Assembly: GCF_056746865.1 (NCBI RefSeq)
Contig: NZ_CM163382.1
Reading direction: 5' to 3' (one strand)
Length of the DNA: 64,000 nt
How positions within the stretch are numbered: position 1 is the stretch's first letter; the number at the start of each line of letters is the position of its first letter. The position numbers were made by a program, and so were the translations under genes. This document shows, one piece after another, positions 1-64,000 of the stretch. The notes beneath the pieces are model-generated. The model was not told where the DNA came from. It made no database searches and saw only the letters and a list, made by a program, of their open reading frames with translations.

Positions 1-317
1 GCGCAGACACCAAGCTCCAGCGTGGCCTGAAAGCGCGGCACGAACTCTTCCCAAACCGGGATGCGGCTTTTCATCGAAATGCCTAAATCGCCGTGCATTA
101 CGCTCCAAATGTAATTGAGATACTGCTGCCACATCGGTTTATCTAAGCCGAGTTCAGCCAGCAGCTGCGCGTGACGCTCTGGGGAGATCCCACGTTCGCC
201 CGCCATGATCATCACCGGATCGCCCGGGATCATGTGGACAAAGGCAAATGTGAGAAGGGTAATACCGATAAACGTGGGGATGACGAGTCCCAAACGTCGG
301 AGAATAAACTGCAACAT
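1..317 (-). CDS. dppB: Dipeptide ABC transporter permease DppB, N-terminal portion; gene continues beyond window start
   Basis: Reverse complement of 1..317 reads MLQFILRRLGLVIPTFIGITLLTFAFVHMIPGDPVMIMAGERG...; ATG at complement 315..317; truncated by window edge. Confidence 0.9.
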   Translation of the reverse strand, partial: MLQFILRRLGLVIPTFIGITLLTFAFVHMIPGDPVMIMAGERGISPERHAQLLAELGLDKPMWQQYLNYIWSVMHGDLGISMKSRIPVWEEFVPRFQATLELGVC

Positions 318-420
318 AACCCGGATTCTCTGTAGTGACCCGCAGCCTGGAACTGCGTGTCTGTATTGCTCACAAATCAATTCCCGCCCAGGTCGGGCAG
401 GGAATGAAGTATTGCTGCCG

Positions 421-450
421 GATGGCGCTGCACGCAGAGGCACAGCGCCA
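421..450 (-). terminator. GC-rich hairpin (ggcgctg...cagcgcc) in dppA-dppB intergenic space; candidate intra-operon attenuator or mRNA-stabilising stem
   Basis: Inverted repeat read directly between dppA stop (468) and dppB start (317). Confidence 0.35.
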
Positions 451-467
451 CCGGGTATGGCTTTTAA

Positions 468-2075
468 TTATTCGATAGAGACGTTTTCGAAGTGATGTTT
501 GCCTAATGGATCAACCACATAGCCTTTAACTTCTTTGCGTACCGGTTCAAACACGGTGGAGTGAGCGATGATCAGTGCCGGAGCCTGATCGTGCATCACC
601 ACCTGCGCTTGCTTGTACAGTTCAACGCGTTTGTTATGGTCGTCGGTAGCACGCGCCGGTTGAATCAGATCTTCAAACGGTTTGTAGCACCATTTTGAGT
701 AGTTGGAGCCTTGTTCAGAGGCGGCGCAGCTGAACAGGGTGGCGAAGAAGTTATCCGGATCCCCATTATCGCCAGTCCAGCCCATCATTACCGTCTGGTG
801 CTCGCCATCTTTCGCACGCTTGAGGTACTCACCCCATTCGTAGGTGACAATTTTGGCCTGCACGCCGACTTTCGCCCAGTCTGCCTGAATCATCTCCGCC
901 ATGCGGCGAGCGTTCGGGTTATACGGACGTTGTACCGGCATCGCCCACAGGTCGATGGAGAAACCTTTTTCCAGACCCGCTTCTTTCAGCAAGGCTTTCG
1001 CTTTTTCAGGATCGTAGGTGTAGTCCTGAACGTCGTCGTTATAGCCCCACATGGTTGGCGGGATCAGGTTTTTCGCTGCCACGCCCGCGCCCTGATAAAC
1101 CGCTTTGATGATAGCGTCTTTGTTCACCGCGTAGGTCAGAGCCTGGCGAACTTTCACGTCATCAAGTGGTTTTTTCTGCACGTTATATGAAAGATAGCCG
1201 ACGTTAAGCCCCGGCATTTCCATCAGATTGATGGATTTATCCTGCTTCATGCGAGCGATATCTGCCGGGTTCGGGTACGGCATCACCTGGCATTCATTCT
1301 TCTGCAATTTCGCGTAACGCACGGAAGCATCAGGGGTAATAGAGAAAACCAGCGTATCGATCTGCGGTTTGGTGCCCCAGTAGCCATCAAACGCTTTGTA
1401 GCGGATACGGGAATCTTTTTGGTACTGCTGTAACTGGAACGGACCGGTGCCGATTGGGTTGAGGTCCAGTTTTTCCGGTGTACCGGCTTTCATCATCGCG
1501 TCAGCATATTCTTTTGACAGAATAGAGGCGAAGTCCATTGCCAGGTCAGCGAGGAACGGCGCTTCCGGGCGAGTCAGCACAAACTGAACGGTGTTGTCGT
1601 CCACCTTTTTCACTTCGCTGATCAGCTCCGGCAAGCCCATGCCTTCAAAGTATTCGTAGCTGCCGCCAGAAACTTTATGGTACGGGTTTTGCGCGTTTTT
1701 CTGACGATCGAACGAGAACACCACGTCATCGGCGTTCAGTTCGCGCGTCGGTTTGAATTCTTTGTTGTCGTGCCACTTCACACCTTTACGCAGATGGAAG
1801 GTATAGGTTTTACCGTCTTCGCTGACTTCCCACTTTTCAGCGAGGCCCGGGATTACTTCGGTGGTGCCGATTTTAAATTCAACCAGGCGGTTATAAAGCG
1901 GCACGGAAGAGGCGTCATAGGTGGTACCGGAGGTAAACAGCTGCGGGTTAAACCCTTCCGGAGATCCTTCTGAGCAATAAACCAGAGTTTTAGCCTGAAC
2001 ACTTGCTGCGACGGTCATAGCCACCAGGCTGAGACCAAGCTTCAGCATCCCTGACTTTTTCAAGGAAATACGCAT
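468..2075 (-). CDS. dppA: Periplasmic dipeptide-binding protein DppA (535 aa)
   Basis: ORF translation MRISLKKSGMLKLGLSLVAMTVAASVQAKTLVYCSEGSPEGFNPQLF... with signal peptide; family 5 SBP; sits upstream of dppB. Confidence 0.97.
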   Translation of the reverse strand: MRISLKKSGMLKLGLSLVAMTVAASVQAKTLVYCSEGSPEGFNPQLFTSGTTYDASSVPLYNRLVEFKIGTTEVIPGLAEKWEVSEDGKTYTFHLRKGVKWHDNKEFKPTRELNADDVVFSFDRQKNAQNPYHKVSGGSYEYFEGMGLPELISEVKKVDDNTVQFVLTRPEAPFLADLAMDFASILSKEYADAMMKAGTPEKLDLNPIGTGPFQLQQYQKDSRIRYKAFDGYWGTKPQIDTLVFSITPDASVRYAKLQKNECQVMPYPNPADIARMKQDKSINLMEMPGLNVGYLSYNVQKKPLDDVKVRQALTYAVNKDAIIKAVYQGAGVAAKNLIPPTMWGYNDDVQDYTYDPEKAKALLKEAGLEKGFSIDLWAMPVQRPYNPNARRMAEMIQADWAKVGVQAKIVTYEWGEYLKRAKDGEHQTVMMGWTGDNGDPDNFFATLFSCAASEQGSNYSKWCYKPFEDLIQPARATDDHNKRVELYKQAQVVMHDQAPALIIAHSTVFEPVRKEVKGYVVDPLGKHHFENVSIE

Positions 2076-2080
2076 TATTC

Positions 2081-2108
2081 TGCTCCAATTGTGATGTTTG
2101 TTGTTTTA
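2081..2108 (-). promoter_or_regulatory. dppA ribosome-binding site (GGAGCA) plus CA-rich leader element (UAAAACAACAAACAUCACAAUU), matching the GcvB sRNA target region described for dppA
   Basis: Reverse complement of 2081..2108 read directly; GcvB targeting of CA-rich dppA leader is established knowledge. Confidence 0.45.
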
Positions 2109-2642
2109 ACCCTTTGCAGTGGGTTGTCGCTGCCTGACCTTTTTTGTTTTTTGCCCGGTCGGGTCAACGTTATGAGGTGGGGATGCCGTACTAATTAACA
2201 TCAGTGTAACAGTGCGGATCCTCCATAAAATGCCCCTCGTGACCTACAATCTGTCAACAGAATGTGAAAACGTCAATACAGCCAACCGGGATTTACACCA
2301 ACGGTGAGAATCCACAAACAAAGATTAAAAAAACTTCAAACAGCTATTTGCAGCAGAGAAATTTGTGCTACTCCAACATGACCAGAACAATCAGCTTAAT
2401 ATTTAGCAACAATTGGTGATTAAGTTTTATGCATTTAGTGAAAAAAATCTGAGGAAAAGGTGGATATCTGAGCGATTAATACCATGAACGCTAAAACGCA
2501 CAGCGGAAAATGCCAGCGCCAGTCATAAGTAACGCAAAAAAAGATTTAAGCAAATATAAAAAAAGACAATGGTTTCTGTCACAAATCCGTTAATGGATAG
2601 TGAGATATGGGGCGCAATTTTGGCAGGGAAATGTGTGGTGTG

Positions 2643-2676
2643 TAGGTCGAATAAGGTGTTCACGCCGCATCCGACA
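2643..2676. repeat. REP palindromic unit (gtaggtcgaataaggtgttcacgccgcatccgac)
   Basis: Matches canonical E. coli REP consensus in sequence. Confidence 0.6.
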
Positions 2677-2693
2677 ATAAGTGCGGTGCCGTT

Positions 2694-2711
2694 GCCTGAT
2701 GCGACGCTGGC
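2694..2711. repeat. Left half of a second REP unit (gcctgatgcgacgctggc), interrupted by IS150
   Basis: Joins with 4144..4165 (tggcgcgtcttatcaggcctac) to reconstitute canonical REP gcctgatgcgacgctggcgcgtcttatcaggcctac. Confidence 0.6.
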
Positions 2712-3466
<755 letters not shown>

Positions 3467-3570
3467 ATCAGCATACTTGTCCTTAGCCTTCTGCAGTGAC
3501 AGCTGGTAGTACAGCGTGCTTCTGGCCAGCCCTGCAGCCTTTAACAGGTCAGACTGGCAGTGTCCGCACC

Positions 3571-4092
3571 TCAGGCTCCGGATGACTTTCGTTTTTTCTC
3601 CAGCTCCTGGCGCTTTTTTTCCAGGAGATGCTCCTGCATGGCTTTCAGATATGCATTTTCTGCGCGAAGATAACGCAGCTCATTCTTCATCTCTTCCGGC
3701 GTCATGTTTGCCTCGTTTTCATGGGTATCATCAGAACGGGTCATACTTTTCTCCTTCCTGCGCCTGATAAAGGCCTCATTACCAGATTTGCGGTAGCCTT
3801 TTATCCAGTTTTTAACCGTGTTGTGGCTGGGAATGTTAAACCGGGCAGCTACCCGGGGTAGAGACTCAGAATGCCCGAGAGCATAAAGAACCACGCAAAG
3901 TTTATCTTCAGGAGAATAGCTACGCTTGTGTCTGCAATCCAGTGCCCGAGGACCGTGAAGAAGAAAAAGATTAATCCAGTGTGAGAGGCTGGTGTGAGAA
4001 AGTTGAAAGAGTTTTGCCGTAGAAATGATGCCTGCATGACCAGCCAGGTAATGATTTACAGCGGCAAGTTTTACTTCAAATGAATGTTTCAT
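3571..4092 (-). CDS. insJ: IS150 transposase OrfA (InsJ), HTH DNA-binding protein, 173 aa
   Basis: Translation MKHSFEVKLAAVNHYLAGHAGIISTAKLFQLSHTSLSHWINLF...; ATG at complement 4090..4092 (ORF track starts 3 codons earlier at GTG). Confidence 0.9.
   Translation of the reverse strand: MKHSFEVKLAAVNHYLAGHAGIISTAKLFQLSHTSLSHWINLFLLHGPRALDCRHKRSYSPEDKLCVVLYALGHSESLPRVAARFNIPSHNTVKNWIKGYRKSGNEAFIRRRKEKSMTRSDDTHENEANMTPEEMKNELRYLRAENAYLKAMQEHLLEKKRQELEKKRKSSGA
3613..3620 (-). other. Programmed -1 ribosomal frameshift slippery heptamer A-AAA-AAG of IS150
   Basis: cttttttt on + strand = AAAAAAAG on coding strand near 3' end of insJ; IS150 frameshifting is established knowledge. Confidence 0.6.
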
Positions 4093-4143
4093 AAACTGCA
4101 CCTTCAGATGTCAGATTATGTCCAACATTTGGGGTGCAGTTCA

Positions 4144-4165
4144 TGGCGCGTCTTATCAGGCCTAC
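4144..4165. repeat. Right half of REP unit split by IS150
   Basis: tggcgcgtcttatcaggcctac; see 2694..2711. Confidence 0.6.
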
Positions 4166-4221
4166 GTCGAGTCGAACCTCCCTGCCCCCGGAGGTTCTCA
4201 TCCTCATGAGCTACAAATGCA

Positions 4222-4252
4222 AAAAAGCCTGCTCGCTGAGCAGGCATTTCGA
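4222..4252 (-). terminator. Rho-independent terminator of proK
   Basis: aaaaaagcctgctcgctgagcaggcatttcg: GC stem-loop followed by U-run on minus strand immediately 3' of tRNA. Confidence 0.75.
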
Positions 4253-4255
4253 ATT

Positions 4256-4332
<77 letters not shown>

Positions 4333-4423
4333 AATGCGGGGCGCATCTTACTGCGCAGATACGCCCTCGTCAATCCCTTAATAGCAAAATGCCTTTTGAT
4401 CGGCGAGAAAGTCAGCAGGCCTC

Positions 4424-6115
4424 TTAGTTAGCCGCCGCCTCTCTTGCCTGCGGGATGTGGCACCAGTTGTTGTTTTCGTTAATTCCACCATCAGGTGAAG
4501 TATAGCCAAGACACCCCATGATGGTGTCGTACAGCTCTACATGACGGCGTGGCACTTTCATGTCGGCTTCTTTTTTCAGCTGCGCAAATGCCTGCGCATT
4601 GACCGGATTTTCCAGATATTTATCTGACATCCAGACCATCATCGGCACGCGGAACTGCTCCGGCGGTGCCAGTTCACGCGGCGTGCCGTGCAGGTGCTCG
4701 CGTTCATTAATTGACTCACCGTGGTCAGCTGCGTAGAACACAATCGCTTTCTTATCGCGAACCTGATCAATCACGCTGGAGATAAAGTGATCCACATAGG
4801 TCACCGAGTTGTCATAGGAGTTGATCATCTGCGCTTTGGTACAGCCGCTATCAACACCAATACATTCCGGCTTCCACTGCGCAAAGCTGCGCGGGTAACG
4901 CTGGGTGTAGTTAAAGTGCGAACCTTTGGTATGCAAAATGATCAGATGCTTGCCATCCGGGTTGCGCCCCAGCGATTGCTGCATTTCGTCTACCAGCAAC
5001 ATATCATCTACCGGCTTGCCACGGTTACGTGGCTCCGCACCAATCTGCTCACGATAAGCAATGTTGTCTGCCATCGTGTTGCTGTAGAACCACATTTCGC
5101 TTTGCATAGCGTAGAGATCAGAACTGAATCCTAACTGCTTCAGCACCGCGAAAATGTTCTGTTCTTTTAATGTGCGCTGCGGATTATCTTCCGCGCCCCC
5201 CTGACGTACAAACATGCAACGCAGTGAGAGTTTAGTTGCGGTATCACAGGAGTAACCACGGAACGCCGCCAGATTTTTCTCCTGGGCCAGCTTCGGCGTG
5301 GTATTACGCTCATAGCCGAAAATGCCCATATGGTCCCAACGCGTGGTTTCACCAATGATAAACACGACATAAGTGTCATCAACGTTTTGCGGTGCCTGGT
5401 AAGTGAATTTCTTCGCCGGGTTAAGCAATGAATTATTATCGGAAGATTCATCGACCCGCGCCCAGGCATACAGCCCCAATGCCGAAAGCCAGTTTGATGG
5501 CAGATAAGAGTTCGCTACGACGCCGCCATAGCTGGGCAAATCAACACCGGTCGCCCTCTCCACTTTCTTCTGCTGGATATCCAGCAAACGAATCGGTGCC
5601 CAAACCATAATACCCGCCAGTACGACGACCGCCAGGCTGCGAATACGCTGCCCTGGGGTTCGCAGTTGTCGGAGCAAGGAGTAGCGACAGCGGTTATTCC
5701 AGATAAGGATAAGAGGCAATGCGCTAACGGCGATTAACCAGAGAATAAAGTTCAGACCAACAACTTCTTTTGACAGGTCGATATCGGTGGTCATGACGGA
5801 AGCGATGATGCCATAACCAATGACCACATTAAGGAAGGTCATGTAATAGCTGGCACCTGCGGAAAAGAGCACCACCAGCGACGCCAGAATACGCCAGCTA
5901 CGGCGGCCAAACAGCGAAAGAAGACGCAGTAAAAAGAAGGTTACCAGTACGGTGGCAGCCAGTTCAACAACAGCAGAAATGCCTTTCCAGACGGTAAAAT
6001 CGTGCGCATAGCTGCCGAAGCGGCGGTAAAAAACCGCGCCATTCATAAAAAGGCCAATATAGATTGCAAGCAAAAAGCTCAGCTTCTGCTGTGTAATCGA
6101 TTTGATGTATCTCAT
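4424..6115 (-). CDS. eptB: Kdo2-lipid A phosphoethanolamine transferase EptB
   Basis: Translation [34 protein letters not shown]... with sulfatase-type C-terminal domain; start placed at internal ATG 6113..6115. Confidence 0.93.
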
Positions 6116-6438
6116 GCAAACAAACCCTGGACAAACAGGTGATAACACCCTGCTTAACGGCTTTTCAGGCCCGGCAGGGGAAAAGTGCGGAGGTAGTCAG
6201 ATAAGTAAAATCTACACGCGCGAATAAGTAGACCACAGCAAAGGGAAAAAGTGTGGGGAAAGAGTGTGCACGAAGCACAAATTTACAAAAATGCAAGTTT
6301 GAAAAGAGACTTTAGCGTTACAAAAAGCAGTAAAAAGGGCCAGTTAACTGGCCCAAATTTTACGCGTCATTGTTTATACATTGCGTTGAAGCGTTTGATT
6401 CACACTAAGGCTAAAGCCCAGTAGCTCGCGGCAGATGA

Positions 6439-7647
6439 TTAAAGGGAGCCATGCGCCTCACGCAACATTTTCTGCTCTGGCTGACGAATCGTCGTAGAGA
6501 GCGCCAGTGACAGAATCAGCAGGGCGAAAATCACGTAGAAGGTCACATAGAAGCCGCCAAACAGTGAGGCGATAATCGACCCACAAATGCTGCCGATACC
6601 GAAACCGAGATAAATCACACCGTAGTTTTTCGCCAGGTTATTGAGGCCGAAGAACTCACTGACCAGTGACGGGAACACCGTGATAGTGCCGCCAAAGTTA
6701 AACGCCACGCAGGCAATCGCTGCAAAGAACGTCACTGCATTCAATGGTGCAAACAGCAGGGCCGCCATACCCACCAGCGAAATCACCTGACCAATGGTGA
6801 TAACACGGATTCGGGCGATTTTGTCAGACAGTATCCCCAGAACCAGACGACCTGAAAGGTTGGCGATGGAAATAACAGTGACTGCATTGGCTGCGGAAAC
6901 CACATCAAGGTGTGCCAGACTTTGGGCGATATCTTTCGCTACCCCAATCACGTACAGGCCGCTCATGCAGGCAGTCAGGAACATTACCGCTAACATCCAG
7001 TACTGCGGTTTACGCATCGACTCTGCCAGCGTGTAATCTTTCTCCACGATACCATTGCTGGTTTTCACTTCCTGTTTTGGTGCGTCTTTCATTAACGTTG
7101 CGCCGAAAACAATCATCACCAGCGCAATCGCTCCCCAAATCACAAATGTTTTTTCCAGACCCACCGTTTCGAGCAGCTGCGTGTCGATAAATTTGAACCC
7201 CAGGCTACCCAGACCATAAGAACCGATAGCGAACGCGGAGATCAGACCTTTACGCTCCGGGAACCACTTCACGCAGTTAGAGAGCGTCAGCAGGTAACCC
7301 GCGCCATCCGCCAGACCGACCAGCACACCGGCGCTTAACCACAGCATCATCAGGTTGTCAGAATGCGCTGTCAGGAAGAAGCCTAATCCCAGCAAAATGC
7401 CGGAAGCCATAGTGACGCGTTTAACGCCAAAACGTTCCTGTAATTTCCCCGCAACAGAAGATGAAATTGCCAGCCCCAGACTTAACAAGCCGAAAGAGAA
7501 AGCGACCTGGCTTACCGGCGCATCCAGCTTGGCAGAAAGCGCGCCGTTAAACAGGCTCCAGGTATAAACCGACCCCAGCGCAAACTGGGTAATGATAGTA
7601 CCGATGAGTGTCAACCAGCGGGTACGCTGATAATTTGAAGGTGTCAT
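6439..7647 (-). CDS. yhjX: MFS transporter YhjX (oxalate/formate antiporter-like; YpdA/YpdB-regulated)
   Basis: Translation MTPSNYQRTRWLTLIGTIITQFALGSVYTWSLF...; 12-TM MFS pattern; start at ATG 7645..7647. Confidence 0.92.
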   Translation of the reverse strand: MTPSNYQRTRWLTLIGTIITQFALGSVYTWSLFNGALSAKLDAPVSQVAFSFGLLSLGLAISSSVAGKLQERFGVKRVTMASGILLGLGFFLTAHSDNLMMLWLSAGVLVGLADGAGYLLTLSNCVKWFPERKGLISAFAIGSYGLGSLGFKFIDTQLLETVGLEKTFVIWGAIALVMIVFGATLMKDAPKQEVKTSNGIVEKDYTLAESMRKPQYWMLAVMFLTACMSGLYVIGVAKDIAQSLAHLDVVSAANAVTVISIANLSGRLVLGILSDKIARIRVITIGQVISLVGMAALLFAPLNAVTFFAAIACVAFNFGGTITVFPSLVSEFFGLNNLAKNYGVIYLGFGIGSICGSIIASLFGGFYVTFYVIFALLILSLALSTTIRQPEQKMLREAHGSL

Positions 7648-7730
7648 GGCAGTATTCCTGCAGTAATAAAAAGGAAAAATCTCTGCTGACAACCATAACG
7701 AAGTGCACTTTATGCCTGGGGAAAAACGGC

Positions 7731-7761
7731 ATGAAATGCCATCAGAACGGAATGAAATGCA
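7731..7761 (-). promoter_or_regulatory. Direct repeats ATGAAATGC(C/A) spaced 21 bp apart (reverse complement GGCATTTCAT), consistent with the YpdB (LytTR) binding site in the yhjX promoter
   Basis: Repeats at 7731..7740 and 7752..7761 read directly; YpdB control of yhjX is established knowledge. Confidence 0.55.
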
Positions 7762-7875
7762 TTAGTTCAGGAATGAATGACTCGACAATTATTCACCAAA
7801 TTTATTATTTAGTAAGTTAGCACCCACTATCGCCACAACTGTTGTTATCCAATGGTTTCAATTGTATCTATAACG

Positions 7876-8580
7876 TTAAAATCTGGCACTAACCCCCATC
7901 GTATACAGATAGTCGCTATTGTTAGTGGTATTTTCTGTCTGAGATAGCGCCGCATAGGCAGCAATATTTTGATTGAGCAACATATCAGCGCCTACGGTGA
8001 CATCCAGCCAGTTGCCGTTCTGGTTTGTCGCCGTCATCCGGCTCAGGCCTGATTGCGCCTTCCAGATATTCTCGCCAAATTGCTGGTTATAGCTGATTTG
8101 CGCCCAGGGTCGGAGATCGCCAAGCCGGGAGTCAACACGCCAGCCTAAGGTACTCACGCTGGCATGCCATAACGGATCGGCCAGCGTGGTAGTACTGTCG
8201 CCAAACTCGTTATACATCGAGGTGGTTGTGCCATCGTAATGTAATGCCGCGACCGGGCCGGTTGTAACCTGCTCATATAAAGGAAAATTCCAGCCCATAC
8301 TCATACTGCTGGTCACATCCACAGGAGTTTCTTCCGCCAGATTGACTTCCAGTCCCAGCGCCCTTTGGCTACTTTGAATACGTTGCGACAAAATATCGTT
8401 GTAATCAGGTTGATGATCACTATCCCAGGTGTAACGCTCTGTGGAATGTCCGGGTTGCGTATCAACGATATATTCTTGTTGCCAGGCGTAAGCTGTGTTG
8501 AGAAAAAAGGCACTGATTACCACACTCGCCAGCAGGCTTAGCTGCCAGCGACCACCGCTTTTTTTTATGATCATTAACAC
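7876..8580 (-). CDS. yhjY: YhjY, conserved protein with autotransporter-like beta-barrel domain
   Basis: Translation MLMIIKKSGGRWQLSLLASVVISAFFLNTAYAWQQEY... signal peptide plus beta-rich domain ending in F; start may be 2 codons downstream. Confidence 0.85.
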   Translation of the reverse strand: MLMIIKKSGGRWQLSLLASVVISAFFLNTAYAWQQEYIVDTQPGHSTERYTWDSDHQPDYNDILSQRIQSSQRALGLEVNLAEETPVDVTSSMSMGWNFPLYEQVTTGPVAALHYDGTTTSMYNEFGDSTTTLADPLWHASVSTLGWRVDSRLGDLRPWAQISYNQQFGENIWKAQSGLSRMTATNQNGNWLDVTVGADMLLNQNIAAYAALSQTENTTNNSDYLYTMGVSARF

Positions 8581-8731
8581 GACTCCAGGGAAGAGCCGAA
8601 TTCGGCAATATTATTGTCATTGTATGAAGGATATCGGGCATAGTAGCCCTGTATTAAATATTGACTTTTTCACCGATGCGTCAAGAAAAGCGGCTGAAAT
8701 TTTTACGATCGGGTACATAGCGAGGGAAAGT

Positions 8732-9295
8732 ATGGAACGTTGCGGCTGGGTGAGTCAGGACCCGCTTTATATTGCCTACCATGATAATGAATGGGGCGTG
8801 CCTGAAACTGACAGTAAAAAACTGTTCGAAATGATCTGCCTTGAAGGGCAGCAGGCTGGGTTATCGTGGATCACCGTCCTCAAAAAACGCGAAAACTATC
8901 GCGCCAGCTTTCATCAGTTCGATCCGGTGAAGGTGGCTGCAATGCAGGAAGAGGATGTCGAAAGACTGGTACAGGACGCCGGGATTATCCGCCATCGCGG
9001 GAAAATTCAGGCAATTATTGGTAATGCGCGGGCGTACCTGCAAATGGAACAGAACGGCGAACCGTTTGCCGACTTTGTCTGGTCGTTTGTCAATCATCAA
9101 CCACAGGTGACACAAGCCACAACGTTGAGCGAAATCCCTACATCTACGCCCGCCTCCGACGCTCTATCTAAAGCCCTGAAAAAGCGTGGTTTTAAGTTTG
9201 TTGGTACCACAATCTGTTACTCCTTTATGCAGGCATGTGGGCTGGTGAATGATCATGTGGTTGGCTGCTGTTGCTATCCGGGAAATAAACCATGA
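8732..9295 (+). CDS. tag: DNA-3-methyladenine glycosylase I (Tag), 187 aa
   Basis: Translation MERCGWVSQDPLYIAYHDNEWGVPETDSKKLFEMICLEGQQAGLSW...; start at ATG 8732. Confidence 0.95.
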   Translation: MERCGWVSQDPLYIAYHDNEWGVPETDSKKLFEMICLEGQQAGLSWITVLKKRENYRASFHQFDPVKVAAMQEEDVERLVQDAGIIRHRGKIQAIIGNARAYLQMEQNGEPFADFVWSFVNHQPQVTQATTLSEIPTSTPASDALSKALKKRGFKFVGTTICYSFMQACGLVNDHVVGCCCYPGNKP

Positions 9296-9732
9296 TTCGG
9301 GAAGCGCAACGTTCAGAACTCCCCGCGATCCTCGAACTGTGGCTGGAAAGTACAACCTGGGGGCATCCCTTTATAAAAGCGAATTACTGGCGTGATTGCA
9401 TTCCGCTGGTGCGGGATGCCTATCTTGCCAACGCGCAAAACTGGGTCTGGGAAGAAGACGGTAAGTTTCTCGGTTTTGTCAGCATTATGGAAGGCCGATT
9501 TCTGGCTGCAATGTTTGTCGCACCGAAGGCCGTCAGACGCGGTATTGGTAAGGCGCTGATGCAGTATGTGCAGCAGCGCCATCCCCATCTGATGCTGGAG
9601 GTTTATCAAAAAAATCAACCGGCGATAGATTTCTACCATGCGCAGGGTTTTCACATTGTCGACTGCGCATGGCAGGATGAAACCCAACTACCCACCTGGA
9701 TTATGAGCTGGCCGGTGGTTCAAACGCTGTAA
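9292..9732 (+). CDS. yiaC: GNAT family N-acetyltransferase YiaC
   Basis: Translation [33 protein letters not shown]...; overlaps tag stop by 4 bp. Confidence 0.92.
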
Positions 9733-12034
9733 GTGTCAGTTCCGGACCGTTGTATTTTTCCAGCCATGCCAGCGCCGTATTACCCGCACAGCCATTCCCC
9801 AGCCGCGAGCTGGGGAGATCTTTGGTCAGAACGTTCACCGCGCCGTTTTTACAAATACCGTCAGCGGTTAAATCCAGATCCGGCCAAGCCCCTTCATGAA
9901 TACAAATCACGCCAGGTTTAATTCCCTCGCTAATGACCGCTCCGGCAAGAATTTGCCCGCGTGCGTTCCACAACCGAACAATATCGCCATCTTGTATGCC
10001 GCGCGCCTGGGCATCGTCAGGATGAATGGTGACAGGCTCACGATTTGCCACCGCGTACAATTCGCGCAGAGAACTGTAATTCAGCTGGCTGTGCAGACGA
10101 TGTGCCGGATGAGCAGAAAGTACCTGCAACTGTTCCGGTTCGGCATTGCCCTGCCATTCGTCCGGCTCCAGCCACATTGGATGCCCAGGGCAATCCGGAT
10201 AAGCGTAATCGGCAATACGCTGCGAGAAGATTTCAATCTTGCCGCTGGCGGTTTTTAATGGATGCGCCTGCGGATCGCGGCGAAAATCGGCGAAGCGAAT
10301 AAACCGCTCACTGTCCGGGTTTTCCGGCATCTCAATTAACTGGTTGGCTTTCCAGAACTCAGCAAATGGCGGCAATTCAACCTGCTGGCTTGCCCCGCGC
10401 TGCCGGGCAACGTTATAAAACGTTTCCAGCCATTGCAGCTCACTTTGTCCTTCCGTAAACCGCGCATAGCCGCCCTTCTCCCAACGTTCACTCAACTCGG
10501 CAAAGACATCAAAATCATTACGCGCTTCATAACGTGGCGGCACCACTTGTTTCATCGGCACCAGATGCTGATTACTGTAATCACCGGTCATGGTGAGATC
10601 ATTACGCTCAAAAGAGGTAGTCGCAGGCAGAACGATATCCGCGTGTTTCGCCGCAGCCGTCCAGAAGCATTCAGAGATCACCACCAGCTCCGGTTTTTGC
10701 CAGGCACGGATCAGGCGATTGGTATCCTGATGATGAGTAAAGTTGGCACCGCCCGCCCACCAGATAAAACGAATATCCGGGAAATGTCGGTTCATACCGT
10801 TGTGTTGATATGCGCCACCAGGGTTTTCCAGTGCTTCAACAATGCGGGCAACAGGGATTTTATCTACCGCATCGGTGCCGCCAGGCAAGCTGCCCTGCAT
10901 GGAAGAGAGCACCGCAGAACGCCGCGTGGGGTTACCACCATTGGCAAAATGATAAGAAAGACCAAAACCGCCGCCGGGTGTGCCGATTTGCCCCAACATT
11001 GCCGCCAGCGTGACGATCATCCAATGTTTTTGCTCACCAAACTGTTGACGCTGCATTCCCCAGCCAGCCATCAGCATGGTCGTGTTTTGGTGGAAAAGAG
11101 CCGCCAGCTCGCGGATTTTCTCTGCGTTAACCCCACAAATCCCTGCCGCCCATTCGGCGGTTTTGGCTATTCCGTCACTCTCGCCCAGCAAATAAGAGGC
11201 GAAGACGGCATAACCGGTGGTGCAACGCGCCAGAAACGCTTCGTCGTGCCAACCATTTTCCACCAGCGTATAGGCGATCCCCAGCATCAGCGCAACATCG
11301 GTGCCCATGTGCGGTGCCACCCACTCCATTTTATCGCCAAAGAACTCAACGGTTTCCGATCGCATTGGATCAATGCAGATCAGCTTTTTCCCGCTGTCAC
11401 GCAGTGCAGAAAAGTAAGAAAGCCCCTGCTCATCGGATGCATTCCACGCAATTTTCAGCGTATTGAGTGGGTTAGCACTCCACAGCACCACGACATCGCT
11501 ATGTTCCAGCACCAACGGCCAACTGGTTTGCTGTTGATAAACTTCGCTGCCCCCCACGACATACGGCATGATCGCCTGTGCTGCACCGGTCGAATAATCC
11601 CCCAGATGCCCGGTATAACCGCCTGCCAGCGCCATATAGCGTTGTAATAATGTCGAGGCCTTATGCAGCACGCCGTTTGAACGCCAGCCGTAGGAACCAG
11701 CAAAAATCGATGCCGGACCATAAGCCTCACGAATGCGTTTATGTTGTTGGTGAATAAGATCCAGCGCCTCATCCCAACTCACACGAACAAATTCATCCTG
11801 CCCGCGAATGCCTTGCGGTTTTTCCGGTGACGCAAGAAAGCCTTTGCGCACCATTGGAAATCGTACCCGCGTATTGCTGTGAACCTGGTCGCGAACCGCG
11901 CTCTGCAAGGAGTTTTCCATTCCTGTGGTTAACGCGCCACGCGAGCTAAGCACGGTTTCGCCGTCGGTTTCAACCAGCATGGGCCCCCAGTGGGCGGCAG
12001 TCAGAACGGAATATCGTGAGGATGAGTTGGCCAA
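9701..12034 (-). CDS. bisC: Biotin sulfoxide reductase BisC (molybdopterin oxidoreductase)
   Basis: Translation [43 protein letters not shown]...; 777 aa; 3' end overlaps yiaC 3' end convergently by 32 bp. Confidence 0.95.
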
Positions 12035-12186
12035 ACCGAAGGCTCCTGAAAGGTTAGATGTATTGAGCAGTTAAATATTACTTACAAATTTCCGAGTATT
12101 CCCAGGAATAATCTTCATGTTCACGCGGCATAATCTCCCGCCACGGAACCCGTGGCAAAGAATAAAAAGGTTATTAAGGATTAACA

Positions 12187-12846
12187 ATGAAGAAACGTGT
12201 TTATCTTATTGCCGCCGTAGTGAGTGGCGCTCTGGCGGTATCTGGCTGCACAACTAACCCTTACACTGGCGAACGCGAAGCAGGTAAATCTGCTATCGGC
12301 GCAGGTCTGGGCTCTCTCGTTGGCGCGGGTATTGGTGCGCTCTCTTCTTCGAAGAAAGATCGCGGTAAAGGCGCGCTGATTGGCGCAGCAGCAGGCGCAG
12401 CTTTGGGCGGCGGCGTGGGTTATTACATGGATGTGCAGGAAGCGAAGCTGCGTGACAAAATGCGCGGCACTGGTGTTAGCGTAACCCGCAGCGGGGATAA
12501 CATTATCCTCAATATGCCGAACAATGTGACCTTCGACAGCAGCAGCGCGACCCTGAAACCGGCAGGCGCTAACACCCTGACCGGCGTGGCAATGGTGCTG
12601 AAAGAGTATCCGAAAACGGCGGTTAACGTGATTGGTTATACCGACAGCACGGGTGGTCACGACCTGAACATGCGTCTCTCCCAGCAGCGTGCGGATTCCG
12701 TTGCCAGCGCGTTGATCACCCAGGGCGTGGACGCCAGCCGCATCCGTACTCAGGGCCTTGGCCCGGCTAACCCAATCGCCAGCAACAGCACCGCAGAAGG
12801 TAAGGCGCAAAACCGCCGTGTAGAAATTACCTTAAGCCCGCTGTAA
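12187..12846 (+). CDS. yiaD: OmpA-family outer membrane lipoprotein YiaD
   Basis: Translation MKKRVYLIAAVVSGALAVSGC... lipobox then OmpA C-terminal domain (NVIGYTDSTGG...NRRVEI). Confidence 0.93.
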   Translation: MKKRVYLIAAVVSGALAVSGCTTNPYTGEREAGKSAIGAGLGSLVGAGIGALSSSKKDRGKGALIGAAAGAALGGGVGYYMDVQEAKLRDKMRGTGVSVTRSGDNIILNMPNNVTFDSSSATLKPAGANTLTGVAMVLKEYPKTAVNVIGYTDSTGGHDLNMRLSQQRADSVASALITQGVDASRIRTQGLGPANPIASNSTAEGKAQNRRVEITLSPL

Positions 12847-12949
12847 TCCCTTTCATGCCAGGTGATGCAGAAATCACCTGGCATTCTTCAGTTTTCCTTC
12901 ATCATATTTCAGGCTAAGGTGATCGCCTTATCAGTGAATGGAGAGAAGC

Positions 12950-13924
12950 ATGAAGCCGTCCGTTATCCTCTACAAAGCCTTACCTGATGATTTACTGCAA
13001 CGCCTGCAAGAGCATTTCACCGTTCACCAGGTGGCAAACCTCAGCCCACAAACCATCGAACAAAATGCAGCAATTTTTGCCGAAGCTGAAGGTTTACTGG
13101 GTTCAAACGAGAATGTTGATGCCGCATTGCTGGGAAAAATGCCGAAACTGCGTGCCACATCAACGATCTCCGTCGGCTATGACAATTTTGATGTCGATGC
13201 GCTTACCGCCCGAAAAATTCTGCTGATGCACACGCCAACCGTATTAACAGAAACCGTCGCCGATACGCTGATGGCGCTGGTGTTGTCTACCGCTCGTCGG
13301 GTTGTGGAGGTAGCAGAACGGGTAAAAGCAGGCGAATGGACCGCGAGCATAGGCCCGGACTGGTACGGCACTGACGTTCACCATAAAACACTGGGCATTG
13401 TCGGGATGGGACGGATCGGCATGGCGCTGGCACAACGTGCGCACTTTGGCTTCAATATGCCCATCCTCTATAACGCGCGCCGCCACCATAAAGAAGCAGA
13501 AGAACGCTTCAACGCCCGCTACTGCGATTTGGATTCACTGTTACAAGAGTCAGATTTCGTTTGCCTGATCCTGCCGTTAACTGATGAGACGTATCATCTA
13601 TTTGGCGCAGAACAATTCGGCAAAATGAAATCCTCCGCCATTTTCATTAATGCCGGACGTGGCCCGGTGGTTGATGAAAATGCACTGATTGCTGCATTGC
13701 AGAAAGGCGAAATTCACGCCGCCGGGCTGGATGTCTTCGAACAAGAGCCACTGTCTGTAGATTCGCCGTTGCTCTCAATGGCCAACGTCGTCGCGGTACC
13801 GCATATTGGTTCAGCCACTCATGAGACGCGTTATGGCATGGCTGCCTGTGCCGTGGATAACTTGATTGATGCGTTACAAGGAAAGGTTGAGAAGAACTGT
13901 GTAAATCCGCACGTCGCGGACTAA
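12950..13924 (+). CDS. ghrB: Glyoxylate/hydroxypyruvate reductase B (2-ketoaldonate reductase), 324 aa
   Basis: Translation [28 protein letters not shown]...; D-isomer 2-hydroxyacid dehydrogenase motifs; start at ATG 12950. Confidence 0.93.
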
Positions 13925-13942
13925 GCCGCGACTGCGTGGAGT

Positions 13943-13968
13943 AAAGCCCGATAATCGCTCGGGCTTTT
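13943..13968. terminator. Bidirectional rho-independent terminator between convergent ghrB and yiaF
   Basis: aaagcccgataatcgctcgggctttt hairpin flanked by A/T runs. Confidence 0.7.
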
Positions 13969-13973
13969 ACTCT

Positions 13974-14684
13974 TTATTGGGTTGCAGTAACTGCTGTAGT
14001 CCAGGCCTGATTAAACGCCTGATGCTGTGCCGGTAATGGCGCAATCAGTTTGTTATATTCACTTGCCTGCTGCGAAGTCGGGAACTGGATGCCATTTGCG
14101 ACAAAGCTCACCTGAGTACCTTGCTGAGCAATGTAGTCTCCAACCATCACCAGTTGTTGCGTGAAAGTTTGTGCCGCCGGAATCAACGGTTGCAACGCAT
14201 CAGCTGGCGTCGTTACCACTTTGGTGAATGCCTGATCGAAGACCGGTTTCAGGTCATCGCTCTGTTTTAGCGCAGAGTGCGCAGCATCGGCCTGCAACTT
14301 CGCATTTTGCAGCTGTTGCGCCAGTACACCCAGAGAACCGTTCATTTCACGCAGTGGGCCGCTTTGCGTAACGTAATCCTGCGGTACGCGAATTGCGTTA
14401 ACGCTGTCTACAACCGGGCGCAGACCGGAATCCATCGCCTGATTCACCTGCTGTGAATAACCATACAGAATCGCGTAATCAGAGACAAAAGGACCAAATT
14501 GTTTTTTCTGATCGGCAGTCAGGGTAGGTAGACGTTCACCGCTACGCATCACTGTATTCTGCAGGAAGTCGATAAACGCTTTACGCTGATCGCCTTCTTT
14601 ATCAAAACACCCACTCAGGCTAACTACCATTAATAACGCCGCAAGAGGCGCAAACCAGCGAGAGCAGGACTTTCCTGTCGCCAT
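13974..14684 (-). CDS. yiaF: Lipoprotein YiaF (DUF3053), 236 aa
   Basis: Translation MATGKSCSRWFAPLAALLMVVSLSGCFDKEGDQRKAF...; ATG at complement 14682..14684 preceded by AGGAG. Confidence 0.9.
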   Translation of the reverse strand: MATGKSCSRWFAPLAALLMVVSLSGCFDKEGDQRKAFIDFLQNTVMRSGERLPTLTADQKKQFGPFVSDYAILYGYSQQVNQAMDSGLRPVVDSVNAIRVPQDYVTQSGPLREMNGSLGVLAQQLQNAKLQADAAHSALKQSDDLKPVFDQAFTKVVTTPADALQPLIPAAQTFTQQLVMVGDYIAQQGTQVSFVANGIQFPTSQQASEYNKLIAPLPAQHQAFNQAWTTAVTATQ

Positions 14685-15117
14685 TTTCTTACTCCTTTCA
14701 CCCAAAAAAAGCGCACAACGACACACGCGTGTCTGACGTGACAAGGATAGTCCAGGACAAGCTTGCAGGATACCCTTTCTACGTAATCTTCCTGGTAAAA
14801 TCATGGAGAAAATGAAACAAGGTTAATTTGTTGTTTCATTGTTAAAAAATGATAGTGCCGTTGCTTTTTTTGTTGCCAGAGATTAACGCCTTCTCAGAAC
14901 GTTAGATTTTCGAAATCTTTACAAACCGGGAGTGGTAAGAGATATATCGGCATTTATCAGATCGTTAGGTGGCTATAAGTCACGCTAAATGACTGGCTGA
15001 ATCGAATCATAGCCAGAGCATGCCCTGACTACACCCCGCTGTGTCTGTTTTTCCCGACTATTCTTAATGAGCTTCGATGCAATTCACGATCCCGCAGTGT
15101 GATTTGAGGAGTTTTCA

Positions 15118-15408
15118 ATGGAATATAAAGATCCAATGCATGAGCTGTTGAGCAGCCTGGAACAGATTGTTTTTAAAGATGAAACGCAGAAAATTACCCT
15201 GACGCACAGAACAACGTCCTGTACCGAAATTGAGCAGTTACGAAAAGGGACAGGGTTAAAAATCGATGATTTCGCCCGGGTTTTGGGCGTATCAGTCGCC
15301 ATGGTAAAGGAATGGGAATCCAGACGCGTGAAGCCTTCAAGTGCCGAACTAAAATTGATGCGTTTGATTCAAGCCAACCCGGCATTAAGTAAGCAGTTGA
15401 TGGAATAG
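15118..15408 (+). CDS. yiaG: XRE-family HTH transcriptional regulator YiaG
   Basis: Translation MEYKDPMHELLSSLEQIVFKDETQKITLTHRTTSCTEIEQLRKGTGLKIDDFARVLGVSVAMVKEWESRR... Confidence 0.9.
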   Translation: MEYKDPMHELLSSLEQIVFKDETQKITLTHRTTSCTEIEQLRKGTGLKIDDFARVLGVSVAMVKEWESRRVKPSSAELKLMRLIQANPALSKQLME

Positions 15409-15529
15409 ACTTTTATCCACTTTATTGCTGTTTACGGTCCTGATGACAGGACCGTTTTCCAACCGATTAATCATAAATATGAAAAATAATTGTTGCATCA
15501 CCCGCCAATGCGTGGCTTAATGCACATCA

Positions 15530-15688
15530 ACGGTTTGACGTACAGACCATTAAAGCAGTGTAGTAAGGCAAGTCCCTTCAAGAGTTATCGTTGATACCCC
15601 TCGTAGTGCACATTCCTTTAACGCTTCAAAATCTGTAAAGCACGCCATATCGCCGAAAGGCACACTTAATTATTAAAGGTAATACACT
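15530..15688 (+). promoter_or_regulatory. cspA long 5' untranslated leader (cold-box / RNA thermosensor region); 5' boundary approximate
   Basis: About 160 nt AT-rich leader upstream of cspA ATG; cspA leader function is established knowledge, TSS not determined here. Confidence 0.55.
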
Positions 15689-15901
15689 ATGTCCGGTAAA
15701 ATGACTGGTATCGTAAAATGGTTCAACGCTGACAAAGGCTTCGGCTTCATCACTCCTGACGATGGCTCTAAAGACGTGTTCGTACACTTCTCTGCTATCC
15801 AGAACGATGGTTACAAATCTCTGGACGAAGGTCAGAAAGTGTCCTTCACCATCGAAAGCGGCGCTAAAGGCCCGGCAGCTGGCAACGTAACCAGCCTGTA
15901 A
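15689..15901 (+). CDS. cspA: Major cold shock protein CspA, 70 aa
   Basis: Translation [70 protein letters not shown]. Confidence 0.98.
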
Positions 15902-15928
15902 TCTCTGCTTAAAAGCACAGAATCTAAG

Positions 15929-15958
15929 ATCCCTGCCATTTGGCGGGGATTTTTTTAT
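15929..15958 (+). terminator. cspA rho-independent terminator
   Basis: atccctgccatttggcggggattttttt. Confidence 0.8.
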
Positions 15959-16088
15959 TTGTTTTTCAGGAAATAAATAATCGATCGCGTAATAGAATCT
16001 AGTGTTATTTTTGTGAAGAATAAATTTGGGTGCAATGAGAATGCGCAACACCGTAAGAAAGGCGGGAATAATTTCCCGCCGAAGACGC

Positions 16089-16241
16089 TTACTCTTTCAA
16101 TTTGCAGGCTAAAAACGCCGCCAGCTCATAACTCTCCTGTTTAATATGCAATTCACACAGTGAATCTCTTATCATCCAGGTGAAAAATAAAAGCGTGAAA
16201 CAAATCACTATTAAAGAAAGTAATCTATATTTCTGCGGCAT
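16089..16241 (-). CDS. hokA: Type I toxin HokA (Hok/Gef family membrane peptide), 50 aa
   Basis: Translation MPQKYRLLSLIVICFTLLFFTWMIRDSLCELHIKQESYELAAFLACKLKE; intact frame. Confidence 0.9.
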   Translation of the reverse strand: MPQKYRLLSLIVICFTLLFFTWMIRDSLCELHIKQESYELAAFLACKLKE

Positions 16242-16301
16242 TCCCAGCCCCCTGTGTTGATTTCCAACGAGTAAGAGGCTAACCTTATGGTGTCTATGCA
16301 T
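16089..16301 (-). CDS. mokA: MokA, in-frame upstream reading frame coupled to hokA translation, 70 aa
   Basis: ATG at complement 16299..16301; frame continuous into hokA; hok/mok/sok architecture is established knowledge. Confidence 0.6.
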   Translation of the reverse strand: MHRHHKVSLLLVGNQHRGLGMPQKYRLLSLIVICFTLLFFTWMIRDSLCELHIKQESYELAAFLACKLKE

Positions 16302-16521
16302 AGAGGGGCCTCACTTTGATTTATAGTCAGGTGGGGCTTTTCTCTGTCTGCCTTTCGGTGAATACCTGAGACAAACAGTCTCAAGCACCCGCAGCTATTC
16401 TAGCTTAATAAGTTCGTTTCTTCTCCTTGATATAATCCTAAAAAAATCTCATAAAATTAATATATGAGACAATCTTTATTCAGCAGAAGATTATTAAAGG
16501 TTGCTCTATTATTTAGCGATA

Positions 16522-16550
16522 AAAAAGCCTGCCAGATGGCAGGCTTTTTA
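16522..16550 (-). terminator. Rho-independent terminator downstream of glyS (palindromic, potentially bidirectional)
   Basis: aaaaaagcctgccagatggcaggctttttt. Confidence 0.8.
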
Positions 16551-16562
16551 ATAATGGCGTTA

Positions 16563-18632
16563 TTACTGTAACAGCGAAATATCCGCAACGCGCAGGAACA
16601 GTTCGCGCAGTTTCTCCAGCATGGTCAAACGGTTGATACGCAATTCTTTGTCATCAACCATGACCATCACTTTATCGAAGAAGGCATCAACCGGTTCACG
16701 CAGCTCTGCCAGTTCGACCAGCGCATCCTGGTAACGACCTTCCGCAAAGTACGGCTCCAGCTTGTCACGTAGCACCACAACCTGCATCGCCAGTTTAATT
16801 TCTTCCGGCTCTTTCAGAGTAGAGGCATTCACGCGGTCGCTCAGCACTTCGTCAGATTTCGCCAGAATGTTAGATACACGCTTGTTCGCCGCCGCCAGTG
16901 CTGCAGCTGCATCCAGGGTACGGAAGTGCGATACCGCTTTCATTCGGGCATCGAAATCAGCCGGACGAGTCGGACGACGCGCCAGTACCGCCTGGATGGT
17001 GTCAACAGTGTAACCTTCGTCCTGATACCAGGCGCGGAAGCGACCGAGCATAAAGTCGATAACATCATCAACCACGTTGGCATTTGTCAGCTTATCGCCA
17101 TACAAACGCACCGCTTCTTCGGTCAGGGTTTGCAGGTCAAGATTGAGGTTCTTCTCAACGATAATACGCAGCACGCCAAGTGCGGCACGACGCAGCGCAA
17201 ACGGGTCTTTGTCGCCTTTCGGATGCTGACCGATACCGAAGATACCCGCCAGAGTATCCATCTTGTCAGCAATCGCCAGCGCACAGGCTACCGGGTTAGA
17301 CGGCAGGTCATCACCGGCAAAGCGCGGCTGATACTGCTCGTTCAGCGCCACTGCAACATCTTCCGCTTCGCCATCGTGACGCGCGTAGTGCATCCCCATA
17401 ACGCCCTGGGTGTCGGTGAACTCGAAGACCATGTTGGTCATCAGGTCGCACTTGGACAGCAGGCCCGCACGGGTTGCGTGGTTAACGTCAGCGCCAATCT
17501 GTTCAGCAATCCAGCCAGCCAGCGCCTGGATGCGGTCAGTTTTGTCACGCAGTGTGCCAAGCTGTTGCTGGAACAGCACGGTTTGCAGACGCGGCAGATT
17601 ATCTTCCAGACGTTTTTTACGGTCGGTGTTGAAGAAGAACTCGGCATCCGCCAGACGTGGACGAACGACTTTCTCGTTACCAGAGATAATTTGCTGCGGA
17701 TCTTTCGATTCGATGTTGGCAACGAAGATAAAGTTCGGCAGCAGTTTGCCGTCGTTCGCATACACCGGGAAGTACTTCTGGTCACCTTTCATGGTGTAAA
17801 CCAGCGCTTCAGACGGCACCGCGAGGAATTTCTCTTCGAATTTTGCGGTCAGCACAACCGGCCATTCCACCAGCGAAGCGACTTCTTCCAACAGGCTTTC
17901 GCTTAAGTCAGCGTTACCGCCAATCTTACGCGCCGCTTCTTCGGCATCGGCTTTAATCTTCGCCTTACGTTCTTCGTAATCGGCGATGACTTTCCCGCGC
18001 TCACGCAGAATTTCCGGGTATTGATCGGCATTGTCGATAGTGAATTCCGGCTCGCCCATAAAGCGGTGGCCGCGAATCACGCGATCGGACTGAATGCCCA
18101 GAATGGTAGCCGGAATAACTTTGTCGCCCAGCAGCAGGGTCACGGTGTGCACCGGACGCACGAAGTGCACGTCGCTTGCACCCCAGCGCATCAGTTTCGG
18201 GATCGGCAGTTTCGCCAGCGAAGTCGCAACCATATTCGGCAGCAGTGCTTCGGTGCTTTCGCCCTTCACGTGGGCGCGATACAGCAGCCATTCACCTTTA
18301 TCGGTAGTCAGACGCTCAGCCTGGTCAACGGTAATACCGCAACCACGCGCCCAGCCTTCTGCCGCTTTGCTCGGTTTGCCTTCAGCGTCGAACGCCTGGG
18401 CAATCGCCGGGCCGCGTTTTTCGATTTCACGATCCGGTTGCGCTTCCGCCAGGTTAGCTACTTTCAGCGCCAGACGACGCGGAGCAGCAAACCATTGAAC
18501 GGTGCCGTGTGCGAGGCCAGCGTTATCCAGCTCCGCAGTAAAGTTCGCAGCAAAGGACTCAGCCAGGCTGCGCAGTGCTTTTGGTGGCAGCTCTTCAGTG
18601 CCGATTTCCACCAGAAAAGTTTTCTCAGACAT
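16563..18632 (-). CDS. glyS: Glycine--tRNA ligase beta subunit
   Basis: Translation [43 protein letters not shown]...; 689 aa. Confidence 0.98.
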
Positions 18633-18641
18633 AGCCGCCTC

Positions 18642-19553
18642 TTACTTATCTTTGTTGCACATCGGGAAGCCGAGGGCTTCACGGGAAGCGTAGTATGCTT
18701 CTGCCACTGCTTTGGTCAGGGTGCGAATGCGCAGAATATAGCGCTGACGCTCGGTGACGGAGATGGCTTTACGCGCATCCAGCAGGTTGAAGCTGTGGGC
18801 GGCTTTCAGAATACGTTCGTAGGCTGGCAACGGCAGCGGATTTTCCAGCGCCAGCAGCTGCTGCGCTTCTTTCTCGTACTGCTCAAAGCAGGTGAACAGG
18901 AAGTCCACATCCGCGTATTCGAAGTTGTAAGTGGACTGCTCCACTTCGTTCTGATGGAACACGTCGCCGTAGGTGGTTTTACCCAGCGGGCCGTCGCTCC
19001 AGACCAGGTCGTAAACGCTGTCTACGCCCTGAATGTACATTGCCAGACGTTCCAGACCGTAGGTGATCTCGCCGGTAACCGGTTTACACTCCAGACCACC
19101 AACCTGCTGGAAGTAAGTGAACTGCGTCACTTCCATGCCGTTCAGCCACACTTCCCAGCCCAGCCCCCAGGCACCCAGCGTCGGGTTTTCCCAGTTATCT
19201 TCCACGAAACGGATGTCGTGGATGGTCGGGTCCATGCCCAGCTCTTTCAGAGAACCAAGGTACAGCTCCTGAATATTGTCCGGCGATGGCTTAATGACCA
19301 CCTGGAACTGATAGTAGTGCTGTAAACGGTTGGGGTTTTCGCCGTAGCGACCATCGGTCGGGCGACGAGAAGGCTGGACATAAGCAGCCGCCATCGGTTC
19401 TGGCCCCAGCGCGCGCAGACAGGTCATTGGGTGAGAGGTTCCCGCGCCGACTTCCATGTCCAATGGTTGAACAATGGTGCAGCCCTGGCGAGCCCAGTAA
19501 TCCTGTAAGGTCAGGATCAAGCCCTGGAAGGTCCTGGTATCAAACTTTTGCAT
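18642..19553 (-). CDS. glyQ: Glycine--tRNA ligase alpha subunit
   Basis: Translation [44 protein letters not shown]...; 303 aa. Confidence 0.98.
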
Positions 19554-19647
19554 ATTATTTCGTGCTGGATACGTGTGGATTTAAAGGAAGGGATCAGTAT
19601 ACCCGCTGGATGGAAGATATACAGTACGAAACGGGAAAAAGCAGGGC

Positions 19648-19956
19648 TTAACGCATGGAAAGATGCAAAAAATGGCCATCTGCGTCAAAAGAACAGACAA
19701 ACTGCTCTTTACGGAAGGTATAACCGCGCATTTCGTAGCTCCCCTGGAACTGTTCAAATGCGGTGACGTCGATTTTTTGCGCACCTGTATTATAGCGTTT
19801 TGCCGCCTGATCTTTGCATAGCCCTTCCATATTCAACGAACGCAGAGGATCAACCTTTACCCGTTGTGCTTTCTGCACGGGTGGCGGTGTAGAACAACCC
19901 ACTAGCGCCATAAGCACCATAAGCGCCATTGCCGGAAAGAAAGAGTTCATCATCAT
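19648..19956 (-). CDS. ysaB: Small lipoprotein YsaB
   Basis: Translation MMMNSFFPAMALMVLMALVGCSTPPPVQKAQRVKVDPL... lipobox LVGC. Confidence 0.85.
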   Translation of the reverse strand: MMMNSFFPAMALMVLMALVGCSTPPPVQKAQRVKVDPLRSLNMEGLCKDQAAKRYNTGAQKIDVTAFEQFQGSYEMRGYTFRKEQFVCSFDADGHFLHLSMR

Positions 19957-20130
19957 TAAATTACCGTCTGGTTTGCAGGTGAGTCTTATTATTTATATCG
20001 GTATAGTGGCTGATATCTTACGAATTTCCTTAAGCCTCTATAAGCTGTAGTGATAAAACTCAGATTATTCCAGTGCGCCAACCGAATGATTTATCGGTCA
20101 GACTTTTTTTAACCAGATACAGAGACACAG

Positions 20131-21126
20131 ATGCAGCCCAAAATTTACTGGATTGATAACCTGCGAGGGATAGCGTGTTTAATGGTGGTGATGATTCACA
20201 CCACTACCTGGTATGTGACCAATGCTCATAGTGTTAGCCCCGTCACATGGGATATCGCCAATGTTCTGAATTCTGCCTCTCGTGTCAGCGTGCCGCTATT
20301 TTTCATGATTTCCGGCTATCTCTTTTTTGGCGAACGCAGCGCCCAGCCGCGCCATTTCTTGCGTATCGGCTTATGTCTGCTTTTTTATAGCGCAATCGCA
20401 CTGCTCTACATTGCGCTGTTTACCTCCATCAATATGGAGTTAGCGCTGAAAAACCTGCTGCAAAAGCCAGTGTTTTACCACTTGTGGTTTTTCTTCGCGA
20501 TTGCGGTGATTTATCTGGTTTCACCGCTGATTCAGGTGAAGAACGTCGGCGGAAAAATGTTGCTGGTGCTAATGGTGGTGATTGGCATTATCGCTAACCC
20601 AAACACAGTGCCGCAGAAAATTGACGGTTTTGAATGGCTGCCAATTAACTTATATATCAATGGCGATACTTTTTACTACATCCTGTATGGCATGTTGGGC
20701 CGCGCTATAGGGATGATGGACACACAGCATAAAGCACTGTCGTGGGTGTGCGCCGCACTGTTTGCGACGGGGGTTTTTATTATCTCTCGCGGGACATTAT
20801 ATGAATTGCAGTGGCGCGGAAATTTTGCCGATACCTGGTATCTTTACTGTGGGCCGATGGTTTTTATCTGCGCAACCACGCTATTGACTCTGGTTAAAAA
20901 CACGCTTGATACGCGTACTGTTCGCGGACTTGGCTTAATCTCCCGCCATTCGTTGGGTATATACGGATTCCACGCCTTGATTATCCATGCACTGCGCACC
21001 CGGGGGATTGAGCTTAAAAACTGGCCAATACTCGATATTATTTGGATCTTTTGCGCGACGTTGGCAGCGAGTTTGTTACTTTCTATGCTGGTACAACGAA
21101 TCGACAGAAACAGACTAGTGAGTTAA
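20131..21126 (+). CDS. wecH: O-acetyltransferase WecH (acyltransferase-3 family membrane protein)
   Basis: Translation [29 protein letters not shown]...; multi-TM. Confidence 0.93.
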
Positions 21127-21130
21127 ATAA

Positions 21131-21160
21131 AAGCCCGGTCACATTGGACTGACCGGGCTT
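21131..21160. terminator. Bidirectional terminator between convergent wecH and yiaA
   Basis: agcccggtcacattggactgaccgggct hairpin. Confidence 0.7.
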
Positions 21161-21167
21161 ATGTGAA

Positions 21168-21608
21168 TTATTCGCTGTATTCTTCCTGGGTAATCTGTGT
21201 TTCTTTTGGTGGGTTTATTCCGGCATCACGAATATTCTTCTGCACCGCTACTGCACCAAACAAGCTTAAGAAGAAAGCCAGTCCATAAAAACCTTTCTCG
21301 CTGAGTAATAATGTCGCATTCCACAGACCTACCATCAGTAATGCAACAGAGATAATAAAGACAGTCAGGCAGGTCATATAATAAATGGAAGTGGTCGGTA
21401 TGCCTTCATACTTGTCCCGAACGGTCTTTTGATAAGACGCAGCAGAAAACAGTCCTAATACCAGTACGGCAAAATAATATCCTTTTTCATTTAACTGCAT
21501 CTCTGCATTCCATAGCCCTAACAGATAGGTAACGATACCACCAACGAGAGCTATCCATGACACAATACTAAAGGCCGGTGAATAGGTTGATATTTTGTTG
21601 TCCATCAC
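21168..21608 (-). CDS. yiaA: Inner membrane protein YiaA (YiaAB two-repeat family)
   Basis: Translation [46 protein letters not shown]... Confidence 0.9.
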
Positions 21609-21649
21609 AGTATTCCTTCATTCCTGAATGTGTAAGAGCTTTATGTTGC

Positions 21650-21991
21650 TCATGCCGAGCGAAACAAACGCATTTGACCAAACAAGCAGACAAAAAAGGC
21701 GATGGGGTAGATCACCATTTCATAAGCATTGATAGGTGCATTTAAAACACCGATAAACAAGAGACCGATAGTGATTAACGCGACTAACTGGCAGATGTGG
21801 GTAAAAAAATTATCCAGTTGCCCGAGTTTTTCTGCGCGAAGATATGCATAGTTACCAAAAGTTGCTGTCATTAACACGCCAAGAAAATAGCCTTTTCCAC
21901 TTAACAATGGGCATGAGATCCATAGCCCAAGCAGATAAACCAGCGCCCCGACAACAAATAATAGTTTTGCCACAGTTTTTGAGGTTTTCAT
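21650..21991 (-). CDS. yiaB: Inner membrane protein YiaB (paralogue of YiaA), 113 aa
   Basis: Translation MKTSKTVAKLLFVVGALVYLLGLWISCPLLSGKGYFLGVL...; ORF track extends to 22033 with 14 extra codons. Confidence 0.85.
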   Translation of the reverse strand: MKTSKTVAKLLFVVGALVYLLGLWISCPLLSGKGYFLGVLMTATFGNYAYLRAEKLGQLDNFFTHICQLVALITIGLLFIGVLNAPINAYEMVIYPIAFFVCLFGQMRLFRSA

Positions 21992-22159
21992 AACGATCTC
22001 CATATCTACCATCGATACATTACGAGTAACCAACGAAAGACAAAACTGAAAAATGCCATTAACAAATGATTTTCAGAATAAATTCATACTAAATATTAAT
22101 TAATTACTGAGATATATAGATGTGAATTATCCCCCACCCGGTCAGGCAGGGGATAACGT

Positions 22160-23614
22160 TTACGCCATTAATGGCAGAAGTTGCTGATAGAGGCGACGGA
22201 ACGTTTCTCGTCGTGGCTGATAAGCGGCATAACGCTGCGCATCTGGTAGATGCGACTGTTCTAACGGCAGTTGCGGCAACAACTCAATGAGCGATTTCTC
22301 TGGATTCGCCGCAATCTGCGCCAGCCTTGCTGCGCCCAGAGCTGGCCCCACATCCCCCCCCGTGCGGTAATCGAGTTGCTGACCGCTGATATCCGCCAGC
22401 ATCTGACGCCAGTACTCACTACGCGCCCCGCCACCAATCAACGTAACACTTTGCGGTTTAATGCCGCAGGCATGCACGACATCCATGCCATCTGCCAGCG
22501 CATAACCCACGCCTTCCAGCACTGCTCGCGCCAGTTCATTGGGGCCATGTTGATGAGTCAAACCAAAGAAAACCCCCTTCGCCTGGGGATTATTGTGTGG
22601 TGTACGCTCGCCGGAAAGATAAGGCAGAAACCAAACTGGCTCGGCACTTTCATCAGCCTGTTGAGCAGCCGCGATTAAAGCTGGGACATTGTTCAGGCCC
22701 GTTAATTTCGCAGCCCAATCCAGACACGACGCTGCACTCAGCATCACAGACATTAAATGCCAACGCTGCGGTAGCGCATGGCAAAAGCTGTGTACGGCGC
22801 TTTCTGGCTTGCTTAAGAACCCTTCGCTGACAGCAAAATAGACCCCCGACGTCCCCAGCGATAACATTGCCTGATTAGCATCAACCATTCCTACACCAAC
22901 CGCACCAGCTGCATTATCACCACCGCCTGCGACAACTGGCACCGCCGCCATACCCCACGCTTTCGCAACTTCAGGTAACAAAGCACCAGTAATTTCGCTG
23001 CCTTCGTATAATGCGGGCATCTGGTCACGAGATAAGTGGCAAGCCTGCAGCATGACGTCACTCCAGTCACGCTTTGCGACATCCAGCCACATGGTGCCAG
23101 CTGCGTCAGACATATCGCTGGCAAACTCCCCCGTCATACGCAGACGCAAGTAATCTTTCGGTAACAATACTTTGTCGATTTGACGGAATATCTCCGGCTC
23201 ATGCCGCTGAACCCATAGCAATTTAGGCGCAGTAAATCCGGGCATCATCAGGTTACCGGAAATCACCCGCGATTGCGGAACTCGCGCTTCCAGCAAAGCG
23301 CACTCTTGCGCACAGCGCCCGTCGTTCCACAAAATGGCAGGGCGTAATAACCGTTGCTGGGCATCCAGTAAGGTTGCACCGTGCATCTGGCCGGCAATAC
23401 CCAATGCTTTAACGTCCTGCAGAGAATGCTGATCGCCCAGGGCTTTCATTGCGCGATCAGTTGCCTGCCACCACTGTTCCGGGTCTTGTTCCGACCAGAG
23501 TGGATGCGGGCGCGAAACGGTCAGCTTTTCCGTTTGCGAAGCAACCACCTCGCCCTGCTCGTTGAGCAAAATAACTTTTACGCCCGAGGTGCCAAGATCT
23601 ATCCCGATATACAT
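22160..23614 (-). CDS. xylB: Xylulokinase
   Basis: Translation MYIGIDLGTSGVKVILLNEQGEVVASQTEKLTVSRPHPLWSEQDPEQWW...; FGGY kinase; 484 aa. Confidence 0.97.
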   Translation of the reverse strand: MYIGIDLGTSGVKVILLNEQGEVVASQTEKLTVSRPHPLWSEQDPEQWWQATDRAMKALGDQHSLQDVKALGIAGQMHGATLLDAQQRLLRPAILWNDGRCAQECALLEARVPQSRVISGNLMMPGFTAPKLLWVQRHEPEIFRQIDKVLLPKDYLRLRMTGEFASDMSDAAGTMWLDVAKRDWSDVMLQACHLSRDQMPALYEGSEITGALLPEVAKAWGMAAVPVVAGGGDNAAGAVGVGMVDANQAMLSLGTSGVYFAVSEGFLSKPESAVHSFCHALPQRWHLMSVMLSAASCLDWAAKLTGLNNVPALIAAAQQADESAEPVWFLPYLSGERTPHNNPQAKGVFFGLTHQHGPNELARAVLEGVGYALADGMDVVHACGIKPQSVTLIGGGARSEYWRQMLADISGQQLDYRTGGDVGPALGAARLAQIAANPEKSLIELLPQLPLEQSHLPDAQRYAAYQPRRETFRRLYQQLLPLMA

Positions 23615-23685
23615 ATCGATCGTTCCTTAAAAAAATGCCCGGTATCGCTACCGATAACCGGGCCAACGGACTGCACAGTTAGCCG

Positions 23686-25008
23686 TTATTTGTCGAACAG
23701 ATAATGGTTTACCAGATTTTCCAGTTGCTCCTGGCGACCACTCTGATGCACCGGAGACAAATTGTGTTCCTGAGCATATTTGGCTAAATCTGCCAGTGAC
23801 ATTTGGCCTTTCAGGATTTGCTGGCCTAATTCGCTATTCCAGCCGGAATAACGCTGCGCGATGCGTTTATCCAGCTCACCATCTTCAATCATGCGTGCTG
23901 CAATTTTCAGCGCCAACGCCATCGTATCCATCGCGCCGATATGACCGTAAAACAGATCATATTTATCAGTACTTTGACGACGTACTTTGGCATCGAAGTT
24001 CAGACCGCCGGTGGTGAAACCGCCTGCTTTGAGAATTTCATACATCACCAACGCATTCTCTTCCACACTGTTCGGGAACTGGTCGGTGTCCCAGCCCAGT
24101 TGTGCATCGCCACGGTTAGCGTCGACAGAACCGAACAGGCCAAGCGCAATGGCGGTGGCTATTTCATGATGGAAAGAGTGACCTGCCAGCGTCGCGTGGT
24201 TAGCTTCAATGTTCAGTTTAATCTCTTTTTCCAGACCAAACTGTTTCAGGAAGCCATACACCGTCGCAGCATCGTAATCATATTGATGTTTAGTCGGTTC
24301 TTGCGGTTTCGGTTCGATAAGCAACGTGCCCTGGAAGCCGATTTTATGTTTATGCTCAACCACCATCTGCATAAAGCGGCCCAGTTGTTCACGCTCCTGA
24401 CGCAGGTCGGTATTTAACAGCGTTTCGTAACCTTCACGACCGCCCCACAGGACATAGTTTTCACCACCCAATTTATGGGTTGCTTCCATCGCTGTAACAA
24501 CTTGAGTTGCCGCCCAACTAAAGACTTCTGGATCTGGGTTCGTCGCAGCACCCGCACCGTAGCGAGGGTTTGTAAAGCAGTTAGCGGTTCCCCACAGCAG
24601 CTTCACGCCGCTCTCTTCTTGCTTGCCTGCCAGGACATCAACCATTTGCGCAAAATTATTGATGTACTCTTTTAACGACGCGCCCTCAGGGGAAACATCC
24701 ACATCGTGGAAGCAATAAAATGGCACATGTAACTTGTGGAAAAACTCAAATGCGACATCTGCTTTACGCTTCGCCAACGCCAGTGCCTCACCAGGCTGCT
24801 GCCACGGACGATTAAACGCCCCCACACCAAACATGTCCGCCCCGTTCCAGCAGAAGGTGTGCCAGTAGCAGGCGGCAAATCGCAAGTGCTCTTCCATACG
24901 CTTGCCCAACACCAGTTCGTCGGGATTATAGTGATGGAATGCTAACGGGTTAGAGGATTTTGAGCCTTCATAACGAACGCGATCGAGCTGGTCAAAATAG
25001 GCTTGCAT
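23686..25008 (-). CDS. xylA: Xylose isomerase, 440 aa
   Basis: Translation [52 protein letters not shown]...; start at internal ATG 25006..25008. Confidence 0.97.
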
Positions 25009-25373
25009 ATTGAACTCCATAATCAGGTAATGCCGCGGGTGATGGATGATGTCGTAATATTGGGCACTCCCTTTCAGTTGCTCAATTATGTTATTTCACA
25101 CTGCTATTGAGATAATTCACAAGTGTGCGCTCGCTCGCAAAATAAAATGGAATGAGGAAACTGGGTAATTCCTCGAAGAGAAAAATGCAATAAGTACAAT
25201 TGCGCAACAAAAGTAAGATCTCTGTCATAAATCAAGAAATAAACCAAAAATCGTAATCGAAAGATAAAAATCTGTAATTGTTTTCCCCTGTTTAGTTGCT
25301 AAAAATTGGTTACGTTTATCGCGGTGATTGTTACTTATTAAAGCTGTCCTCTACCTACAGAAGGCCCTACACC
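25009..25373. promoter_or_regulatory. Divergent xylAB / xylFGH control region (XylR- and CRP-dependent promoters)
   Basis: AT-rich 365-bp intergenic region between divergently transcribed xylA and xylF; individual sites not resolved by eye. Confidence 0.7.
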
Positions 25374-26366
25374 ATGAAAATAAAGAACATTCTACTCACC
25401 CTTTGCACCTCACTTCTGCTTACCAACGTTGCGGCACACGCCAAAGAAGTCAAAATAGGTATGGCGATTGATGATCTCCGTCTTGAACGCTGGCAAAAAG
25501 ATCGAGATATTTTTGTGAAAAAGGCAGAATCTCTCGGCGCGAAAGTATTTGTACAGTCTGCAAATGGCAATGAAGAAACACAAATGTCGCAGATTGAAAA
25601 CATGATTAACCGGGGCGTCGATGTTCTTGTCATTATTCCGTATAACGGTCAGGTATTAAGTAACGTTGTAAAAGAAGCCAAACAAGAAGGTATTAAAGTA
25701 TTAGCTTACGACCGTATGATTAACGATGCGGATATCGATTTTTATATTTCTTTCGATAACGAAAAAGTCGGTGAACTACAGGCAAAAGCCCTGGTCGATA
25801 TTGTTCCGCAAGGTAATTACTTCCTGATGGGCGGCTCGCCGGTAGATAACAACGCCAAGCTGTTCCGCGCCGGGCAAATGAAAGTGTTAAAACCTTACGT
25901 TGATTCCGGAAAAATTAAAGTCGTTGGTGACCAATGGGTTGATGGCTGGTTACCGGAAAACGCATTGAAAATTATGGAAAACGCGCTAACCGCCAATAAT
26001 AACAAAATTGATGCTGTAGTTGCCTCAAACGATGCCACCGCAGGTGGGGCAATTCAGGCATTAAGCGCGCAAGGTTTATCAGGGAAAGTAGCAATTTCCG
26101 GCCAGGATGCGGATCTCGCAGGTATTAAACGTATTGCTGCCGGTACGCAAACTATGACGGTGTATAAACCTATTACATTGTTGGCAAATACTGCCGCAGA
26201 AATTGCCGTTGAGTTGGGCAATGGTCAGGAACCAAAAGCAGATACCACTCTGAATAATGGTCTGAAAGATGTTCCCTCCCGCCTGCTGACACCGATCGAT
26301 GTGAATAAAAACAACATCAAAGAAACGGTAGTTAAAGACGGATTCCACAAAGAGAGCGAGCTGTAA
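25374..26366 (+). CDS. xylF: D-xylose ABC transporter periplasmic binding protein, 330 aa
   Basis: Translation MKIKNILLTLCTSLLLTNVAAHAKEVKIGMAIDDLRLERWQKDRDIF...; start at ATG 25374. Confidence 0.96.
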   Translation: MKIKNILLTLCTSLLLTNVAAHAKEVKIGMAIDDLRLERWQKDRDIFVKKAESLGAKVFVQSANGNEETQMSQIENMINRGVDVLVIIPYNGQVLSNVVKEAKQEGIKVLAYDRMINDADIDFYISFDNEKVGELQAKALVDIVPQGNYFLMGGSPVDNNAKLFRAGQMKVLKPYVDSGKIKVVGDQWVDGWLPENALKIMENALTANNNKIDAVVASNDATAGGAIQALSAQGLSGKVAISGQDADLAGIKRIAAGTQTMTVYKPITLLANTAAEIAVELGNGQEPKADTTLNNGLKDVPSRLLTPIDVNKNNIKETVVKDGFHKESEL

Positions 26367-26443
26367 GCGTTACGCCCCGGCGAGGAGCGGGGGCGTGATT
26401 TCTCTCCATGCCGCGTGAATGAATTGGCTTAGGTGGAGTCGTT

Positions 26444-27985
26444 ATGCCTTATCTACTTGAAATGAAGAACATTACCAAAACCTTCGGCAGTGTGAAGGCG
26501 ATTGATAACGTCAGCTTGCGGTTGAATGCTGGCGAAATCGTCTCACTCTGTGGGGAAAATGGGTCTGGTAAATCAACGCTGATGAAAGTGCTGTGTGGTA
26601 TTTACCCCCATGGCTCCTACGAAGGCGAAATTATTTTTGCGGGAGAAGAGATTCAGGCGAGTCACATCCGCGATACCGAACGCAAAGGTATCGCCATCAT
26701 TCACCAGGAATTGGCCCTGGTGAAAGAATTGACCGTGCTGGAAAATATCTTCCTGGGTAACGAAATAACCCACAATGGCATTATGGATTATGACCTGATG
26801 ACGCTACGCTGTCAGAAGCTGCTCGCACAGGTCAGTTTATCCATTTCACCTGATACCCGCGTTGGCGATTTAGGGCTTGGGCAACAACAACTGGTTGAAA
26901 TTGCCAAGGCACTTAATAAACAGGTGCGTTTGTTAATTCTCGATGAACCGACAGCCTCATTAACTGAGCAGGAAACGTCGATTTTACTGGATATTATTCG
27001 CGATCTGCAACAGCACGGTATCGCCTGTATTTATATTTCGCACAAACTCAACGAAGTCAAAGCGATTTCCGATACGATTTGCGTTATTCGCGACGGTCAG
27101 CACATTGGTACGCGTGATGCTGCCGGAATGAGTGAAGACGATATTATCACCATGATGGTCGGGCGAGAGTTAACCGCGCTTTACCCTAATGAACCACATA
27201 CCACCGGAGATGAAATATTACGTATTGAACATCTGACGGCATGGCATCCGGTTAATCGTCATATTAAACGAGTTAATGATGTCTCGTTTTCCCTGAAACG
27301 TGGCGAAATATTAGGTATTGCCGGACTCGTTGGTGCCGGACGTACAGAGACCATTCAGTGCCTGTTTGGCGTGTGGCCCGGACAATGGGAAGGAAAAATT
27401 TATATTGATGGCAAACAGGTAGATATTCGTAATTGTCAGCAAGCCATCGCCCAGGGGATTGCGATGGTCCCCGAAGACAGAAAGCGCGACGGTATCGTTC
27501 CGGTAATGGCGGTTGGTAAAAATATTACCCTCGCCGCACTCAATAAATTTACCGGCGGTATTAGCCAGCTTGATGACGCGGCAGAGCAAAAATGTATTCT
27601 GGAATCAATCCAGCAACTCAAAGTTAAAACGTCGTCCCCCGACCTTGCTATTGGACGTTTGAGCGGCGGTAATCAGCAAAAAGCGATCCTCGCTCGCTGC
27701 CTGTTACTCAACCCGCGCATTCTCATTCTTGATGAGCCTACCAGGGGTATCGATATTGGCGCGAAATACGAGATCTACAAATTAATTAACCAACTCGTCC
27801 AGCAGGGTATTGCCGTTATTGTCATCTCTTCCGAATTACCTGAAGTGCTCGGCCTTAGCGATCGTGTACTGGTGATGCATGAAGGGAAACTAAAAGCCAA
27901 CCTGATAAATCATAACCTGACTCAGGAGCAGGTGATGGAAGCCGCATTGAGGAGCGAACATCATGTCGAAAAGCAATCCGTCTGA
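26444..27985 (+). CDS. xylG: D-xylose ABC transporter ATP-binding protein (tandem ABC domains)
   Basis: Translation [48 protein letters not shown]...; two Walker A motifs. Confidence 0.97.
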
Positions 27986-29144
27986 AGTGAAATTGGCCGT
28001 ACCGACATCCGGTGGCTTTTCCGGGTTGAAGTCACTGAATTTGCAGGTCTTCGTGATGATTGCAGCTATCATCGCAATCATGCTGTTCTTTACCTGGACC
28101 ACCGATGGTGCCTACTTAAGCGCTCGTAACGTCTCCAACCTGTTACGCCAGACCGCGATTACCGGCATCCTCGCGGTAGGAATGGTGTTCGTCATAATTT
28201 CTGCTGAAATCGACCTTTCCGTCGGCTCAATGATGGGGCTATTAGGTGGCGTCGCGGCGATTTGTGACGTCTGGCTAGGCTGGCCTTTGCCACTTACCAT
28301 CATTGTGACGTTGGTTCTGGGACTGCTTCTCGGTGCCTGGAACGGATGGTGGGTCGCGTACCGCAAAGTCCCTTCATTTATTGTCACCCTCGCGGGCATG
28401 TTGGCATTTCGCGGCATACTCATTGGCATCACCAACGGCACGACTGTTTCCCCCACCAGCGCCGCGATGTCACAAATCGGGCAAAGCTATCTACCCGCCA
28501 GCACCGGCTTCATCATTGGCGCGCTTGGCTTAATGGCTTTTGTTGGCTGGCAATGGCGCGGAAGAATGCGCCGTCAGGCTTTGGGTTTGCAGTCTCCGAC
28601 CTCTACCGCAGTTGTCGGTCGCCAGGCATTAACGGCGATTATCGTCTTAGGCGCAATCTGGCTGTTGAACGATTACCGTGGCGTTCCCACTCCTGTTCTG
28701 CTGCTGACGTTGCTGTTACTCGGCGGAATGTTTATGGCAACGCGGACGGCATTTGGACGACGCATTTATGCCATCGGCGGCAATCTGGAAGCAGCACGTC
28801 TCTCCGGGATTAACGTTGAACGCACCAAACTTGCCGTATTCGCTATTAACGGATTAATGGTCGCTATCGCCGGATTAATCCTCAGTTCTCGACTTGGCGC
28901 TGGTTCACCTTCTGCGGGAAATATCGCCGAACTGGACGCAATTGCCGCATGTGTGATTGGCGGCACCAGTCTGGCAGGCGGCGTCGGGAGCGTGGCCGGA
29001 GCGGTAATGGGGGCATTCATCATGGCTTCACTGGATAACGGCATGAGCATGATGGATGTACCGACCTTCTGGCAGTATATCGTTAAAGGTGCGATTCTGT
29101 TGCTGGCAGTATGGATGGACTCCGCAACCAAACGCCGTTCTTGA
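27963..29144 (+). CDS. xylH: D-xylose ABC transporter permease
   Basis: Translation [45 protein letters not shown]...; overlaps xylG 3' end by 23 bp. Confidence 0.96.
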
Positions 29145-29221
29145 TTTTGATAAAAATTTTCTCAAAGCCGGTAACGTATTACCGGTTTTGAGTTTTTGCA
29201 TGATTCAGCAGGAAAAGAACC

Positions 29222-30400
29222 ATGTTTACTAAACGTCACCGCATCACATTACTGTTCAATGCCAATAAAGCCTATGACCGGCAGGTAGTAGAAGGCGTAG
29301 GGGAATATTTACAGGCGTCACAATCGGAATGGGATATTTTCATTGAAGAAGATTTCCGCGCCCGCATTGATAAAATCAAGGACTGGTTAGGAGATGGCGT
29401 CATTGCCGACTTCGACGACAAACAGATCGAGCAAGCGCTGGCTGATGTCGACGTCCCCATTGTTGGGGTTGGCGGCTCGTATCACCTTGCCGAAAGTTAC
29501 CCACCCGTTCATTACATTGCCACCGATAACTATGCGCTGGTTGAAAGCGCATTTTTGCATTTAAAAGAGAAAGGCGTTAACCGCTTTGCTTTTTATGGTC
29601 TTCCGGAATCAAGCGGTAAACGTTGGGCCACTGAACGCGAATATGCATTTCGTCAGCTTGTCGCCGAAGAAAAGTATCGCGGAGTGGTTTATCAGGGATT
29701 AGAAACCGCGCCAGAGAACTGGCAACACGCGCAAAATCGGCTGGCAGACTGGCTACAAACGCTCCCACCGCAAACCGGAATTATTGCCGTTACTGACGCC
29801 CGGGCGCGGCATATTCTGCAAGTATGTGAACATCTACATATTCCCGTACCGGAAAAATTATGCGTGATTGGCATCGATAACGAAGAACTGACCCGCTATC
29901 TGTCGCGTGTCGCCCTTTCTTCGGTCGCTCAGGGCGCACGGCAAATGGGCTATCAGGCGGCAAAACTATTGCATCGATTATTAGATAAAGAAGAAATGCC
30001 GCTACAGCGGATTTTGGTCCCGCCAGTTCGCGTCATTGAACGGCGCTCAACAGATTACCGCTCGCTGACCGATCCCGCCGTTATTCAGGCCATGCATTAC
30101 ATTCGTAATCACGCCTGTAAAGGGATTAAAGTGGATCAGGTACTGGATGCGGTCGGGATCTCGCGCTCCAATCTTGAGAAGCGTTTTAAAGAAGAGGTGG
30201 GTGAAACCATCCATGCCATGATTCATGCCGAGAAGCTGGAGAAAGCGCGCAGTCTGCTGATTTCAACCACCTTGTCGATCAATGAGATATCGCAAATGTG
30301 CGGTTATCCATCGCTGCAATATTTCTACTCTGTTTTTAAAAAAGCATATGACACGACGCCAAAAGAGTATCGCGATGTAAATAGCGAGGTCATGTTGTAG
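29222..30400 (+). CDS. xylR: Xylose operon transcriptional activator XylR (periplasmic-binding-like domain plus AraC HTH)
   Basis: Translation MFTKRHRITLLFNANKAYDRQVVEGVGEYLQASQSEWDIFIEEDF...; 392 aa. Confidence 0.96.
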   Translation: MFTKRHRITLLFNANKAYDRQVVEGVGEYLQASQSEWDIFIEEDFRARIDKIKDWLGDGVIADFDDKQIEQALADVDVPIVGVGGSYHLAESYPPVHYIATDNYALVESAFLHLKEKGVNRFAFYGLPESSGKRWATEREYAFRQLVAEEKYRGVVYQGLETAPENWQHAQNRLADWLQTLPPQTGIIAVTDARARHILQVCEHLHIPVPEKLCVIGIDNEELTRYLSRVALSSVAQGARQMGYQAAKLLHRLLDKEEMPLQRILVPPVRVIERRSTDYRSLTDPAVIQAMHYIRNHACKGIKVDQVLDAVGISRSNLEKRFKEEVGETIHAMIHAEKLEKARSLLISTTLSINEISQMCGYPSLQYFYSVFKKAYDTTPKEYRDVNSEVML

Positions 30401-30507
30401 CGATGATGAGAATTGTCGACGTAGCATCAGGGAACTCAGCACAGCCACCTGATGCGAGCAAAAGCCTTATCCGACAGACAAATCGGATAAGGCTCGAGGA
30501 AATGCAA

Positions 30508-31332
30508 TTACATATGTGCCGCGATTAACCGTTGGTTATCCTGGTACATTGCGAACAGGTAGTTGTTATAACTCTTCCCTTTGGTCGAGTAGCCCTTCAG
30601 CTTGTGAATCATCGCTGTGGCAGTCACTTCCTGATCTGCTTTACGCAGCTGTGCACGCGATTTACGGAACGAAGAGTAAGCCGGATGCGTATTCAGGTTA
30701 GTAACATAGGCGCTCACCGATTCTTTGACAGAACTAAACTGTGAGTACCCCTTCACTTTACCCGGCGCATTAGTACAACGTCCTTTCATGCATTTCATGC
30801 CGAACAGATTGTTGTTGTTGCGCGCCAGCTTCGACGTTCCCCAACCGCTTTCTGCTGCAGCCATCGTCGCTACCATACTGGTGGGGATAATGTCTACGCG
30901 TTCAAGCAAGGTATTCCACGGGATTTTTCGCGTATTACCAGACCACTTCACCTTGTAGCGTTTGGCGATGTCTTTCAGACGCGCACGCTCAGCAGGTGAC
31001 CATTGGCCCTGATACTGTTTTGAAATGAGCCAGTTACGTTCCGCAGTAATGGCCGCATTTTGGCTGGTAATGTAAGGCATTACAGTCCGGAGAAACGCCT
31101 TTTTCCTTGGTGTTCCGGAAGGGTATTTTCGCAAATCAGGAAGTGAACTACTCTTTGCACTATTGCGAGAATACTCTTGTTTACTGCTTACCTGTTTATT
31201 ACTAGCTTTAGTTAAGTGGGACTTTTGACTCGCTGTTGTTGTGTGCGTCTTCGCTAACACCTCACTCGAAAACACCAGAGTGAGTAACATAAGAATCATC
31301 GCCCCATATCGTCGTATGGGAGTCAAAATCAT
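30508..31332 (-). CDS. bax: Bax protein (putative glucosaminidase, FlgJ-like domain)
   Basis: Translation MILTPIRRYGAMILMLLTLVFSSEVLAKTHTTTASQKSHL...MVATMAAAESGWGTS...NLFGMKC. Confidence 0.9.
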   Translation of the reverse strand: MILTPIRRYGAMILMLLTLVFSSEVLAKTHTTTASQKSHLTKASNKQVSSKQEYSRNSAKSSSLPDLRKYPSGTPRKKAFLRTVMPYITSQNAAITAERNWLISKQYQGQWSPAERARLKDIAKRYKVKWSGNTRKIPWNTLLERVDIIPTSMVATMAAAESGWGTSKLARNNNNLFGMKCMKGRCTNAPGKVKGYSQFSSVKESVSAYVTNLNTHPAYSSFRKSRAQLRKADQEVTATAMIHKLKGYSTKGKSYNNYLFAMYQDNQRLIAAHM

Positions 31333-31560
31333 CAGGTCTCCTGGTCGGATTTAATCATTCCAACACCTTATATTTTTTACAAATTTGAGAGTTGAATCTC
31401 AAATCATATCAAAAATAGCTGTCAAGAGCACCCCAAGGAATAGTCCAAATCTGAAACTATGTCACGAGTTAACGATTCAGATTGGCGCTAAATCGCAGAA
31501 AATGTGGGGTTTATCGCAAAATTCAGCCGTTTTTTGCGCGCGATCGCTCACCCTTGCTTC

Positions 31561-31590
31561 TCATCCTGTGGACTTACCGCTCAGGGATGA
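31561..31590 (+). promoter_or_regulatory. Candidate MalT boxes (GGATGA in inverted orientation at 31561..31566 and 31585..31590) upstream of malS
   Basis: Hexamers matching MalT box consensus GGA(T/G)GA read 60-90 bp upstream of malS ATG; MalT dependence of malS is established knowledge. Confidence 0.45.
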
Positions 31591-31651
31591 GTTTTGTCTG
31601 GCTTATCGCTGGCAAACTGTCTGAAATCGCAGCAATAAGGACTCATCCGCC

Positions 31652-33682
31652 ATGAAACTCGCCGCCTGTTTTCTGACACTCCTTCCTGGCTTCGCCGTTG
31701 CCGCCAGCTGGACTTCTCCGGGGTTTCCCGCCTTTAGCGAACAGGGGACGGGAACATTTGTCAGCCACGCGCAGTTGCCCAAAGGTACGCGTCCACTAAC
31801 GCTAAATTTTGACCAACAGTGCTGGCAGCCTGCGGATGCGATAAAACTCAATCAGATGCTTTCCCTGCAACCTTGTAGCAACACGCCGCCTCAATGGCGA
31901 TTGTTCAGGGACGGCGAATATACGCTGCAACTAGACACCCGCTCCGGTACACCAACATTGATGATTTCCATCCAGAACGCCGTCGAACCGGTAGCAAGCC
32001 TGGTCCGTGAATGCCCGATATGGGATGGATTACCGCTCACACTGGATGTCAGCGCCACTTTTCCGGAGGGAGCCGCAGTCCGGGATTATTACAGCCAGCA
32101 AATTGCGATCGTGAAGAACGGTCAAATAACGTTACAACCCGCTGCCACCAGCAACGGTTTACTCCTGCTGGAACGGGCGGAAACTGACGCCCCTGCCCCT
32201 TTCGACTGGCATAACGCCACGGTTTACTTTGTGCTGACAGATCGTTTCGAAAACGGCGATCCCAGTAATGACCAGAGTTACGGACGTCATAAAGACGGTA
32301 TGGCAGAAATTGGCACTTTTCACGGCGGCGATTTACGCGGCCTGACCAACAAACTGGATTACCTCCAGCAGCTGGGCGTCAATGCTTTATGGATAAGTGC
32401 CCCATTTGAGCAAATTCACGGCTGGGTCGGCGGCGGTACAAAAGGCGATTTCCCGCATTATGCCTACCACGGTTATTACACACAGGACTGGACGAATCTT
32501 GATGCCAATATGGGCAGTGAAGCCGATCTACGGACACTGGTTGATAGCGCGCATCAGCGCGGTATTCGTATTCTCTTTGATGTCGTGATGAACCACACCG
32601 GCTATGCCACACTGGCGGATATGCAGGAGTATCAGTTTGGCGCGTTATATCTTTCTGGTGACGAAGTGAAAAAAACGTTGGGTGAACGCTGGAGCGACTG
32701 GAAACCTGCCGCCGGGCAAACCTGGCATAGCTTTAACGATTACATTAATTTCAGCGACAAAACAGGCTGGGATAAATGGTGGGGAAAAAACTGGATCAGA
32801 ACCGATATCGGCGATTACGACAATCCTGGATTCGACGATCTCACTATGTCGCTGGCCTTTTTGCCGGATATCAAAACCGAATCAACGACCGCTTCTGGTC
32901 TGCCAGTGTTCTATAAAAACAAAACGGATACCCACGCTAAAGTCATCGACGGCTTTACCCCTCGCGATTACTTAACCCACTGGTTAAGTCAGTGGGTCCG
33001 CGACTATGGGATTGATGGTTTTCGGGTCGACACCGCCAAACATGTTGAGTTGCCCGCCTGGCAGCAACTGAAAACCGAAGCCAGCGCCGCGCTTCGCGAA
33101 TGGAAAAAAGCTAACCCCGACAAAGCATTAGATGACAAACCTTTCTGGATGACCGGTGAAGCCTGGGGCCACGGCGTGATGCAAAGTGACTACTATCGCC
33201 ACGGCTTCGATGCGATGATCAATTTCGATTATCAGGAGCAGGCGGCTAAAGCAGTCGATTGTCTGGCGCAGATGGATACGACCTGGCAGCAAATGGCGGA
33301 GAAATTGCAGGATTTCAACGTGTTGAGCTACCTCTCGTCGCATGATACCCGCCTGTTCCGTGAAGGGGGCGACAAAGCAGCAGAGTTATTATTATTAGCG
33401 CCAGGCGCGGTACAAATCTTTTATGGTGATGAATCCTCGCGTCCGTTCGGCCCCACCGGTTCGGATCCGCTGCAAGGTACGCGTTCGGATATGAACTGGC
33501 AGGATGTTAGCGGTAAATCTGCCGCCAGCGTCGCGCACTGGCAGAAAATCAGCCAGTTCCGCGCCCGCCATCCCGCAATTGGCGCGGGCAAACAAACGAC
33601 ACTTTCGCTGAAGCAGGGCTACGGCTTTGTTCGTGAGCATGGCGACGATAAAGTGCTGGTCATCTGGGCTGGGCAACAGTGA
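31652..33682 (+). CDS. malS: Periplasmic alpha-amylase MalS (GH13)
   Basis: Translation MKLAACFLTLLPGFAVAASWTSPGFPAFSEQGTGTFVSHAQL...FDVVMNHTGY...GFRVDTAKH; 676 aa. Confidence 0.97.
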   Translation: MKLAACFLTLLPGFAVAASWTSPGFPAFSEQGTGTFVSHAQLPKGTRPLTLNFDQQCWQPADAIKLNQMLSLQPCSNTPPQWRLFRDGEYTLQLDTRSGTPTLMISIQNAVEPVASLVRECPIWDGLPLTLDVSATFPEGAAVRDYYSQQIAIVKNGQITLQPAATSNGLLLLERAETDAPAPFDWHNATVYFVLTDRFENGDPSNDQSYGRHKDGMAEIGTFHGGDLRGLTNKLDYLQQLGVNALWISAPFEQIHGWVGGGTKGDFPHYAYHGYYTQDWTNLDANMGSEADLRTLVDSAHQRGIRILFDVVMNHTGYATLADMQEYQFGALYLSGDEVKKTLGERWSDWKPAAGQTWHSFNDYINFSDKTGWDKWWGKNWIRTDIGDYDNPGFDDLTMSLAFLPDIKTESTTASGLPVFYKNKTDTHAKVIDGFTPRDYLTHWLSQWVRDYGIDGFRVDTAKHVELPAWQQLKTEASAALREWKKANPDKALDDKPFWMTGEAWGHGVMQSDYYRHGFDAMINFDYQEQAAKAVDCLAQMDTTWQQMAEKLQDFNVLSYLSSHDTRLFREGGDKAAELLLLAPGAVQIFYGDESSRPFGPTGSDPLQGTRSDMNWQDVSGKSAASVAHWQKISQFRARHPAIGAGKQTTLSLKQGYGFVREHGDDKVLVIWAGQQ

Positions 33683-33859
33683 CTTTTCCGGCTTCCCGTT
33701 CGTCAGTACCTCGGGAAGCCGCCAACCAGGATAAAATGTCAGCTCTAATCAGCGTTGCAGGATAAAGCACCGCTCCCTCTTCAACAGAGCGATTTGCACC
33801 CCAGCAAATGTAGCGTTATTGTTACCTTCCTTGCTACAGAGTTCGACAGATATCCCGCT

Positions 33860-35113
33860 ATGACATTCTCCCTTTTTGGTGACAAATTTACCCGCCACTC
33901 CGGCATTACGCTGCTGATGGAAGATCTGAACGACGGTTTACGCACGCCCGGCGCGATTATGCTCGGCGGCGGTAATCCGGCGCAGATCCCGGAAATGCAG
34001 GACTACTTCCAGACGCTACTGACCGACATGCTGGAAAGTGGCAAAGCGACTGATGCACTGTGCAATTACGACGGTCCACAGGGGAAAACGGAGCTACTCA
34101 CACTGCTTGCCGGAATGCTGCGCGAGAAGTTGGGTTGGGATATCGAACCACAGAATATTGCACTAACAAACGGCAGCCAGAGCGCGTTTTTCTACTTATT
34201 TAATCTGTTCGCCGGACGCCGTGCCGATGGTCGGGTCAAAAAAGTGCTGTTTCCGCTGGCACCGGAATACATTGGCTACGCTGACGCCGGACTGGAAGAA
34301 GATCTGTTTGTCTCTGCGCGTCCGAATATTGAACTGCTGCCGGAAGGCCAGTTTAAATACCACGTCGATTTTGAGCATCTGCATATTGGCGAAGAAACCG
34401 GGATGATTTGCGTCTCCCGGCCGACGAATCCAACAGGCAATGTGATTACTGACGAAGAGTTGCTGAAGCTTGACGCGCTGGCGAATCAACATGGCATTCC
34501 GCTGGTGATTGATAACGCTTATGGCGTCCCGTTCCCGGGTATCATCTTCAGCGAAGCGCGCCCGCTGTGGAATCCGAATATCGTACTGTGCATGAGTCTT
34601 TCCAAGCTGGGTCTACCTGGCTCCCGCTGCGGCATTATCATCGCCAATGAAAAAATCATCACCGCCATCACCAATATGAACGGCATTATCAGCCTGGCAC
34701 CTGGCGGTATTGGTCCGGCGATGATGTGTGAAATGATTAAGCGTAACGATCTGCTGCGCCTGTCTGAAACAGTCATCAAACCGTTTTACTACCAGCGTGT
34801 TCAGGAAACTATCGCCATCATTCGCCGCTATTTACCGGAAGATCGCTGCCTGATTCATAAACCGGAAGGAGCCATTTTCCTCTGGCTATGGTTTAAGGAT
34901 TTGCCCATTACGACCGAGCAGCTCTATCAGCGCCTGAAAGCACGCGGCGTGCTGATGGTGCCGGGGCACAACTTCTTCCCAGGGCTGGATAAACCGTGGC
35001 CGCATACGCATCAATGTATGCGCATGAACTACGTACCAGAGCCGGAGAAAATTGAGGCGGGTGTGAAGATTTTGGCAGAAGAGATTGAACGCGCCTGGGC
35101 TGAAAGCCATTAA
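33860..35113 (+). CDS. avtA: Valine--pyruvate aminotransferase, 417 aa
   Basis: Translation MTFSLFGDKFTRHSGITLLMEDLNDGLRTPGAIMLGGGNPAQIPEMQDY...; start at ATG 33860 (ORF track begins 35 codons upstream). Confidence 0.95.
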   Translation: MTFSLFGDKFTRHSGITLLMEDLNDGLRTPGAIMLGGGNPAQIPEMQDYFQTLLTDMLESGKATDALCNYDGPQGKTELLTLLAGMLREKLGWDIEPQNIALTNGSQSAFFYLFNLFAGRRADGRVKKVLFPLAPEYIGYADAGLEEDLFVSARPNIELLPEGQFKYHVDFEHLHIGEETGMICVSRPTNPTGNVITDEELLKLDALANQHGIPLVIDNAYGVPFPGIIFSEARPLWNPNIVLCMSLSKLGLPGSRCGIIIANEKIITAITNMNGIISLAPGGIGPAMMCEMIKRNDLLRLSETVIKPFYYQRVQETIAIIRRYLPEDRCLIHKPEGAIFLWLWFKDLPITTEQLYQRLKARGVLMVPGHNFFPGLDKPWPHTHQCMRMNYVPEPEKIEAGVKILAEEIERAWAESH

Positions 35114-35151
35114 TACGCTATTCCGGCGTTGAGAAACGCCGGAAAAACGTT

Positions 35152-35625
35152 TCAAACAGGCTGCTGCCGTAGCCGATGCCGCTGCACTTTCTCAACATCC
35201 ATGCACTGCAACGCCTTTGTCGGGCAGGCTTCAACACAGGCCGGTCCCGTCGCCCGATGCCAGCACAGATCGCACTTAATCGCCCTCGCCTTTTTGCGCG
35301 AAGAAACGACCTCCATCGTACCAAACGGGCAAGCCAGCATACAGCTTTTACACCCAATGCAACGTGATTGTTCAACGAAAATATGCCCATGTTCGCGGCT
35401 TATCGCGTCAACAGGGCAGACATTCGCGCACGGTGCATCTTCACACTGATGGCAGGCTACAGCCGTGGTCCATGTGTGGTCTTTAATGACACGAATACGG
35501 GAAATAAACTCGTCTGGTGACAACGCAGCGCAATCCTGATTTTCCTGATGCGACACTGCGCAAGCCACTTCACAGGTACGGCAACCGATACATTTCGTCG
35601 CATCTGCAATAATAAACCGGTTCAT
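35152..35625 (-). CDS. ysaA: 4Fe-4S ferredoxin-type protein YsaA (two CxxCxxCxxxCP clusters)
   Basis: Translation MNRFIIADATKCIGCRTCEVACAVSHQENQDC...CIGCKSCMLACPFG. Confidence 0.9.
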   Translation of the reverse strand: MNRFIIADATKCIGCRTCEVACAVSHQENQDCAALSPDEFISRIRVIKDHTWTTAVACHQCEDAPCANVCPVDAISREHGHIFVEQSRCIGCKSCMLACPFGTMEVVSSRKKARAIKCDLCWHRATGPACVEACPTKALQCMDVEKVQRHRLRQQPV

Positions 35626-35726
35626 GATCACTCCTTTGCACTAAAACAGCAGAGTGCCAGAGAGCGCGTCTCTACTGCTTTGATCCAACGAAGGAAATGT
35701 TAAAGTTTTGGCACTTGTCCAAAGCG

Positions 35727-36575
35727 TTATGTGATCGCGCCCTGGTCGTCCCTGACAGTAAATCCCAGTTCATTAGAAATAGCCTGCGCGGTTTCACGCA
35801 GTGGTTTCAGGAGATTTTTCTCCCCCACCTGTTTCAGACGCGATGTCGAAAGAGAAATCGACACGGCGTACGGCACCCGCCCATGAATATCAAACACCGG
35901 AACAGCAATACAAGAGACGCCGAGTTCGTTTTCTTCTCTGTCCATCGCCGCTCCGCTTTCACGAATGTGCGCCAGTTCGTCGAACATCGCGGGCAGCTCG
36001 GTAATGGTATTGCGGGTTAACGGCTGGATCTCATGCTGATGGCTTTCCCAGTATGACTTCACGTAGTCCGGGTGACCAAACGCCATGTAGATCTTGCCCA
36101 TTGCGGAACAGTAGAGCGGCATATGCTGGCCTATATAGGCACGGGTTCGCAGCATCCCGGTTGTGGGTTCCAGCTTATAAATCAAAATAGCGTGATCGTC
36201 TTCGCGGCTCGAGAAGTTAATGGTTTCACCAGTGGCGATGTTCAGTGCCTCAAGATGCGGAGCGGCGATATGAATGATATTCAGCGAAGACAGCGCCTTC
36301 TGCCCGACGGCAATAAATTTGGTAGTCAGGCGGTAACTCCCTGCGGCGGGCGCGGTGGTCACATAGCCGCAGGATTGTAATCCCTGCAATAAGCGATGGA
36401 CGGTACTCTTATTTAAACCAGCCAGCTCCGAAAGATGCGCCAACGGACAACCGTTTGGATAGTTGCTCAAAATCTCAATCAGCATCAACCCGCGAAACAG
36501 ACTCTGGCTTCCGGCTGGACGCTCTTTTTCCTGCGCCATCTCGTTCTCTTTTTTTCCCATCACTTCTTTCCCCAT
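35727..36575 (-). CDS. yiaJ: IclR-family transcriptional repressor YiaJ (PlaR) of the yiaK-sgbE operon
   Basis: Translation MGKEVMGKKENEMAQEKERPAGSQSLFRGLMLIEILSNYPNGCPLAHLSELAGLNKSTVHRLLQGL...; divergent from yiaK. Confidence 0.93.
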   Translation of the reverse strand: MGKEVMGKKENEMAQEKERPAGSQSLFRGLMLIEILSNYPNGCPLAHLSELAGLNKSTVHRLLQGLQSCGYVTTAPAAGSYRLTTKFIAVGQKALSSLNIIHIAAPHLEALNIATGETINFSSREDDHAILIYKLEPTTGMLRTRAYIGQHMPLYCSAMGKIYMAFGHPDYVKSYWESHQHEIQPLTRNTITELPAMFDELAHIRESGAAMDREENELGVSCIAVPVFDIHGRVPYAVSISLSTSRLKQVGEKNLLKPLRETAQAISNELGFTVRDDQGAIT

Positions 36576-36776
36576 TTTGTCGCGTCCTGATGGTAGCGCA
36601 AAGTGTGTCGTAGTTCACGATCTCGACAGATAATTTATAACCACTTGATTTTTAAGTTTTTTGAAATTCATCAATCAGATTGCTTTGTTAAAAAGCGATC
36701 GATATATTTGAAATCAGATTTCGCATATTGAAATTTTATGCCAAAAAAGCGATCAAAAAAAACAAGGAAGCCAAGG

Positions 36777-38253
<1,477 letters not shown>

Positions 38254-38370
38254 ACGGATAAGCGTCCATGACAGAACGCCTGGGTAATGTCATTACTCTA
38301 ACCATATTAATAATTCAGGTTGCTGCACATGCAACTTGAATTATGACAAACATAGCCTCAAGGAATAGCT

Positions 38371-38844
38371 ATGAAAAAAATACTTGAAGCAATACTGGCG
38401 ATTAATCTCGCCGTACTTTCCTGTATTGTGTTTATAAACATTATTTTAAGATATGGTTTTCAAACAAGTATTTTATCTGTAGATGAATTGTCGCGTTATT
38501 TATTTGTCTGGTTAACATTTATTGGCGCGATTGTGGCTTTTATGGATAACGCCCACGTTCAGGTCACCTTTCTGGTGGAGAAACTCTCCCCCGCATGGCA
38601 GCGACGAGTCGCTCTGGTTACCCATTCCTTAATCTTATTTATTTGTGGCGCACTGGCCTGGGGCGCAACGCTAAAAACAATTCAGGACTGGAGCGATTAT
38701 TCACCGATCCTCGGTTTGCCTATCGGCCTGATGTATGCCGCTTGTCTGCCCACCAGCCTCGTTATCGCATTCTTTGAACTGCGTCATTTATATCAACTCA
38801 TCACGCGTAGCAATTCTCTAACGTCGCCACCGCAAGGAGCTTAA
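38371..38844 (+). CDS. yiaM: TRAP transporter small permease (DctQ-like)
   Basis: Translation [47 protein letters not shown]... Confidence 0.93.
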
Positions 38845-38846
38845 TC

Positions 38847-40124
38847 ATGGCTGTGCTGATTTTTCTGGGCTGTCTGTTGGGTGGTATTGCTATCGGTTTG
38901 CCTATTGCCTGGGCACTGTTGTTGTGCGGGGCGGCGTTAATGTTCTGGCTGGAGATGTTTGATGTCCAGATCATGGCACAAACGCTGGTGAACGGAGCCG
39001 ACAGCTTCTCCCTGCTGGCGATTCCGTTCTTTGTGCTGGCGGGTGAAATCATGAATGCGGGCGGCTTGTCAAAACGCATTGTTGACCTGCCGATGAAACT
39101 GGTGGGGCATAAACCAGGCGGGCTGGGCTACGTCGGCGTGCTGGCGGCTATGATTATGGCAAGCCTTTCTGGTTCTGCCGTTGCGGATACCGCCGCCGTT
39201 GCCGCTCTACTGGTGCCGATGATGCGCAGCGCCAACTACCCGGTCAACCGGGCGGCGGGGCTGATTGCCTCTGGCGGCATTATCGCGCCAATTATTCCCC
39301 CTTCCATTCCGTTTATTATTTTCGGCGTTTCCAGCGGATTATCCATCAGTAAGCTGTTTATGGCGGGCATTGCCCCTGGCATGATGATGGGCGCAACGCT
39401 GATGCTTACCTGGTGGTGGCAGGCCAGTCGTCTTAACTTACCCCGCCAGCAAAAAGCGACGATGCAGGAAATCTGGCACTCTTTTGTCTCCGGTATCTGG
39501 GCGCTGTTTCTTCCAGTCATCATTATTGGCGGGTTTCGCTCCGGTCTGTTTACCCCTACCGAAGCCGGGGCCGTTGCTGCTTTCTATGCGCTGTTTGTCG
39601 CCACAGTTATTTACCGTGAAATGACCTTCGCCACACTTTGGCATGTGCTCATTGGCGCAGCGAAAACGACCTCAGTGGTGATGTTTCTGGTGGCCTCGGC
39701 ACAAGTTTCCGCCTGGCTGATCACCATTGCTGAACTGCCGATGATGGTTTCTGATTTACTGCAACCGCTGGTCGATTCACCGCGTCTGCTGTTTATCGTC
39801 ATTATGGTGGCTATCCTGATTGTCGGCATGGTCATGGATTTAACGCCGACGGTATTAATTCTTACCCCGGTATTAATGCCTTTAGTTAAAGAGGCAGGAA
39901 TCGATCCGATTTATTTCGGTGTCATGTTTATCATTAACTGCTCAATCGGCTTAATTACACCGCCTATCGGTAATGTGCTTAACGTTATTTCAGGGGTGGC
40001 AAAACTCAAATTCGATGATGCAGTCAGAGGCGTTTTCCCTTACGTCCTGGTTTTATATTCATTATTAGTCGTATTTGTTTTTATTCCCGATCTCATCATC
40101 CTCCCTTTGAAATGGATTAATTAA
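38847..40124 (+). CDS. yiaN: TRAP transporter large permease (DctM-like)
   Basis: Translation MAVLIFLGCLLGGIAIGLPIAWALLLCGAALMFWLEMFDVQIMAQ...; 425 aa. Confidence 0.95.
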   Translation: MAVLIFLGCLLGGIAIGLPIAWALLLCGAALMFWLEMFDVQIMAQTLVNGADSFSLLAIPFFVLAGEIMNAGGLSKRIVDLPMKLVGHKPGGLGYVGVLAAMIMASLSGSAVADTAAVAALLVPMMRSANYPVNRAAGLIASGGIIAPIIPPSIPFIIFGVSSGLSISKLFMAGIAPGMMMGATLMLTWWWQASRLNLPRQQKATMQEIWHSFVSGIWALFLPVIIIGGFRSGLFTPTEAGAVAAFYALFVATVIYREMTFATLWHVLIGAAKTTSVVMFLVASAQVSAWLITIAELPMMVSDLLQPLVDSPRLLFIVIMVAILIVGMVMDLTPTVLILTPVLMPLVKEAGIDPIYFGVMFIINCSIGLITPPIGNVLNVISGVAKLKFDDAVRGVFPYVLVLYSLLVVFVFIPDLIILPLKWIN

Positions 40125-40136
40125 AAGGAAAATATT

Positions 40137-41123
40137 ATGAAATTACGCTCTGTAACCTACGCATTATTAATTGCCGGAGTGGCGGCGTTCAGCACATCTT
40201 CTCTGGCGGCACAATCTTTACGTTTCGGTTATGAAACATCACAAACCGACTCGCAACATATTGCGGCGAAAAAATTCAATGAATTATTACAGGAAAAAAC
40301 CAAAGGCGAACTGAAATTAAAATTGTTTCCGGATAGCACCCTCGGTAATGCGCAGGCGATGATCAGCGGCGTGCGTGGCGGCACCATCGATATGGAAATG
40401 TCCGGCTCGAATAACTTTGCCGGGTTATCACCAGTGATGAACTTGCTTGATGTCCCTTTCCTGTTCCGCGATACCGCCCACGCGCATAAAACGCTCGACG
40501 GCAAAGTCGGTGATGACCTGAAAGTCTCCCTTGAAGGTAAAGGTCTGAAAGTGCTCGCTTACTGGGAAAACGGCTGGCGCGATGTCACCAACTCGCGCGC
40601 ACCGGTTAAAACCCCCGCCGACCTGAAAGGGCTGAAAATTCGCACCAACAATAGCCCGATGAATATCGCCGCATTCAAAGTCTTTGGCGCTAACCCGATT
40701 CCGATGCCGTTTGCCGAAGTCTATACCGGGCTGGAAACCCGCACTATCGACGCTCAGGAACACCCTATCAACGTCGTCTGGTCAGCAAAATTTTTCGAAG
40801 TACAGAAGTACCTTTCTCTGACGCACCACGCCTATTCGCCACTTCTGGTGGTGATCAACAAAGCGAAGTTTGATGGCTTAAGCCCGGAGTTCCAGCAGGC
40901 GCTAGTTTCATCTGCACAAGAAGCGGGTAACTATCAGCGCAAACTGGTTGCCGAAGATCAGCAAAAAATCATCGACGGTATGAAAGATGCGGGCGTGGAA
41001 GTCATCACCGATCTCGACCGCAAAGCCTTTAGCGACGCGCTGGGTACTCAGGTCCGCGACATGTTTGTAAAAGATGTTCCGCAGGGCGCTGACCTGCTGA
41101 AAGCCGTGGATGAGGTGCAATAA
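40137..41123 (+). CDS. yiaO: TRAP transporter periplasmic solute-binding protein (2,3-diketo-L-gulonate binding)
   Basis: Translation MKLRSVTYALLIAGVAAFSTSSLAAQSLRFGYETSQTDSQHIAAKKF...; DctP family. Confidence 0.95.
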   Translation: MKLRSVTYALLIAGVAAFSTSSLAAQSLRFGYETSQTDSQHIAAKKFNELLQEKTKGELKLKLFPDSTLGNAQAMISGVRGGTIDMEMSGSNNFAGLSPVMNLLDVPFLFRDTAHAHKTLDGKVGDDLKVSLEGKGLKVLAYWENGWRDVTNSRAPVKTPADLKGLKIRTNNSPMNIAAFKVFGANPIPMPFAEVYTGLETRTIDAQEHPINVVWSAKFFEVQKYLSLTHHAYSPLLVVINKAKFDGLSPEFQQALVSSAQEAGNYQRKLVAEDQQKIIDGMKDAGVEVITDLDRKAFSDALGTQVRDMFVKDVPQGADLLKAVDEVQ

Positions 41124-41126
41124 ACC

Positions 41127-42623
41127 ATGACGCAATACTGGCTGGGGTTAGATTGTGGCGGTAGCTGGCTGAAAGCCGGGCTGTATGACCGCGAAGGCCG
41201 GGAGGCAGGCGTGCAGCGCCTGCCGCTGTGCGCATTAAGCCCGCAGCCAGGTTGGGCAGAGCGCGATATGGCAGAACTGTGGCAATGCTGCATGGCTGTC
41301 ATTCGCGCCCTGCTTACTCATACTGGCGTTAGCGGGGAACAAATAGTGGGTATCGGTATCTCCGCACAGGGAAAGGGGTTGTTTTTACTGGATAAAAACG
41401 ACAAGCCGCTCGGGAATGCTATTTTGTCCTCGGATCGCCGGGCGATGGAAATCGTTCGTCGCTGGCAGGAAGATGGCATCCCGGAAAAACTCTACCCGCT
41501 GACGCGACAAACCTTGTGGACCGGGCATCCGGTGTCGCTGTTACGCTGGCTGAAAGAGCACGAACCGGAACGCTACGCGCAAATTGGCTGCGTGATGATG
41601 ACGCACGACTACCTGCGCTGGTGTTTAACCGGCGTCAAAGGCTGTGAAGAGAGCAATATTTCCGAGTCCAATCTCTACAACATGAGTCTTGGGGAATATG
41701 ACCCGTGCCTCACCGACTGGCTTGGGATCGCTGAAATCAACCACGCCCTGCCGCCTGTTGTCGGATCTGCCGAAATCTGCGGGGAGATCACCGCTCAGAC
41801 AGCCGCACTGACCGGTCTGAAAGCGGGTACGCCCGTTGTCGGCGGCCTGTTTGATGTGGTTTCCACCGCACTCTGTGCCGGGATCGAAGACGAATTTACC
41901 CTTAATGCGGTGATGGGCACCTGGGCGGTGACCAGCGGCATAACCCGTGGTTTACGTGACGGTGAAGCGCATCCGTATGTCTATGGTCGCTACGTTAACG
42001 ATGGTCAATTTATCGTTCACGAAGCCAGCCCTACCTCTTCCGGCAACCTCGAATGGTTTACCGCACAGTGGGGAGAAATCTCGTTTGATGAGATTAACCA
42101 GGCCGTTGCCAGCTTGCCGAAGGCCGGGGGCGATCTCTTTTTCCTGCCGTTCCTGTACGGCAGCAACGCCGGACTCGAGATGACTAGCGGTTTCTACGGG
42201 ATGCAGGCCATTCACACCCGCGCACACCTGTTGCAGGCCATTTATGAAGGCGTAGTGTTCAGCCATATGACCCATCTCAACCGGATGCGCGAACGTTTTA
42301 CTGATGTGCACACCCTGCGCGTCACTGGCGGCCCGGCGCACTCCGATGTCTGGATGCAAATGCTGGCGGACGTCAGCGGGCTGCGTATCGAACTGCCGCA
42401 GGTGGAAGAAACCGGCTGTTTTGGCGCGGCGCTTGCCGCCCGCGTCGGCACCGGGGTTTATCACAACTTCAGCGAAGCCCAGCGCGATCAACAGCACCCG
42501 GTGCGCACACTGCTGCCGGATATGACCGCCCATCAGCTTTACCAACAAAAATACCAACGCTATCAGCATCTCATTGCCGCACTTCAGGGCTTTCACGCCC
42601 GCATCAAGGAGCACACATTATGA
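41127..42623 (+). CDS. lyxK: L-xylulose / 3-keto-L-gulonate kinase
   Basis: Translation MTQYWLGLDCGGSWLKAGLYDREGREAGVQRLPL...; FGGY kinase; 498 aa. Confidence 0.95.
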   Translation: MTQYWLGLDCGGSWLKAGLYDREGREAGVQRLPLCALSPQPGWAERDMAELWQCCMAVIRALLTHTGVSGEQIVGIGISAQGKGLFLLDKNDKPLGNAILSSDRRAMEIVRRWQEDGIPEKLYPLTRQTLWTGHPVSLLRWLKEHEPERYAQIGCVMMTHDYLRWCLTGVKGCEESNISESNLYNMSLGEYDPCLTDWLGIAEINHALPPVVGSAEICGEITAQTAALTGLKAGTPVVGGLFDVVSTALCAGIEDEFTLNAVMGTWAVTSGITRGLRDGEAHPYVYGRYVNDGQFIVHEASPTSSGNLEWFTAQWGEISFDEINQAVASLPKAGGDLFFLPFLYGSNAGLEMTSGFYGMQAIHTRAHLLQAIYEGVVFSHMTHLNRMRERFTDVHTLRVTGGPAHSDVWMQMLADVSGLRIELPQVEETGCFGAALAARVGTGVYHNFSEAQRDQQHPVRTLLPDMTAHQLYQQKYQRYQHLIAALQGFHARIKEHTL

Positions 42624-43282
42624 GCCGACCACTTCTGCAACTGGCCCTCGACCACTCATCACTTGAAGACGCACAGCGCGACGTGACGCTGTTAAAAGAC
42701 AGCGTCGATATCGTCGAAGCGGGCACCATTCTCTGTTTAAACGAAGGGCTTGGCGCGGTGAAAGCCTTGCGCGAACAGTGCCCGGACAAAATCATCGTCG
42801 CTGACTGGAAGGTCGCCGATGCCGGTGAAACGCTCGCGCAACAGGCATTTGGCGCAGGCGCTAACTGGATGACCATCATCTGCGCCGCGCCGCTCGCGAC
42901 GGTGGAAAAAGGCCACGCCATGGCGCAACGCTGCGGTGGTGAAATTCAGATAGAACTGTTCGGCAACTGGACGCTGGACGACGCCCGCGACTGGCATCGT
43001 ATTGGCGTGCGGCAGGCCATTTATCATCGCGGTCGTGACGCGCAAGCCAGCGGGCAACAGTGGTGCGAAGCCGATCTGGCACGTATGAAGGCGCTTTCCG
43101 ATATCGGCCTTGAGCTTTCCATTACCGGCGGGATTACCCCTGCTGACCTGCCGCTGTTTAAAGATATCCGCGTGAAAGCGTTTATTGCCGGGCGGGCGCT
43201 GGCAGGCGCAGCAAATCCGGCGCAGGTGGCTGGCGATTTCCATGCGCAAATCGACGCTATCTGGGGAGGCGCGCGTGCGTAA
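42620..43282 (+). CDS. sgbH: 3-keto-L-gulonate-6-phosphate decarboxylase
   Basis: Translation [51 protein letters not shown]...; overlaps lyxK stop by 4 bp. Confidence 0.95.
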
Positions 43283-44135
43283 TCATCCGTTAGGTATTTA
43301 TGAAAAAGCGCTGGCGAAAGATCTCTCCTGGCCTGAGCGGCTGGTGCTGGCGAAAAGCTGCAGTTTTGATTTTGTCGAAATGTCGGTGGATGAAACCGAC
43401 GAACGTTTGTCACGCCTTGACTGGAACGCCGCACAACGTGCTTCGCTGGTCACTGCGATGATCGAAACGGGTGTTGCCATTCCGTCGATGTGCCTGTCCG
43501 CACATCGTCGCTTTCCCTTTGGCAGCCGGGACAAGGCGGTGCGCGAACGGGCGCGGGAAATCATGAGTAAAGCGATTCGCCTGGCGCGCGATCTCGGCAT
43601 TCGCACCATTCAACTGGCGGGTTATGACGTCTATTACGAAGACCACGACGAAGGCACCCAGCAACGTTTTGCTGAAGGGCTGGCGTGGGCGGTCGAACAG
43701 GCGGCGGCATCACAAGTAATGCTGGCGGTGGAGATTATGGATACCGCGTTTATGAACTCCATCAGCAAATGGAAAAAGTGGGACGAGATGCTCGCCTCGC
43801 CGTGGTTCACCGTCTACCCGGACGTCGGCAACCTCAGCGCCTGGGGCAATGATGTTCCCGCCGAACTGAAACTGGGCATTGACCGTATTGCCGCAATCCA
43901 TCTGAAAGACACCCTGCCAGTCACCGGGCAAAATCCCGGACAGTTCCGTGATGTGCCGTTTGGCGAAGGCTGCGTCGATTTCGTTGGCATCTTCAAAACG
44001 CTGCATGAACTGAACTATCGCGGTTCTTTCCTGATTGAGATGTGGACCGAAAAAGCCAAAGAGCCGGTGCTGGAGATTATTCAGGCGCGGCGCTGGATTG
44101 AAGCGCGTATGCAGGAGGCTGGATTTATATGTTAG
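43275..44135 (+). CDS. sgbU: L-xylulose-5-phosphate 3-epimerase, 286 aa
   Basis: Translation (V/M)[44 protein letters not shown]...; inferred GTG start at 43275 inside sgbH 3' end (ORF track starts 30 codons earlier). Confidence 0.9.
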
Positions 44136-44824
44136 AGCAACTGAAAGCCGACGTGCTGGCGGCGAATCTGGCGCTTCCCGCTCACCATCTGGTGACGTTC
44201 ACCTGGGGCAATGTCAGCGCGGTAGACGAAACGCGGCAATGGATGGTAATCAAACCTTCCGGCGTCGAGTACGACGTGATGACCGCCGACGATATGGTGG
44301 TGGTTGAGATAGCCAGCGGTAAGGGGGTGGAAGGCAGCAAAAAGCCCTCGTCCGACACGCCAACGCATCTGGCGCTCTACCGTCGCTATGCCGAAATCGG
44401 TGGCATTGTGCATACCCACTCGCGCCACGCGACCATCTGGTCACAGGCCGGGCTGGATCTCCCCGCCTGGGGCACCACGCACGCCGATTACTTCTATGGA
44501 GCCATCCCCTGCACGCGCCTGATGACCGCAGAAGAGATCAACGGCGAGTATGAATACCAGACTGGCGAAGTGATCATTGAAACCCTCGAAGAACGCGGCA
44601 GGAGTCCAGCGCAAATCCCGGCGGTTCTGGTACATTCTCACGGCCCGTTCGCCTGGGGAAAAAATGCCGCCGATGCAGTGCATAACGCCGTGGTGCTGGA
44701 AGAGTGTGCCTATATGGGCCTGTTCTCGCGTCAGCTTGCGCCGCAGCTCCCTGCGATGCAAAACGAACTGTTAGATAAGCACTACCTGCGTAAGCATGGG
44801 GCCAATGCCTATTACGGGCAGTAA
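44129..44824 (+). CDS. sgbE: L-ribulose-5-phosphate 4-epimerase
   Basis: Translation [49 protein letters not shown]...; class II aldolase fold; 231 aa. Confidence 0.95.
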
Positions 44825-44832
44825 TCCCTCAC

Positions 44833-44854
44833 GCCGGGGCTTCATTGCCCCGGC
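44833..44854. terminator. Bidirectional hairpin terminator between convergent sgbE and the AraC-family regulator
   Basis: gccggggcttcattgccccggc perfect 8-bp stem. Confidence 0.65.
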
Positions 44855-44855
44855 A

Positions 44856-45671
44856 CTACGAATTGATATGTTCCTTGCTGTAACGTCGCTTCCACGCAGC
44901 TGGCGTTAAACCGGTGTGTTTGCGAAAAATCTGTCGGAAATAGCCAACGTCATTAAACCCGCACAACGCAGCCACTTCAGTGAGCGATCGCGCTTCGCTA
45001 ATTAACAGCTTTTCGGCTTCGCGCACTCGCTGGCGATGAATTGCTTCTGTTAACGTCAGATGAAACACCCGCCGGTAGACGCGCCCAAGATAATCGGCAT
45101 TGCAGTACAGCTCGCGGGCTAAAAGCGCCGTGGAAAGCGGGCGATGATATTGCGTGCGGATCAGTTTCTGCGCTTTCCAGGCAAGCGTGGTACCTGCGGC
45201 ATCGGCCTGTTCATCAAGACGCGCGTCACGGGTGAGTTGCTGCAAAATCAGCAGCACAATAAACTCCAGCGCCGGAGTGCGTTGATGCTTTTCCTGTTCG
45301 CTTAAGAACTGGCGAAACAGGGCCACCAGCGCCTGCCGATCGGCAACCTTTGTTTGTTGCGGCACGCTAAGATGAGTGAGCCAGCGCGGGTCGCTATCCG
45401 GCGCTTTAACCTCAAAATGCAGCCAGTAAAATTTGAGATCGGCGGGAAAATCCTCTACCCCAACATGCTGTCGGTTCGGCCAGAGTAATAAACTCTCTCC
45501 CGCATCGACCAGAAATATCCGCTCTTCTTCCTGAATCGCTAATCGACCTTTTTCGACAAAGATAATTTCCCATGACTCCAGCCGCCTTGCCGGATGCCTC
45601 CCTACGCCACGGGAAATAAATAATCCACCATTTTGCACTTTAATCGGTAACGTCATGGATAATTCGAGCAT
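44856..45671 (-). CDS. AraC-family transcriptional regulator (N-terminal cupin-type sugar-binding domain, C-terminal HTH); accessory cassette
   Basis: Translation ...FLVDAGESLLLWPNRQHVGVEDFPADLKFYWLHF...LTEVAALCGFNDVGYFRQIFRKHTGLTPAAWKRR; alternative start at 45656. Confidence 0.85.
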   Translation of the reverse strand: MLELSMTLPIKVQNGGLFISRGVGRHPARRLESWEIIFVEKGRLAIQEEERIFLVDAGESLLLWPNRQHVGVEDFPADLKFYWLHFEVKAPDSDPRWLTHLSVPQQTKVADRQALVALFRQFLSEQEKHQRTPALEFIVLLILQQLTRDARLDEQADAAGTTLAWKAQKLIRTQYHRPLSTALLARELYCNADYLGRVYRRVFHLTLTEAIHRQRVREAEKLLISEARSLTEVAALCGFNDVGYFRQIFRKHTGLTPAAWKRRYSKEHINS

Positions 45672-45896
45672 TGATATGTAATTTCCCGCTTATTCATTAA
45701 TGATTAAACACATTACCTTTTGATTATTAATCAAAAACATTAATTTCACCTGATCCAATTCACACTTTTAAATTCAGGTCGGAATCGTCACCTTTTTTTA
45801 CTCTTTTCTCGCCTTGTTGATATTCCCGTTCACGGCAGAATTAATCAGGTCATTGCAATAAAACTAAAAATTGCTCCCTATTCACGAGGAATATCT
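45672..45896. promoter_or_regulatory. AT-rich divergent promoter region of AraC-family regulator and GPH transporter operon, with near-palindromic ttgattattaatcaa elements
   Basis: Read directly; markedly lower GC than flanking core genes. Confidence 0.5.
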
Positions 45897-47297
45897 ATGA
45901 CCTCTACACCGATTACTACCGCTGATATCGCTAAAGGTAAAATTGACGATGCGTTATCTGTACGGGAAAAAATAGGCTACGGCCTGGGTGACGCAGGCGG
46001 CACCGTAATAACTTGCCTGATCATGAACTTTCTCACCTTTTTCTACACCGACGTTTTTGGCTTAACTCCGGCGCTGGTCGGCACGCTGTTTATTGCACTG
46101 CGCGTGTTTGATGCCATCTCCGACCCGGTGATGGGCGTCATTGCCGACCGGACGCAAAGTCACTGGGGGCGCTTTCGTCCGTGGCAGTTATGGATTGCCA
46201 TTCCCATCGGCATTATCGGCATCCTGACGTTCACCGTGCCAGATGCCAGCATGGGAGTAAAAATCGCCTGGGCGTTCGGCACTTACCTGCTCCTTTCAGT
46301 CGGTTATACCGCCATCAACGTGCCGTACTGCGCGCTGATCAACACCATGACCACCCGCCACAATGAAGTGATCTCCTGCCAGTCCTGGCGATTCGTTCTC
46401 TGCGGTGTAGCGGGATTTCTGGTTTCGGTAGGCTTACCGTGGATGGTGGATCTCTTCGGTCAGGGTAATGCCGCGCGCGGCTATCAACTGGGCGTCGGCG
46501 TGCTGTGCGCCATCGCTGTGGTGATGTTCCTGTGCTGTTTCTTCTGGGTTCGTGAACGGGTACCACTCTCCACAATGGGGAAATTTACCCTGCGCGAACA
46601 TCTTGCCGGGCTGCGAAACAACGACCAACTGCTGCTGATGCTGGTCATGTCTTTCCTGCTGATTAACGTCTTTAATATTCGCGGCGGTGGGTATATGTAC
46701 TTCATTACCTACGTCTTACAAGGCAGTACGGGCTACACGTCGCTGTTCTTCACTATGGTCACCTTCGCCTCCATTATCGGCTCGGTGATTGTCAGCCCGT
46801 TAACGCGACGTTTCGATACCGTCAAAATTTACTACTACACCAACCTGCTCCTCGCTGCGCTGGCGGTGTTGATGTGGTTCCTGCCCTCTGGCCCGGCTTA
46901 TCAAACGCTGTGGCTGGCGGTGATCCTCGGTAATGGCGTGATTCTTGGCTTCACATTGCCACTGCACTTCTCATTGATGGCCTTTGCCGATGACTACGGC
47001 GAGTGGAAAACCCGCGTACGTTCTTCCGGCATGAACTTCGCCTTCAATCTGTTTTTCATCAAGCTGGCCTGGGCCTCCAGCGCCGGGATCATCAGCCTGC
47101 TGTTTATTTTTGTCGCCTACCAGCCAGGCGTGGAAAACCAGACCGCCAGTTCGCTTGGCGGGATCACAGCAATGGAAACATTGCTGCCTGCGCTATTCCA
47201 CCTGCTGCTGGCGATGGCGATCCGCTTTTGCAAACTCAATAACCCTATGATGTCACGCATTGCTAGCGACCTGCGTCAGCGTCATGTACAGCCTTAA
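45897..47297 (+). CDS. Glycoside-pentoside-hexuronide (GPH) family sugar:cation symporter (MelB/YicJ-like)
   Basis: Translation [56 protein letters not shown]... 12-TM; ATG 45897 preceded by GAGGA. Confidence 0.88.
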
Positions 47298-47307
47298 GGA
47301 GCACAAG

Positions 47308-49272
47308 ATGAACATTTCGGAAGTCGATCTGCATAAACTGACGGTCAGCGATCCGTTCCTCGGTCAGTACCAACAACTGGTCCGCGATGTGGTGATTCCT
47401 TATCAGTGGGACGCCTTGAACGATCGTATCCCAGAAGCGGAACCCAGCCATGCGATTGAAAACTTTCGCATTGCCGCAGGACTGCAAGACGGTGAATTTT
47501 ACGGGATGGTGTTTCAGGACAGCGACGTCGCCAAATGGCTGGAAGCGGTAGCCTGGTCGCTGTGCCAGAAGCCGGATGCCGAACTGGAAAAAACTGCTGA
47601 CGAGGTGATTGAACTGATCGCCTCCGCCCAGTGCGAAGATGGCTATCTCAATACTTACTTTACGGTAAAAGCGCCCGAAGAACGCTGGAGCAATCTGGCG
47701 GAGTGTCATGAACTTTACTGCGCCGGTCATCTGATTGAAGCCGGAGTCGCCTTCTTCCAGGCCACGGGCAAGCGGCGCTTGCTGGAAGTGGTTTGCCGTC
47801 TGGCCGATCATATCGACAGCGTATTTGGTCCAGGTGAAAGTAAGTTACACGGTTATCCTGGTCACCCGGAAATTGAACTGGCACTAATGCGCCTGTATGA
47901 AGTGACCGAAGAGCCGCGCTACCTGGCGCTGACGAACTATTTTGTCGAACAGCGTGGTGCGCAACCGCACTATTACGACCAGGAATATGAAAAGCGCGGG
48001 CAGACCTCGCACTGGCACACCTACGGCCCGGCGTGGATGGTGAAAGATAAAGCCTACAGCCAGGCGCATTTGCCCATCGCACAGCAACAAACCGCCATCG
48101 GACATGCAGTACGCTTTGTCTACCTGATGACTGGCGTCGCACATCTGGCGCGTTTAAGTCACGATGAAAGCAAGCGTCAGGATTGCCTGCGGCTGTGGAA
48201 CAATATGGCCCAGCGTCAGTTATATATTACCGGCGGCATTGGCTCACAAAGCAGCGGTGAAGCGTTCAGCAGCGATTACGATCTGCCGAATGACACGGTA
48301 TACGCTGAAAGTTGCGCCTCCATCGGCCTGATGATGTTTGCCCGGCGAATGCTGGAAATGGAAGGCGACAGTCAATATGCCGATGTGATGGAGCGCGCGC
48401 TGTACAACACTGTGCTCGGCGGCATGGCACTGGATGGCAAACATTTCTTCTATGTGAATCCGCTGGAAGTACATCCAAAATCGCTGAAATTCAACCATAT
48501 CTACGATCACGTTAAACCGCTCCGCCAGCGTTGGTTTGGCTGCGCTTGTTGTCCTCCAAATATCGCCCGCGTACTGACCTCGATTGGTCATTATCTCTAC
48601 ACGCCGCGTGAAGATGCGTTGTATATCAACATCTACGCAGGAAACAGCATGGAAGTGCCGGTAGAAAATGGCACGTTGTGCCTGCGGGTTAGCGGGAACT
48701 ATCCGTGGCAGGAACAGGTGACAATTGCGGTTGAATCGCCCCAGCCGGTGCGTCATACGCTGGCTTTACGTCTGCCGGACTGGTGCACACAGCCGCAGAT
48801 CATATTGAATGGGGAAGAGGTCGAGCAGGATATTCGTAAAGGGTATTTGCACATTACCCGCGAATGGCAGGAGGGCGATACGCTGAATCTGACTTTGCCG
48901 ATGCCGGTACGCCGCGTTTACGGTAACCCTCTGGTGCGTCACGTCGCCGGAAAAGTGGCGATTCAGCGCGGCCCGCTGGTGTATTGCCTGGAACAGGCCG
49001 ACAACGGCGAGTCACTGCATAACCTGTGGCTGCCCGCCGATGCGCCATTTACGACCTTTGAAGGCAAGGGATTGTTCAGCCATAAGATCTTAATCCAGGC
49101 ACCGGGTTACCGGTATGAACAGAGCAATCCAGAGCAGCAACCGCTGTGGCATTACGACAGTGCGCCAGCCAAACGCCAGCCGCAAACTCTGACGTTTATC
49201 CCGTGGTTTAGCTGGGCTAACCGGGGTGAAGGCGAAATGCGGATCTGGGTGAATGAGGAAACCAGCGCATGA
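47308..49272 (+). CDS. GH127 family (DUF1680) glycoside hydrolase, putative beta-L-arabinofuranosidase
   Basis: Translation MNISEVDLHKLTVSDPFLGQYQQLV...; motifs SGEAF, YAESCAS and WFGCACCPPN in spacing matching the HypBA1 Glu/Glu-x-Cys/Cys-Cys catalytic and Zn site as recalled; ATG 47308 preceded by AAGGAG, 10 bp after transporter stop. Confidence 0.85.
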   Translation: MNISEVDLHKLTVSDPFLGQYQQLVRDVVIPYQWDALNDRIPEAEPSHAIENFRIAAGLQDGEFYGMVFQDSDVAKWLEAVAWSLCQKPDAELEKTADEVIELIASAQCEDGYLNTYFTVKAPEERWSNLAECHELYCAGHLIEAGVAFFQATGKRRLLEVVCRLADHIDSVFGPGESKLHGYPGHPEIELALMRLYEVTEEPRYLALTNYFVEQRGAQPHYYDQEYEKRGQTSHWHTYGPAWMVKDKAYSQAHLPIAQQQTAIGHAVRFVYLMTGVAHLARLSHDESKRQDCLRLWNNMAQRQLYITGGIGSQSSGEAFSSDYDLPNDTVYAESCASIGLMMFARRMLEMEGDSQYADVMERALYNTVLGGMALDGKHFFYVNPLEVHPKSLKFNHIYDHVKPLRQRWFGCACCPPNIARVLTSIGHYLYTPREDALYINIYAGNSMEVPVENGTLCLRVSGNYPWQEQVTIAVESPQPVRHTLALRLPDWCTQPQIILNGEEVEQDIRKGYLHITREWQEGDTLNLTLPMPVRRVYGNPLVRHVAGKVAIQRGPLVYCLEQADNGESLHNLWLPADAPFTTFEGKGLFSHKILIQAPGYRYEQSNPEQQPLWHYDSAPAKRQPQTLTFIPWFSWANRGEGEMRIWVNEETSA

Positions 49273-49343
49273 TGCGACGCTTAACGCGTCTTATCAGTAT
49301 CAACATATCGGTGCGGTTGCCCGCTAACCATCGAAACGCGAGA

Positions 49344-49754
49344 TTAAACGCCCGGCAATACACGCCGGGCAGCTTCTGCCAGAAACGCACTTCTGTTGGC
49401 GTAGTCTGGGTTATTGCGCACGTAGGTATCAATCTTGTTCAGTAACCTTTTCGGCATCGTAATATTGATACGTTCAGCCCGACCTTCGAACTGATTCATA
49501 TTGATATCCACCAGCAACCATTGCCCGCCAATAAAGTCCTGCGCACGCTGGACCAGATGTGTTTCCACAGAGCCTGGAAGCGGCAACTCTTCATTCATCT
49601 CGCATAAGGTTTCGAAGTGCGCGACCAGTGCACTTCGCGCATCCTGGAAAGCGTTGTCCAGCGTATCACCAGCAAAATAACAGCCTGGAACATCAGGGAA
49701 AAAACCGCTGGCGCTGCCGTCAGGATCACTGTGGATATAGGCGGGATAAAACAT
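49344..49754 (-). CDS. hicB: HicB-family antitoxin (RNase H-like N-domain plus C-terminal ribbon-helix-helix)
   Basis: Translation MFYPAYIHSDPDGSASGFFPDVPGCYFAGDTLDNAFQDARSALVAHFE...NITMPKRLLNKIDTYVRNNPDYANRSAFLAEAARRVL. Confidence 0.8.
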   Translation of the reverse strand: MFYPAYIHSDPDGSASGFFPDVPGCYFAGDTLDNAFQDARSALVAHFETLCEMNEELPLPGSVETHLVQRAQDFIGGQWLLVDINMNQFEGRAERINITMPKRLLNKIDTYVRNNPDYANRSAFLAEAARRVLPGV

Positions 49755-49770
49755 ATTGCCTCCTGAAATT

Positions 49771-49956
49771 TTAAAATGTTAAACCAGCCTGACGCCCAAT
49801 TTGCGCCAGCGTACCGGGCTTAATATCTTTTTTAGGGTGCGGAACCGTCACCAGACCCGGATGAACAGGGTGGCGGAACTGATGATGACTGCCACGGGTT
49901 CGAATATGTTCCCAGCCATGCTGCTTCAGGATGGCGATCACGTCTGCACTTTTCAC
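49771..49956 (-). CDS. hicA: HicA-family toxin (YcfA-like mRNA interferase), 61 aa
   Basis: Translation MKSADVIAILKQHGWEHIRTRGSHHQFRHPVHPGLVTVPHPKKDIKPGTLAQIGRQAGLTF; 16 bp upstream of hicB on same strand. Confidence 0.8.
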   Translation of the reverse strand: MKSADVIAILKQHGWEHIRTRGSHHQFRHPVHPGLVTVPHPKKDIKPGTLAQIGRQAGLTF

Positions 49957-50182
49957 ATCCCTGCCCTTCCATGATTATACACACGATACACACACAATTA
50001 GCGATAACAATCACGATAGCGCGATTTATATGGGCCGTCAGGGGGATAAAGTTGACTCAGGAATGCCACTCGGAAGAAGAATAACGGTGTGCAGTAATTG
50101 GTAGAAAATATGCGAGGAGACTCGTAATTAAGTTCAATCAATATTCAGTCATTCAAGACGTAGACATTTGAATTGATAAAAC

Positions 50183-50202
50183 GCGCAAACGTCGCATCAG
50201 GC
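50183..50202. repeat. REP-like element (gcgcaaacgtcgcatcaggc) immediately downstream of aldB
   Basis: Matches REP consensus core. Confidence 0.5.
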
Positions 50203-50233
50203 AATGAATACCCAATGCGACCAGCTTCTTATA

Positions 50234-51772
50234 TCAGAACAGCCCCAACGGTTTATCCGAGTAGCTCACCAGCAGGCACTTGGTTTGCTGGTAATGCTCA
50301 AGCATCATCTTATGGGTTTCGCGTCCGATGCCCGACTGTTTGTAGCCGCCAAACGCCGCATGTGCCGGGTAAGCGTGATAACAGTTGGTCCACACGCGTC
50401 CAGCCTGAATGCCGCGCCCCATCTTATAGGCCAGATTACCGTTGCGGCTCCAGACACCCGCGCCCAGGCCATATTGTGTGTCGTTCGCCAGCTCCAGCGC
50501 TTCTTCCATCGTTTTGAAGGTGGTCACCGCCAGCACCGGACCAAAAATTTCTTCCTGGAACACGCGCATATTATTCTGACCAAACAGAATCGTCGGTTCG
50601 AGGTAGTAGCCGTCTTTCAGTTCTCCTTCCAGCAGCTTGCGCCGCCCGCCGGTGAGCACGTCTGCGCCCTCTTTTTTACCAATATCAATGTAGTTGAGGA
50701 TGGTTTCCAGTTGCCCGTGAGAAACCTGCGCGCCCATTTGCGTCACGCTGTCGAGCGGGTTACCGCTACGAATACTTTCAACACGGCGGATGGCGCGTTC
50801 CATGAAGCGTTCGTAGATAGACTCCTGCACTAAAGCACGGCTTGGACAGGTGCAAACTTCGCCCTGGTTAAAGGCAAACAGTGCAAAGCCTTCCAGCGCT
50901 TTATCAAAAAAGGCATCTTCTTCATCCATCACGTCAGCAAAGAAGATATTTGGCGATTTGCCGCCCAGCTCCAGCGTCACCGGAATAATGTTTTGCGTGG
51001 CGTATTGCATAATTTGTTGACCCACTTCCGTTGAGCCGGTAAACGCCACTTTGGCGATGCGTTTCGAGGTCGCCAGATATTCGCCAATTTCCCCACCTGC
51101 ACCGTTGACCACGTTCACCACGCCCGGCGGCAGTAAATCACCGACGATTTCCATTAGCAGCAGTACAGAAAGCGGGGTAAGACGTGCGGGTTTCAGCACC
51201 ACACAGTTGCCCGCCGCCAGCGCGGGAGCCATTTTCCAGCTCGCCATCAGCAGCGGGAAGTTCCACGGAATAATCTGCCCCACCACGCCTAACGGTTCGT
51301 GGAAGTGATAAGCCACAGTTTCGCTATCCACTTCACTAATACCGCCTTCCTGCGCCCGAATACACGAGGCAAAATAGCGGAAATGGTCAATCGCCAGCGG
51401 TACATCAGCAGCACTGGTTTCGCGAATGGGTTTGCCGTTATCCCAGGTTTCAGCCGTCGCTAACAGTTCAAGGTTTTGTTCCATTCGATCGGCAATCTTA
51501 AACAGAATCGCCGCGCGATCCTGCACCGAGGTATGCGCCCATTTATCTTTCACTTTGTGCGCAGCATCCAGCGCCAGATCGATGTCTCGTTTGCCCGAAG
51601 ACGCCACTTCGCACAGCCGCTGCCCGGTCACCGGCGTCAGGTTCTGGTAATACTCGCCGTCGGCAGGGGCTACCCATTCGCCGCCAATAAAGTTGTCGTA
51701 GCGGGCTTTTAACTTGAGGGGGAAACCATACTCGCCGGGCTTAATCTGTGCTGAAGGGGGATTATTGGTCAT
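50234..51772 (-). CDS. aldB: Aldehyde dehydrogenase B, 512 aa
   Basis: Translation [48 protein letters not shown]...; start at ATG 51770..51772. Confidence 0.96.
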
Positions 51773-51972
51773 GATCGTCTCCTTGCGGTGTGAGGTATAA
51801 CAAGGGTAGACGTGACTGGCGAAATCTTCACCAGTCGGTAACAGCTTTACGACGGCTATCACGAATTTACGGGCAAGGGTTACAGAGATAACTAAAACTC
51901 TCTCAAAAATCGCAAATTTTGAGATAGTTTAAAAAATGGCTGACAATTAGCCAGCCATTGGGGGAATGATGA

Positions 51973-53124
51973 TTACATCGCAGCGCGATAAATTGCCACA
52001 ATCTCTTCGTGAGTTGCCTGAATCGGGTTAGTAAACCCACACGCATCTTTCAGGGCATTGGTGGCCAGTACCGCGAAATCCTCTTCTTTCACGTTCAGGT
52101 CACGCAGGCCTGCCGGGATATTCACTTTCTTCGCCAGTTCACGGATGGCATTGATGCACGCTTCTGCGCCTTCCGCGTCATTTTTGCCTGTCACGTTAAC
52201 GCCCATGGCAGCAGCACAGTCACGCAGACGCGCAGCAGCGACTTTGCTGTTGAACACCTGAACGTGTGGCAGCAGAACGGCATTACATACACCATGTGGC
52301 AGGTTGTAGAAACCGCCCAGCTGGTGCGCCATCGCATGAACATAACCAAGAGATGCGTTGTTGAATGCCATGCCAGCGAGGAACTGGGCATAAGCCATTG
52401 CTTCACGCGCTTTAGCATTGCTGCCATCTTCAACGGCTAACGGCAGATTTTCGGCAATCATGGTCACCGCTTTCAGTGCGCAAGCGTCAGTGATCGGCGT
52501 TGCAGCAATTGAAACATACGCTTCAATAGCGTGTGTTAAGGCATCCATACCGGTTGCGGCGGTCAGTGACTTCGGCATACCGATCATCAGAGAGGAGTCA
52601 TTGACAGAAAGCAACGGAGTGACATGTTTATCAACAATCGCCATTTTGATATGACGCGCTTCGTCAGTGATGATGCAGAAACGGGTCATTTCAGAGGCCG
52701 TACCCGCCGTGGTATTGATGGCGATCATCGGCAGCTGCGGTTTTGCAGAGCGGTCAACGCCTTCGTAATCGCGAATATCGCCGCCATTGGCTGCCACTAG
52801 CGCAATACCTTTTGCGCAGTCGTGCGGAGAACCACCGCCTAAGGAGATCACGCTATCGCAATTATTTTCTTTAAGTAATTTCAAACCTGCGGCGACGTTT
52901 TCCGTGGTTGGGTTAGGTTGGGTGCCATCATAAATAACGCTAAAAATATTGCGTTCTTCCAGTGCTTTTTGCACATCACCCGCCATACCTAATTTCGTTA
53001 ACATATTGTCAGTGACAATTAAGGTACGGGTAAATCCATAATCTGCCATCATATTCATTGCATCATTCAATGAATCAGCACCAATAACATTCACGGAAGG
53101 AATAAAAAAGGTTGAAGCTGCCAT
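51973..53124 (-). CDS. yiaY: Iron-containing alcohol dehydrogenase YiaY
   Basis: Translation [50 protein letters not shown]...; 383 aa. Confidence 0.95.
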
Positions 53125-53221
53125 AACACACTCCTGAAAGTGTAAAAAAGGGCGGGCAGCTTACTGAGGATTTTCATTCGAAAATATGATCAGTATTATT
53201 GTTTATCAAAATTAATCTAAT

Positions 53222-53260
53222 AAAAAGCACATTGTATTCATTAAACAATGTGCTTTTTTT
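53222..53260 (-). terminator. Rho-independent terminator downstream of selB (palindromic, potentially bidirectional)
   Basis: aaaaagcacattgtattcattaaacaatgtgcttttttt. Confidence 0.75.
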
Positions 53261-53313
53261 AAATTCATAAGAATTTTGTATTAATTTATTTTAAAACTTA
53301 ATTAATCATTTCC

Positions 53314-55158
53314 TTATTTTTCCGGAAATAATAATGCGTCGCGCAATAAATGATCATTTCCCCGACGACGCGTAAAACCAATGCGGTCAAAATATTCCAG
53401 AATTTGAATTGCCAGTTTTCGACCAACACCTAAACGATCGCGGAAATCCGCCGCGCAGGTTGAACCACATTCCTGATCGAGATCGCGGATCATATTGGCA
53501 AACTCGACAATCCGATCGTTACGGTAATAACGATCTTTAACGATCGCGGTAATTATCCCCTGCTGCGCCGCCTGGCGTAGCGTCAGGCGCATTGCCTGCT
53601 CGTCGGTTCCCGTCTCTTTTGCCAGGTCACGCACCCACCACGGTTCGTCACCAAACAGCGGCTCTGCTTTTTGCCAGATGACCTGCTGCTCTTCGCTGAA
53701 GCCCGCTTTATGATCCGGCAGATGCAGCCAACCGTGATGACTGAGGATGTCGCCGCTTTCGCGCATCTTTTCAATCAGCAACAGTACCAGCGCTTCATCT
53801 TCCATTGGCAACGCCATACGTCGCAGACGTTCGCGCCCAGGACCAGGTTCATCGCGATGTTGCTCATGATAAGTCGCTAATGTGTCGAGAATTTTCCGCT
53901 GCCAGCGGGCGGCAACCGGCGCATTCAACAAGCTATAACCAGCCTGAATATAGCCAGGCTGTTGCAGCAGTTCGCGCATCCCTTCGCCGTTGAGCTGCCG
54001 TGCCCAGGCGAAATCCGCAAGGTTAACCGCTCCGCGTTCCAGATGAACAGATAACGCATCGGCATCGCTCTGCGCCCGTGCAAGAGACGCCAGCCATTGC
54101 AGATATTCCGGCTTACGCTTACCGCGACGCGGCGGGTTAAGCATCACCACACGCGCCCCCGCCAGCGTGTTGCGGGCCGAGATATCGCGCAGCACCAGGC
54201 GATCGTTATCCGCCAGCCATAGCGGCGTGTCGAACACCAGCTCGGCAAGGTTATCTTCCAGCAGCGAAACGCGTCCCGTGACGTGGCTGGCGGCGTGGTG
54301 AATATGCAGCGGCTGCCACTGGGTCAGCGGTGTATGGGTTTGAAGCTCGACAATCACCCGTGTGAAAGGCTCCGGCGGCGCATCGGCAAGCAGCCAGTCA
54401 CCACGGTGAATCTGCTCTTTTTCCGCATCACCCGCGATGTTAAGCGCGATACGCTGACCGGCATGGGCAGTTTCTGTTGGCTGATTTTGCGCATGCAGCG
54501 CACGCACGCGCATCGGTTTATTTACACCAGTCAGCCATAGTGAATCGCCTACCTTCACTTCCCCGCTTAACGCCGTACCGGTGACGACCAGCCCGGCACC
54601 TTTTACGGTAAATGCACGGTCGATCGCGAGGCGGAAACTATGTTGGCTGGCGTGTTCACGTTCTGGTAACTGAAGCAAATGCTCGCGCAGGGCATCAATT
54701 CCCCGACCTTCGGTTGCTGCGGTGATAAACAGTTTTGCCTCAGCAAAACCGTATTCCCGCAGCACCTCCTTTACCTGGCGTTCAACCTCATCAACACGCG
54801 CTTCGTCCACGCGATCGGCTTTGGTCAGCGCCACTGTCAGCATCGGGTTACCGGTCAGCTGCAAAATCGCCAGATGCTCACGGGTCTGTGCCATCACGCC
54901 GTCATCGCACGCCACCACCAATAGCGCGTGATCGATACCACCAACGCCAGCCAGCATGTTGGAAAGAAACTTTTCATGACCGGGTACGTCGATAAAACCA
55001 GGCACACGGCCATCCGGCTGCGGCCAGTAGGCATAGCCGAGATCGATGGTCATGCCGCGCTTTTTTTCTTCCGGCAGACGGTCGGCATTTACGCCAGTAA
55101 TCGCCTGCAATAAGGTTGTTTTGCCGTGGTCAACGTGTCCGGCAGTCGCAATAATCAT
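53314..55158 (-). CDS. selB: Selenocysteine-specific translation elongation factor SelB
   Basis: Translation [45 protein letters not shown]...; 614 aa. Confidence 0.97.
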
Positions 55159-56546
55159 TTCAACAACATCTCCAAAAACCGTTGCTCATCTTCAAGGCAG
55201 CGTAAATCCAGCCACAATCGTCCGTCATAAATACGACCAATCACCGGCACTGGCAATTCACGCCAGCGGGCGGCTAATGACTCAAGGTGGCTACCGCGTC
55301 CATCATGGGGTGTAAACGTTAATGCGGCGCTCGGCAGGCGATCAACCGGCAGCGAACCACTGCCAATCTGCGAAAGACATGGCATAACCTGTACCGCAAA
55401 CTCCGCGCCGTAATGTGCGGCAAGGGGAGCCTGTAAACGTTGTGCCTGGATTTGAATGACCTCTGCGCTGCGGGTAAGCAGGCGCAGGGTCGGTAATTTT
55501 TCACTCAGAGCTTCAGGGTGTAAATAAAGACGCACCGTGGCTTCCAGCGCCGCGAGGGTCATTTTATCCGCGCGTAATGCACGCTTCAGCGGGTGGCTTT
55601 GCAGGCGGGCGATCATCTCTTTTTTACCAACGATAATCCCTGCCTGCGGCCCGCCTAACAACTTGTCGCCGGAGAAACTCACCAGACTGACGCCCGCCGC
55701 AATCAACTCCTGCGGCATTGGCTCTTTCGGCAAACCGTACTGGCTAAGATCGACCAGCGAGCCACTGCCTAAATCAGTCACCACGGGAATATCCAGTTCT
55801 TTGCCGAGCGCCACCAGTTCCGCTTCATCTATCGCTTTGGTGAATCCCTGAATGCTGTAGTTACTGGTATGTACTTTCATCAACAGTGCGGTATTTTCAT
55901 TCACCGCCTGACGATAATCATTCGCGTGCGTGCGGTTGGTGGTCCCTACTTCGTGTAGGGTGCAGCCTGCCTGACGCATGACATCAGGAATACGAAACGC
56001 GCCGCCAATCTCCACCAGTTCGCCGCGAGAAACCACCACCTCTTTCCCGCTAGCAGTGGCCGCCAACATCAATAACACCGCCGCCGCATTGTTATTAACG
56101 ATACAGGCATCTTCCGCTCCCGTAATGCGGCACAGCAGCTGCGCCAGCGCCCGATCGCGATGTCCGCGTCCGGCGTCGTCCAGATCGTACTCGAGGGTCA
56201 CTGGCGAACGCATAGCCTGCGCAACGGCTTCCACTGCGGCTTCCGCCTGTAAAGCTCGCCCAAGATTGGTATGCAGCACGGTTCCCGTCAGGTTGATCAC
56301 CGGACGCAGCGCGCTCTGCGCCTCCTTTGTCAGTCGGGCATCGACTTCTTGCGCCCAGTTTTCACACCATGCGGGCAGCGTCTGGCTGTCACGAATCACT
56401 TCTCGCGCTTCGTCAAGCATCTGACGCAGCAATTCCACCACGCGGGTGTGACCATAAGTATCACGCAAAGAAAGGAAGGAGCTATCGCGCAATAAGCGAT
56501 CAATAGCCGGAAGTTGACTATAGAGGGAACGCGTTTCGGTTGTCAT
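55155..56546 (-). CDS. selA: L-seryl-tRNA(Sec) selenium transferase SelA
   Basis: Translation [49 protein letters not shown]...; 463 aa; 4-bp overlap with selB start. Confidence 0.97.
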
Positions 56547-56643
56547 AGGAAACCTGGCTGATCAAGGCCCTCTCACACGGAGAAGGGCGTTTAACATAAC
56601 CACGGATTGTAACGTGAGATGGGTCAGGAGGACATATCGCGCA

Positions 56644-57252
56644 TCAAGCCTTTGGCGGTTCGGTGCGAGCAAAACTTTCGCGGCTAAACAGGTTTTCGAC
56701 CAGTTTGACTAAGTGTGGGCGGTCGACACACCAGCCTGGCGCAACGCGGCGGAAATTGAGATATCCGACGGCACAGGCAATGGCGATAGTCGCCAGATTG
56801 ACCGTATCGGTTTTGAGCGTGCCATCGACCAGATATCCTTCCAGCACATCCAGACTGCGGTTGATTTTCTCCCGCTGGCGTAACAATTCATCTTCAGACT
56901 GCTGCGCCGCCGGACGCGCCTGTTCACGCACCGATACCAGCCCGGCATCCATAATGCCATCCGCCAGCGCCTCAATTTTGCGCACCCGCAACGACTCCAG
57001 CGGATCGCGCGGCAACATCGCCGGAGCGACATTCATTAATTCAATATATTCAGCGATGATCGGCGAATCAAACCAACATTCGCCCTCTTCGGTCACCAGC
57101 ACCGGCACTTTCCCTAACGGGTTAAATTGCGCCACGCCGTTGTCCGCGTTATAGGGCAGTTCATTAATAAATTCGAAAGTTATGCCCTTTTCTAACAACA
57201 GAATAGAAAGTTTGCGTACAAACGGGCTGGTGTAGCTACCGACGAGTTTCAT
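56644..57252 (-). CDS. yibF: Glutathione S-transferase-like protein YibF
   Basis: Translation [53 protein letters not shown]... Confidence 0.93.
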
Positions 57253-57322
57253 GCCGAGTCCTTTGTGCGAGGAAAAATATCAGTATGGCTCAGGCTCACG
57301 CAAAACACAGGTGATATAAGTC

Positions 57323-58459
57323 TCAATGATCCAAATAAAGATAATGCATCCAGCTGGTCATTCTTAGCAGCACTTTCCGCATCACCGAAACATGGCTGAA
57401 ATGGTCGGAGTAAACCGCCACCTGGGCGTAGATGCCGTCGGGTAAGGCATCGATATCATCGTTAGGGTCCAGTTCAATGGTTCCCAGCACACCGTCCGTG
57501 CCGGGCACGACCGTTAATGATTGCAATACCCCCTGCGCCTGATAAGAACCGCCTGGCACGACAGGTAAAATACTGGTCAGTTTGCCGTGGAACACCTGCC
57601 CAGGTAGCGCGTTAAACACCACTTCCGCATCATCGCCGGGTTTCAGACGTAACAGCGAGTTTTGCCGAAATTGGGCGACAATTTGCCGTTTTTGCTCGGG
57701 GATGAAAACCATCACCGGACGCAACGGCAAGGCAGCTGCGTATGTACCTGGGCGGATCAGTACCTGAGTAACGTAGCCATTGCTCGGCGCGCGAATGACA
57801 GTCTGCTCAAGGTTATATTTTGCTTCAGTAAGTTGCGCTCTTAAGCTCACAATCTGCGATTGCTCGCCGTTAACCATACTATCGAGCTGGCTCTGGATCT
57901 GCGCCTGCTCCGCCACCGAGCCTTTCACCAGCGCATCCTGCGCGAGGAAATTTTGCCGCGCATCGTCGATGTCACGTTCCGAGAACGGATTCACCGCCGC
58001 CTGGCTGCCTTTCAGATAACGTTGATAATTTTTAAACAGACGGTCGCGCTCCGCTGAAACCTGGGTGGTGTTGGCCTGCGCTTCAGTGAGCTGCGCGCGC
58101 AGCGTCTTTATATTATGCGTCGCCGTCATCAGGTCAGCCTGAAGTCTGTCAACTCGCGCCTGGTAACGAACCGGGTCGAGTTTAAAAAGCACCTCGCCCT
58201 TTTGAATAAGCTGATTATTTTTGTCGGTGACTTCAGTAACAATTCCCGTCACCTGTGGCGTGATGGGGATCGCTATCACTGCCTTTTGCGCGGTAAAAGT
58301 GTAAGGGTGGTTGTAGTTCATCAACAAAATCAAACCACTCACCAGAAACACGCCTCCCAGCGCCGCCGTCGCCAGCGTCCACTGATTCACCGGAATGCGG
58401 AAGATTTTAAAGACCGCCCACGCCAGCGCCACGTAAGTTAAAACAATCAATAGATCCAT
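57323..58459 (-). CDS. yibH: HlyD-family membrane fusion-type inner membrane protein YibH
   Basis: Translation [52 protein letters not shown]...; 378 aa. Confidence 0.9.
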
Positions 58460-58461
58460 AT

Positions 58462-58824
58462 TTAGATCTCCGGGAACGTGGAATAGTCAGTCTTTTTCTC
58501 GGCGGCGAGTTGGTGCTCCAGCCGGGAAATTCGGTCAGAAAGTGCGGCGATTTCCGGGTCAGTCGCTTTCTCTTGCGACGCAACATGTGACTGCATGCCC
58601 CAGCCGCGCTCCGGTTGATAGAGCGTCGCCCAGATCCACAGGAACGGCCAGATAACATGTAGAGTAAACAGGCTCACCCAGCCCGCCGTATGAATAGCGT
58701 CGGCATGGGGATGGTTGCGCTTTTTGGCAATCAGATAAGGGATGTCATGTATCGCGATGATTCCATAAAAAATCACCAGAAAGACGAAGATCAGCACTCC
58801 CAACGCGAAATAGTTTAGAAACAT
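58462..58824 (-). CDS. yibI: Small inner membrane protein YibI (DUF3302), 120 aa
   Basis: Translation [53 protein letters not shown]... Confidence 0.9.
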
Positions 58825-59040
58825 ATCTGCCTCGGATTCACGTTTATCGGTGTTGTTTTTTGGCTGGCAGCCAGAAGGGAGTCAGGCTGATATTTTGACA
58901 ATAATTCGGGTTCGCGATTCTCGCCATAACACCAAAGAATAATTTTTAGAGGTGATGAGTTGCTTAGTTACATAACGATTTTATGACGAAGGCATAACAT
59001 GCTGCAGATCACATCAGGTGAACGCCGTAAGAAAATATCT

Positions 59041-59217
59041 TGTGATTCAGATCACAAAGATTCAACAAACTAACAAAACAAAAATGTGACATTACTCACA
59101 TTTAAATGCCATTTTTAGCGAAAATCGCCGCCTTGTTGCTTTTTTACACAGTCGTTTTGTGATGAGCATCACGTCAATTACCTCTCTACCCCCTATATTT
59201 ATGTGACTGATATCACA
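59041..59217 (+). promoter_or_regulatory. mtlA promoter region with at least four CRP-type palindromes TGTGA-N6-TCAC(A/G): 59041..59056, 59085..59100, 59158..59173, 59202..59217
   Basis: Palindromes read directly (tgtgattcagatcaca; tgtgacattactcaca; tgtgatgagcatcacg; tgtgactgatatcaca); multiple CRP sites in mtl promoter are established knowledge. Confidence 0.7.
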
Positions 59218-59360
59218 CAAAAGGCCGTCGACTGGACAGTTAACCGATTCAGTGCCAGATTTCGCAGTATCTACAAGGTCCGGCTACCTCTGCCGCCACA
59301 TTAACAAAAAACCTCGGGCTTCCAGCCTGCGCGACAGCAAACATAAGAAGGGGTGTTTTT

Positions 59361-61274
59361 ATGTCATCCGATATTAAGATCAAAGTGCAAAGCTTTGGTC
59401 GTTTCCTCAGCAACATGGTGATGCCAAATATCGGCGCGTTTATCGCGTGGGGTATCATCACCGCGTTATTTATTCCAACAGGGTGGTTACCGAACGAAAC
59501 GCTGGCGAAGCTGGTCGGGCCGATGATCACTTATCTCCTGCCGCTGCTGATCGGTTATACCGGTGGTAAGCTGGTAGGCGGCGAACGTGGCGGTGTAGTC
59601 GGTGCCATCACCACCATGGGCGTTATCGTCGGCGCAGATATGCCGATGTTCCTCGGTTCTATGATTGCAGGTCCGCTGGGCGGCTGGTGCATTAAGCACT
59701 TCGACCGCTGGGTAGACGGTAAGATCAAATCCGGTTTTGAGATGCTGGTGAATAACTTCTCCGCAGGCATCATCGGGATGATCCTCGCTATTCTGGCATT
59801 CCTCGGCATTGGCCCGATTGTTGAAGCTCTGTCTAAAATGCTGGCTGCGGGCGTTAACTTCATGGTTGTCCATGACATGCTGCCGCTGGCGTCTATCTTT
59901 GTTGAACCGGCGAAAATCCTGTTCCTCAACAACGCCATTAACCACGGTATCTTCTCGCCGCTGGGTATTCAGCAGTCCCATGAACTGGGTAAATCCATCT
60001 TCTTCCTGATTGAAGCTAACCCAGGTCCGGGTATGGGCGTGCTGCTGGCGTACATGTTCTTTGGGCGTGGTAGCGCTAAACAGTCTGCGGGCGGTGCGGC
60101 AATCATCCACTTCCTGGGCGGTATCCACGAAATCTACTTCCCGTATGTGCTGATGAATCCGCGTCTGATTCTGGCCGTTATCCTCGGTGGTATGACTGGC
60201 GTGTTCACGCTGACTATCCTGGGCGGTGGTCTGGTTTCTCCGGCATCTCCGGGTTCTATCCTTGCTGTACTGGCGATGACACCAAAAGGTGCATACTTCG
60301 CTAACATCGCGGGTGTGTGTGCGGCGATGGCTGTCTCCTTCGTTGTCTCTGCCATTCTGCTGAAAACCAGCAAAGTGAAAGAAGAAGATGATATTGAAGC
60401 AGCAACTCGTCGTATGCAGGACATGAAAGCTGAGTCTAAAGGCGCGTCTCCGCTGTCTGCGGGCGATGTGACTAACGACCTGAGCCACGTACGTAAAATC
60501 ATCGTTGCCTGTGATGCCGGTATGGGTTCCAGTGCGATGGGCGCAGGTGTGCTGCGTAAGAAAATTCAGGATGCAGGTCTGTCGCAGATTTCGGTCACTA
60601 ACAGCGCGATCAACAACCTGCCGCCAGATGTGGACCTGGTCATCACTCACCGTGACCTGACCGAACGCGCTATGCGCCAGGTTCCGCAGGCACAGCATAT
60701 TTCGCTGACCAACTTCCTCGACAGCGGCCTGTACACCAGCCTGACCGAACGTCTGGTTGCTGCCCAGCGCCATACTGAAAACGAAGTGAAAGTGAAAGAC
60801 AGTCTGAAAGACAGCTTTGACGATTCCAGTGCTAACCTGTTCAAACTGGGCGCGGAGAACATCTTCCTCGGTCGCAAAGCGGCAACCAAAGAAGAAGCGA
60901 TTCGTTTTGCTGGCGAGCAGCTGGTGAAAGGCGGTTACGTTGAGCCGGAATACGTTCAGGCGATGCTGGATCGTGAAAAACTGACCCCGACTTATCTGGG
61001 TGAGTCTATCGCGGTGCCACACGGTACGGTTGAAGCAAAAGATCGCGTACTGAAAACGGGCGTGGTGTTCTGCCAGTACCCGGAAGGCGTGCGCTTCGGT
61101 GAAGAAGAAGATGACATTGCCCGTCTGGTGATTGGTATTGCTGCCCGTAACAACGAGCACATTCAGGTTATCACCAGCCTGACCAATGCACTGGATGATG
61201 AGTCTGTCATCGAGCGTCTGGCACACACCACCAGCGTGGATGAAGTGCTGGAACTGCTGGCAGGTCGTAAGTAA
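59361..61274 (+). CDS. mtlA: PTS mannitol-specific EIICBA component
   Basis: Translation MSSDIKIKVQSFGRFLSNMVMPNIGAFIAWGIITALFIPTGWLPNETLAKL...; 637 aa. Confidence 0.98.
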   Translation: MSSDIKIKVQSFGRFLSNMVMPNIGAFIAWGIITALFIPTGWLPNETLAKLVGPMITYLLPLLIGYTGGKLVGGERGGVVGAITTMGVIVGADMPMFLGSMIAGPLGGWCIKHFDRWVDGKIKSGFEMLVNNFSAGIIGMILAILAFLGIGPIVEALSKMLAAGVNFMVVHDMLPLASIFVEPAKILFLNNAINHGIFSPLGIQQSHELGKSIFFLIEANPGPGMGVLLAYMFFGRGSAKQSAGGAAIIHFLGGIHEIYFPYVLMNPRLILAVILGGMTGVFTLTILGGGLVSPASPGSILAVLAMTPKGAYFANIAGVCAAMAVSFVVSAILLKTSKVKEEDDIEAATRRMQDMKAESKGASPLSAGDVTNDLSHVRKIIVACDAGMGSSAMGAGVLRKKIQDAGLSQISVTNSAINNLPPDVDLVITHRDLTERAMRQVPQAQHISLTNFLDSGLYTSLTERLVAAQRHTENEVKVKDSLKDSFDDSSANLFKLGAENIFLGRKAATKEEAIRFAGEQLVKGGYVEPEYVQAMLDREKLTPTYLGESIAVPHGTVEAKDRVLKTGVVFCQYPEGVRFGEEEDDIARLVIGIAARNNEHIQVITSLTNALDDESVIERLAHTTSVDEVLELLAGRK

Positions 61275-61502
<228 letters not shown>

Positions 61503-62651
61503 ATGAAAGCATTACATTTTGGCGCAGGTAATATCGGTCGTGGCTTTATCGGTAAACTGCTGGCAGACGCGGGTATCCAACTGACGTTTGCCGATGTCAA
61601 TCAGGTGGTACTTGATGCCCTGAATGCCCGTCATAGCTATCAGGTTCATGTGGTCGGTGAAACCGAGCAGGTAGATACCGTTTCCGGCGTCAATGCCGTC
61701 AGCAGCATTGGTGATGATGTCGTTGATCTGATTGCTCAGGTTGATTTAGTCACTACCGCCGTTGGTCCGGTTGTGCTGGAACGTATTGCCCCGGCAATCG
61801 CCAAAGGGCTGGTGAAACGTAAAGAACAAGGTAATGAATCCCCGCTGAACATCATCGCCTGTGAAAACATGGTACGCGGCACCACGCAGCTGAAAGGCCA
61901 TGTAATGAACGCCCTGCCGGAAGATGCCAAAGCGTGGGTAGAAGAACACGTTGGCTTTGTCGATTCCGCCGTTGACCGCATCGTGCCGCCTTCGGCTTCT
62001 GCAACCAACGATCCGCTGGAAGTGACGGTAGAAACATTCAGCGAATGGATTGTTGATAAAACCCAGTTCAAAGGCGCGCTGCCGAACATCCCAGGCATGG
62101 AGTTAACTGACAACCTGATGGCATTTGTCGAACGTAAACTCTTCACCCTGAACACGGGTCATGCTATAACCGCGTACCTCGGAAAACTGGCCGGTCATCA
62201 GACCATTCGTGACGCTATTCTCGACGAGAAAATCCGCGCGGTGGTAAAAGGTGCGATGGAAGAAAGTGGTGCAGTATTGATCAAGCGCTACGGCTTTGAC
62301 GCAGACAAACATGCGGCGTACATCCGGAAAATCCTCGGTCGTTTCGAGAACCCGTATCTGAAAGATGATGTAGAGCGCGTAGGCCGTCAGCCGCTGCGTA
62401 AACTGAGTGCTGGCGACCGTCTGATCAAGCCACTGCTCGGAACGCTGGAATATGGTCTGCCACATAAAAACCTGATTGAAGGTATTGCCGCTGCAATGCA
62501 CTTCCGCAGTGAAGATGATCCGCAGGCTCAGGAACTGGCAGCACTGATCGCTGACAAAGGTCCGCAGGCGGCGCTGGCACAGATTTCCGGTCTTGATGCC
62601 AACAGCGAGGTTGTATCCGAGGCGGTAACCGCTTATAAAGCAATGCAATAA
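61503..62651 (+). CDS. mtlD: Mannitol-1-phosphate 5-dehydrogenase, 382 aa
   Basis: Translation [53 protein letters not shown]...; start at ATG 61503. Confidence 0.97.
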
Positions 62652-63238
62652 TGGTGGACCAGGCGCAGGATACCCTGCGCCCGAATAACAGATTGTCAGA
62701 TATGCAGGCAACAATGGAACAAACCCAGGCCTTTGAAAACCGTGTGCTTGAGCGTCTGAATGCTGGCAAAACCGTGCGAAGCTTTCTGATCACCGCCGTC
62801 GAGCTTTTGACCGAGGCGGTAAATCTTCTGGTGCTTCAGGTATTCCGCAAAGACGATTACGCGGTGAAGTATGCTGTAGAACCGTTACTCGACGGCGACG
62901 GTCCGCTGGGCGATCTTTCTGTGCGTTTAAAACTCATTTACGGGTTGGGCGTCATTAACCGCCAGGAATACGAAGATGCGGAGCTACTGATGGCATTGCG
63001 TGAAGAGCTAAATCACGACGGCAACGAGTACGCGTTTACCGACGACGAAATCCTTGGACCCTTTGGTGAACTGCATTGCGTGGCGGCGTTACCACCGCCG
63101 CCACAGTTTGAACCTGCAGACTCCAGTTTGTATGCAATGCAAATTCAGCGTTACCAACAGGCTGTGCGATCAACAATGGTCCTTTCACTGACAGAGCTGA
63201 TTTCCAAAATCAGCTTAAAAAAAGCCTTCCAAAAGTAA
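62651..63238 (+). CDS. mtlR: Mannitol operon repressor MtlR
   Basis: Translation [53 protein letters not shown]...; 195 aa. Confidence 0.95.
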   Translation: MVDQAQDTLRPNNRLSDMQATMEQTQAFENRVLERLNAGKTVRSFLITAVELLTEAVNLLVLQVFRKDDYAVKYAVEPLLDGDGPLGDLSVRLKLIYGLGVINRQEYEDAELLMALREELNHDGNEYAFTDDEILGPFGELHCVAALPPPPQFEPADSSLYAMQIQRYQQAVRSTMVLSLTELISKISLKKAFQK

Positions 63239-63249
63239 GCAACGTCTGC

Positions 63250-63459
63250 TTACTGCCCCTCTACCTGCTTCGGCCGATAAAGCCGACGATAATACTCCAG
63301 ACGTTGTAGATATAACGGCACGCTTTCATCAGGTATTCCGGACGGAATCGCGTTACGGGGAGGTAGTTTTTTCAGATACTCCCGGAACGCCTGGCTCGAT
63401 GCCATGAAATCTACGGCTTTATCGATAAGAAGCGGAACGTTTTCACCTAATTTGCCCAT
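63250..63459 (-). CDS. yibT: Small protein YibT, 69 aa
   Basis: Translation [69 protein letters not shown]. Confidence 0.88.
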
Positions 63460-63742
63460 GATGATATCTCCGTATTACCCCGCGCCGGGAATGCGCGGCC
63501 GCCAATTTTAGTTTAGATCCCGGTATAAATGACATTAAGGAAAACGTGCTCAATCCTCAATAATCATCCGTTTCTATTAACTATCTTTTTTCTTTAAATT
63601 TCTTAATTAATCAATAAATTGCTTAGTTTTTAAGCATGTTAATGTTTACGTTATAGAACTATTGCAATGTCATCAGTTGTGAACAAAGCACCTGGTCGCG
63701 CATACTAGGGGCTATAAATTTATCTTTATCAGAAGTCATCAC

Positions 63743-64000
63743 ATGAAAGAAGTCGAAAAAAACGAAATCAAACGTCTTAGCGATCGCCTGGACGCTATCC
63801 GCCATCAGCAAGCCGATCTGTCACTGGTTGAAGCCGCAGACAAATATGCCGAGCTGGAAAAAGAAAAAGCCACTCTGGAAGCAGAAATTGCTCGCCTGCG
63901 CGAAGTTCACAGCCAGAAACTCAGTAAGGAAGCACAGAAGCTGATGAAGATGCCGTTCCAGCGCGCGATTACTAAAAAAGAGCAAGCTGATATGGGCAAA
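63743..64000 (+). CDS. yibL: YibL (DUF2810), 5' portion; gene continues beyond window end
   Basis: Translation [60 protein letters not shown]...; ATG at 63743. Confidence 0.85.

Follow-up and report, generated by a model that had tools for sequence, protein, structure and literature searches.

Between the conserved genes sgbE and aldB, the sequence analyzed here carries genes that do not match those of Escherichia coli K-12. This raises the question of whether the two contents are alternative cassettes, swapped by homologous recombination in the flanks as first predicted, or products of some other process. We examined the interval (positions 44825 to 50233) within a window of 64,000 nt from GCF_056746865.1 NZ_CM163382.1. 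The window contains no Clermont markers, and its sole tRNA gene is proK (4256-4332).

Gene content of the interval

Open reading frames and Pfam matches gave the order sgbE, AraC-family gene, GPH symporter, GH127, hicB, hicA and aldB, with the following genes:

44129-44824, plus strand: sgbE (L-ribulose-5-phosphate 4-epimerase), conserved left flank; ORF, Pfam Aldolase_II 6.5e-50
44856-45671, minus strand: AraC-family regulator with ligand-binding and HTH domains; Pfam HTH_18 2.1e-19, AraC_binding 7.9e-09
45897-47297, plus strand: GPH (glycoside-pentoside-hexuronide, MFS_2) cation symporter; Pfam MFS_2 3e-73
47308-49272, plus strand: GH127 (DUF1680) beta-L-arabinofuranosidase-like glycoside hydrolase; three GH127 Pfam domains
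49344-49754, minus strand: hicB, predicted antitoxin; Pfam HicB_lk_antitox PF15919 8e-36; PDB 6G1N 2.8e-25, 4P78 1.6e-21
49771-49956, minus strand: hicA, predicted toxin; Pfam HicA_toxin PF07927 1.9e-23, residues 4-59; PDB 4C26 1.2e-16, 6G26
50234-51772, minus strand: aldB (aldehyde dehydrogenase B), conserved right flank; Pfam Aldedh 5.6e-159
about 57323-58824, minus strand: yibH-yibI, outside the interval; 69% DNA identity to yiaV/yiaW, annotation of the collinear genome L008

The names of both flanking genes are also backed by the RefSeq annotation of L003, an identical locus. The GPH symporter and AraC-type regulator genes are transcribed divergently, with a putative promoter region between them at 45672-45896, and the symporter scored 330.8 bits against NCBIfam TIGR00792 (gph), exceeding the cut-off of 231. 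The GH127 protein has the catalytic, middle and C-terminal domains of its family (PF07944 1e-111, PF20736 2.3e-23, PF20737 1.9e-25), and its closest solved structure is 4QJY, a Geobacillus GH127 beta-L-arabinofuranosidase (E 3.8e-235, residues 11-650). The ESCAS and CACCPPN stretches, predicted by analogy with HypBA1 to hold catalytic or Zn-binding residues, are identical in the alignment with 4QJY. Judged from these matches, the regulator, symporter and hydrolase are predicted to form an inducible unit that takes up and hydrolyzes oligosaccharides of plants, beta-L-arabinofuranosyl or related ones.

In HicAB type II toxin-antitoxin systems, HicA stops growth through mRNA cleavage and HicB neutralizes it. 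The hicA gene found here lies upstream of hicB in the same orientation, with a 16-nt gap, and the proteins are 61 aa (HicA) and 136 aa (HicB) long, as would be expected of the type II pair that we predict. A terminator scan called an intrinsic terminator whose hairpin (49349-49371, minus strand) is made up of the final hicB codons. Searches of NCBIfam and PADLOC returned no match for HicA, HicB or the small ORF described below, and only a weak REase match for an extra gene annotated as a type I restriction endonuclease in genome L007.

K-12 MG1655 (locus L001) is annotated in RefSeq with ysaC', ysaD', yiaT, yiaU, yiaV and yiaW between sgbE and aldB. The original statement that K-12 has yiaT-yiaW at this position was therefore correct, and K-12 does not share the window's gene content. 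The two are not wholly different, as the original prediction had it, since homologous blocks remain: by blastn, homology to K-12 runs to 44959, returns at 48981-49170 and at 49315-49427, and then continues from 50174 on. The original description of yibH/yibI as paralogues of yiaV/yiaW, present once elsewhere in the window, also proved accurate.

Alleles, junctions and relics

To place the window's arrangement among others, we took junction-specific counts in 5,426 complete E. coli genomes, which revealed six major alleles and some rarer ones:

K-12 type: 2,462 genomes
GH127 plus yiaTUVW: about 1,241 genomes
GH127 only (REP-REP junction): 567 genomes
window type: 489 genomes
empty: 481 genomes, retaining just the 23-nt hicB terminator hairpin
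complete (AraC-MFS-GH127-yiaTUVW-sORF-hicBA): 16 genomes, such as L008, which has all ten genes

About 170 of the 5,426 genomes were assigned to no allele, and 49 gave no match. Counts of individual modules agree with these figures: yiaTUVW occurs in 3,722 genomes, close to 16 + 1,241 + 2,462; hicBA occurs in 505, which equals 489 + 16; and the GH127 core occurs in 2,313. The strong polymorphism that alignment of multiple genomes had been expected to reveal is thus a real and well-populated presence/absence polymorphism in E. coli. The modules are not mutually exclusive, since AraC-MFS-GH127 adjoins yiaTUVW in about 1,257 genomes (among them L002, L005, L008, L091 and L092), yiaTUVW accompanies hicBA in 16, and each allele holds truncated pieces of genes found in the other.

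These pieces and the junctions between them lie at the following positions:

44833-44854, no strand: stem-loop between the convergent sgbE and AraC-family genes; sequence, fold, blastn against L001 and L005
44960-48980, no strand: 4,021-bp segment, apparently cleanly deleted in the K-12-type allele; blastn and junction sequences, same junction in 2,462 genomes
49270-49297, plus strand: palindromic REP unit that overlaps the stop codon of GH127; sequences, blastn-short, pattern search
49310-49318, no strand: apparent deletion junction of the window, GGTGC/GGTT (slash at the join); aligned junctions of the window, L007, L002 and L008, same in 489 genomes
49315-49347, plus strand: small-ORF relic, last ~30 nt including the stop codon; 30/33 nt identical to L008 11475-11507
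49428-50173, no strand: 5' three-quarters of hicB, hicA and its upstream region; blastn, sequences, census
50174-50233, no strand: REP-like unit and strong palindrome downstream of aldB; blastn, fold -26 kcal/mol, z -4.1

In K-12, window positions 44000-44959 and 48981-49170 are joined directly, at L001 2460/2461. By K-12 annotation and blastn, the pseudogene ysaC' (b4648) is the last 104 nt of the AraC-family gene and ysaD' (b4649) is 190 nt of GH127 (window 48981-49170); these remnants are ends of genes that are intact in the window, and they have no product names in the RefSeq feature table. GH127 is also decaying by point mutation: L004 carries a frameshift in it, and IAI39 an internal stop.

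Further right, window 49315-49427 matches L001 6265-6366, where the 3' end of hicB persists in K-12 as 48 nt with one mismatch. We considered whether this relic, at 83-85% identity, might be very old, and rejected this reading because the differences cluster in the hairpin and a 12-nt gap, outside those 48 nt. In place of segment 49428-50173, the K-12-type and GH127 plus yiaTUVW alleles have 90 bp with REPs. The small ORF, which is conserved, encodes a 108-aa membrane protein; its neighbors in the complete allele are yiaW and hicB, it overlaps hicB tail-to-tail, and it is intact in L008 and L092. K-12 has a 47-aa in-frame derivative of it. Relative to the complete allele, about 3.8 kb is missing at the window junction (yiaT-yiaW and most of the small ORF; L008 ~7664-11478), and the left side of this junction is one arm of a hairpin downstream of yiaT, for which the evidence spans only 8-10 nt. 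Genome L092 has GH127, yiaTUVW and an intact small ORF, together with a hicB cut exactly at the K-12 junction (CGTAGGT/TTAAAACG) and an intact relic hairpin. Such intermediates form a stepwise deletion series that ends in K-12.

The original prediction placed a perfect hairpin terminator at the left junction. The hairpin at 44833-44854 is indeed perfect (8-bp stem GCCGGGGC, 6-nt loop; -20.6 kcal/mol, z = -5.3), but it has no T-run and was not called by the terminator scan, and it is not a breakpoint relative to K-12 because homology continues through it to 44959. Only O55/O157 (L005) breaks within it, a yiaJ'-sgbE deletion ending there at window 44844; the break of the empty allele lies nearby, at 44824.

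At the right junction, the suspected REP-like element (50183-50202) does belong to a palindromic repeat with dispersed copies. A search with a fixed-spacing REP pattern gave a single window site, and we instead identified REPs by short-word blastn, which gave window copies at 2642-2708, 4147-4166, 49270-49297, 50174-50209 and 61330-61414 and at least seven sites within 85 kb in K-12. The copy at 49270-49297 shares its REP type with 50174-50209, in inverted orientation, and other alleles have one additional REP (about 61 bp) at its position. Homology with all other alleles resumes on the right at 50174-50233, and the GH127-only junction in L004 is a REP-REP hybrid. REP elements therefore sit at module borders, and dispersed palindromic REP/BIME units occur at breakpoints (49270-49297, 50174-50209 and the L004 junction), although neither the K-12 4,021-bp deletion nor the window 3.8-kb deletion is REP-REP.

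Origin of the alleles

Taking the observed breakpoints, relics, intermediates and allele counts together, we favor, with a probability of roughly 0.78, a reading in which the slot between sgbE and aldB holds dispensable chromosomal genes, and erosion of one larger array has taken separate courses in separate E. coli lineages. The fullest array that survives in E. coli, which would stand for the starting point, comprises sgbE, the AraC regulator, GPH symporter, GH127, yiaT, yiaU, yiaV, yiaW, the small membrane ORF, hicB, hicA and aldB. The window allele would be this array minus about 3.8 kb, lost in a single illegitimate deletion whose site is a GGT microhomology immediately past the post-GH127 REP. 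The path to K-12 may have run, in succession, through truncation of hicBA, a 156-nt in-frame loss within the small ORF, further decay of the hicB relic and, finally, the loss of 4,021 bp, cut cleanly between a point within the AraC gene and one within GH127. A REP-to-REP deletion would have left the GH127 module alone, and the empty allele would have lost nearly everything but the 23-nt hairpin. We infer that the direction was deletion rather than insertion, with a single event per junction, and this polarity comes from parsimony and relics rather than from a genome phylogeny. The 16 genomes with the complete allele apparently form one lineage with the most divergent flanks, and this allele could in principle be a recombinant.

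Exchange of whole alternative cassettes through recombination in sgbE and aldB, in the manner of O-antigen or capsule loci, is an unlikely account of these data. Some observations do suit it. The flanks show divergence in mosaic blocks, typical of homologous recombination, and their divergence from K-12 is roughly double that of the window background. L002 (GH127 plus yiaTUVW) and L007 (GH127, hicBA and the nuclease gene) are nearly identical around different middle contents (98.3% on the left, 99.0% in AraC-MFS, 98.6% in aldB), and hicBA is 99.2-99.7% identical between alleles whose flanks are only 93-97% identical. Cassette exchange does not explain why the supposed alternatives stand together in so many genomes, why they hold each other's fragments, why a stepwise series exists, or why the breakpoints fall within interval genes and REPs and not in the flanks. 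As the origin of the alleles it is largely refuted. Of the original proposal, the polymorphism, the REP borders and, from the mosaic divergence, recombination in the flanks stand; the left junction and the notion of exclusive cassettes do not. Homologous recombination appears, from the identity patterns, to spread alleles secondarily, atop vertical descent.

It is also improbable that GH127-hicBA-aldB was ancestral, that yiaTUVW was inserted later before the small ORF, and that the window lost only the 5' part of that ORF. Yokenella has GH127-hicBA-aldB and Enterobacter kpr-6 has GH127-sORF-hicBA-aldB, as this order of events would predict, and in several genera hicBA has yiaTU(VW) on its opposite side, so modules have moved relative to each other at least once. 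However, the left breakpoint in the window falls at exactly the nucleotide that bounds yiaTUVW-specific sequence on the left (ending GTCGGTGC), which the insertion model must treat as coincidence and the deletion model need not. Moreover, all 28 of the 28 intact-sORF E. coli genomes examined or listed have it in a yiaW-type context, with none seen without yiaW, and the closely related Citrobacter keeps the order of E. coli, as GH127-yiaTUVW or as GH127-yiaTU-sORF. Because other genera have sORF-hicBA immediately downstream of GH127 and ahead of yiaT (Pseudocitrobacter L027, Enterobacter/Lelliottia L051/L060/L064, Enterobacter kpr-6 L050, Yokenella L049), a GH127-sORF-hicBA ancestor, lacking yiaTUVW from the start, could be an alternative source of the window's sORF tail. 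Escherichia whittamii and Escherichia sp. E1V33 were rejected as outgroups for the right half because synteny breaks downstream of GH127, where they have unrelated genes (DUF3829, TPR, HSP90-like ATPase, fdhD).

A broader proposal is that the GH127-aldB gap is an old, family-wide variable slot of Enterobacteriaceae in which yiaTU(VW), the small membrane ORF and hicBA are lost, truncated or permuted from genus to genus, with hicBA acting as an addiction module that guards the GH127 unit against deletion. This is offered only tentatively, as a long shot. All 505 of the 505 hicBA-positive genomes keep at least the 3' end of GH127, adjoining or upstream, and the GH127 core occurs in ~37% of hicBA-negative genomes, an association that is fully confounded by shared ancestry.

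Finally, acquisition of AraC-MFS-GH127-hicBA as a horizontally transferred genomic island in a K-12-like backbone, for which one might cite the block's absence from K-12 and a toxin-antitoxin pair of a kind common on mobile elements, is highly improbable and is refuted by the internal K-12 remnants and by synteny of sgbHUE-AraC-MFS-GH127 ... aldB-yiaY-selB across Citrobacter, Klebsiella, Enterobacter, Kluyvera, Leclercia, S. enterica diarizonae and others (72-88% protein identity). Composition argues the same way: the GC profile, which had been suggested as a check, was native, with interval genes (GC 0.51-0.55, GC3 0.54-0.68) resembling their neighbors (window GC 0.51; sgb genes 0.55-0.60), and ORF, Pfam and tRNA scans of 44825-50233 found no integrase, transposase, tRNA or border direct repeats. 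In the 5,426 genomes, hicBA occupies one fixed locus, always chromosomal and in single copy. A plasmid origin for it was dropped, the plasmid search having matched no true plasmids, only mislabelled 4.9-Mb chromosomes and weak partial sequences.

Comparison with known systems

Differential deletion of one older ten-gene array is ordinary accessory-gene decay, and the sgbE-aldB variation is thus of an already known kind, with no new biological mechanism indicated. It cautions that a fixed-position difference from K-12 can resemble cassette replacement and yet be differential decay of an ancestral array, of which K-12 is the most eroded common form. Decay also accounts for ysaC', ysaD' and the unannotated hicB relic. 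Our literature searches on the genes of the interval found nothing on its polymorphism and one relevant item, a strain construct for which the ysaC-ysaD gap served as a neutral site of insertion. Pangenome studies have flagged the GH127 sugar-utilization unit as clade-dependent and linked to invasive IBD isolates (PMC11879602; bioRxiv 10.1101/2021.10.19.464957), and allele frequencies can now be given for it.

The hydrolase resembles HypBA1 of Bifidobacterium longum (PDB 3WKW) in its full-length match (E 5.5e-153), three GH127 domains and aligned Cys-rich motifs, but the bifidobacterial gene belongs to an ABC transporter cluster, whereas a GPH symporter and AraC-type regulator accompany it here. 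Among GH127 beta-L-arabinofuranosidases its substrate specificity is only putative, given a sub-threshold NCBIfam match to aceric acid hydrolase (456 bits, cut-off 950). The toxin-antitoxin pair is like Burkholderia pseudomallei HicAB (6G26/6G1N) and Yersinia pestis HicA3B3 (4P78) in its domains, toxin-first gene order and small sizes, and the K-12 hicAB pair is of a different subfamily (6HPB covers only HicB residues 1-66, E 1.2e-05). As a whole, the locus resembles E. coli plasticity or indel regions, such as the yibF-yibH rhsA slot in the same window, in its fixed position, conserved flanks, several alleles and border REPs. It differs from them in that its content is native and old and changes mainly by loss, without mobility genes.

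Gene content of the sgbE-aldB interval

The interval at 44825-50233, which is bounded exactly by the stop codons of sgbE (44822-44824) and aldB (50234-50236, minus strand), had been proposed as a hotspot at which alternative cassettes replace one another. It contains five genes:

44856-45671, minus: AraC-family regulator
45897-47297, plus: GPH/MFS_2 symporter, divergent from the AraC-family regulator
47308-49272, plus: GH127 protein
49344-49754, minus: hicB
49771-49956, minus: hicA

The feature is genuine, and the observation behind the original prediction was accurate. RefSeq annotates yiaT, yiaU, yiaV and yiaW between sgbE and aldB in K-12 MG1655, as had been stated; yibH/yibI are indeed single copy (~57.3-58.8 kb, 69% identity to yiaV/yiaW); and the REP-like sequence at 50183-50202 belongs to a dispersed palindrome of the REP type, which recurs in the window and in K-12. 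The predicted hairpin at 44833-44854 (8-bp stem, 6-nt loop) exists and is strong by fold, with no T-run. Relative to K-12 it is not the left junction it was taken for, since blastn homology with K-12 runs past it, 104 nt into the AraC gene, ending at 44959. All five genes had GC and GC3 values similar to those of adjoining genes, and the interval contained no integrase, transposase or tRNA.

A series of alleles consistent with deletion

We surveyed 5,426 complete E. coli genomes using junction-specific megablast queries, counting places that covered at least 80% of the query; about 170 genomes fell outside the assigned alleles.

Genomes carrying each arrangement
AraC-MFS-GH127 core intact: 2,313
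K-12 deletion junction: 2,462
yiaTUVW present: 3,722
hicBA present (chromosomal and single copy in every case): 505
Window-like direct GH127-hicB join: 489
Additional nuclease gene (HSDR_N domain) ahead of aldB: 189 of those 489
Complete allele (yiaW, then intact hicBA): 16
GH127-aldB via REP-REP hybrid: 567
Empty allele (sgbE nearly abutting aldB): 481

The counts are mutually consistent (505 = 489 + 16; 3,722 nearly equals 16 + 1,241 + 2,462), and therefore GH127 and yiaTUVW co-occur in ~1,257 genomes, including L002, O55:H7 (L005) and IAI39 (L091).

The complete array, in strain Z0117EC0005 (L008), runs sgbE, AraC, MFS, GH127, yiaT, yiaU, yiaV, yiaW, a small ORF (sORF, 108 aa), hicB, hicA, aldB. 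We put at nearly four in five the probability that, by a mechanism other than the one predicted, the variation arose through differential deletion of a native array, later shuffled by recombination. In K-12 (L001 2460/2461), 44959 is joined directly to an internal GH127 piece, 48981-49170 (blastn and junction sequence), and RefSeq annotates the AraC-gene and GH127 pieces as the pseudogenes ysaC and ysaD. Because these pieces abut, we infer that K-12 in all likelihood lost 4,021 bp, from the AraC gene into GH127, by clean deletion of a cassette formerly present. Right of yiaW, K-12 keeps the 3' end of hicB (48 nt with one mismatch) beside a degraded terminator hairpin; next comes a 90-bp filler that contains REPs, where the window has 49428-50173.

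Strain EC26 (L092) carries GH127, yiaTUVW and an intact sORF, with hicB cut off at precisely the K-12 junction and the relic hairpin still perfect. L002-type alleles further show a 156-nt in-frame sORF deletion and a 12-nt relic loss, to which K-12 adds its 4,021-bp deletion. Stepwise decay would thus run from the complete array through EC26 and L002-type alleles to K-12 as endpoint. Some cassette-keeping lineages have GH127 inactivated by point mutation, namely a frameshift in GN03449 (L004 4809-6778) and an internal stop in IAI39 (L091 6849-8828).

Relative to the complete array, the window lacks ~3.8 kb, a stretch that starts just past the REP following GH127 and stops 30 nt short of the sORF end. 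Its junction, GGTGC/GGTT at 49314/49315, has on its left GTCGGTGC, one arm of a hairpin found after yiaT in other alleles, and on its right the sORF tail (30/33 nt); the same junction occurs in L007, a window-type allele with the nuclease gene. On the simplest reading, a single deletion from a complete-type allele would have produced it. In the empty allele (L006), an intact 23-nt terminator hairpin of hicB survives between the two flanking genes, sgbE and aldB, which indicates that this allele too descends from one with hicBA.

The sORF leaves a relic in the window (49315-49347) and is present in K-12 as a truncated 47-aa form (L001 ~6165-6308):

L008 11181-11507, plus: sORF, predicted small membrane protein, conserved, 104-108 aa

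It lies tail-to-tail with hicB, their stop codons overlapping by 4 nt, and its protein had no match in Pfam, NCBIfam or PADLOC. Homologues with 50-58% identity are located at the equivalent site in Citrobacter, Kluyvera, Superficieibacter, Enterobacter and Pseudocitrobacter. Only 28 of the 5,426 E. coli genomes have it intact; most others carry the in-frame deletion.

Recombination and depth across Enterobacteriaceae

The proposed exchange of cassettes stands insofar as homologous recombination moves segments between backgrounds, but the alleles themselves would be products of deletion. Pairwise mismatch profiles were block-like, hicBA was 99.2-99.7% identical among alleles differing by 3-7% in their flanks, and L002 and L007 had nearly identical flanks around different middles; these patterns therefore suggest that recombination spreads segments here. 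Window-K-12 identity was ~97.7% over most of the 64 kb and 92-96% in yiaK-sgbE and aldB-yiaY (92-95% at 37001-39000 and 51001-53000); the yiaK-S/sgb operon and aldB-yiaY carry unusually divergent haplotypes.

We used the GH127 protein to scan the species representatives of GTDB, then ran tblastn with the L008 proteins. Synteny is kept both to the left (sgbHUE-AraC-MFS-GH127) and to the right (aldB-yiaY-selB) of the GH127-aldB gap in Citrobacter, Klebsiella, Enterobacter, Kluyvera, Leclercia, Lelliottia, Pseudocitrobacter, S. enterica diarizonae and others, which rules out recent horizontal gain of the window's genes. The gap itself was variable in all of them: it could be empty or hold yiaTUVW, yiaTU, sORF alone, hicBA alone, sORF-hicBA or hicBA-yiaTU. 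The sORF/hicBA unit comes before yiaT in Pseudocitrobacter, Enterobacter and Lelliottia, the reverse of the E. coli order, and such arrangements cast some doubt on polarity in E. coli. The sister species E. whittamii lacks sgbE (L010 7507-7513; exactly window 44125-44820) and has DUF3829, TPR and HSP90-like ATPase genes, then fdhD/fdoG, after GH127 (L010 12106-17515; also L009), so synteny with aldB is broken there.

Neighbouring variation and known systems

Variation at sgbE-aldB is an ordinary phenomenon for E. coli. Several strains (L004-L007, including O55:H7) carry a ~1.3-kb Fic-family gene between aldB and yiaY, missing from the window (51773-51972), K-12, L002 and L008; it is a second indel polymorphism directly adjoining the interval. 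In O55:H7 (strain DEC5A; L005 3868-4010) and in O157:H7, whose hits have the same coverage pattern, the yiaK-sgbE operon is deleted entirely, from inside the IclR-type regulator gene to the sgbE hairpin loop (window 44844), and the AraC-family gene therefore directly adjoins the yiaJ/plaR remnant. The nuclease gene (L007 7985-9064, plus strand) lies within an AT-rich 1.4-kb insert in the hicA-aldB gap of 189 genomes and encodes a 359-aa protein, annotated "type I restriction endonuclease", with only an N-terminal HSDR_N domain; no methylase or specificity partner was found near it. The window also lacks K-12's IS150 (hokA/mokA-sokA gap; 16273/16313) and 8.2-kb rhsA-yibA-yibJ-yibG island (yibF-yibH gap; 57289/57322), and carries an element absent from K-12:

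2710-4166: IS3-family insertion sequence, ~1.46 kb, with minus-strand ORFs at 2744-3466 and 3571-4101

It adjoins tRNA-Pro(CGG) (4256-4332), has REP-unit halves on either side (2692-2708, 4147-4166), and is presumably similar to elements of the IS1397 type, whose insertion targets are REP loops.

We found no paper describing the sgbE-aldB allele series itself. One study describes GH127 as an accessory CAZyme whose presence in E. coli depends on the clade (bioRxiv 10.1101/2021.10.19.464957), and another reports that it co-segregates with invasiveness in IBD isolates (PMC11879602). Every gene family in the interval is already known and has RefSeq annotation. Among solved structures, the GH127 protein aligns along its full length with a Geobacillus GH127 beta-L-arabinofuranosidase (4QJY; E 3.8e-235), and it also matches Bifidobacterium HypBA1 (3WKW; E 5.5e-153). 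The nearest structures to the window's HicB and HicA are Burkholderia and Yersinia HicAB, whereas their relationship to K-12 HicB is weak.

Follow-up and report, generated by a model that had tools for sequence, protein, structure and literature searches.

An AraC-type regulator, a sugar symporter, and a cytoplasmic cysteine glycosidase form an intact, old, and well-conserved three-gene module in the 64,000-nucleotide stretch of Escherichia coli DNA analyzed here (the window; contig NZ_CM163382.1, assembly GCF_056746865.1). The module is read as a chromosomal, activator-controlled system that would import small beta-L-arabinofuranosides and then hydrolyze them inside the cell, a reading to which we assign a probability of about 65%. 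Established directly are the gene structure and family assignments, an active site that is intact, purifying selection, the distribution within the population, and the conservation of both the trio and the blocks in its regulatory region; all parts of the module are close relatives of known families. The coding features are as follows.

44856-45671, minus strand: AraC/XylS-family regulator gene (ORF, 271 aa)
45897-47297, plus strand: glycoside-pentoside-hexuronide (GPH)-family (TC 2.A.2) symporter gene (ORF, 466 aa)
47295-47297, plus strand: GPH stop codon TAA, read in the sequence
47296-47301, plus strand: AAGGAG, ribosome-binding site for the GH127 gene, which overlaps with the stop codon of GPH
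47308-49272, plus strand: GH127 cysteine glycosidase gene (ORF from ATG 47308, 654 aa, without signal peptide)

All three ORFs lie exactly where an earlier note on this DNA had placed them, with the regulator divergent from the other two genes, an orientation that holds in all ~70 orthologous loci. The 10-bp spacing and AAGGAG site that the note had described ahead of the GH127 gene can be read directly: by coordinates, the gap from the GPH stop to the GH127 ATG is 10 nt, and together with the gene's own ribosome-binding site this short gap indicates that the GPH and GH127 genes form an operon. The three start codons are the same in the RefSeq annotation of CFSAN061770, a 100% identical genome, and alignments of GH127 orthologs begin at residue 1-3, which favors the MNISEV start over an upstream TTG. 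Coding GC content is 0.53-0.57, like that of neighboring genes, and the AT-rich intergenic region has a GC content of 0.38-0.41.

The GH127 protein contains the Pfam domains PF07944 (residues 12-427, E=1e-111), PF20736 (438-532), and PF20737 (534-649), and RefSeq already labels it as a GH127 protein. Its closest solved relative is Ara127N from Geobacillus stearothermophilus T6 (PDB 4QJY/4QK0), an intracellular enzyme with the same three domains; the match to 4QJY has E=4e-235, with 54.8% identity over 630 residues. HypBA1 from Bifidobacterium longum is also a clear match (E=5e-153 vs 4e-235), at much lower identity than Ara127N. The SGEAF, YAESCAS, and WFGCACCPPN motifs claimed for the protein are all present, and HMMER alignment pairs E318, E334, C336, C414, and C415 with E322, E338, C340, C417, and C418 of HypBA1, the same five pairs that the earlier note had given. 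The HypBA1 substrate-site residues H142, Y145, H194, and R273 are identical here (H134, Y137, H186, and R269), and four more conserved positions match besides these nine residues, whose catalytic, Zn-ligand, and substrate-site roles in HypBA1 are taken from PMC10850190. All 13 positions are invariant in 83 sequences, and the catalytic Glu and Zn-Cys residues, whose conservation relative to HypBA1 had been proposed as a check, are intact. Signal-peptide features are absent from the N-terminus, and the gene product is a predicted cytoplasmic beta-L-arabinofuranosidase.

Both this protein and the Geobacillus enzyme have a loop A that is 12 residues shorter than in HypBA1 (residues 35-49), where it is reported to cover the active site, so that aglycone or +1 specificity may differ. 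The sole NCBIfam match was the aceric acid hydrolase model NF049879, at 455.9 bits (cut-off 950) and over residues 252-649 only; identity as an aceric acid hydrolase equivalog was rejected on this low score and partial coverage. The aceric acid hydrolase of Bacteroides thetaiotaomicron (NF049879) shares the GH127 family and fold, but its PDB relative comes far behind the arabinofuranosidases.

The transporter is a true GPH symporter, as had been proposed, scoring 330.8 bits with the family model TIGR00792 (curated cut-off 231.35) and E=3e-73 with Pfam MFS_2. The nearest named subfamily model is YagG (NF007237; 355 bits, below the cut-off of 610), followed by PRK11462 (323 bits vs 836); orthology to YagG or PRK11462 (yicJ) was rejected, since both scores fall far under the curated cut-offs. 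The yagG-yagH and yicJ-yicI pairs of E. coli, which hold these nearest named GPH subfamilies, also couple a GPH carrier with a glycosidase, but their carriers are not orthologous to this one and their partner enzymes belong to GH43 and GH31. Among the nearest non-orthologous transporter clades, a 62% clade lies beside a GH51 alpha-L-arabinofuranosidase gene and a 42% clade beside a GH43 gene, and more distant relatives are likewise paired with glycosidases. The carrier is a predicted importer of small L-arabinofuranosides.

In overall design the module resembles melR/melAB of E. coli, which likewise joins a GPH carrier and a cytoplasmic glycosidase with an AraC-type activator encoded divergently, but in mel the operon gene order is reversed, the glycosidase belongs to GH4, and the substrate is another. 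Alignment to MelB spans residues 20-460. Both cation-site aspartates, Asp55 and Asp59, are kept (Asp72 and Asp76), whereas Asn58 is replaced by Ser75, Asp124 of the sugar site by Asn, and the sugar-site residues K18/D19 are not conserved.

The regulator belongs to the AraC/XylS family, with an N-terminal AraC-type cupin ligand domain of the sugar-sensing subgroup (AraC_binding, residues 26-132, E=1.5e-8) and a C-terminal double HTH (HTH_18, residues 184-263, E=4e-19; also HTH_AraC). It was rejected as AraC proper (NF007860; 61 bits vs a cut-off of 208) and as a MelR or RhaS/RhaR equivalog (MelR, 39 vs 253 bits; RhaR, 43 vs 525 bits). Across 2321 E. coli genomes the intergenic region is present as a single copy, and a phylogenetic footprint of 72 distinct sequences gave the following features.

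45672-45896, no strand: AT-rich divergent regulatory region of 225 bp with deeply conserved blocks
45720-45732, no strand: conserved TTGATTATTAATC block, near-invariant in the footprint
45749-45764, plus strand: CRP-like site CCTGATCCAATTCACA, with the right half TCACA and inner GATC invariant and the left half weak
45776-45803, plus strand: AGGTCGGAATCGTCAyCTTTTTwTACT, candidate AraC-type activator binding region
45812-45819, plus strand: CCTTGTTG, second part of the candidate activator binding region 45776-45819
45835-45845, plus strand: GCAGAATnAAT, conserved candidate operon -10 region at the expected distance upstream of the GPH start
45886-45889, plus strand: GAGG, conserved ribosome-binding site 7 nt upstream of the GPH ATG

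A promoter scan of the intergenic region found no consensus sigma-70 promoter. The TTGATTATTAATC block may contain the -10 element of the regulator gene (TAATAAT on the minus strand). As a pattern with two mismatches, the CRP-like site is not above chance within the window and is treated as a candidate only. The most conserved non-coding columns across genera fall in 45776-45819, which abuts or overlaps a poor -35 and has the top score for 21-bp direct periodicity, if only marginally; this stretch is the candidate binding region for the AraC-type activator, and GCAGAATnAAT is the candidate -10 of the operon.

For the exact substrate, inducer, coupling ion, promoter elements, and role of CRP, we infer the following. 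Driven by a cation gradient, the GPH symporter would bring in a small glycoside whose non-reducing end is a beta-L-arabinofuranosyl unit. The most economical candidate would be beta-linked L-arabinobiose, such as Araf-beta1,2-Ara, which other microbes free from plant hydroxyproline-rich glycoproteins. Proton coupling is a guess, made because the equivalent of MelB Asn58 is Ser here. In the cytoplasm, the GH127 enzyme would perform a retaining cleavage with Zn-bound Cys414 as nucleophile and Glu318 as acid/base, and the freed L-arabinose would enter the core araBAD pathway. The divergently encoded regulator may sense the sugar or a product and would switch on a weak promoter from the conserved site just upstream of the -35, probably with CRP assistance; the mel operon is CRP-assisted. 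No E. coli enzyme is known to release disaccharides of this kind, and the model therefore requires cross-feeding. The earlier note knew of no defined substrate or physiological role for the trio; the searchable literature likewise contained none, and neither enzyme assays nor growth tests nor expression data for any enterobacterial member were found there.

The HypBA1 system of B. longum combines the GH127 enzyme HypBA1 with HypBA2 from GH121 and an enzyme from GH43; its importer is of the ABC type and its regulator a LacI protein. The physiological substrate of HypBA1, Araf-beta1,2-Ara, is released by the GH121 enzyme (PMC10850190). There, too, a small beta-L-arabino-oligosaccharide is imported and then split to L-arabinose (PMC10850190, PMC7263609), by a cytoplasmic GH127 whose catalytic, Zn-ligand, and named substrate-site residues are the same as here. 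Unlike that system, the E. coli module has no extracellular releasing enzymes, has an enzyme with the shortened loop A, and uses a GPH symporter in place of an ABC importer and an AraC-type activator in place of a LacI repressor. Ara127N, with the same short loop A, differs from the self-contained trio as the last gene of a large Gram-positive arabinan or arabinose cluster with ABC transporters.

Substrates other than small beta-L-arabinofuranosides were weighed. Longer arabinan- or AGP-derived oligosaccharides with a beta-L-Araf cap, their remaining chain being left to other enzymes, are unlikely. The cluster around Ara127N, the closest characterized homolog, serves arabinan or arabinose utilization (PMC4428132), and beta-L-Araf caps are present in arabinan and AGPs (PMC10850190). 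Nevertheless, none of the ~70 loci has a gene for an alpha-L-arabinofuranosidase or an arabinanase alongside the trio, the extra nearby genes being unrelated, and the alpha-linked part that remained would be beyond what E. coli can split. In addition, TC 2.A.2 carriers usually move mono- to trisaccharide glycosides. That the same import-then-hydrolyze logic serves a different sugar, such as aceric acid, 3,6-anhydro-D-galactose, or another rare furanoside, is quite unlikely. The GH127 family is polyspecific, including a 3,6-anhydro-D-galactosidase as well as the aceric acid hydrolase of NF049879, the loop over the active site is shortened, and the aceric acid model is the only NCBIfam match; yet that match reaches 456 bits against 950 and covers just residues 252-649, two beta-L-arabinofuranosidases are by far the best structural relatives, the named HypBA1 substrate-site residues are all identical, and the nearest clades of the transporter accompany arabinofuranosidase-type genes. 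A carrageenan paper (PMC5698469) was among the matches of the literature search. There is also a slim prospect that the enterobacterial clade, with its shortened loop A lid and dedicated GPH carrier, is something other than a simple arabinobiose scavenger and acts on a distinct class of small beta-L-arabinofuranosylated molecules, such as Hyp-arabinosides or arabinosylated plant peptide fragments. If so, plant- and gut-associated Enterobacterales would have a dedicated means of using glycopeptides of the host or of plants as food, or of interfering with them. A 72% identical enzyme in Bradyrhizobium adjoins an S9 peptidase gene, a loose hint in this direction.

The module is ancestral in Enterobacteriaceae and was lost from E. 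coli K-12 by one 4,021-bp deletion.

44960-48980, no strand: clean K-12 deletion of 4,021 bp, located by blastn of K-12 against the window

In ~70 Enterobacterales species the three genes keep this order, and they often lie in the interval from sgbE to aldB. K-12 and about 45% of complete E. coli genomes lack the deleted segment, and the cassette is kept in about 43%, which bears out the expectation of a strain-variable locus. The statement that K-12 carries yiaT-yiaW instead was wrong: K-12 retains 3′ stubs of the AraC and GH127 genes, both annotated as pseudogenes in RefSeq, and O157:H7 has both the cassette and yiaTUVW. In this window, yiaTUVW is replaced by hicAB.

A recent horizontal accessory island sitting where K-12 has yiaT-yiaW was rejected, and its probability is next to negligible. 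The AT-richness from which horizontal origin had been argued is real, and the cassette is confined to about 43% of complete E. coli genomes, but the origin itself did not stand. Coding GC equals that of the neighbors, dS is similar to that of sgbE and aldB, the core genes on either side, omega is 0.03-0.14 for all three genes, and none of the complete E. coli genomes counted has a plasmid-borne copy. The shared locus and gene order across genera, together with the K-12 deletion scar and its two end stubs, already refute an island, and the coexistence of cassette and yiaTUVW in O157:H7 also speaks against it. Also highly improbable is a decaying relic with no present function in E. coli. More than half of E. 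coli genomes have lost the cassette and occasional orthologs (L060 and L064) carry internal stops, but omega within Escherichia is 0.04-0.08 for all three genes, indicating strong purifying selection, the genomes sampled have intact ORFs that bear no pseudogene flag, and the regulatory blocks are invariant.

If the import and hydrolysis of small beta-L-arabinofuranosides is correct, around four in ten E. coli strains, including O157:H7, and many Klebsiella, Enterobacter, Citrobacter, and Pantoea could use beta-linked L-arabinofuranosides, a use that would hinge on cross-feeding from organisms that free these sugars from plant glycoproteins. In a plant-colonization study of O157:H7, E. coli was said to be unable to access L-Araf directly (PMC8489885). 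The module was probably overlooked because K-12 lost the cassette. A correlation of a GH127-cassette gene with AIEC invasiveness has been reported (PMC11879602); presence or absence of this gene largely reflects one old deletion common to whole lineages, so correlations of this type may mirror ancestry instead of function.

The sgbE-aldB interval of the window carries an AraC-family regulator gene, a gene for a GPH-family sugar carrier and a gene for a glycoside hydrolase of family 127 (GH127), which are predicted from sequence, with a probability of roughly 0.65, to form an import-then-hydrolyse module for small beta-L-arabinofuranosides. The three open reading frames, and the 10-nt gap with its AAGGAG that an earlier note on this DNA had described, are exact in position and sequence.

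Features of the cassette and its downstream flank
44856-45671, minus strand: AraC-family regulator gene, open reading frame of 271 aa
225 bp, between the regulator and transporter genes: divergent intergenic region
45897-47297, plus strand: transporter (GPH) gene, open reading frame of 466 aa
47295-47297, plus strand: transporter stop codon TAA, sharing bases with AAGGAG
47296-47301, plus strand: AAGGAG sequence of the GH127 gene
47308-49272, plus strand: GH127 gene, open reading frame of 654 aa
49344-49754, minus strand: hicB, between GH127 and aldB
49771-49956, minus strand: hicA, between GH127 and aldB

The 10-nt gap follows from the ATG at 47308, which RefSeq uses as the GH127 start in the genome of E. 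coli CFSAN061770, a raw-milk cheese strain with 100% identity. An upstream TTG at 47260 is listed as an alternative start in the automatic ORF list, and alignments to GH127 orthologues from ∼80 species begin at residue 1-3.

The 654-aa enzyme comprises a GH127 catalytic domain and both GH127 beta-sandwich domains. Its best solved relative is the GH127 beta-L-arabinofuranosidase of Geobacillus stearothermophilus T6 (PDB 4QJY, E=4e-235; 54.8% identity over 630 aligned residues), followed by HypBA1 of Bifidobacterium longum (3WKW, E=5e-153). HMMER alignment places E318 at the HypBA1 acid/base E322, E334 at E338, C336 at C340, C414 at the nucleophile C417, and C415 at C418, so the HypBA1 residue numbers given in the earlier note were correct. 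The HypBA1 substrate-site residues H142, Y145, H194, and R273 (PMC10850190) are matched by the identical H134, Y137, H186, and R269, and all 13 positions checked in GH127 are invariant across 83 sequences. Loop A of HypBA1 (residues 35-49), described as a cover over the active site (PMC10850190), has 12 residues fewer in both the E. coli protein and its Geobacillus relative. The N-terminus, MNISEVDLHKLTVSDPF..., lacks signal-peptide features, and the enzyme should therefore be cytoplasmic. Internal stops appear in the tblastn translations of two orthologues, from Buttiauxella izardii (locus L060) and Enterobacter asburiae AEB30 (L064), and may represent occasional pseudogenes or sequencing errors.

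The carrier contains a Pfam MFS_2 domain and passes the GPH model TIGR00792 (330.8 bits against a curated cut-off of 231). YagG, the nearest named subfamily, was rejected as an orthologue (355 bits, cut-off 610), as was YicJ (PRK11462; 323 bits, cut-off 836), and the carrier thus forms a lineage of its own among the pentoside-type members of the family. Aligned with the MelB structure over residues 20-460, it keeps the cation-site residues Asp55 and Asp59 as Asp72 and Asp76, but carries Ser in place of Asn58 and Asn in place of Asp124 and lacks the sugar-site residues K18/D19; by analogy with known MelB variants, coupling to protons rather than sodium might be guessed. The clade is fairly isolated, as the next full-length clusters among 1.84 billion representative proteins are 62%, 43%, and 42% identical. 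Immediately upstream of the 62% cluster is a GH51-type alpha-L-arabinofuranosidase gene, the 42% cluster is followed directly by a GH43 gene, and more distant relatives adjoin GH31, GH101-like, or GH3 genes. The pairing of carrier and cytoplasmic glycosidase that is customary in this family holds here, and the gene neighbors of the nearest relatives point to an arabinofuranoside-type or pentoside-type cargo. On a metagenome contig (L084, 4312-7404), the 62% relative also adjoins a GntR regulator and a TRAP transporter, apparently a sister module acting on alpha-linked arabinofuranosides. A homologue search with the carrier returned only close orthologues, all named 'MFS transporter', and none of the sources offers a functional name.

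In the proposed pathway, the carrier would import small beta-L-arabinofuranosides, GH127 would hydrolyse them in the cytoplasm, and the released L-arabinose would enter the core araBAD pathway. Generic uptake and cleavage of beta-L-arabinofuranosides is more secure than any specific disaccharide. For economy, beta-linked arabinobiose is the preferred candidate, since HypBA1 acts on it in nature (PMC10850190). It is further favored because its hydrolysis leaves nothing that E. coli cannot use and because no alpha-L-arabinofuranosidase or arabinanase gene accompanies the trio in any locus examined. Longer beta-capped arabino-oligosaccharides are set against that same gene content and are considered unlikely. 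Another sugar specificity within GH127 is still less probable beside the identical substrate-site residues; the sole NCBIfam match, to aceric acid hydrolase, scores 456 bits against a cut-off of 950, leaving that specificity unsupported. To our knowledge, E. coli has no enzyme that releases such sugars from plant glycoproteins, and the model therefore implies that they are scavenged from other microbes or plant turnover.

A scan with one genome for each species yielded 278 relatives, the best 80 of which were analysed as loci. In ∼70 of these 80, the AraC gene, carrier, and GH127 occur in the same order and orientation, across genera including Escherichia, Citrobacter, Klebsiella, Raoultella, Enterobacter, Kluyvera, Leclercia, Lelliottia, Kosakonia, Phytobacter, Pantoea, Mixta, Buttiauxella, and Rouxiella. 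The trio is also present in non-enterica Salmonella subspecies, and in many of these organisms it is placed between sgbE and aldB, as in the window. Pairwise dN/dS of all three genes is 0.03-0.14, and their divergence at synonymous sites is in step with that of sgbE and aldB between the same pairs of genomes. Together with the cross-genus gene order, these values mark the trio as an old unit that is inherited vertically and kept under purifying selection.

That the cassette is a decaying relic, a reading to which its loss from many E. coli genomes might lend color, is very improbable beside such dN/dS values. Recent horizontal acquisition, the origin proposed in the earlier note from an AT-rich promoter region, is scarcely credible: the low GC content (0.38-0.41) is real but confined to the intergenic region, while the three coding regions (0.53-0.57) resemble the flanking sgbE and aldB, and import is ruled out by the shared gene order across genera, synonymous divergence like that of the flanks, and a deletion junction in K-12. 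The observation behind that note was sound and its functional annotation is well supported, but its evolutionary reading was wrong.

Within E. coli the locus is strain-variable, as had been claimed: at least 80% of the cassette is present in 2,312 of 5,426 complete genomes (43%), always on the chromosome, ∼7% is matched in ∼2,470 (46%), and ∼640 have no match. The partial match in K-12 consists of two pseudogene stubs between sgbE and yiaT, namely the last 33 codons of the AraC gene and GH127 codons 559-621, and K-12 cleanly joins window position 44959 to 48981, a 4,021-bp deletion. These stubs are presumably the pseudogenes ysaC and ysaD. A strain genotype listing the order yiaS-ysaC ... ysaD-yiaT (PMC12361893) agrees with this assignment. 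The genes yiaT-yiaW, which the earlier note placed at the position of the cassette in K-12, are instead its neighbors, as O157:H7 has an intact cassette followed by yiaTUVW. O157:H7 has lost the upstream yiaK-S genes (the lyx/sgb operon, window 35868-44843), so that its cassette adjoins a 3′ remnant of the IclR-family gene yiaJ; this deletion is independent of the one in K-12 and the second to affect this neighborhood. Where K-12 and O157:H7 have yiaTUVW, the window instead has the hicB/hicA toxin-antitoxin pair, with the switch point ∼11 nt before the GH127 stop, and the last residues of the enzyme therefore differ between the two arrangements. Both arrangements are old, since a HicB homologue also comes after GH127 in several further genera (e.g. 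loci L022, L033, and L044-L046). The sgbE region (44099-44959) is 94.3% identical to K-12 and the cassette ∼96.7% identical to O157:H7, a divergence higher than expected for E. coli core DNA that suggests old haplotypes or recombination.

Beyond the enterobacteria, Bradyrhizobium spp. (L075-L079 and L082) encode a GH127 protein 72% identical to the E. coli enzyme without AraC and GPH partners, and identity this high between an alpha- and a gamma-proteobacterium suggests that the gene was transferred long ago. In one of these loci (L082; 7701-9794 and 9989-11953), an S9 (oligopeptidase B-like) peptidase gene lies directly upstream of GH127, which hints at glycopeptide substrates. No accessory carbohydrate enzymes were found beside GH127 in Citrobacter werkmanii and Bradyrhizobium, where the neighbors are a chemoreceptor, regulators, a sensor kinase, and the S9 peptidase.

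The trio comprises uncharacterised but unsurprising members of known families, for which RefSeq gives the names 'AraC family transcriptional regulator', 'MFS transporter', and 'glycoside hydrolase family 127 protein'. Within the searchable literature, mentions of the E. coli GH127 gene are confined to comparative genomics, where one study lists it as a CAZy family whose presence depends on clade (bioRxiv 10.1101/2021.10.19.464957) and another places it among the genes most correlated with Caco-2 invasion by IBD isolates, interpreting it via HypBA1 homology (PMC11879602). A study of plant arabinose metabolism in O157:H7 considered E. coli unable to access L-Araf directly and did not mention the locus (PMC8489885). 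That literature, which excludes most subscription journals and whose silence is not proof, contains no enzyme assay, mutant, or expression study of any enterobacterial member. The predicted role of the trio is a useful and directly testable hypothesis on which nutrients E. coli and related species can use.

The regulator combines a cupin ligand domain of the AraC type (residues 26-132) with a double HTH, and falls below the curated cut-offs for AraC, MelR, RhaS, and RhaR. An alignment of 72 distinct sequences of the divergent intergenic region revealed several blocks that are almost invariant across genera.

Conserved elements of the divergent intergenic region (72-sequence alignment)
45720-45732: block TTGATTATTAATC
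45752-45768: block GATC-N4-TCACA-N-TTT
45776-45803: block AGGTCGGAATCGTCAyCTTTTTwTACT
45812-45819: block CCTTGTTG
45835-45845: block GCAGAATnAAT
45886-45889: GAGG ribosome-binding site

These blocks could accommodate a candidate CRP site (45749-45764) upstream of a candidate regulator site (45776-45819) that would extend to the -35 region, with a candidate -10 element near 45836-45841, a putative layout resembling araBAD or melAB. A scan of 5.6 kb (44700-50300) found no consensus sigma-70 promoter where 5.5 were expected, which fits, as weak support, a weak promoter needing an activator. The CRP-like sequence has two mismatches, and as such matches are not above chance in the window (37 against 26 expected), it is retained as a conserved candidate only. 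AraC-type half-sites are expected to show 21-bp periodicity, and in a direct-repeat test of the conserved operator an offset of 21 took the top score (0.44), but offsets 9 and 12 came so close behind that no weight is placed on it. A single copy of the 79-bp operator region is present in each of 2,321 genomes, and the regulator therefore looks local. An Rfam scan of the region gave no credible family, and hence no riboswitch or known RNA. An extra hairpin (CCCGC-N5-7-GCGGG) is present in the transporter 5′ leader (∼45870-45885) in Citrobacter, Klebsiella, and Pantoea (L006, L024, L026, and L036) and absent from Escherichia. Elsewhere in the window, four CRP-consensus sites, three of them perfect, lie within 180 bp (59041-59217) upstream of mtlA in the mtlA-yibI intergenic region, which we take to be the known multi-CRP mannitol promoter.

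Follow-up and report, generated by a model that had tools for sequence, protein, structure and literature searches.

A hicAB-type toxin-antitoxin pair with a predicted ribbon-helix-helix antitoxin at the aldB/GH127 site of Escherichia coli and related genera

INTRODUCTION

What is the pair of small genes that lies between a GH127 gene and aldB in a 64,000-nucleotide stretch of DNA from contig NZ_CM163382.1 (RefSeq assembly GCF_056746865.1; the whole stretch is referred to here as the window), and is it part of an accessory cassette or a long-standing resident of the site? A preliminary description read the pair as hicAB, placed it at the edge of an accessory cassette, and proposed that it could stabilize the adjacent DNA or act in stress or phage responses. 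A literature search found no paper on this hicAB locus. Here, we describe the identity, domains, and catalytic residues of the two proteins, the conserved promoter blocks upstream of them, and the synteny, purifying selection, and distribution of the locus.

RESULTS

The two genes form a toxin-first pair that public annotation already names

In the list of open reading frames (ORFs), hicA (49771..49956, minus strand) has a GTG start and encodes 61 amino acids (MKSADVIAILKQHGWEHIRTRGSHHQFRHPVHPGLVTVPHPKKDIKPGTLAQIGRQAGLTF), and hicB (49344..49754, minus strand) has an ATG start and encodes 136 amino acids. The sequence between them is a 16-nt spacer (49755..49770, minus strand) that runs from the hicA stop codon to the hicB ATG and contains the Shine-Dalgarno sequence AGGAGG (49764..49759, minus strand), which ends 4 nt before the ATG; a CAGGAG ahead of hicB is conserved among orthologues. 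The pair is flanked by the GH127 gene (47260/47308..49272, plus strand), which is convergent with hicB, and by aldB (51772..50234, minus strand), co-oriented with hicA and upstream of it. The sizes, spacing, and location of both ORFs are therefore those given in the preliminary description.

The toxin-first order that it proposed is borne out as well. The two genes are adjacent, co-oriented on the minus strand, and separated by only 16 nt with the toxin upstream, and the same order was found in every orthologous locus with a detectable hicA, two of which (L006 and L013) keep only a truncated hicA. A toxin-first order with a short gap is the arrangement of class 3/4 hicAB operons (Gerdes 2024, PMC10865869).

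When 5,426 complete E. coli genomes were searched by megablast, a 1,051-bp stretch including the locus was 100% identical in many strains. In RefSeq genomes that are identical over this stretch, PGAP calls both ORFs with unchanged boundaries and names them "type II toxin-antitoxin system HicA family toxin" (WP_000833473.1) and "HicB family antitoxin" (WP_000499744.1). The pair is a genuine but ordinary hicAB, already named in public annotation of E. coli. Over the last hicB codons there is a GC-rich, terminator-like hairpin with a poor T tract (49349..49371, minus strand; 9 pairs, 7 of them G-C), which is weak evidence for a terminator, as one such hairpin was found against 1.2 expected by chance. 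Within 49000-50500, the only Rfam match was a subthreshold, REP-derived one to naRNA4, so there is no support for an RNA gene there.

HicA retains the catalytic loop of its family

The names of both proteins rest on homology to Pfam families and to structures in the PDB, and both Pfam matches are far beyond chance; NCBIfam had no match for HicA or HicB. HicA matches the Pfam family HicA_toxin (PF07927) with an E value of 2.1e-23 (82.6 bits) over model positions 2 to 58 of 58, in agreement with the earlier assignment of this ORF from its GSHH and HP motifs. The catalytic loop, RGSHH, spans residues 21 to 25, with G22, S23, and H24 intact. The nearest solved structures are those of Burkholderia pseudomallei HicA (4c26/6g26; E ~1e-16), and H24 aligns with the position that carries the H24A mutation in 4c26. 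G22/S23/H24, P39, P41, D44, and G48 are all conserved in B. pseudomallei HicA, with identical numbering. In that protein both G22 and H24 are required for toxicity, as the G22C and H24A mutants are nontoxic (PMC3969222). By homology, HicA is predicted to adopt a dsRBD-like fold and to act as an mRNA interferase that does not depend on the ribosome. Codon 54 of E. coli HicA (49795-49797 in the window) encodes Gly (QIGRQAG), while the orthologues of all other genera have Trp (QIWRQAG).

HicB belongs with the ribbon-helix-helix antitoxins

HicB matches the Pfam family HicB_lk_antitox (PF15919) over the whole model (positions 1 to 123 of 123; E = 9.1e-36, 123.2 bits). Among solved structures, it aligns nearly end to end with B. 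pseudomallei HicB (6g1n; residues 2 to 133, 2.8e-25) and Yersinia pestis HicB3 (4p78; residues 1 to 132, 1.6e-21), and both alignments include the ribbon-helix-helix (RHH) segment. The RHH of the window protein, at approximately residues 95 to 133 (ERINITMPKRLLNKIDTYV...NRSAFLAEAARRVL), aligns with those of 6g1n and 4p78. A construct that consists of the N-terminal domain alone (6g1c) also matches (3e-13), as does the N-terminal domain of K-12 HicB, and no alignment was obtained to the helix-turn-helix part of K-12 HicB (6hpb). These comparisons uphold the previously proposed architecture of an N-terminal domain followed by a C-terminal RHH; as far as sequence can tell, full-length alignment to solved homologues settles the fold. 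By the same comparison, the N-terminal domain would be a HicA-binding domain with a partial RNase H fold.

Class 4 hicAB pairs are those whose HicB carries an RHH (Gerdes 2024, PMC10865869). Because the alignments to the B. pseudomallei and Y. pestis proteins include the C-terminal RHH, we assign the pair by sequence to the classical hicAB systems with RHH-type HicB, class 4 of that scheme, and regard it as distinct from the helix-turn-helix paralogue of K-12. The earlier statement that this is not the K-12 hicAB locus accordingly holds: 6hpb aligns with the window HicB over residues 1 to 66 only, and K-12 HicA was undetected at E<=0.01. The B. pseudomallei and Y. pestis systems, rather than K-12 HicAB, are the proper models for the pair.

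Conservation across genera locates a promoter and a candidate operator

A strict sigma-70 scan found no promoter at hicAB because a -35 hexamer is absent, and the promoter was located instead by cross-genus conservation. For 19 loci representing at least 10 genera, we aligned the 150 nt that precede hicA. Only two blocks of this intergenic region are conserved, and the rest could not be aligned. The first block, GTGTGTAT-CG-TGTGTATAAT in the window (49974..49993, minus strand) and GTGTGTAT-nn-TGTGTATAAT across genera, is a promoter and candidate operator. It contains two copies of the heptamer TGTGTAT at a spacing of 9 bp (49992..49986 and 49983..49977, minus strand), the second of which overlaps a perfect -10 hexamer, TATAAT (49979..49974). 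This hexamer ends 17 nt before the hicA start codon, which makes for a very short leader. Before the hicA GTG there is a weak Shine-Dalgarno-like GGAAGG (49965..49970, minus strand), of which AAGG is partly conserved, and the GTG start itself is kept in 19 of 19 orthologous loci. The second block is the box TATCGTGAT (TAnnGTGAT across genera; 50010..50018, minus strand), which lies 30 nt upstream of the -10 and is related to the -10 block as a direct repeat (D2) at a spacing of 30 bp.

The preliminary description had looked to inverted repeats in this region as HicB sites, and characterized HicB operators are described as palindromic (PMC10865869). The region did not bear this out, as the conserved elements are direct repeats. 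The inverted repeats comprise only two weak, distant pairs, which are associated with REP sequence and were rejected as operators. The main sites of Y. pestis HicB3 and B. pseudomallei HicB overlap the -10 (PMC11594946, a 2024 review), and because RHH-type HicBs have their main sites there, we infer that the heptamer pair is a candidate HicB operator.

The role of the TATCGTGAT box is less clear-cut. If TATAAT occupies -12 to -7, the box is centered near -41, and it resembles one half-site for CRP (TGTGA). The second half-site is not conserved, so the box could be a CRP-like half-site or equally a second HicB operator subsite. The P1 promoter of K-12 hicAB is CRP-Sxy dependent, and K-12 HicB autoregulates (PMC11951105, PMC7167474); a CRP-like reading of the box would fit this control. 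The weak translation signals of hicA and the strong ones of hicB would fit the usual pattern for such systems, in which translation of the antitoxin is the more efficient (PMC7167474). The conserved footprint provides a precise operator hypothesis for an uncharacterized E. coli toxin-antitoxin system.

The pair occupies the same site in other enterobacterial genera

Twenty-seven related loci were found when each species was represented by a single genome, and the pair lies beside GH127 in at least 10 enterobacterial genera. With neighbor proteins as tblastn queries, we found it beside GH127-MFS-AraC in several species of Enterobacter and in Lelliottia, Citrobacter, Yokenella, Pseudocitrobacter, Trabulsiella, Phytobacter, and Pluralibacter. 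The HicB proteins of these other-genus loci are 75 to 86% identical to the window protein. In Yokenella, the gene order is exactly that of the window (selB-yiaY-aldB-hicA-hicB-GH127). The convergent adjacency of hicB and GH127 is probably ancestral, because their stop codons are only ~4 to 60 nt apart in four genera (Yokenella, Pluralibacter, Lelliottia, and Enterobacter). Relative to hicAB, the yiaT/U(/V/W) block is found toward aldB in Enterobacter, Lelliottia, and Pseudocitrobacter but toward GH127, as yiaWVUT, in Escherichia sp. E1V33 (L005), where hicAB is present too.

In pairwise comparisons with the window genes, dN/dS was at most 0.13 for both hicA and hicB, with synonymous sites saturated, and the values for GH127, MFS, and AldB were similar. 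Searches of plasmids and phages found no close hicAB copy; the best true plasmid match was 58%, on a Salmonella plasmid, and an origin in a mobile element was rejected for want of close copies in either collection. Two matches of at least 99% in the plasmid collection are chromosomes of ~4.9 Mb filed as plasmids. Records H76, H77, H79, and H80 of this collection (4.1 to 4.9 Mb; E. coli and Proteus mirabilis) are chromosomes, which makes seeming plasmid hits of 99 to 100% identity an artifact of how the collection was assembled.

Because synteny extends across genera, dN/dS is low, and plasmids and phages hold no close copy, we read the pair, on this comparative evidence, as having long resided at the aldB/GH127 site through vertical inheritance and the K-12 state as derived. 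This reading displaces the earlier placement at the edge of an accessory cassette, since the pair and AraC-MFS-GH127 are syntenic across many genera and K-12 holds a scar and pseudogene fragments in their place.

Most E. coli strains retain only a scar of hicB

The full pair is present in 505 of the 5,426 complete E. coli genomes (~9%), at least 489 of which have the direct GH127-hicB junction. At least 3,397 genomes, K-12 and BL21 included, lack the pair and carry only a scar of hicB. The preliminary description took K-12 to lack such a pair beside aldB, and this proved correct; a remnant of the 3' end of hicB is found there instead. The corresponding segment of the window (49315..49427) comprises HicB codons T110 to L125, a degenerate C terminus with stop codon, and 29 nt downstream. 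Over these 113 bp the match is ~84%, and a 49-bp core that encodes T110 to L125 is 98 to 100% identical in the 3,397 genomes. In both K-12 and BL21 the scar lies between yiaW and aldB (5945-6049 in L002, NEB10-beta, and in L003, BL21). It is unannotated in either strain; PGAP has a 47-amino-acid "hypothetical protein" (WP_001066080.1; L002 5838-5981) on the opposite strand, the last codons of which run into the hicB remnant.

Three states of the locus could be distinguished. In the window and in 118UI, the order is sgbE-AraC-MFS-GH127-hicB-hicA-aldB, with no yiaTUVW. BL21 has AraC-MFS-GH127, yiaT-U-V-W, the hicB remnant, and aldB. K-12 has araC and GH127 pseudogene fragments followed by yiaT-U-V-W, the hicB remnant, and aldB. 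The K-12 fragments (L002 2040-2333) derive from the AraC-family regulator and GH127, the GH127 piece being 190 bp long and 90.5% identical. Because K-12 keeps these pseudogene fragments, the AraC-MFS-GH127 cassette was lost in K-12 rather than gained here.

Breakpoints were taken from local blastn, as a global MAFFT alignment misaligned the rearranged region. By this method, homology to K-12 and to Escherichia sp. E1V33 ends at 49315, and homology to K-12 resumes at 50174. K-12 lacks window positions 49428-50173, which hold the promoter, the whole of hicA, and hicB up to its nucleotide 327. Between the GH127 end and the region downstream of hicB is a REP-like junction (GATGCGACGCTTAACGCGTCTTATCAG; 49263..49314), and comparison with BL21 places the yiaW-V-U-T block of other E. 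coli strains at this position. GH127 matches in other arrangements end ~11 nt before the end of the gene, and the four terminal GH127 codons of the window (EETSA before the stop) differ from those of BL21 (EEKHRHPEVG before the stop). On the right, the DNA absent from K-12 is bounded by a REP element (50172..50201, minus strand) just downstream of the aldB stop (50234). REP-type palindromes (49263-49300 and 50172-50201) flank hicAB exactly where homology to K-12 and BL21 breaks, which suggests REP-associated rearrangement at the edges of the hicAB segment. The window arrangement may be either directly ancestral or the product of a secondary loss of yiaWVUT.

Approximately 7 kb beyond aldB lie yibH and yibI (L001 23124-24625; yibH at ~57323-58459 in the window), paralogues of yiaV and yiaW with 77% and 75% protein identity, respectively. 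The window strain has kept this yibHI copy and has no yiaT-U-V-W.

Disabled toxins recur beside intact antitoxins

In chromosomal toxin-antitoxin pairs, the toxin is expected to decay first. A disabled hicA beside an intact hicB was found in 6 of 20 related loci. Three carry substitutions in the catalytic loop: H24R in an E. coli-like contig of a "Collinsella" metagenome-assembled genome (MAG) (L004, 356-538), H24P in Enterobacter chuandaensis (L014, 5801-5983), and H25Q in Pseudocitrobacter (L021, 5799-5981). The gene is frameshifted in Escherichia sp. E1V33 (L005, 169-351) and has an internal deletion in two Enterobacter MAGs (L006, from 5927; L013, from 5876). In Lelliottia nimipressuralis (L028), hicA was undetected and the hicB match was weak and shortened. 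The window hicA allele is free of all six defects. The contig with the H24R allele (JAIJJM010000854.1) is 1,246 bp long, is assigned to "Collinsella sp.," and carries an E. coli hicAB at 98 to 99% protein identity; it is almost certainly a binning contaminant.

Six dead toxins among 20 loci, together with loss of the pair in most E. coli strains, show that selection for an active toxin is not universal. They also raise the possibility that the module as a whole is decaying or domesticated, with an attenuated or inert toxin, a HicB that is kept as an RHH transcription factor or as an anti-addiction antitoxin, and a K-12-type loss ahead. The recurrence of toxin-disabling changes beside intact hicB, the split between 505 genomes with the pair and at least 3,397 with the scar alone, and a W54G change in HicA that is specific to the E. 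coli lineage all lean this way. The window gene does not: its reading frame, its GTG start, G22/S23/H24, and the other family-conserved residues are intact, its dN/dS against other-genus orthologues is ~0.05 to 0.13, and H24R is a variant allele rather than the window sequence. We consider it unlikely that decay describes the pair.

The neighborhood does not resemble a defense island

HicA modules are often found in defense islands and may act against phage (Gerdes, mBio 2024, PMC10865869), and P2-like and other phages carry HicB-like genes with 39 to 43% identity. The pair might accordingly act by abortive infection, in which the shutoff of transcription by a phage would deplete HicB and the freed HicA would destroy mRNA. 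The context of the locus argues otherwise. PADLOC models match neither protein (E<=0.01); the neighbors are genes of sugar and aldehyde metabolism, with none for defense; the locus shows synteny and vertical inheritance over genus-level distances, unlike defense islands, which are shuffled; and the closest true plasmid match, at 58%, is no close copy, nor is any phage sequence. A role in phage defense therefore seems to us quite improbable.

That the pair serves as an addiction module protecting the AraC-MFS-GH127 cassette from deletion, a form of the earlier suggestion that it stabilizes adjacent DNA, fits its adjacency to GH127 in the window, in many genera, and in at least 489 of the 505 hicAB-bearing E. 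coli genomes but is contradicted by the distribution of GH127, which is full length in 2,314 of 5,426 E. coli genomes, ~1,800 of them without hicAB (so that the pair is not needed to hold this DNA), by BL21, which has AraC-MFS-GH127 with only the hicB scar, and by the clean deletion of hicAB itself from most E. coli strains, a sign that it does not prevent local deletions, and we regard the idea as very improbable.

DISCUSSION

Taken as a whole, a type II hicAB pair with an RHH-type HicB, working by the mechanism set out below and long resident at the aldB/GH127 site, is very probably the right account of this locus. Its activities are drawn from characterized homologues. HicA would be a small endoribonuclease with a dsRBD fold that cleaves mRNA via His24, independently of the ribosome. 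The N-terminal, partial RNase H-fold domain of HicB would bind and block HicA, as the complexes 6g26 and 4p78 imply for neutralization, and the C-terminal RHH, formed on dimerization, would repress the operon by binding to its promoter, an autoregulation that the homologues share. Transcription most likely starts from a promoter that lacks a -35 and whose perfect -10 ends 17 nt before the hicA GTG, with the TGTGTAT direct repeats over the -10 as putative operator and the TAnnGTGAT box 30 nt upstream serving either as a half-site for a CRP-type activator or as another operator; this assignment, too, leans on the homologous systems. The toxin would be made sparingly, given its GTG start, weak Shine-Dalgarno sequence, and very short leader, and the antitoxin abundantly, from AGGAGG and ATG.

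Across genera, then, the pair has been conserved as a chromosomal toxin-antitoxin system, stable and in synteny. One tentative idea, which may well prove wrong, is that it is a nonselfish, anciently fixed host pair in which the TGTGTAT operators and the CRP-like box tie toxin release to carbon starvation. If so, the polymorphism within E. coli (9% intact, most scarred, and occasional dead toxins) would be a natural experiment on ecological selection. What the analysis adds is a set of modest refinements, namely, the subclass, the ancestral status, the K-12/BL21 scar, the direct-repeat promoter footprint, and the recurrent toxin-dead alleles. The practical value is small, as routine annotation is confirmed and nothing here would surprise a toxin-antitoxin specialist; the more useful points are evolutionary, namely, the cross-genus conservation of the pair, the unannotated hicB scar in K-12 and BL21, the recurrence of dead toxins beside intact antitoxins, and the operator hypothesis that the promoter footprint offers.

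Of the characterized systems, HicAB of B. pseudomallei (BPSS0390/0391; 4C26, 6G1N, and 6G26) is the best solved-structure match for both proteins. Like the pair described here, it is a toxin-first operon whose toxin has the G22-S23-H24 loop and whose antitoxin combines an N-terminal domain with a C-terminal RHH, and its HicB operator is reported to overlap the -10 in a promoter with a predicted CRP-type site (PMC11594946). The sequences are nevertheless clearly divergent. In addition, the operator in B. pseudomallei has been described as one palindrome, in contrast to the direct TGTGTAT repeats conserved here. The B. pseudomallei complex is an A4B4 octamer.

HicA3-HicB3 of Y. pestis (4P78 and 4P7D) is likewise enterobacterial and chromosomal, with an RHH-type HicB. 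The hicA3B3 operon has a single promoter upstream of hicA and two HicB sites, the main one over the -10 (PMC11594946), and the two conserved promoter blocks found here resemble this two-site layout. HicA3 is, however, only a distant match to the window toxin (E = 1e-4), and hicA3B3 occupies a different chromosomal locus. The K-12 HicAB system (yncN/ydcQ; 6HPB) shares the family, the toxin-first order, and the species with this pair. Its HicB is a helix-turn-helix protein that aligns with the window HicB over the N-terminal 66 residues only (E = 1.2e-5), its HicA was undetected at E<=0.01 with the window HicA as the query, and its genes lie at another locus; the pair beside aldB is thus a paralogue of K-12 hicAB and not an allele of it.

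Follow-up and report, generated by a model that had tools for sequence, protein, structure and literature searches.

The yibF-yibH interval of an Escherichia coli genome as a probable unoccupied allele of the RhsA locus

Introduction

When yibF directly adjoins yibH in an E. coli chromosome, at the place where K-12 carries its RhsA island, has the island been lost, or was the site never occupied? We address this question for a 64,000-nucleotide stretch of contig NZ_CM163382.1 (RefSeq assembly GCF_056746865.1), here called the window, in which the first-pass annotation had recognized the empty site of an Rhs polymorphic-toxin island.

That the yibF-yibH locus is polymorphic, being either empty or occupied by RhsA, is not a new observation and has been known since 1990. 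In that year, Feulner and colleagues reportedly described rhsA as an element of 8,249 bp in whose place an Rhs-free strain has 32 bp of unrelated sequence; at rhsC, the Rhs-free strain is said to have 10 bp instead of about 9.6 kb. The same locus appears as rhs 'position 10' in the 20-strain survey of Jackson et al. 2009 (BMC Genomics 10:584, PMC2935791), where it is variably present among E. coli and Shigella, was not found in E. albertii and was inferred to have arisen inside E. coli, after the split from the 'pathogenic' group.

Results

Geometry of the site and its flanking genes

The spacing that had been proposed between the yibF start codon and the yibH stop codon, 70 bp, is exact (57253-57322, from the list of open reading frames and the sequence). 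The yibF start codon occupies 57250-57252 and reads CAT on the plus strand, and the yibH stop codon occupies 57323-57325 and reads TCA on the same strand. The site and its surroundings are laid out as follows.

53314-55158, minus strand: selB
55155-56546, minus strand: selA
56644..57252, minus strand: yibF, 202 aa, glutathione S-transferase-like; left flank of the site
57253..57289, minus strand: yibF-proximal block of 37 bp, GCCATACTGATATTTTTCCTCGCACAAAGGACTCGGC when read in the sense of yibF, with no difference from K-12 as far as the junction
57290..57321: 32-bp segment (TCAGGCTCACGCAAAACACAGGTGATATAAGT on the plus strand), at the position of the K-12 8,249-bp RhsA element
57322: right junction, one base past the yibH stop codon, placed by blastn and base-by-base comparison
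57323..58459, minus strand: yibH, 378 aa, HlyD-family membrane-fusion protein; right flank of the site
58462..58824, minus strand: yibI (DUF3302), upstream partner of yibH, in the same orientation as yibH, yibF, selA and selB
Beyond yibI, plus strand: mtlA, mtlD and mtlR

The adjacent yibF/yibH pair is thus bordered by selA-selB on one side and by yibI-mtlADR on the other. The lengths of the yibF and yibH reading frames agree with the K-12 annotation, and YibF of the window has 100% protein identity to K-12 YibF by tblastn. An identical arrangement is found in strain MS14387, an ST69 O17:H18 blood isolate (PMC10024524), where 2.3 kb at the site are 100% identical to the window and the RefSeq annotation gives the same genes. 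Of additional note, the empty-site genome of strain BEC1-S17-ESBL-09 is otherwise identical, and there yibF is split by the IS4-like element ISVsa5.

Junctions against K-12 and absence of Rhs sequences

The annotation of K-12 MG1655 places rhsA-yibA-yibJ-yibG-yibS-yibW-yibV-yibU between yibF and yibH. K-12 yibF is thus not next to yibH, and the first-pass annotation was correct in placing rhsA there together with yibA, yibJ and yibG. By blastn and by base-by-base comparison, homology on the left stops at window position 57289, which corresponds to position 6993 of the K-12 locus (L001), and on the right it restarts at 57322, which corresponds to L001 15243. The junctions therefore fall at 57289/57290 and 57321/57322, and the window has 32 bp (57290-57321) where K-12 has 8,249 bp (L001 6994-15242). 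Consistent with an empty site, this is a clean absence: the alignment contains neither a target duplication nor an Rhs remnant, and no piece of Rhs lies within the 70 bp between the genes.

The claim that no Rhs core reading frame is present anywhere in the window also holds. When K-12 RhsA, YibA, YibJ, YibG and YibV were compared with the whole window by tblastn, the best E value was 0.13, and the 8,249-bp K-12 island gave a 16-bp chance match only by blastn. No large YD/RHS-repeat reading frame with an RHS core motif, a toxin tip and an immunity gene occurs anywhere in the window. As a positive control for Rhs detection, the insert at the same site in Citrobacter youngae was recovered with RHS_repeat at 8e-56.

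At the junctions of the K-12 island, a target duplication and terminal direct or inverted repeats were looked for and are absent. The island ends share one 10-bp direct and one 10-bp inverted match, neither of them at a junction; the direct 10-mer, TCCAAATAAA, lies 45 bp inside one island end and 9 bp outside the other. We considered a site-specific (attB-type) integrative island and rejected it, since the K-12 island annotation includes no integrase and the K-12 allele has no junction-spanning direct repeat.

Allele frequencies in E. coli

We searched 5,426 complete E. coli genomes, 5,425 of which had a match to the window query. Their alleles at the site were counted as follows.

Empty allele, contiguous across the site: 1,523/5,425 (about 28%)
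K-12-type left junction: 3,746 genomes (about 69%)
K-12-type right junction: 3,714 genomes
A different 10.4-kb protease/fimbrial island (ST1193 type): 143/5,426 (about 2.6%)

The three alleles together account for about 5,412 of the 5,426 genomes. The earlier reading as an empty Rhs site is supported, but the site is more than a matter of presence or absence, as the roughly 2.6% of complete genomes with a different island show. In the sampled genomes that are not contiguous across the site, nearly every match starts at 57322 (query position 723), with a single row starting at query position 726. Where the K-12 island is lacking, the K-12 junction queries align over positions 1-194 and 294-501 and no further. 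That these genomes share their junction bases argues for one insertion event, the product of which was then inherited or exchanged.

These counts also bear on whether the junction is an assembly artefact, in which a collapsed Rhs core repeat falsely joins yibF to yibH. Multi-copy Rhs cores often break short-read assemblies, and an E. albertii contig that ends in yibH is an example. However, 1,523 complete genomes are contiguous at the same junction, one of them 100% identical over 2.3 kb, and a collapse would not yield 32 bp that are conserved in other species. We find an artefact hardly credible.

The spacer in other species

For comparison outside E. coli, we assembled 80 loci encoding YibH relatives, with one genome per species, and located in them the homologues of YibI, YibH, YibF, SelA, MtlA and RhsA. 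E. albertii was left out of the scoring, as its contig (L052) ends inside yibH. In 56 loci, yibF lies at most 200 bp from yibH, and all of these gaps measure roughly 60-120 bp. Wherever yibF is near yibH, the order is mtlA / yibI-yibH-yibF-selA; this applies to Escherichia whittamii, Escherichia sp. E1V33, Citrobacter, Kluyvera, Enterobacter, Lelliottia, Leclercia, Raoultella, the Klebsiella oxytoca group, Trabulsiella and others. In E. whittamii and Escherichia sp. E1V33, the yibH-yibF gap is exactly 70 bp.

In the spacer alignment, E. whittamii and Escherichia sp. E1V33 have near-identical versions of the 32 bp, as do the representatives of two more E. coli-like species, and the Citrobacter spacers are clearly homologous to them (...TCACCTGCC-TTT...CCTGAGCCATACTGATATTTTT). 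Because of this conservation, the 32 bp are identified by sequence comparison as the orthologous, native yibH-yibF spacer, and they are neither deletion filler nor a scar. The alternative would be an excision or deletion of the island in this lineage, with the 32 bp as what filled or remained in the gap, and the classical description of the 32 bp as 'unrelated', which is attributed to Feulner et al. 1990, would on its own be in keeping with it. Such a scar is not expected to be orthologous to the island-free spacers of E. whittamii, Escherichia sp. E1V33 and Citrobacter, or to show the same bases in about 1,500 genomes. Nor do the 32 bp resemble the island: their best ungapped match to the K-12 island is 18/32, which is at chance level, and a 10-mer common to both, GGTGATATAA, is not significant alone. 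We therefore regard a deletion scar as extremely improbable.

Given the tight yibI-yibH-yibF-selA linkage across the Enterobacteriaceae sampled, the uninterrupted order in the window is most likely the ancestral one, a conclusion that Jackson et al. 2009 (PMC2935791) also reached for this locus, and we infer that this lineage never carried the island. An empty yibF-yibH site is an ordinary one, common in E. coli and ancestral in the family.

A less direct history would lead to the same sequence. If an island-bearing ancestor had recombined with an empty-site donor, the 32-bp spacer would have been restored exactly, and the outcome would look identical to ancestral absence. E. coli recombines often, and some genomes with an interrupted yibF-yibH site share yibH-yibI with the window at 99.4% identity, indicating similar backgrounds for both alleles. 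The closest match to the window, MS14387, moreover belongs to ST69, a phylogroup D lineage outside the group classically described as being without clade I Rhs expansions. Against this, nothing positive points to a secondary loss: the divergence of the flanks from K-12 is the usual 2-3% and shows no local sign of mosaicism, the spacer agrees with those of other Escherichia species, and Jackson et al. 2009 (PMC2935791) put the origin of the locus inside E. coli. Secondary loss is thus conceivable but unlikely, and we favor ancestral absence.

Anatomy of the 70-bp spacer

The 37-bp block next to yibF contains a Shine-Dalgarno-like AAAGGA and a conserved CATACT, the latter (CATAAT in some genera) standing beside yibF in almost every genus aligned. 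The CATACT/AAAGGA block stays on the yibF side in every island-bearing locus that we have seen, and it is predicted to hold the -10 element and the ribosome-binding site of yibF.

The 32-bp segment includes, on the minus strand, ATCACCTGTGTTTT, which corresponds to the 3' half of a putative decayed yibH terminator. A complete hairpin (GGCAGG...CCTGCC) followed by a T-run (TTTTTT) is found after yibH in four of the loci, at about 11137-11180 in L011 and at about 11137-11185 in L039, L046 and L065. Escherichia and most Citrobacter keep the 3' half only. The full hairpin resembles an intrinsic terminator, and its reduction to one half suggests that the lineage of the window has seen the yibH terminator decay. 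A consensus scan of the 70-bp gap found no promoter and no terminator, the RNA fold of the spacer is no better than that of shuffled sequences (z = 0.58), and an Rfam search of the gap matched no family; the promoter and terminator roles suggested here are deduced from conservation alone. With no terminator between them, yibH and yibF may share a transcript in the empty allele.

Other islands in the same spacer

Besides RhsA, the following inserts were found between yibH and yibF.

E. coli ST1193 strain MDBZ1340, L084 1573-12001: island of 10.4 kb with 36% GC
Citrobacter youngae ATCC 29220, L020 2101-10593: Rhs element in the K-12 orientation
Pseudocitrobacter faecalis, L071 11135-17098: PAAR-VgrG-LysM module
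Citrobacter sp. MGH106, L009 11135-18322, and Klebsiella spallanzanii, L055 4193-12030: sugar island

Every insert seen sits downstream of the yibH stop codon and short of the conserved CATACT block, and in several genera the yibH-yibF spacer has repeatedly served as an island site. The ST1193 island encodes a 1226-aa autotransporter protease of the S6 family and an HTH protein, together with chaperone-usher fimbrial genes. The Rhs gene of C. youngae ATCC 29220 has DUF6531, RHS repeats, an RHS core and an M91-like tip, and an orphan tip is also present. The island of Citrobacter sp. MGH106 and K. spallanzanii contains PTS-EIIBC, sulfatase, aldose-epimerase and RpiR genes. In Escherichia sp. 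MOD1-EC7003, the 298 bp beside yibH are shared with the beginning of the K-12 island, after which the sequence diverges into a muramidase gene and an IS fragment.

We also asked whether these islands are related to that of K-12. Blastn detects no homology between the K-12 and ST1193 islands; the two have similar G-rich bases beside the yibH stop codon, in a stretch too short to assess. A shared origin for the Rhs islands of K-12 and C. youngae was rejected as well, given that homology is confined to the Rhs core (about 70%) and the yibF-proximal block and that the insertion points differ; from their sequences, the two are probably independent.

A possible foreign copy of the spacer

At the position of the 32 bp, K-12 has CTGCCCTTTTTCCCATCACCAGG on the yibF sense strand (L001 6994-7025), directly before CCATACT. 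Of the K-12 left end, only the innermost ~30 bp (CTGCCCTTTTTCCCATC...CCATACT) align convincingly by position with the spacers of other genera, and CTGCCCTTTTTCCCATCACCAGG itself aligns by position with the 3' half of the terminator and the T-run, for example in L046 (CTGCCTTTTTTCCATCGCTGATC-CATAAT) and L020. Instead of being unrelated DNA, this K-12 sequence may be a spacer copy of xenologous origin. When the 73 bp unique to the K-12 left end were scored as a decayed yibH 3' end plus spacer, the best score over all targets was reached by 45/300 shuffles and is not significant, and the mean over targets was reached by 7/300 shuffles, a marginal result. On the ST1193 island, the spacer next to yibF is likewise a version of the whole 70-bp spacer that has diverged and is of foreign type. 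The apparent presence of diverged, donor-type spacers in the K-12 and ST1193 islands suggests that islands move together with their flanks by homologous recombination, in a post hoc comparison of short sequence.

Taken further, the site could be a cross-genus hotspot at which unrelated cargo is swapped through recombination in the flanks. The K-12 island would then have brought a foreign spacer with it, and the 32/8,249 boundary would be a recombination end-point. We hold this idea tentatively, as a possibility that falls somewhat short of being probable. Under such a scheme, cargo would be exchanged between lineages, and probably between species, rather than integrated site-specifically, and the '32 bp vs 8,249 bp' boundary would mark the end of a recombination tract and not the original insertion point.

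Discussion

The analysis establishes the coordinates and junctions of the site, the lack of Rhs, the orthologous nature of the spacer and how frequent each allele is. We consider it very probable that the window represents the E. coli RhsA locus in its unoccupied form, with its native spacer, into which the island was inserted in other lineages. We propose the following scheme. In the unoccupied state, yibI-yibH-yibF-selA-selB run uninterrupted on the minus strand, and the spacer would be made up of a yibH terminator that has half decayed and, after it, the conserved block upstream of yibF. An AT-rich composite of 8,249 bp would have been inserted one base after the yibH stop codon in K-12 and in about 69% of complete E. 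coli genomes; this composite consists of the rhsA core and its toxin tip, of yibA, and of orphan tips accompanied by downstream genes. Its insertion would have replaced 32 bp of the spacer without target duplication or terminal repeats, which points to a single illegitimate insertion or import. The RhsA allele may later have spread or been lost through homologous recombination in the flanks.

This allele closely resembles the Rhs-free ('Rhs0') rhsA allele of Feulner et al. 1990, with the same flanks and the same 8,249 and 32 bp, in a comparison by reported size; like the window, that allele has no Rhs core homology. The difference lies in how the 32 bp are understood: they were reportedly called unrelated by Feulner et al. 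1990, whereas here they are the ancestral spacer. Position 10 of Jackson et al. 2009 (PMC2935791) is the same locus with the same flanks, surveyed there in 20 strains and here in 5,426 complete genomes. The empty site of rhsC is reportedly also a case of an AT-rich composite exchanged for a short unique sequence without target duplication or integrase, at a different chromosomal site.

As for its significance, the strain is without the RhsA toxin and its downstream genes at the yibF-yibH locus, and it is without one large Rhs repeat of the kind that drives chromosomal rearrangements in K-12. The empty allele can serve as a lineage marker and is in itself of little consequence. It also provides a natural reference for defining the ends of islands at yibF-yibH in other strains. 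The varied and repeated occupancy of a single spacer across genera offers a modest lead on how islands that lack an integrase move.

Other features of the window

The remainder of the window is collinear with K-12 apart from three insertions, none of which is Rhs. An IS3-family insertion sequence, absent from K-12, lies between dppA and proK at 2710-4143, and its reading frames have HTH_Tnp_1/HTH_28 and rve domains. The hokA/sokA region (16274-16312) is uninterrupted here; K-12 has IS150 (1.4 kb) there. At 44856-49272, the window has intact genes for an AraC-family regulator, an MFS_2 sugar transporter and a GH127 beta-L-arabinofuranosidase at a place where only the ysaC/ysaD pseudogene remnants are found in K-12. 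The region 49171-50260 comprises only about 1.1 kb with a HicB-like antitoxin gene (49344-49754), as against about 3.9 kb with yiaT, yiaU, yiaV and yiaW in K-12. The yiaV-yiaW pair, which is annotated like yibH-yibI as a membrane-fusion protein and its neighboring gene, seems to be missing from the window, in a comparison with K-12 sequence on either side of 3753000-3754999. Finally, the mtlA-mtlD intergenic region (61285-61500) contains REP-like palindromic repeats of the GCCGGATGCGGCGT type, which are spanned by a spurious 443-aa reading frame call.

Follow-up and report, generated by a model that had tools for sequence, protein, structure and literature searches.

The CRP site array upstream of mtlA in an Escherichia coli genome as the probable five-site operator-promoter of mtlADR: site spacing, conservation and repression by MtlR

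The window analyzed in this study, 64,000 nucleotides of contig NZ_CM163382.1 (NCBI RefSeq assembly GCF_056746865.1), carries a dense array of CRP sites upstream of mtlA. This array is very probably the five-site cAMP-CRP operator-promoter of mtlADR, which CRP activates and MtlR represses via the 44-bp spacing of its CRP sites. No sequence evidence contradicting this explanation was found. Both the element and its mechanism have already been described in detail, and recognizing the element here adds no new biology. The binding of CRP, the docking of MtlR, the start of transcription and the phenotypes of the mutants are taken from the literature on K-12, and the sites, their statistics and spacing, the identity with K-12, the conservation and the intact mtlR with its CRP-contact residues come from this analysis. 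The coordinates of all features are listed in Table 1.

The sites were searched with the CRP pattern TGTGANNNNNNTCACA (TGTGA-N6-TCACA), of which the 10 core positions were scored, in scans that allowed up to 2 and up to 3 mismatches. In the whole 64-kb window, four sites with no more than one mismatch were found within positions 59041-59217. An earlier note on this DNA had reported the same four sites at the same coordinates. It had, however, counted two of them as perfect, which was a miscount, as three sites match at all 10 core positions. The array of four sites described in the note stands, but a fifth and weaker site, CRP1, was missed; it lies 43 bp upstream of CRP2 and outside the interval that was considered. 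Among the identified sites, CRP3 matched the 22-bp consensus best (17 of 22 positions). The three perfect matches in the 64-kb window all lie within 59041-59217, and the two other sites with no more than one mismatch, at positions 3452 and 20232, are both imperfect. Base composition predicts 0.06 perfect sites in 64 kb and, per 177 bp, 0.005 sites with no more than one mismatch, where four were seen. The Poisson probability of at least four sites in a given 177 bp is ~3e-11, or ~1e-8 when all positions of the window are allowed for. This low probability, the 95% conservation of the CRP cores amid diverged surroundings in 48 species and the published phenotypes of K-12 site mutants (PMC13421365) all argue against a functionless chance cluster of palindromes, a reading whose likelihood we regard as negligible.

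Table 1. Positions of the CRP sites, promoter elements, conserved blocks, genes and RNA features in the window
Feature	Position	Strand	Sequence or match	Remarks
CRP1	58998-59013		CATGCTGCAGATCACA; 7/10 core, 3 mismatches	centre 59005.5; published -262.5
CRP2	59041-59056		TGTGATTCAGATCACA; 10/10 core	centre 59048.5; published -219.5
CRP3	59085-59100		TGTGACATTACTCACA; 10/10 core	centre 59092.5; published -175.5
CRP4	59158-59173		TGTGATGAGCATCACG; 9/10 core, 1 mismatch	centre 59165.5; published -102.5
CRP5	59202-59217		TGTGACTGATATCACA; 10/10 core	centre 59209.5; published -58.5; promoter-proximal
AACAAA block	59064-59069	.	AACAAA	centre of CRP2-CRP3 spacer; non-CRP
CRP3-CRP4 gap	59101-59157 (intervening)			73 bp centre to centre
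TGT-N2-T7-ACAC block	59134-59149	.	TGT-N2-T7-ACAC	in 73-bp spacer, ~24 bp upstream of CRP4 centre
Putative -35	59233-59238	+	TGGACA	read from sequence, placed from published start numbering
Cra (FruR)-like box	59240-59252	-	CTGAATCGGTTAA; pattern STGAAWCSNTHHW	in -35/-10 spacer
Putative extended -10	59253-59261	+	TG-c-CAGATT	sequence reading; 17 bp past TGGACA
Inferred transcription start and mtlA 5' untranslated region	59268-59360	+		start at 59268; ~93 nt; from CRP5 = -58.5 (PMC13421365)
mtlA	59361-61274	+	NCBIfam NF011663, 1324 bits, full length	mannitol PTS enzyme IICBA, 637 aa
mtlD	61503-62651	+	NF002648, 878 bits	mannitol-1-phosphate 5-dehydrogenase, 382 aa
mtlR	62651-63238	+	NF008234, 256 bits	MltR-family repressor, 195 aa
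yibI	58462-58824	-		start codon at 58824; upstream, divergent from mtlA
yibH	upstream of array	-		HlyD-like; beside yibI
cspA thermoregulator leader	15529-15956	+	Rfam gathering threshold	
sok-type antitoxin RNA	16239-16390	-	Rfam gathering threshold	hok/sok-like locus, beside cspA leader
tRNA	4259-4332	-	Rfam gathering threshold	

The window is from E. coli, with the gene order yibH-yibI / mtlA-mtlD-mtlR. The centres of the five sites are spaced by 43, 44, 73 and 44 bp, respectively. Three pairs are thus 43 to 46 bp apart, CRP1-CRP2 (43 bp), CRP2-CRP3 (44 bp) and CRP4-CRP5 (44 bp), and no others were found among the sites with up to 2 mismatches in the window; in the literature, mtl is claimed to be unique in E. 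coli in having CRP pairs at this distance. In the mtl control region of K-12, five CRP sites were reported at -262.5, -219.5, -175.5, -102.5 and -58.5, of which the spacing is 43/44/73/44; CRP1 matches 7 of the 10 core positions, and CRP2 and CRP3 match all 10 (PMC13421365). The five-site mtl region is credited to Ramseier and Saier (1995), as cited in PMC5320558 and PMC13421365. Because the centres of the four sites are spaced 44/73/44 and a 7/10 site lies 43 bp upstream of them, the four sites of the earlier note are assigned to CRP2 to CRP5 in the mtlADR control region as published with five sites, with CRP1 located just outside the interval; the pattern of spacings and the match counts are the basis of this assignment. 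The description of the array as a multi-CRP mtl promoter was borne out by the mtlA-mtlD-mtlR genes downstream, by the identity with K-12 and by the published spacings and match counts. The MtlR translated from the window also possesses both R167 and L178.

The yibI-mtlA intergenic region is 536 bp long (58825-59360), and 5402 of 5426 complete E. coli genomes contain it with an identity of at least 95%. The allele of the window is 100% identical to that of strain 118UI, and identities of 99% or more were found in only 268 of 5404 genomes. The alignment with K-12 MG1655 is free of gaps and contains 13 substitutions in 536 bp, none of which are in the core pentamers. Of the 13 differences, five fall within N6 (two in CRP4 and a single one in each of CRP1, CRP3 and CRP5), and these could shift the affinities for CRP slightly. 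The window does not differ from K-12 in the promoter and the 5' untranslated region, between 59218 and the start of mtlA. Comparison of eight E. coli alleles of 58825-59360 (the window, L001, L002 and L083 to L087) revealed no indels in 536 bp and 41 variable columns, of which 9 were in the 30 N6 positions and 1 in the 50 core positions. The excess of substitutions in N6 has a nominal P of ~4e-4, which is inflated because four of the nine columns come from one clustered change in one divergent strain, and the excess was not relied on as evidence. The L002 allele has a clustered five-base change in CRP3 that includes one core position.

For comparison across species, 80 species loci were fetched from the genome collection with the first 250 residues of MtlA, and the 500 bp upstream of each locus was scanned for sites with up to 2 mismatches. 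The 44/73/44 spacing was exact in 47 of the 80 loci, which belong to Enterobacteriaceae, Erwiniaceae, Yersiniaceae, Hafniaceae and Budviciaceae, and close variants were found in 14 more. These variants were 44/72/44 in three loci, one of which is from Providencia (Morganellaceae), 44/74/44 in one locus, 45/73/44 in five Aeromonas species, 45/73/43 in Photobacterium, one Vibrio and Agarivorans, 45/74/43 in Tolumonas and 44/63/44 in Edwardsiella hoshinae (L039). Two Pasteurellaceae had three perfect sites spaced 40/44. In the remaining 17 loci, mostly from Vibrionaceae and Photorhabdus, no four sites with up to 2 mismatches were found. Of 1600 shuffled upstream regions, only 2 contained any two sites at a distance of 38-50 bp. 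In an ungapped stack of 48 Enterobacterales sequences, the mean majority identity was 95% for the core, 54% for N6 and 57% for the inter-site positions, and the core positions of CRP2 were 92-100% conserved. The earlier note had proposed conservation in related genomes as a check on the array, and the sites proved to be kept across Enterobacterales and beyond. Previously, operator layouts were compared in four other species (PMC13421365). The scan of 80 species shows that the entire 44/73/44 layout, beyond the 44-bp pairs, is conserved far past these four species.

In K-12, the mtl transcription start was mapped by S1 nuclease (PMC13421365), and its position in the window was transferred from the numbering of that study. 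With this start, TGGACA followed after 17 bp by TG-c-CAGATT reads as a plausible weak extended -10 promoter for sigma-70. The -35 region, CTGGACAG, is conserved in Enterobacteriaceae, and T59260 of the putative -10 is 94% conserved. Enterobacteriaceae have CAGATT as the -10, and in the same register the other Enterobacterales families have GTGnTAGAGT, in which TAGAGT is preceded by TG. Across Enterobacterales, CRP5 and the -10 keep a constant distance from each other. In a consensus promoter scan, the putative mtlA promoter was not called, as expected for an activator-dependent promoter, and the sole promoter-like match (minus strand, 59367-59340) and the sole terminator-like match of the promoter and terminator scan were at the shuffle expectation. 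CRP5, centred at -58.5, is displaced by ~3 bp from -61.5, which is the classical position for class I activation. For a comparison with class III promoters, the multiple CRP sites are observed, the hexamers are read from the sequence and the position of -58.5 for CRP5 comes from the published study (PMC13421365).

The spacer between the putative -35 and -10 also contains a match to the pattern STGAAWCSNTHHW, for which 5 matches were found in the window and 1.2 were expected. This box is kept as CGATTCAG in Enterobacteriaceae only and is absent from the promoters of Yersiniaceae, Erwiniaceae and Hafnia. Judged by the Cra consensus, 59240-59252 is presumably a Cra box. Cra is listed as a repressor of mtl (PMC13421365), and the Cra-like box fits the reported repression. 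In the mtlA leader, no riboswitch or MtlS-like sRNA was found, as an Rfam search by E-value of 58400-59700 on both strands returned nothing. An Rfam search of the whole window at the gathering threshold returned only the cspA leader, the sok RNA and one tRNA, all of which are away from the mtl leader. The small ORFs of the intergenic region encode 22-42 aa, plus one of 93 aa over the mtlA start, and each of them overlaps the start of mtlA, the promoter or CRP sites. Further downstream, the 228-bp mtlA-mtlD intergenic region (61275-61502) contains REP-like palindromes, GCCTGATGCGCTACGCTTATCAGGCCTAC and GTAGGCCGGATAAGGCGTTTACGCCGCATCCGGCA, and two copies of the hairpin-forming repeat CTCTCCACATGGAGA(A/G)GGT.

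Previous results with K-12 showed that CRP is indispensable for mtl transcription and that chromosomal mutants of CRP2, CRP4 or CRP5 did not grow on mannitol (PMC13421365). Mutation of CRP3 had a mild effect, and CRP1 was dispensable and poorly occupied (PMC13421365). CRP binding to K-12 DNA was examined by EMSA in the same study, and the K-12 cores are identical to those of the window. At high cAMP, CRP dimers on CRP2 to CRP5 would activate the weak sigma-70 promoter (TGGACA, 17 bp, CAGATT), and transcription would begin ~93 nt ahead of mtlA. The promoter-proximal CRP5 probably touches RNA polymerase, and the upstream CRP sites, which are also required, probably contribute architecturally.

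MtlR is devoid of a DNA-binding domain and does not bind to mtl DNA alone (PMC13421365). It supershifts DNA only if two CRP dimers are bound at a distance of 43-46 bp, of which 44-45 bp is optimal, and the 73-bp CRP3-CRP4 pair is not bound by MtlR unless the gap is cut to 44 bp (PMC13421365). The unrelated malK operator was bound by MtlR once the insertion of arbitrary sequence had widened its site spacing from 34 to 44 bp, and R167 and L178 of MtlR are required for docking on CRP (PMC13421365). An earlier study from the same laboratory did not detect the MtlR-CRP interaction without DNA (PMC5320558). At the two 44-bp pairs, CRP2-CRP3 and CRP4-CRP5, an MtlR dimer would span the two CRP dimers on the DNA and prevent activation. 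Given that MtlR docks on CRP pairs at a set spacing, repression would be set by spacing and not by operator sequence. Induction follows when MtlA captures MtlR at the membrane through its dephosphorylated IIB domain, and HPr competes for the same surface of MtlR, which gives glucose priority over mannitol (PMC13421365). With mannitol, the operon would be induced while dephosphorylated IIB keeps MtlR at the membrane; with glucose, dephosphorylated HPr would displace MtlR from MtlA and repression would return. This docking model rests mainly on one study (Lee et al., NAR 2026, PMC13421365). If so, mtlADR is an example of combinatorial control in which the sites of one global activator are the on-switch and also, by their geometry, the place where an operon-specific repressor unable to bind DNA on its own can dock.

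The earlier note had instead left room for MtlR operator sequences between the CRP sites. In such an arrangement, MtlR would repress via its own sequence-specific operators in the gaps, and the CRP sites would serve for activation. The AACAAA block in the CRP2-CRP3 spacer is in its favor, as this block equals the CRP cores in conservation among the 48 Enterobacterales species (A59065 and A59067 100%, A59068 and A59069 98%, C59066 88% and A59064 79%). Because the block is as conserved as the cores, the sequence of the CRP2-CRP3 gap is not free. However, AACAAA is absent from the CRP4-CRP5 spacer, where MtlR binds equally well and which is poorly conserved across species. No motif that is both common to the two 44-bp spacers and conserved across species was found, and the CRP2-CRP3 and CRP4-CRP5 modules are identical at only 10 of their 40 non-core positions, which is the chance level. 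The same count led us to reject an origin of the CRP pairs by duplication. Moreover, MtlR has no DNA-binding domain and gives no shift of mtl DNA by itself, and arbitrary spacers support binding, both in the engineered malK operator and when the CRP3-CRP4 spacer is shortened (PMC13421365). The operator reading is largely refuted by the published EMSAs, and separate MtlR operators are very unlikely.

With docking of MtlR on the CRP pairs as the preferred explanation, the distance between the two pairs deserves separate consideration. The gap between CRP3 and CRP4 is 73 bp in 55 of the 61 loci with four sites, 72 or 74 bp in five and 63 bp in Edwardsiella hoshinae, which is one helical turn less. 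The 73-bp gap is as constrained as the 44-bp spacings. A gap that is nearly invariant suggests a helical-phase constraint, which is not analyzed in the literature on mtl reviewed here. The gap also contains the TGT-N2-T7-ACAC block, whose conservation is moderate (0.7-1.1 bits per column over 62 loci) and of which Aeromonas, Providencia and Kluyvera have TGTAG..(C)TACA-like versions. This block could be an A-tract with an intrinsic bend or the site of another protein. In Aeromonas and Vibrio, no AACAAA block was seen in the corresponding register. The AAAATA sequence at 59032-59037, just upstream of CRP2, is conserved too. When the consensuses of Fis, IHF, TyrR, LacI-family and LysR-type proteins were compared with the conserved blocks by eye, no convincing fit was found.

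These features raise the possibility that the two pairs are phase-locked by the 73-bp gap into one higher-order complex for activation, together with the spacer elements or an extra protein such as Fis. Such a complex would add to the known mtl model and would not replace it, and we consider it possible but rather doubtful. In addition to the near-constant gap and its variation by one turn, the total span is kept, as the 45/73/43 layout of Vibrionaceae and the 44/73/44 layout of Enterobacterales both amount to 161 bp. The blocks within the gap and within the CRP2-CRP3 spacer, the absence of indels from the 536 bp of the eight E. coli alleles and the essential role of the distant CRP2 and CRP4, for which phase-dependent looping was speculated (PMC13421365), also point in this direction. 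However, a low indel rate and selection on each pair and on the promoter distance could suffice to explain the constraint. In addition, deletion of fis or cra had only slight effects (PMC13421365), the conserved blocks are without an assigned protein, and the block in the gap carries only ~1 bit per column. Hence, the gap and the blocks support, but do not prove, a phase-locked complex, which would be a refinement of the known system. That four CRP dimers in one helical phase form a single wrapped nucleoprotein complex, possibly with a DNA-bending or DNA-binding partner, is accordingly only a tentative proposal. If true, a single wrapped complex would explain why sites out to -219.5 are essential for activation. 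The two conserved spacer blocks could guide mutagenesis.

The intergenic region is shared with the divergent yibI on the minus strand, and CRP1 is ~180 bp from the start codon of yibI. CRP1 and CRP2 might therefore control yibI-yibH, either in addition to mtl or instead of it. Against this, the consensus scan found no yibI promoter, the stretch from yibI to CRP1 is not kept in register with the array, its conservation upstream of 59030 being close to zero, and the published site phenotypes concern mtl (PMC13421365). In E. coli GPEC1054 (NZ_CM142793.1; L082:155-3000), an IS21-family element with istA/istB, which is ISSso4-like, is inserted between CRP1 and CRP2. Its junction corresponds to about position 59025 of the window, and CRP2 to CRP5 and the promoter are intact, making this a natural allele without CRP1 in cis. 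The allele fits the reported dispensability of CRP1. The element also separates yibI from CRP2 to CRP5, which further argues against control of yibI-yibH by the upstream part of the array, and we consider such control improbable.

Similar to the mtlADR operator-promoter of K-12, the array of the window is at the same locus and shares the cores of CRP1 to CRP5, the 43/44/73/44 spacing and an intact mtlR with R167 and L178; the 13 single-base differences between the two show no sign of functional change. In Salmonella enterica and Vibrio cholerae, mtlA is likewise preceded by several CRP sites, which include pairs spaced by 43-44 bp, and MtlR docks on CRP pairs (PMC13421365); five CRP sites were verified for V. 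cholerae (PMC6597380). V. cholerae differs in that it adds the antisense sRNA MtlS and that its MtlR does not bind EII-Mtl; unlike V. cholerae, the window has no Rfam match or MtlS-like element at the mtl leader. Similar to MtlR on the CRP pairs, the repressor of the CytR-CRP complexes, for instance at deoP2, is held between two CRP dimers and functions by anti-activation. The CRP spacing of deoP2 is 52-53 bp. CytR possesses a DNA-binding domain and an operator of its own, whereas MtlR has neither and reads only the geometry of the two CRP dimers (PMC13421365). A CytR-type CRP sandwich was rejected for the window, as its repressor belongs to the MltR and not the LacI/CytR family and the spacers share no motif. 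Finally, malEp-malKp likewise possesses a dense array, in which three or four CRP sites form a higher-order activation complex. Different from the mtl pairs, however, its sites are 34 bp apart, and MtlR is recruited only when this spacing is stretched to 44 bp (PMC13421365).
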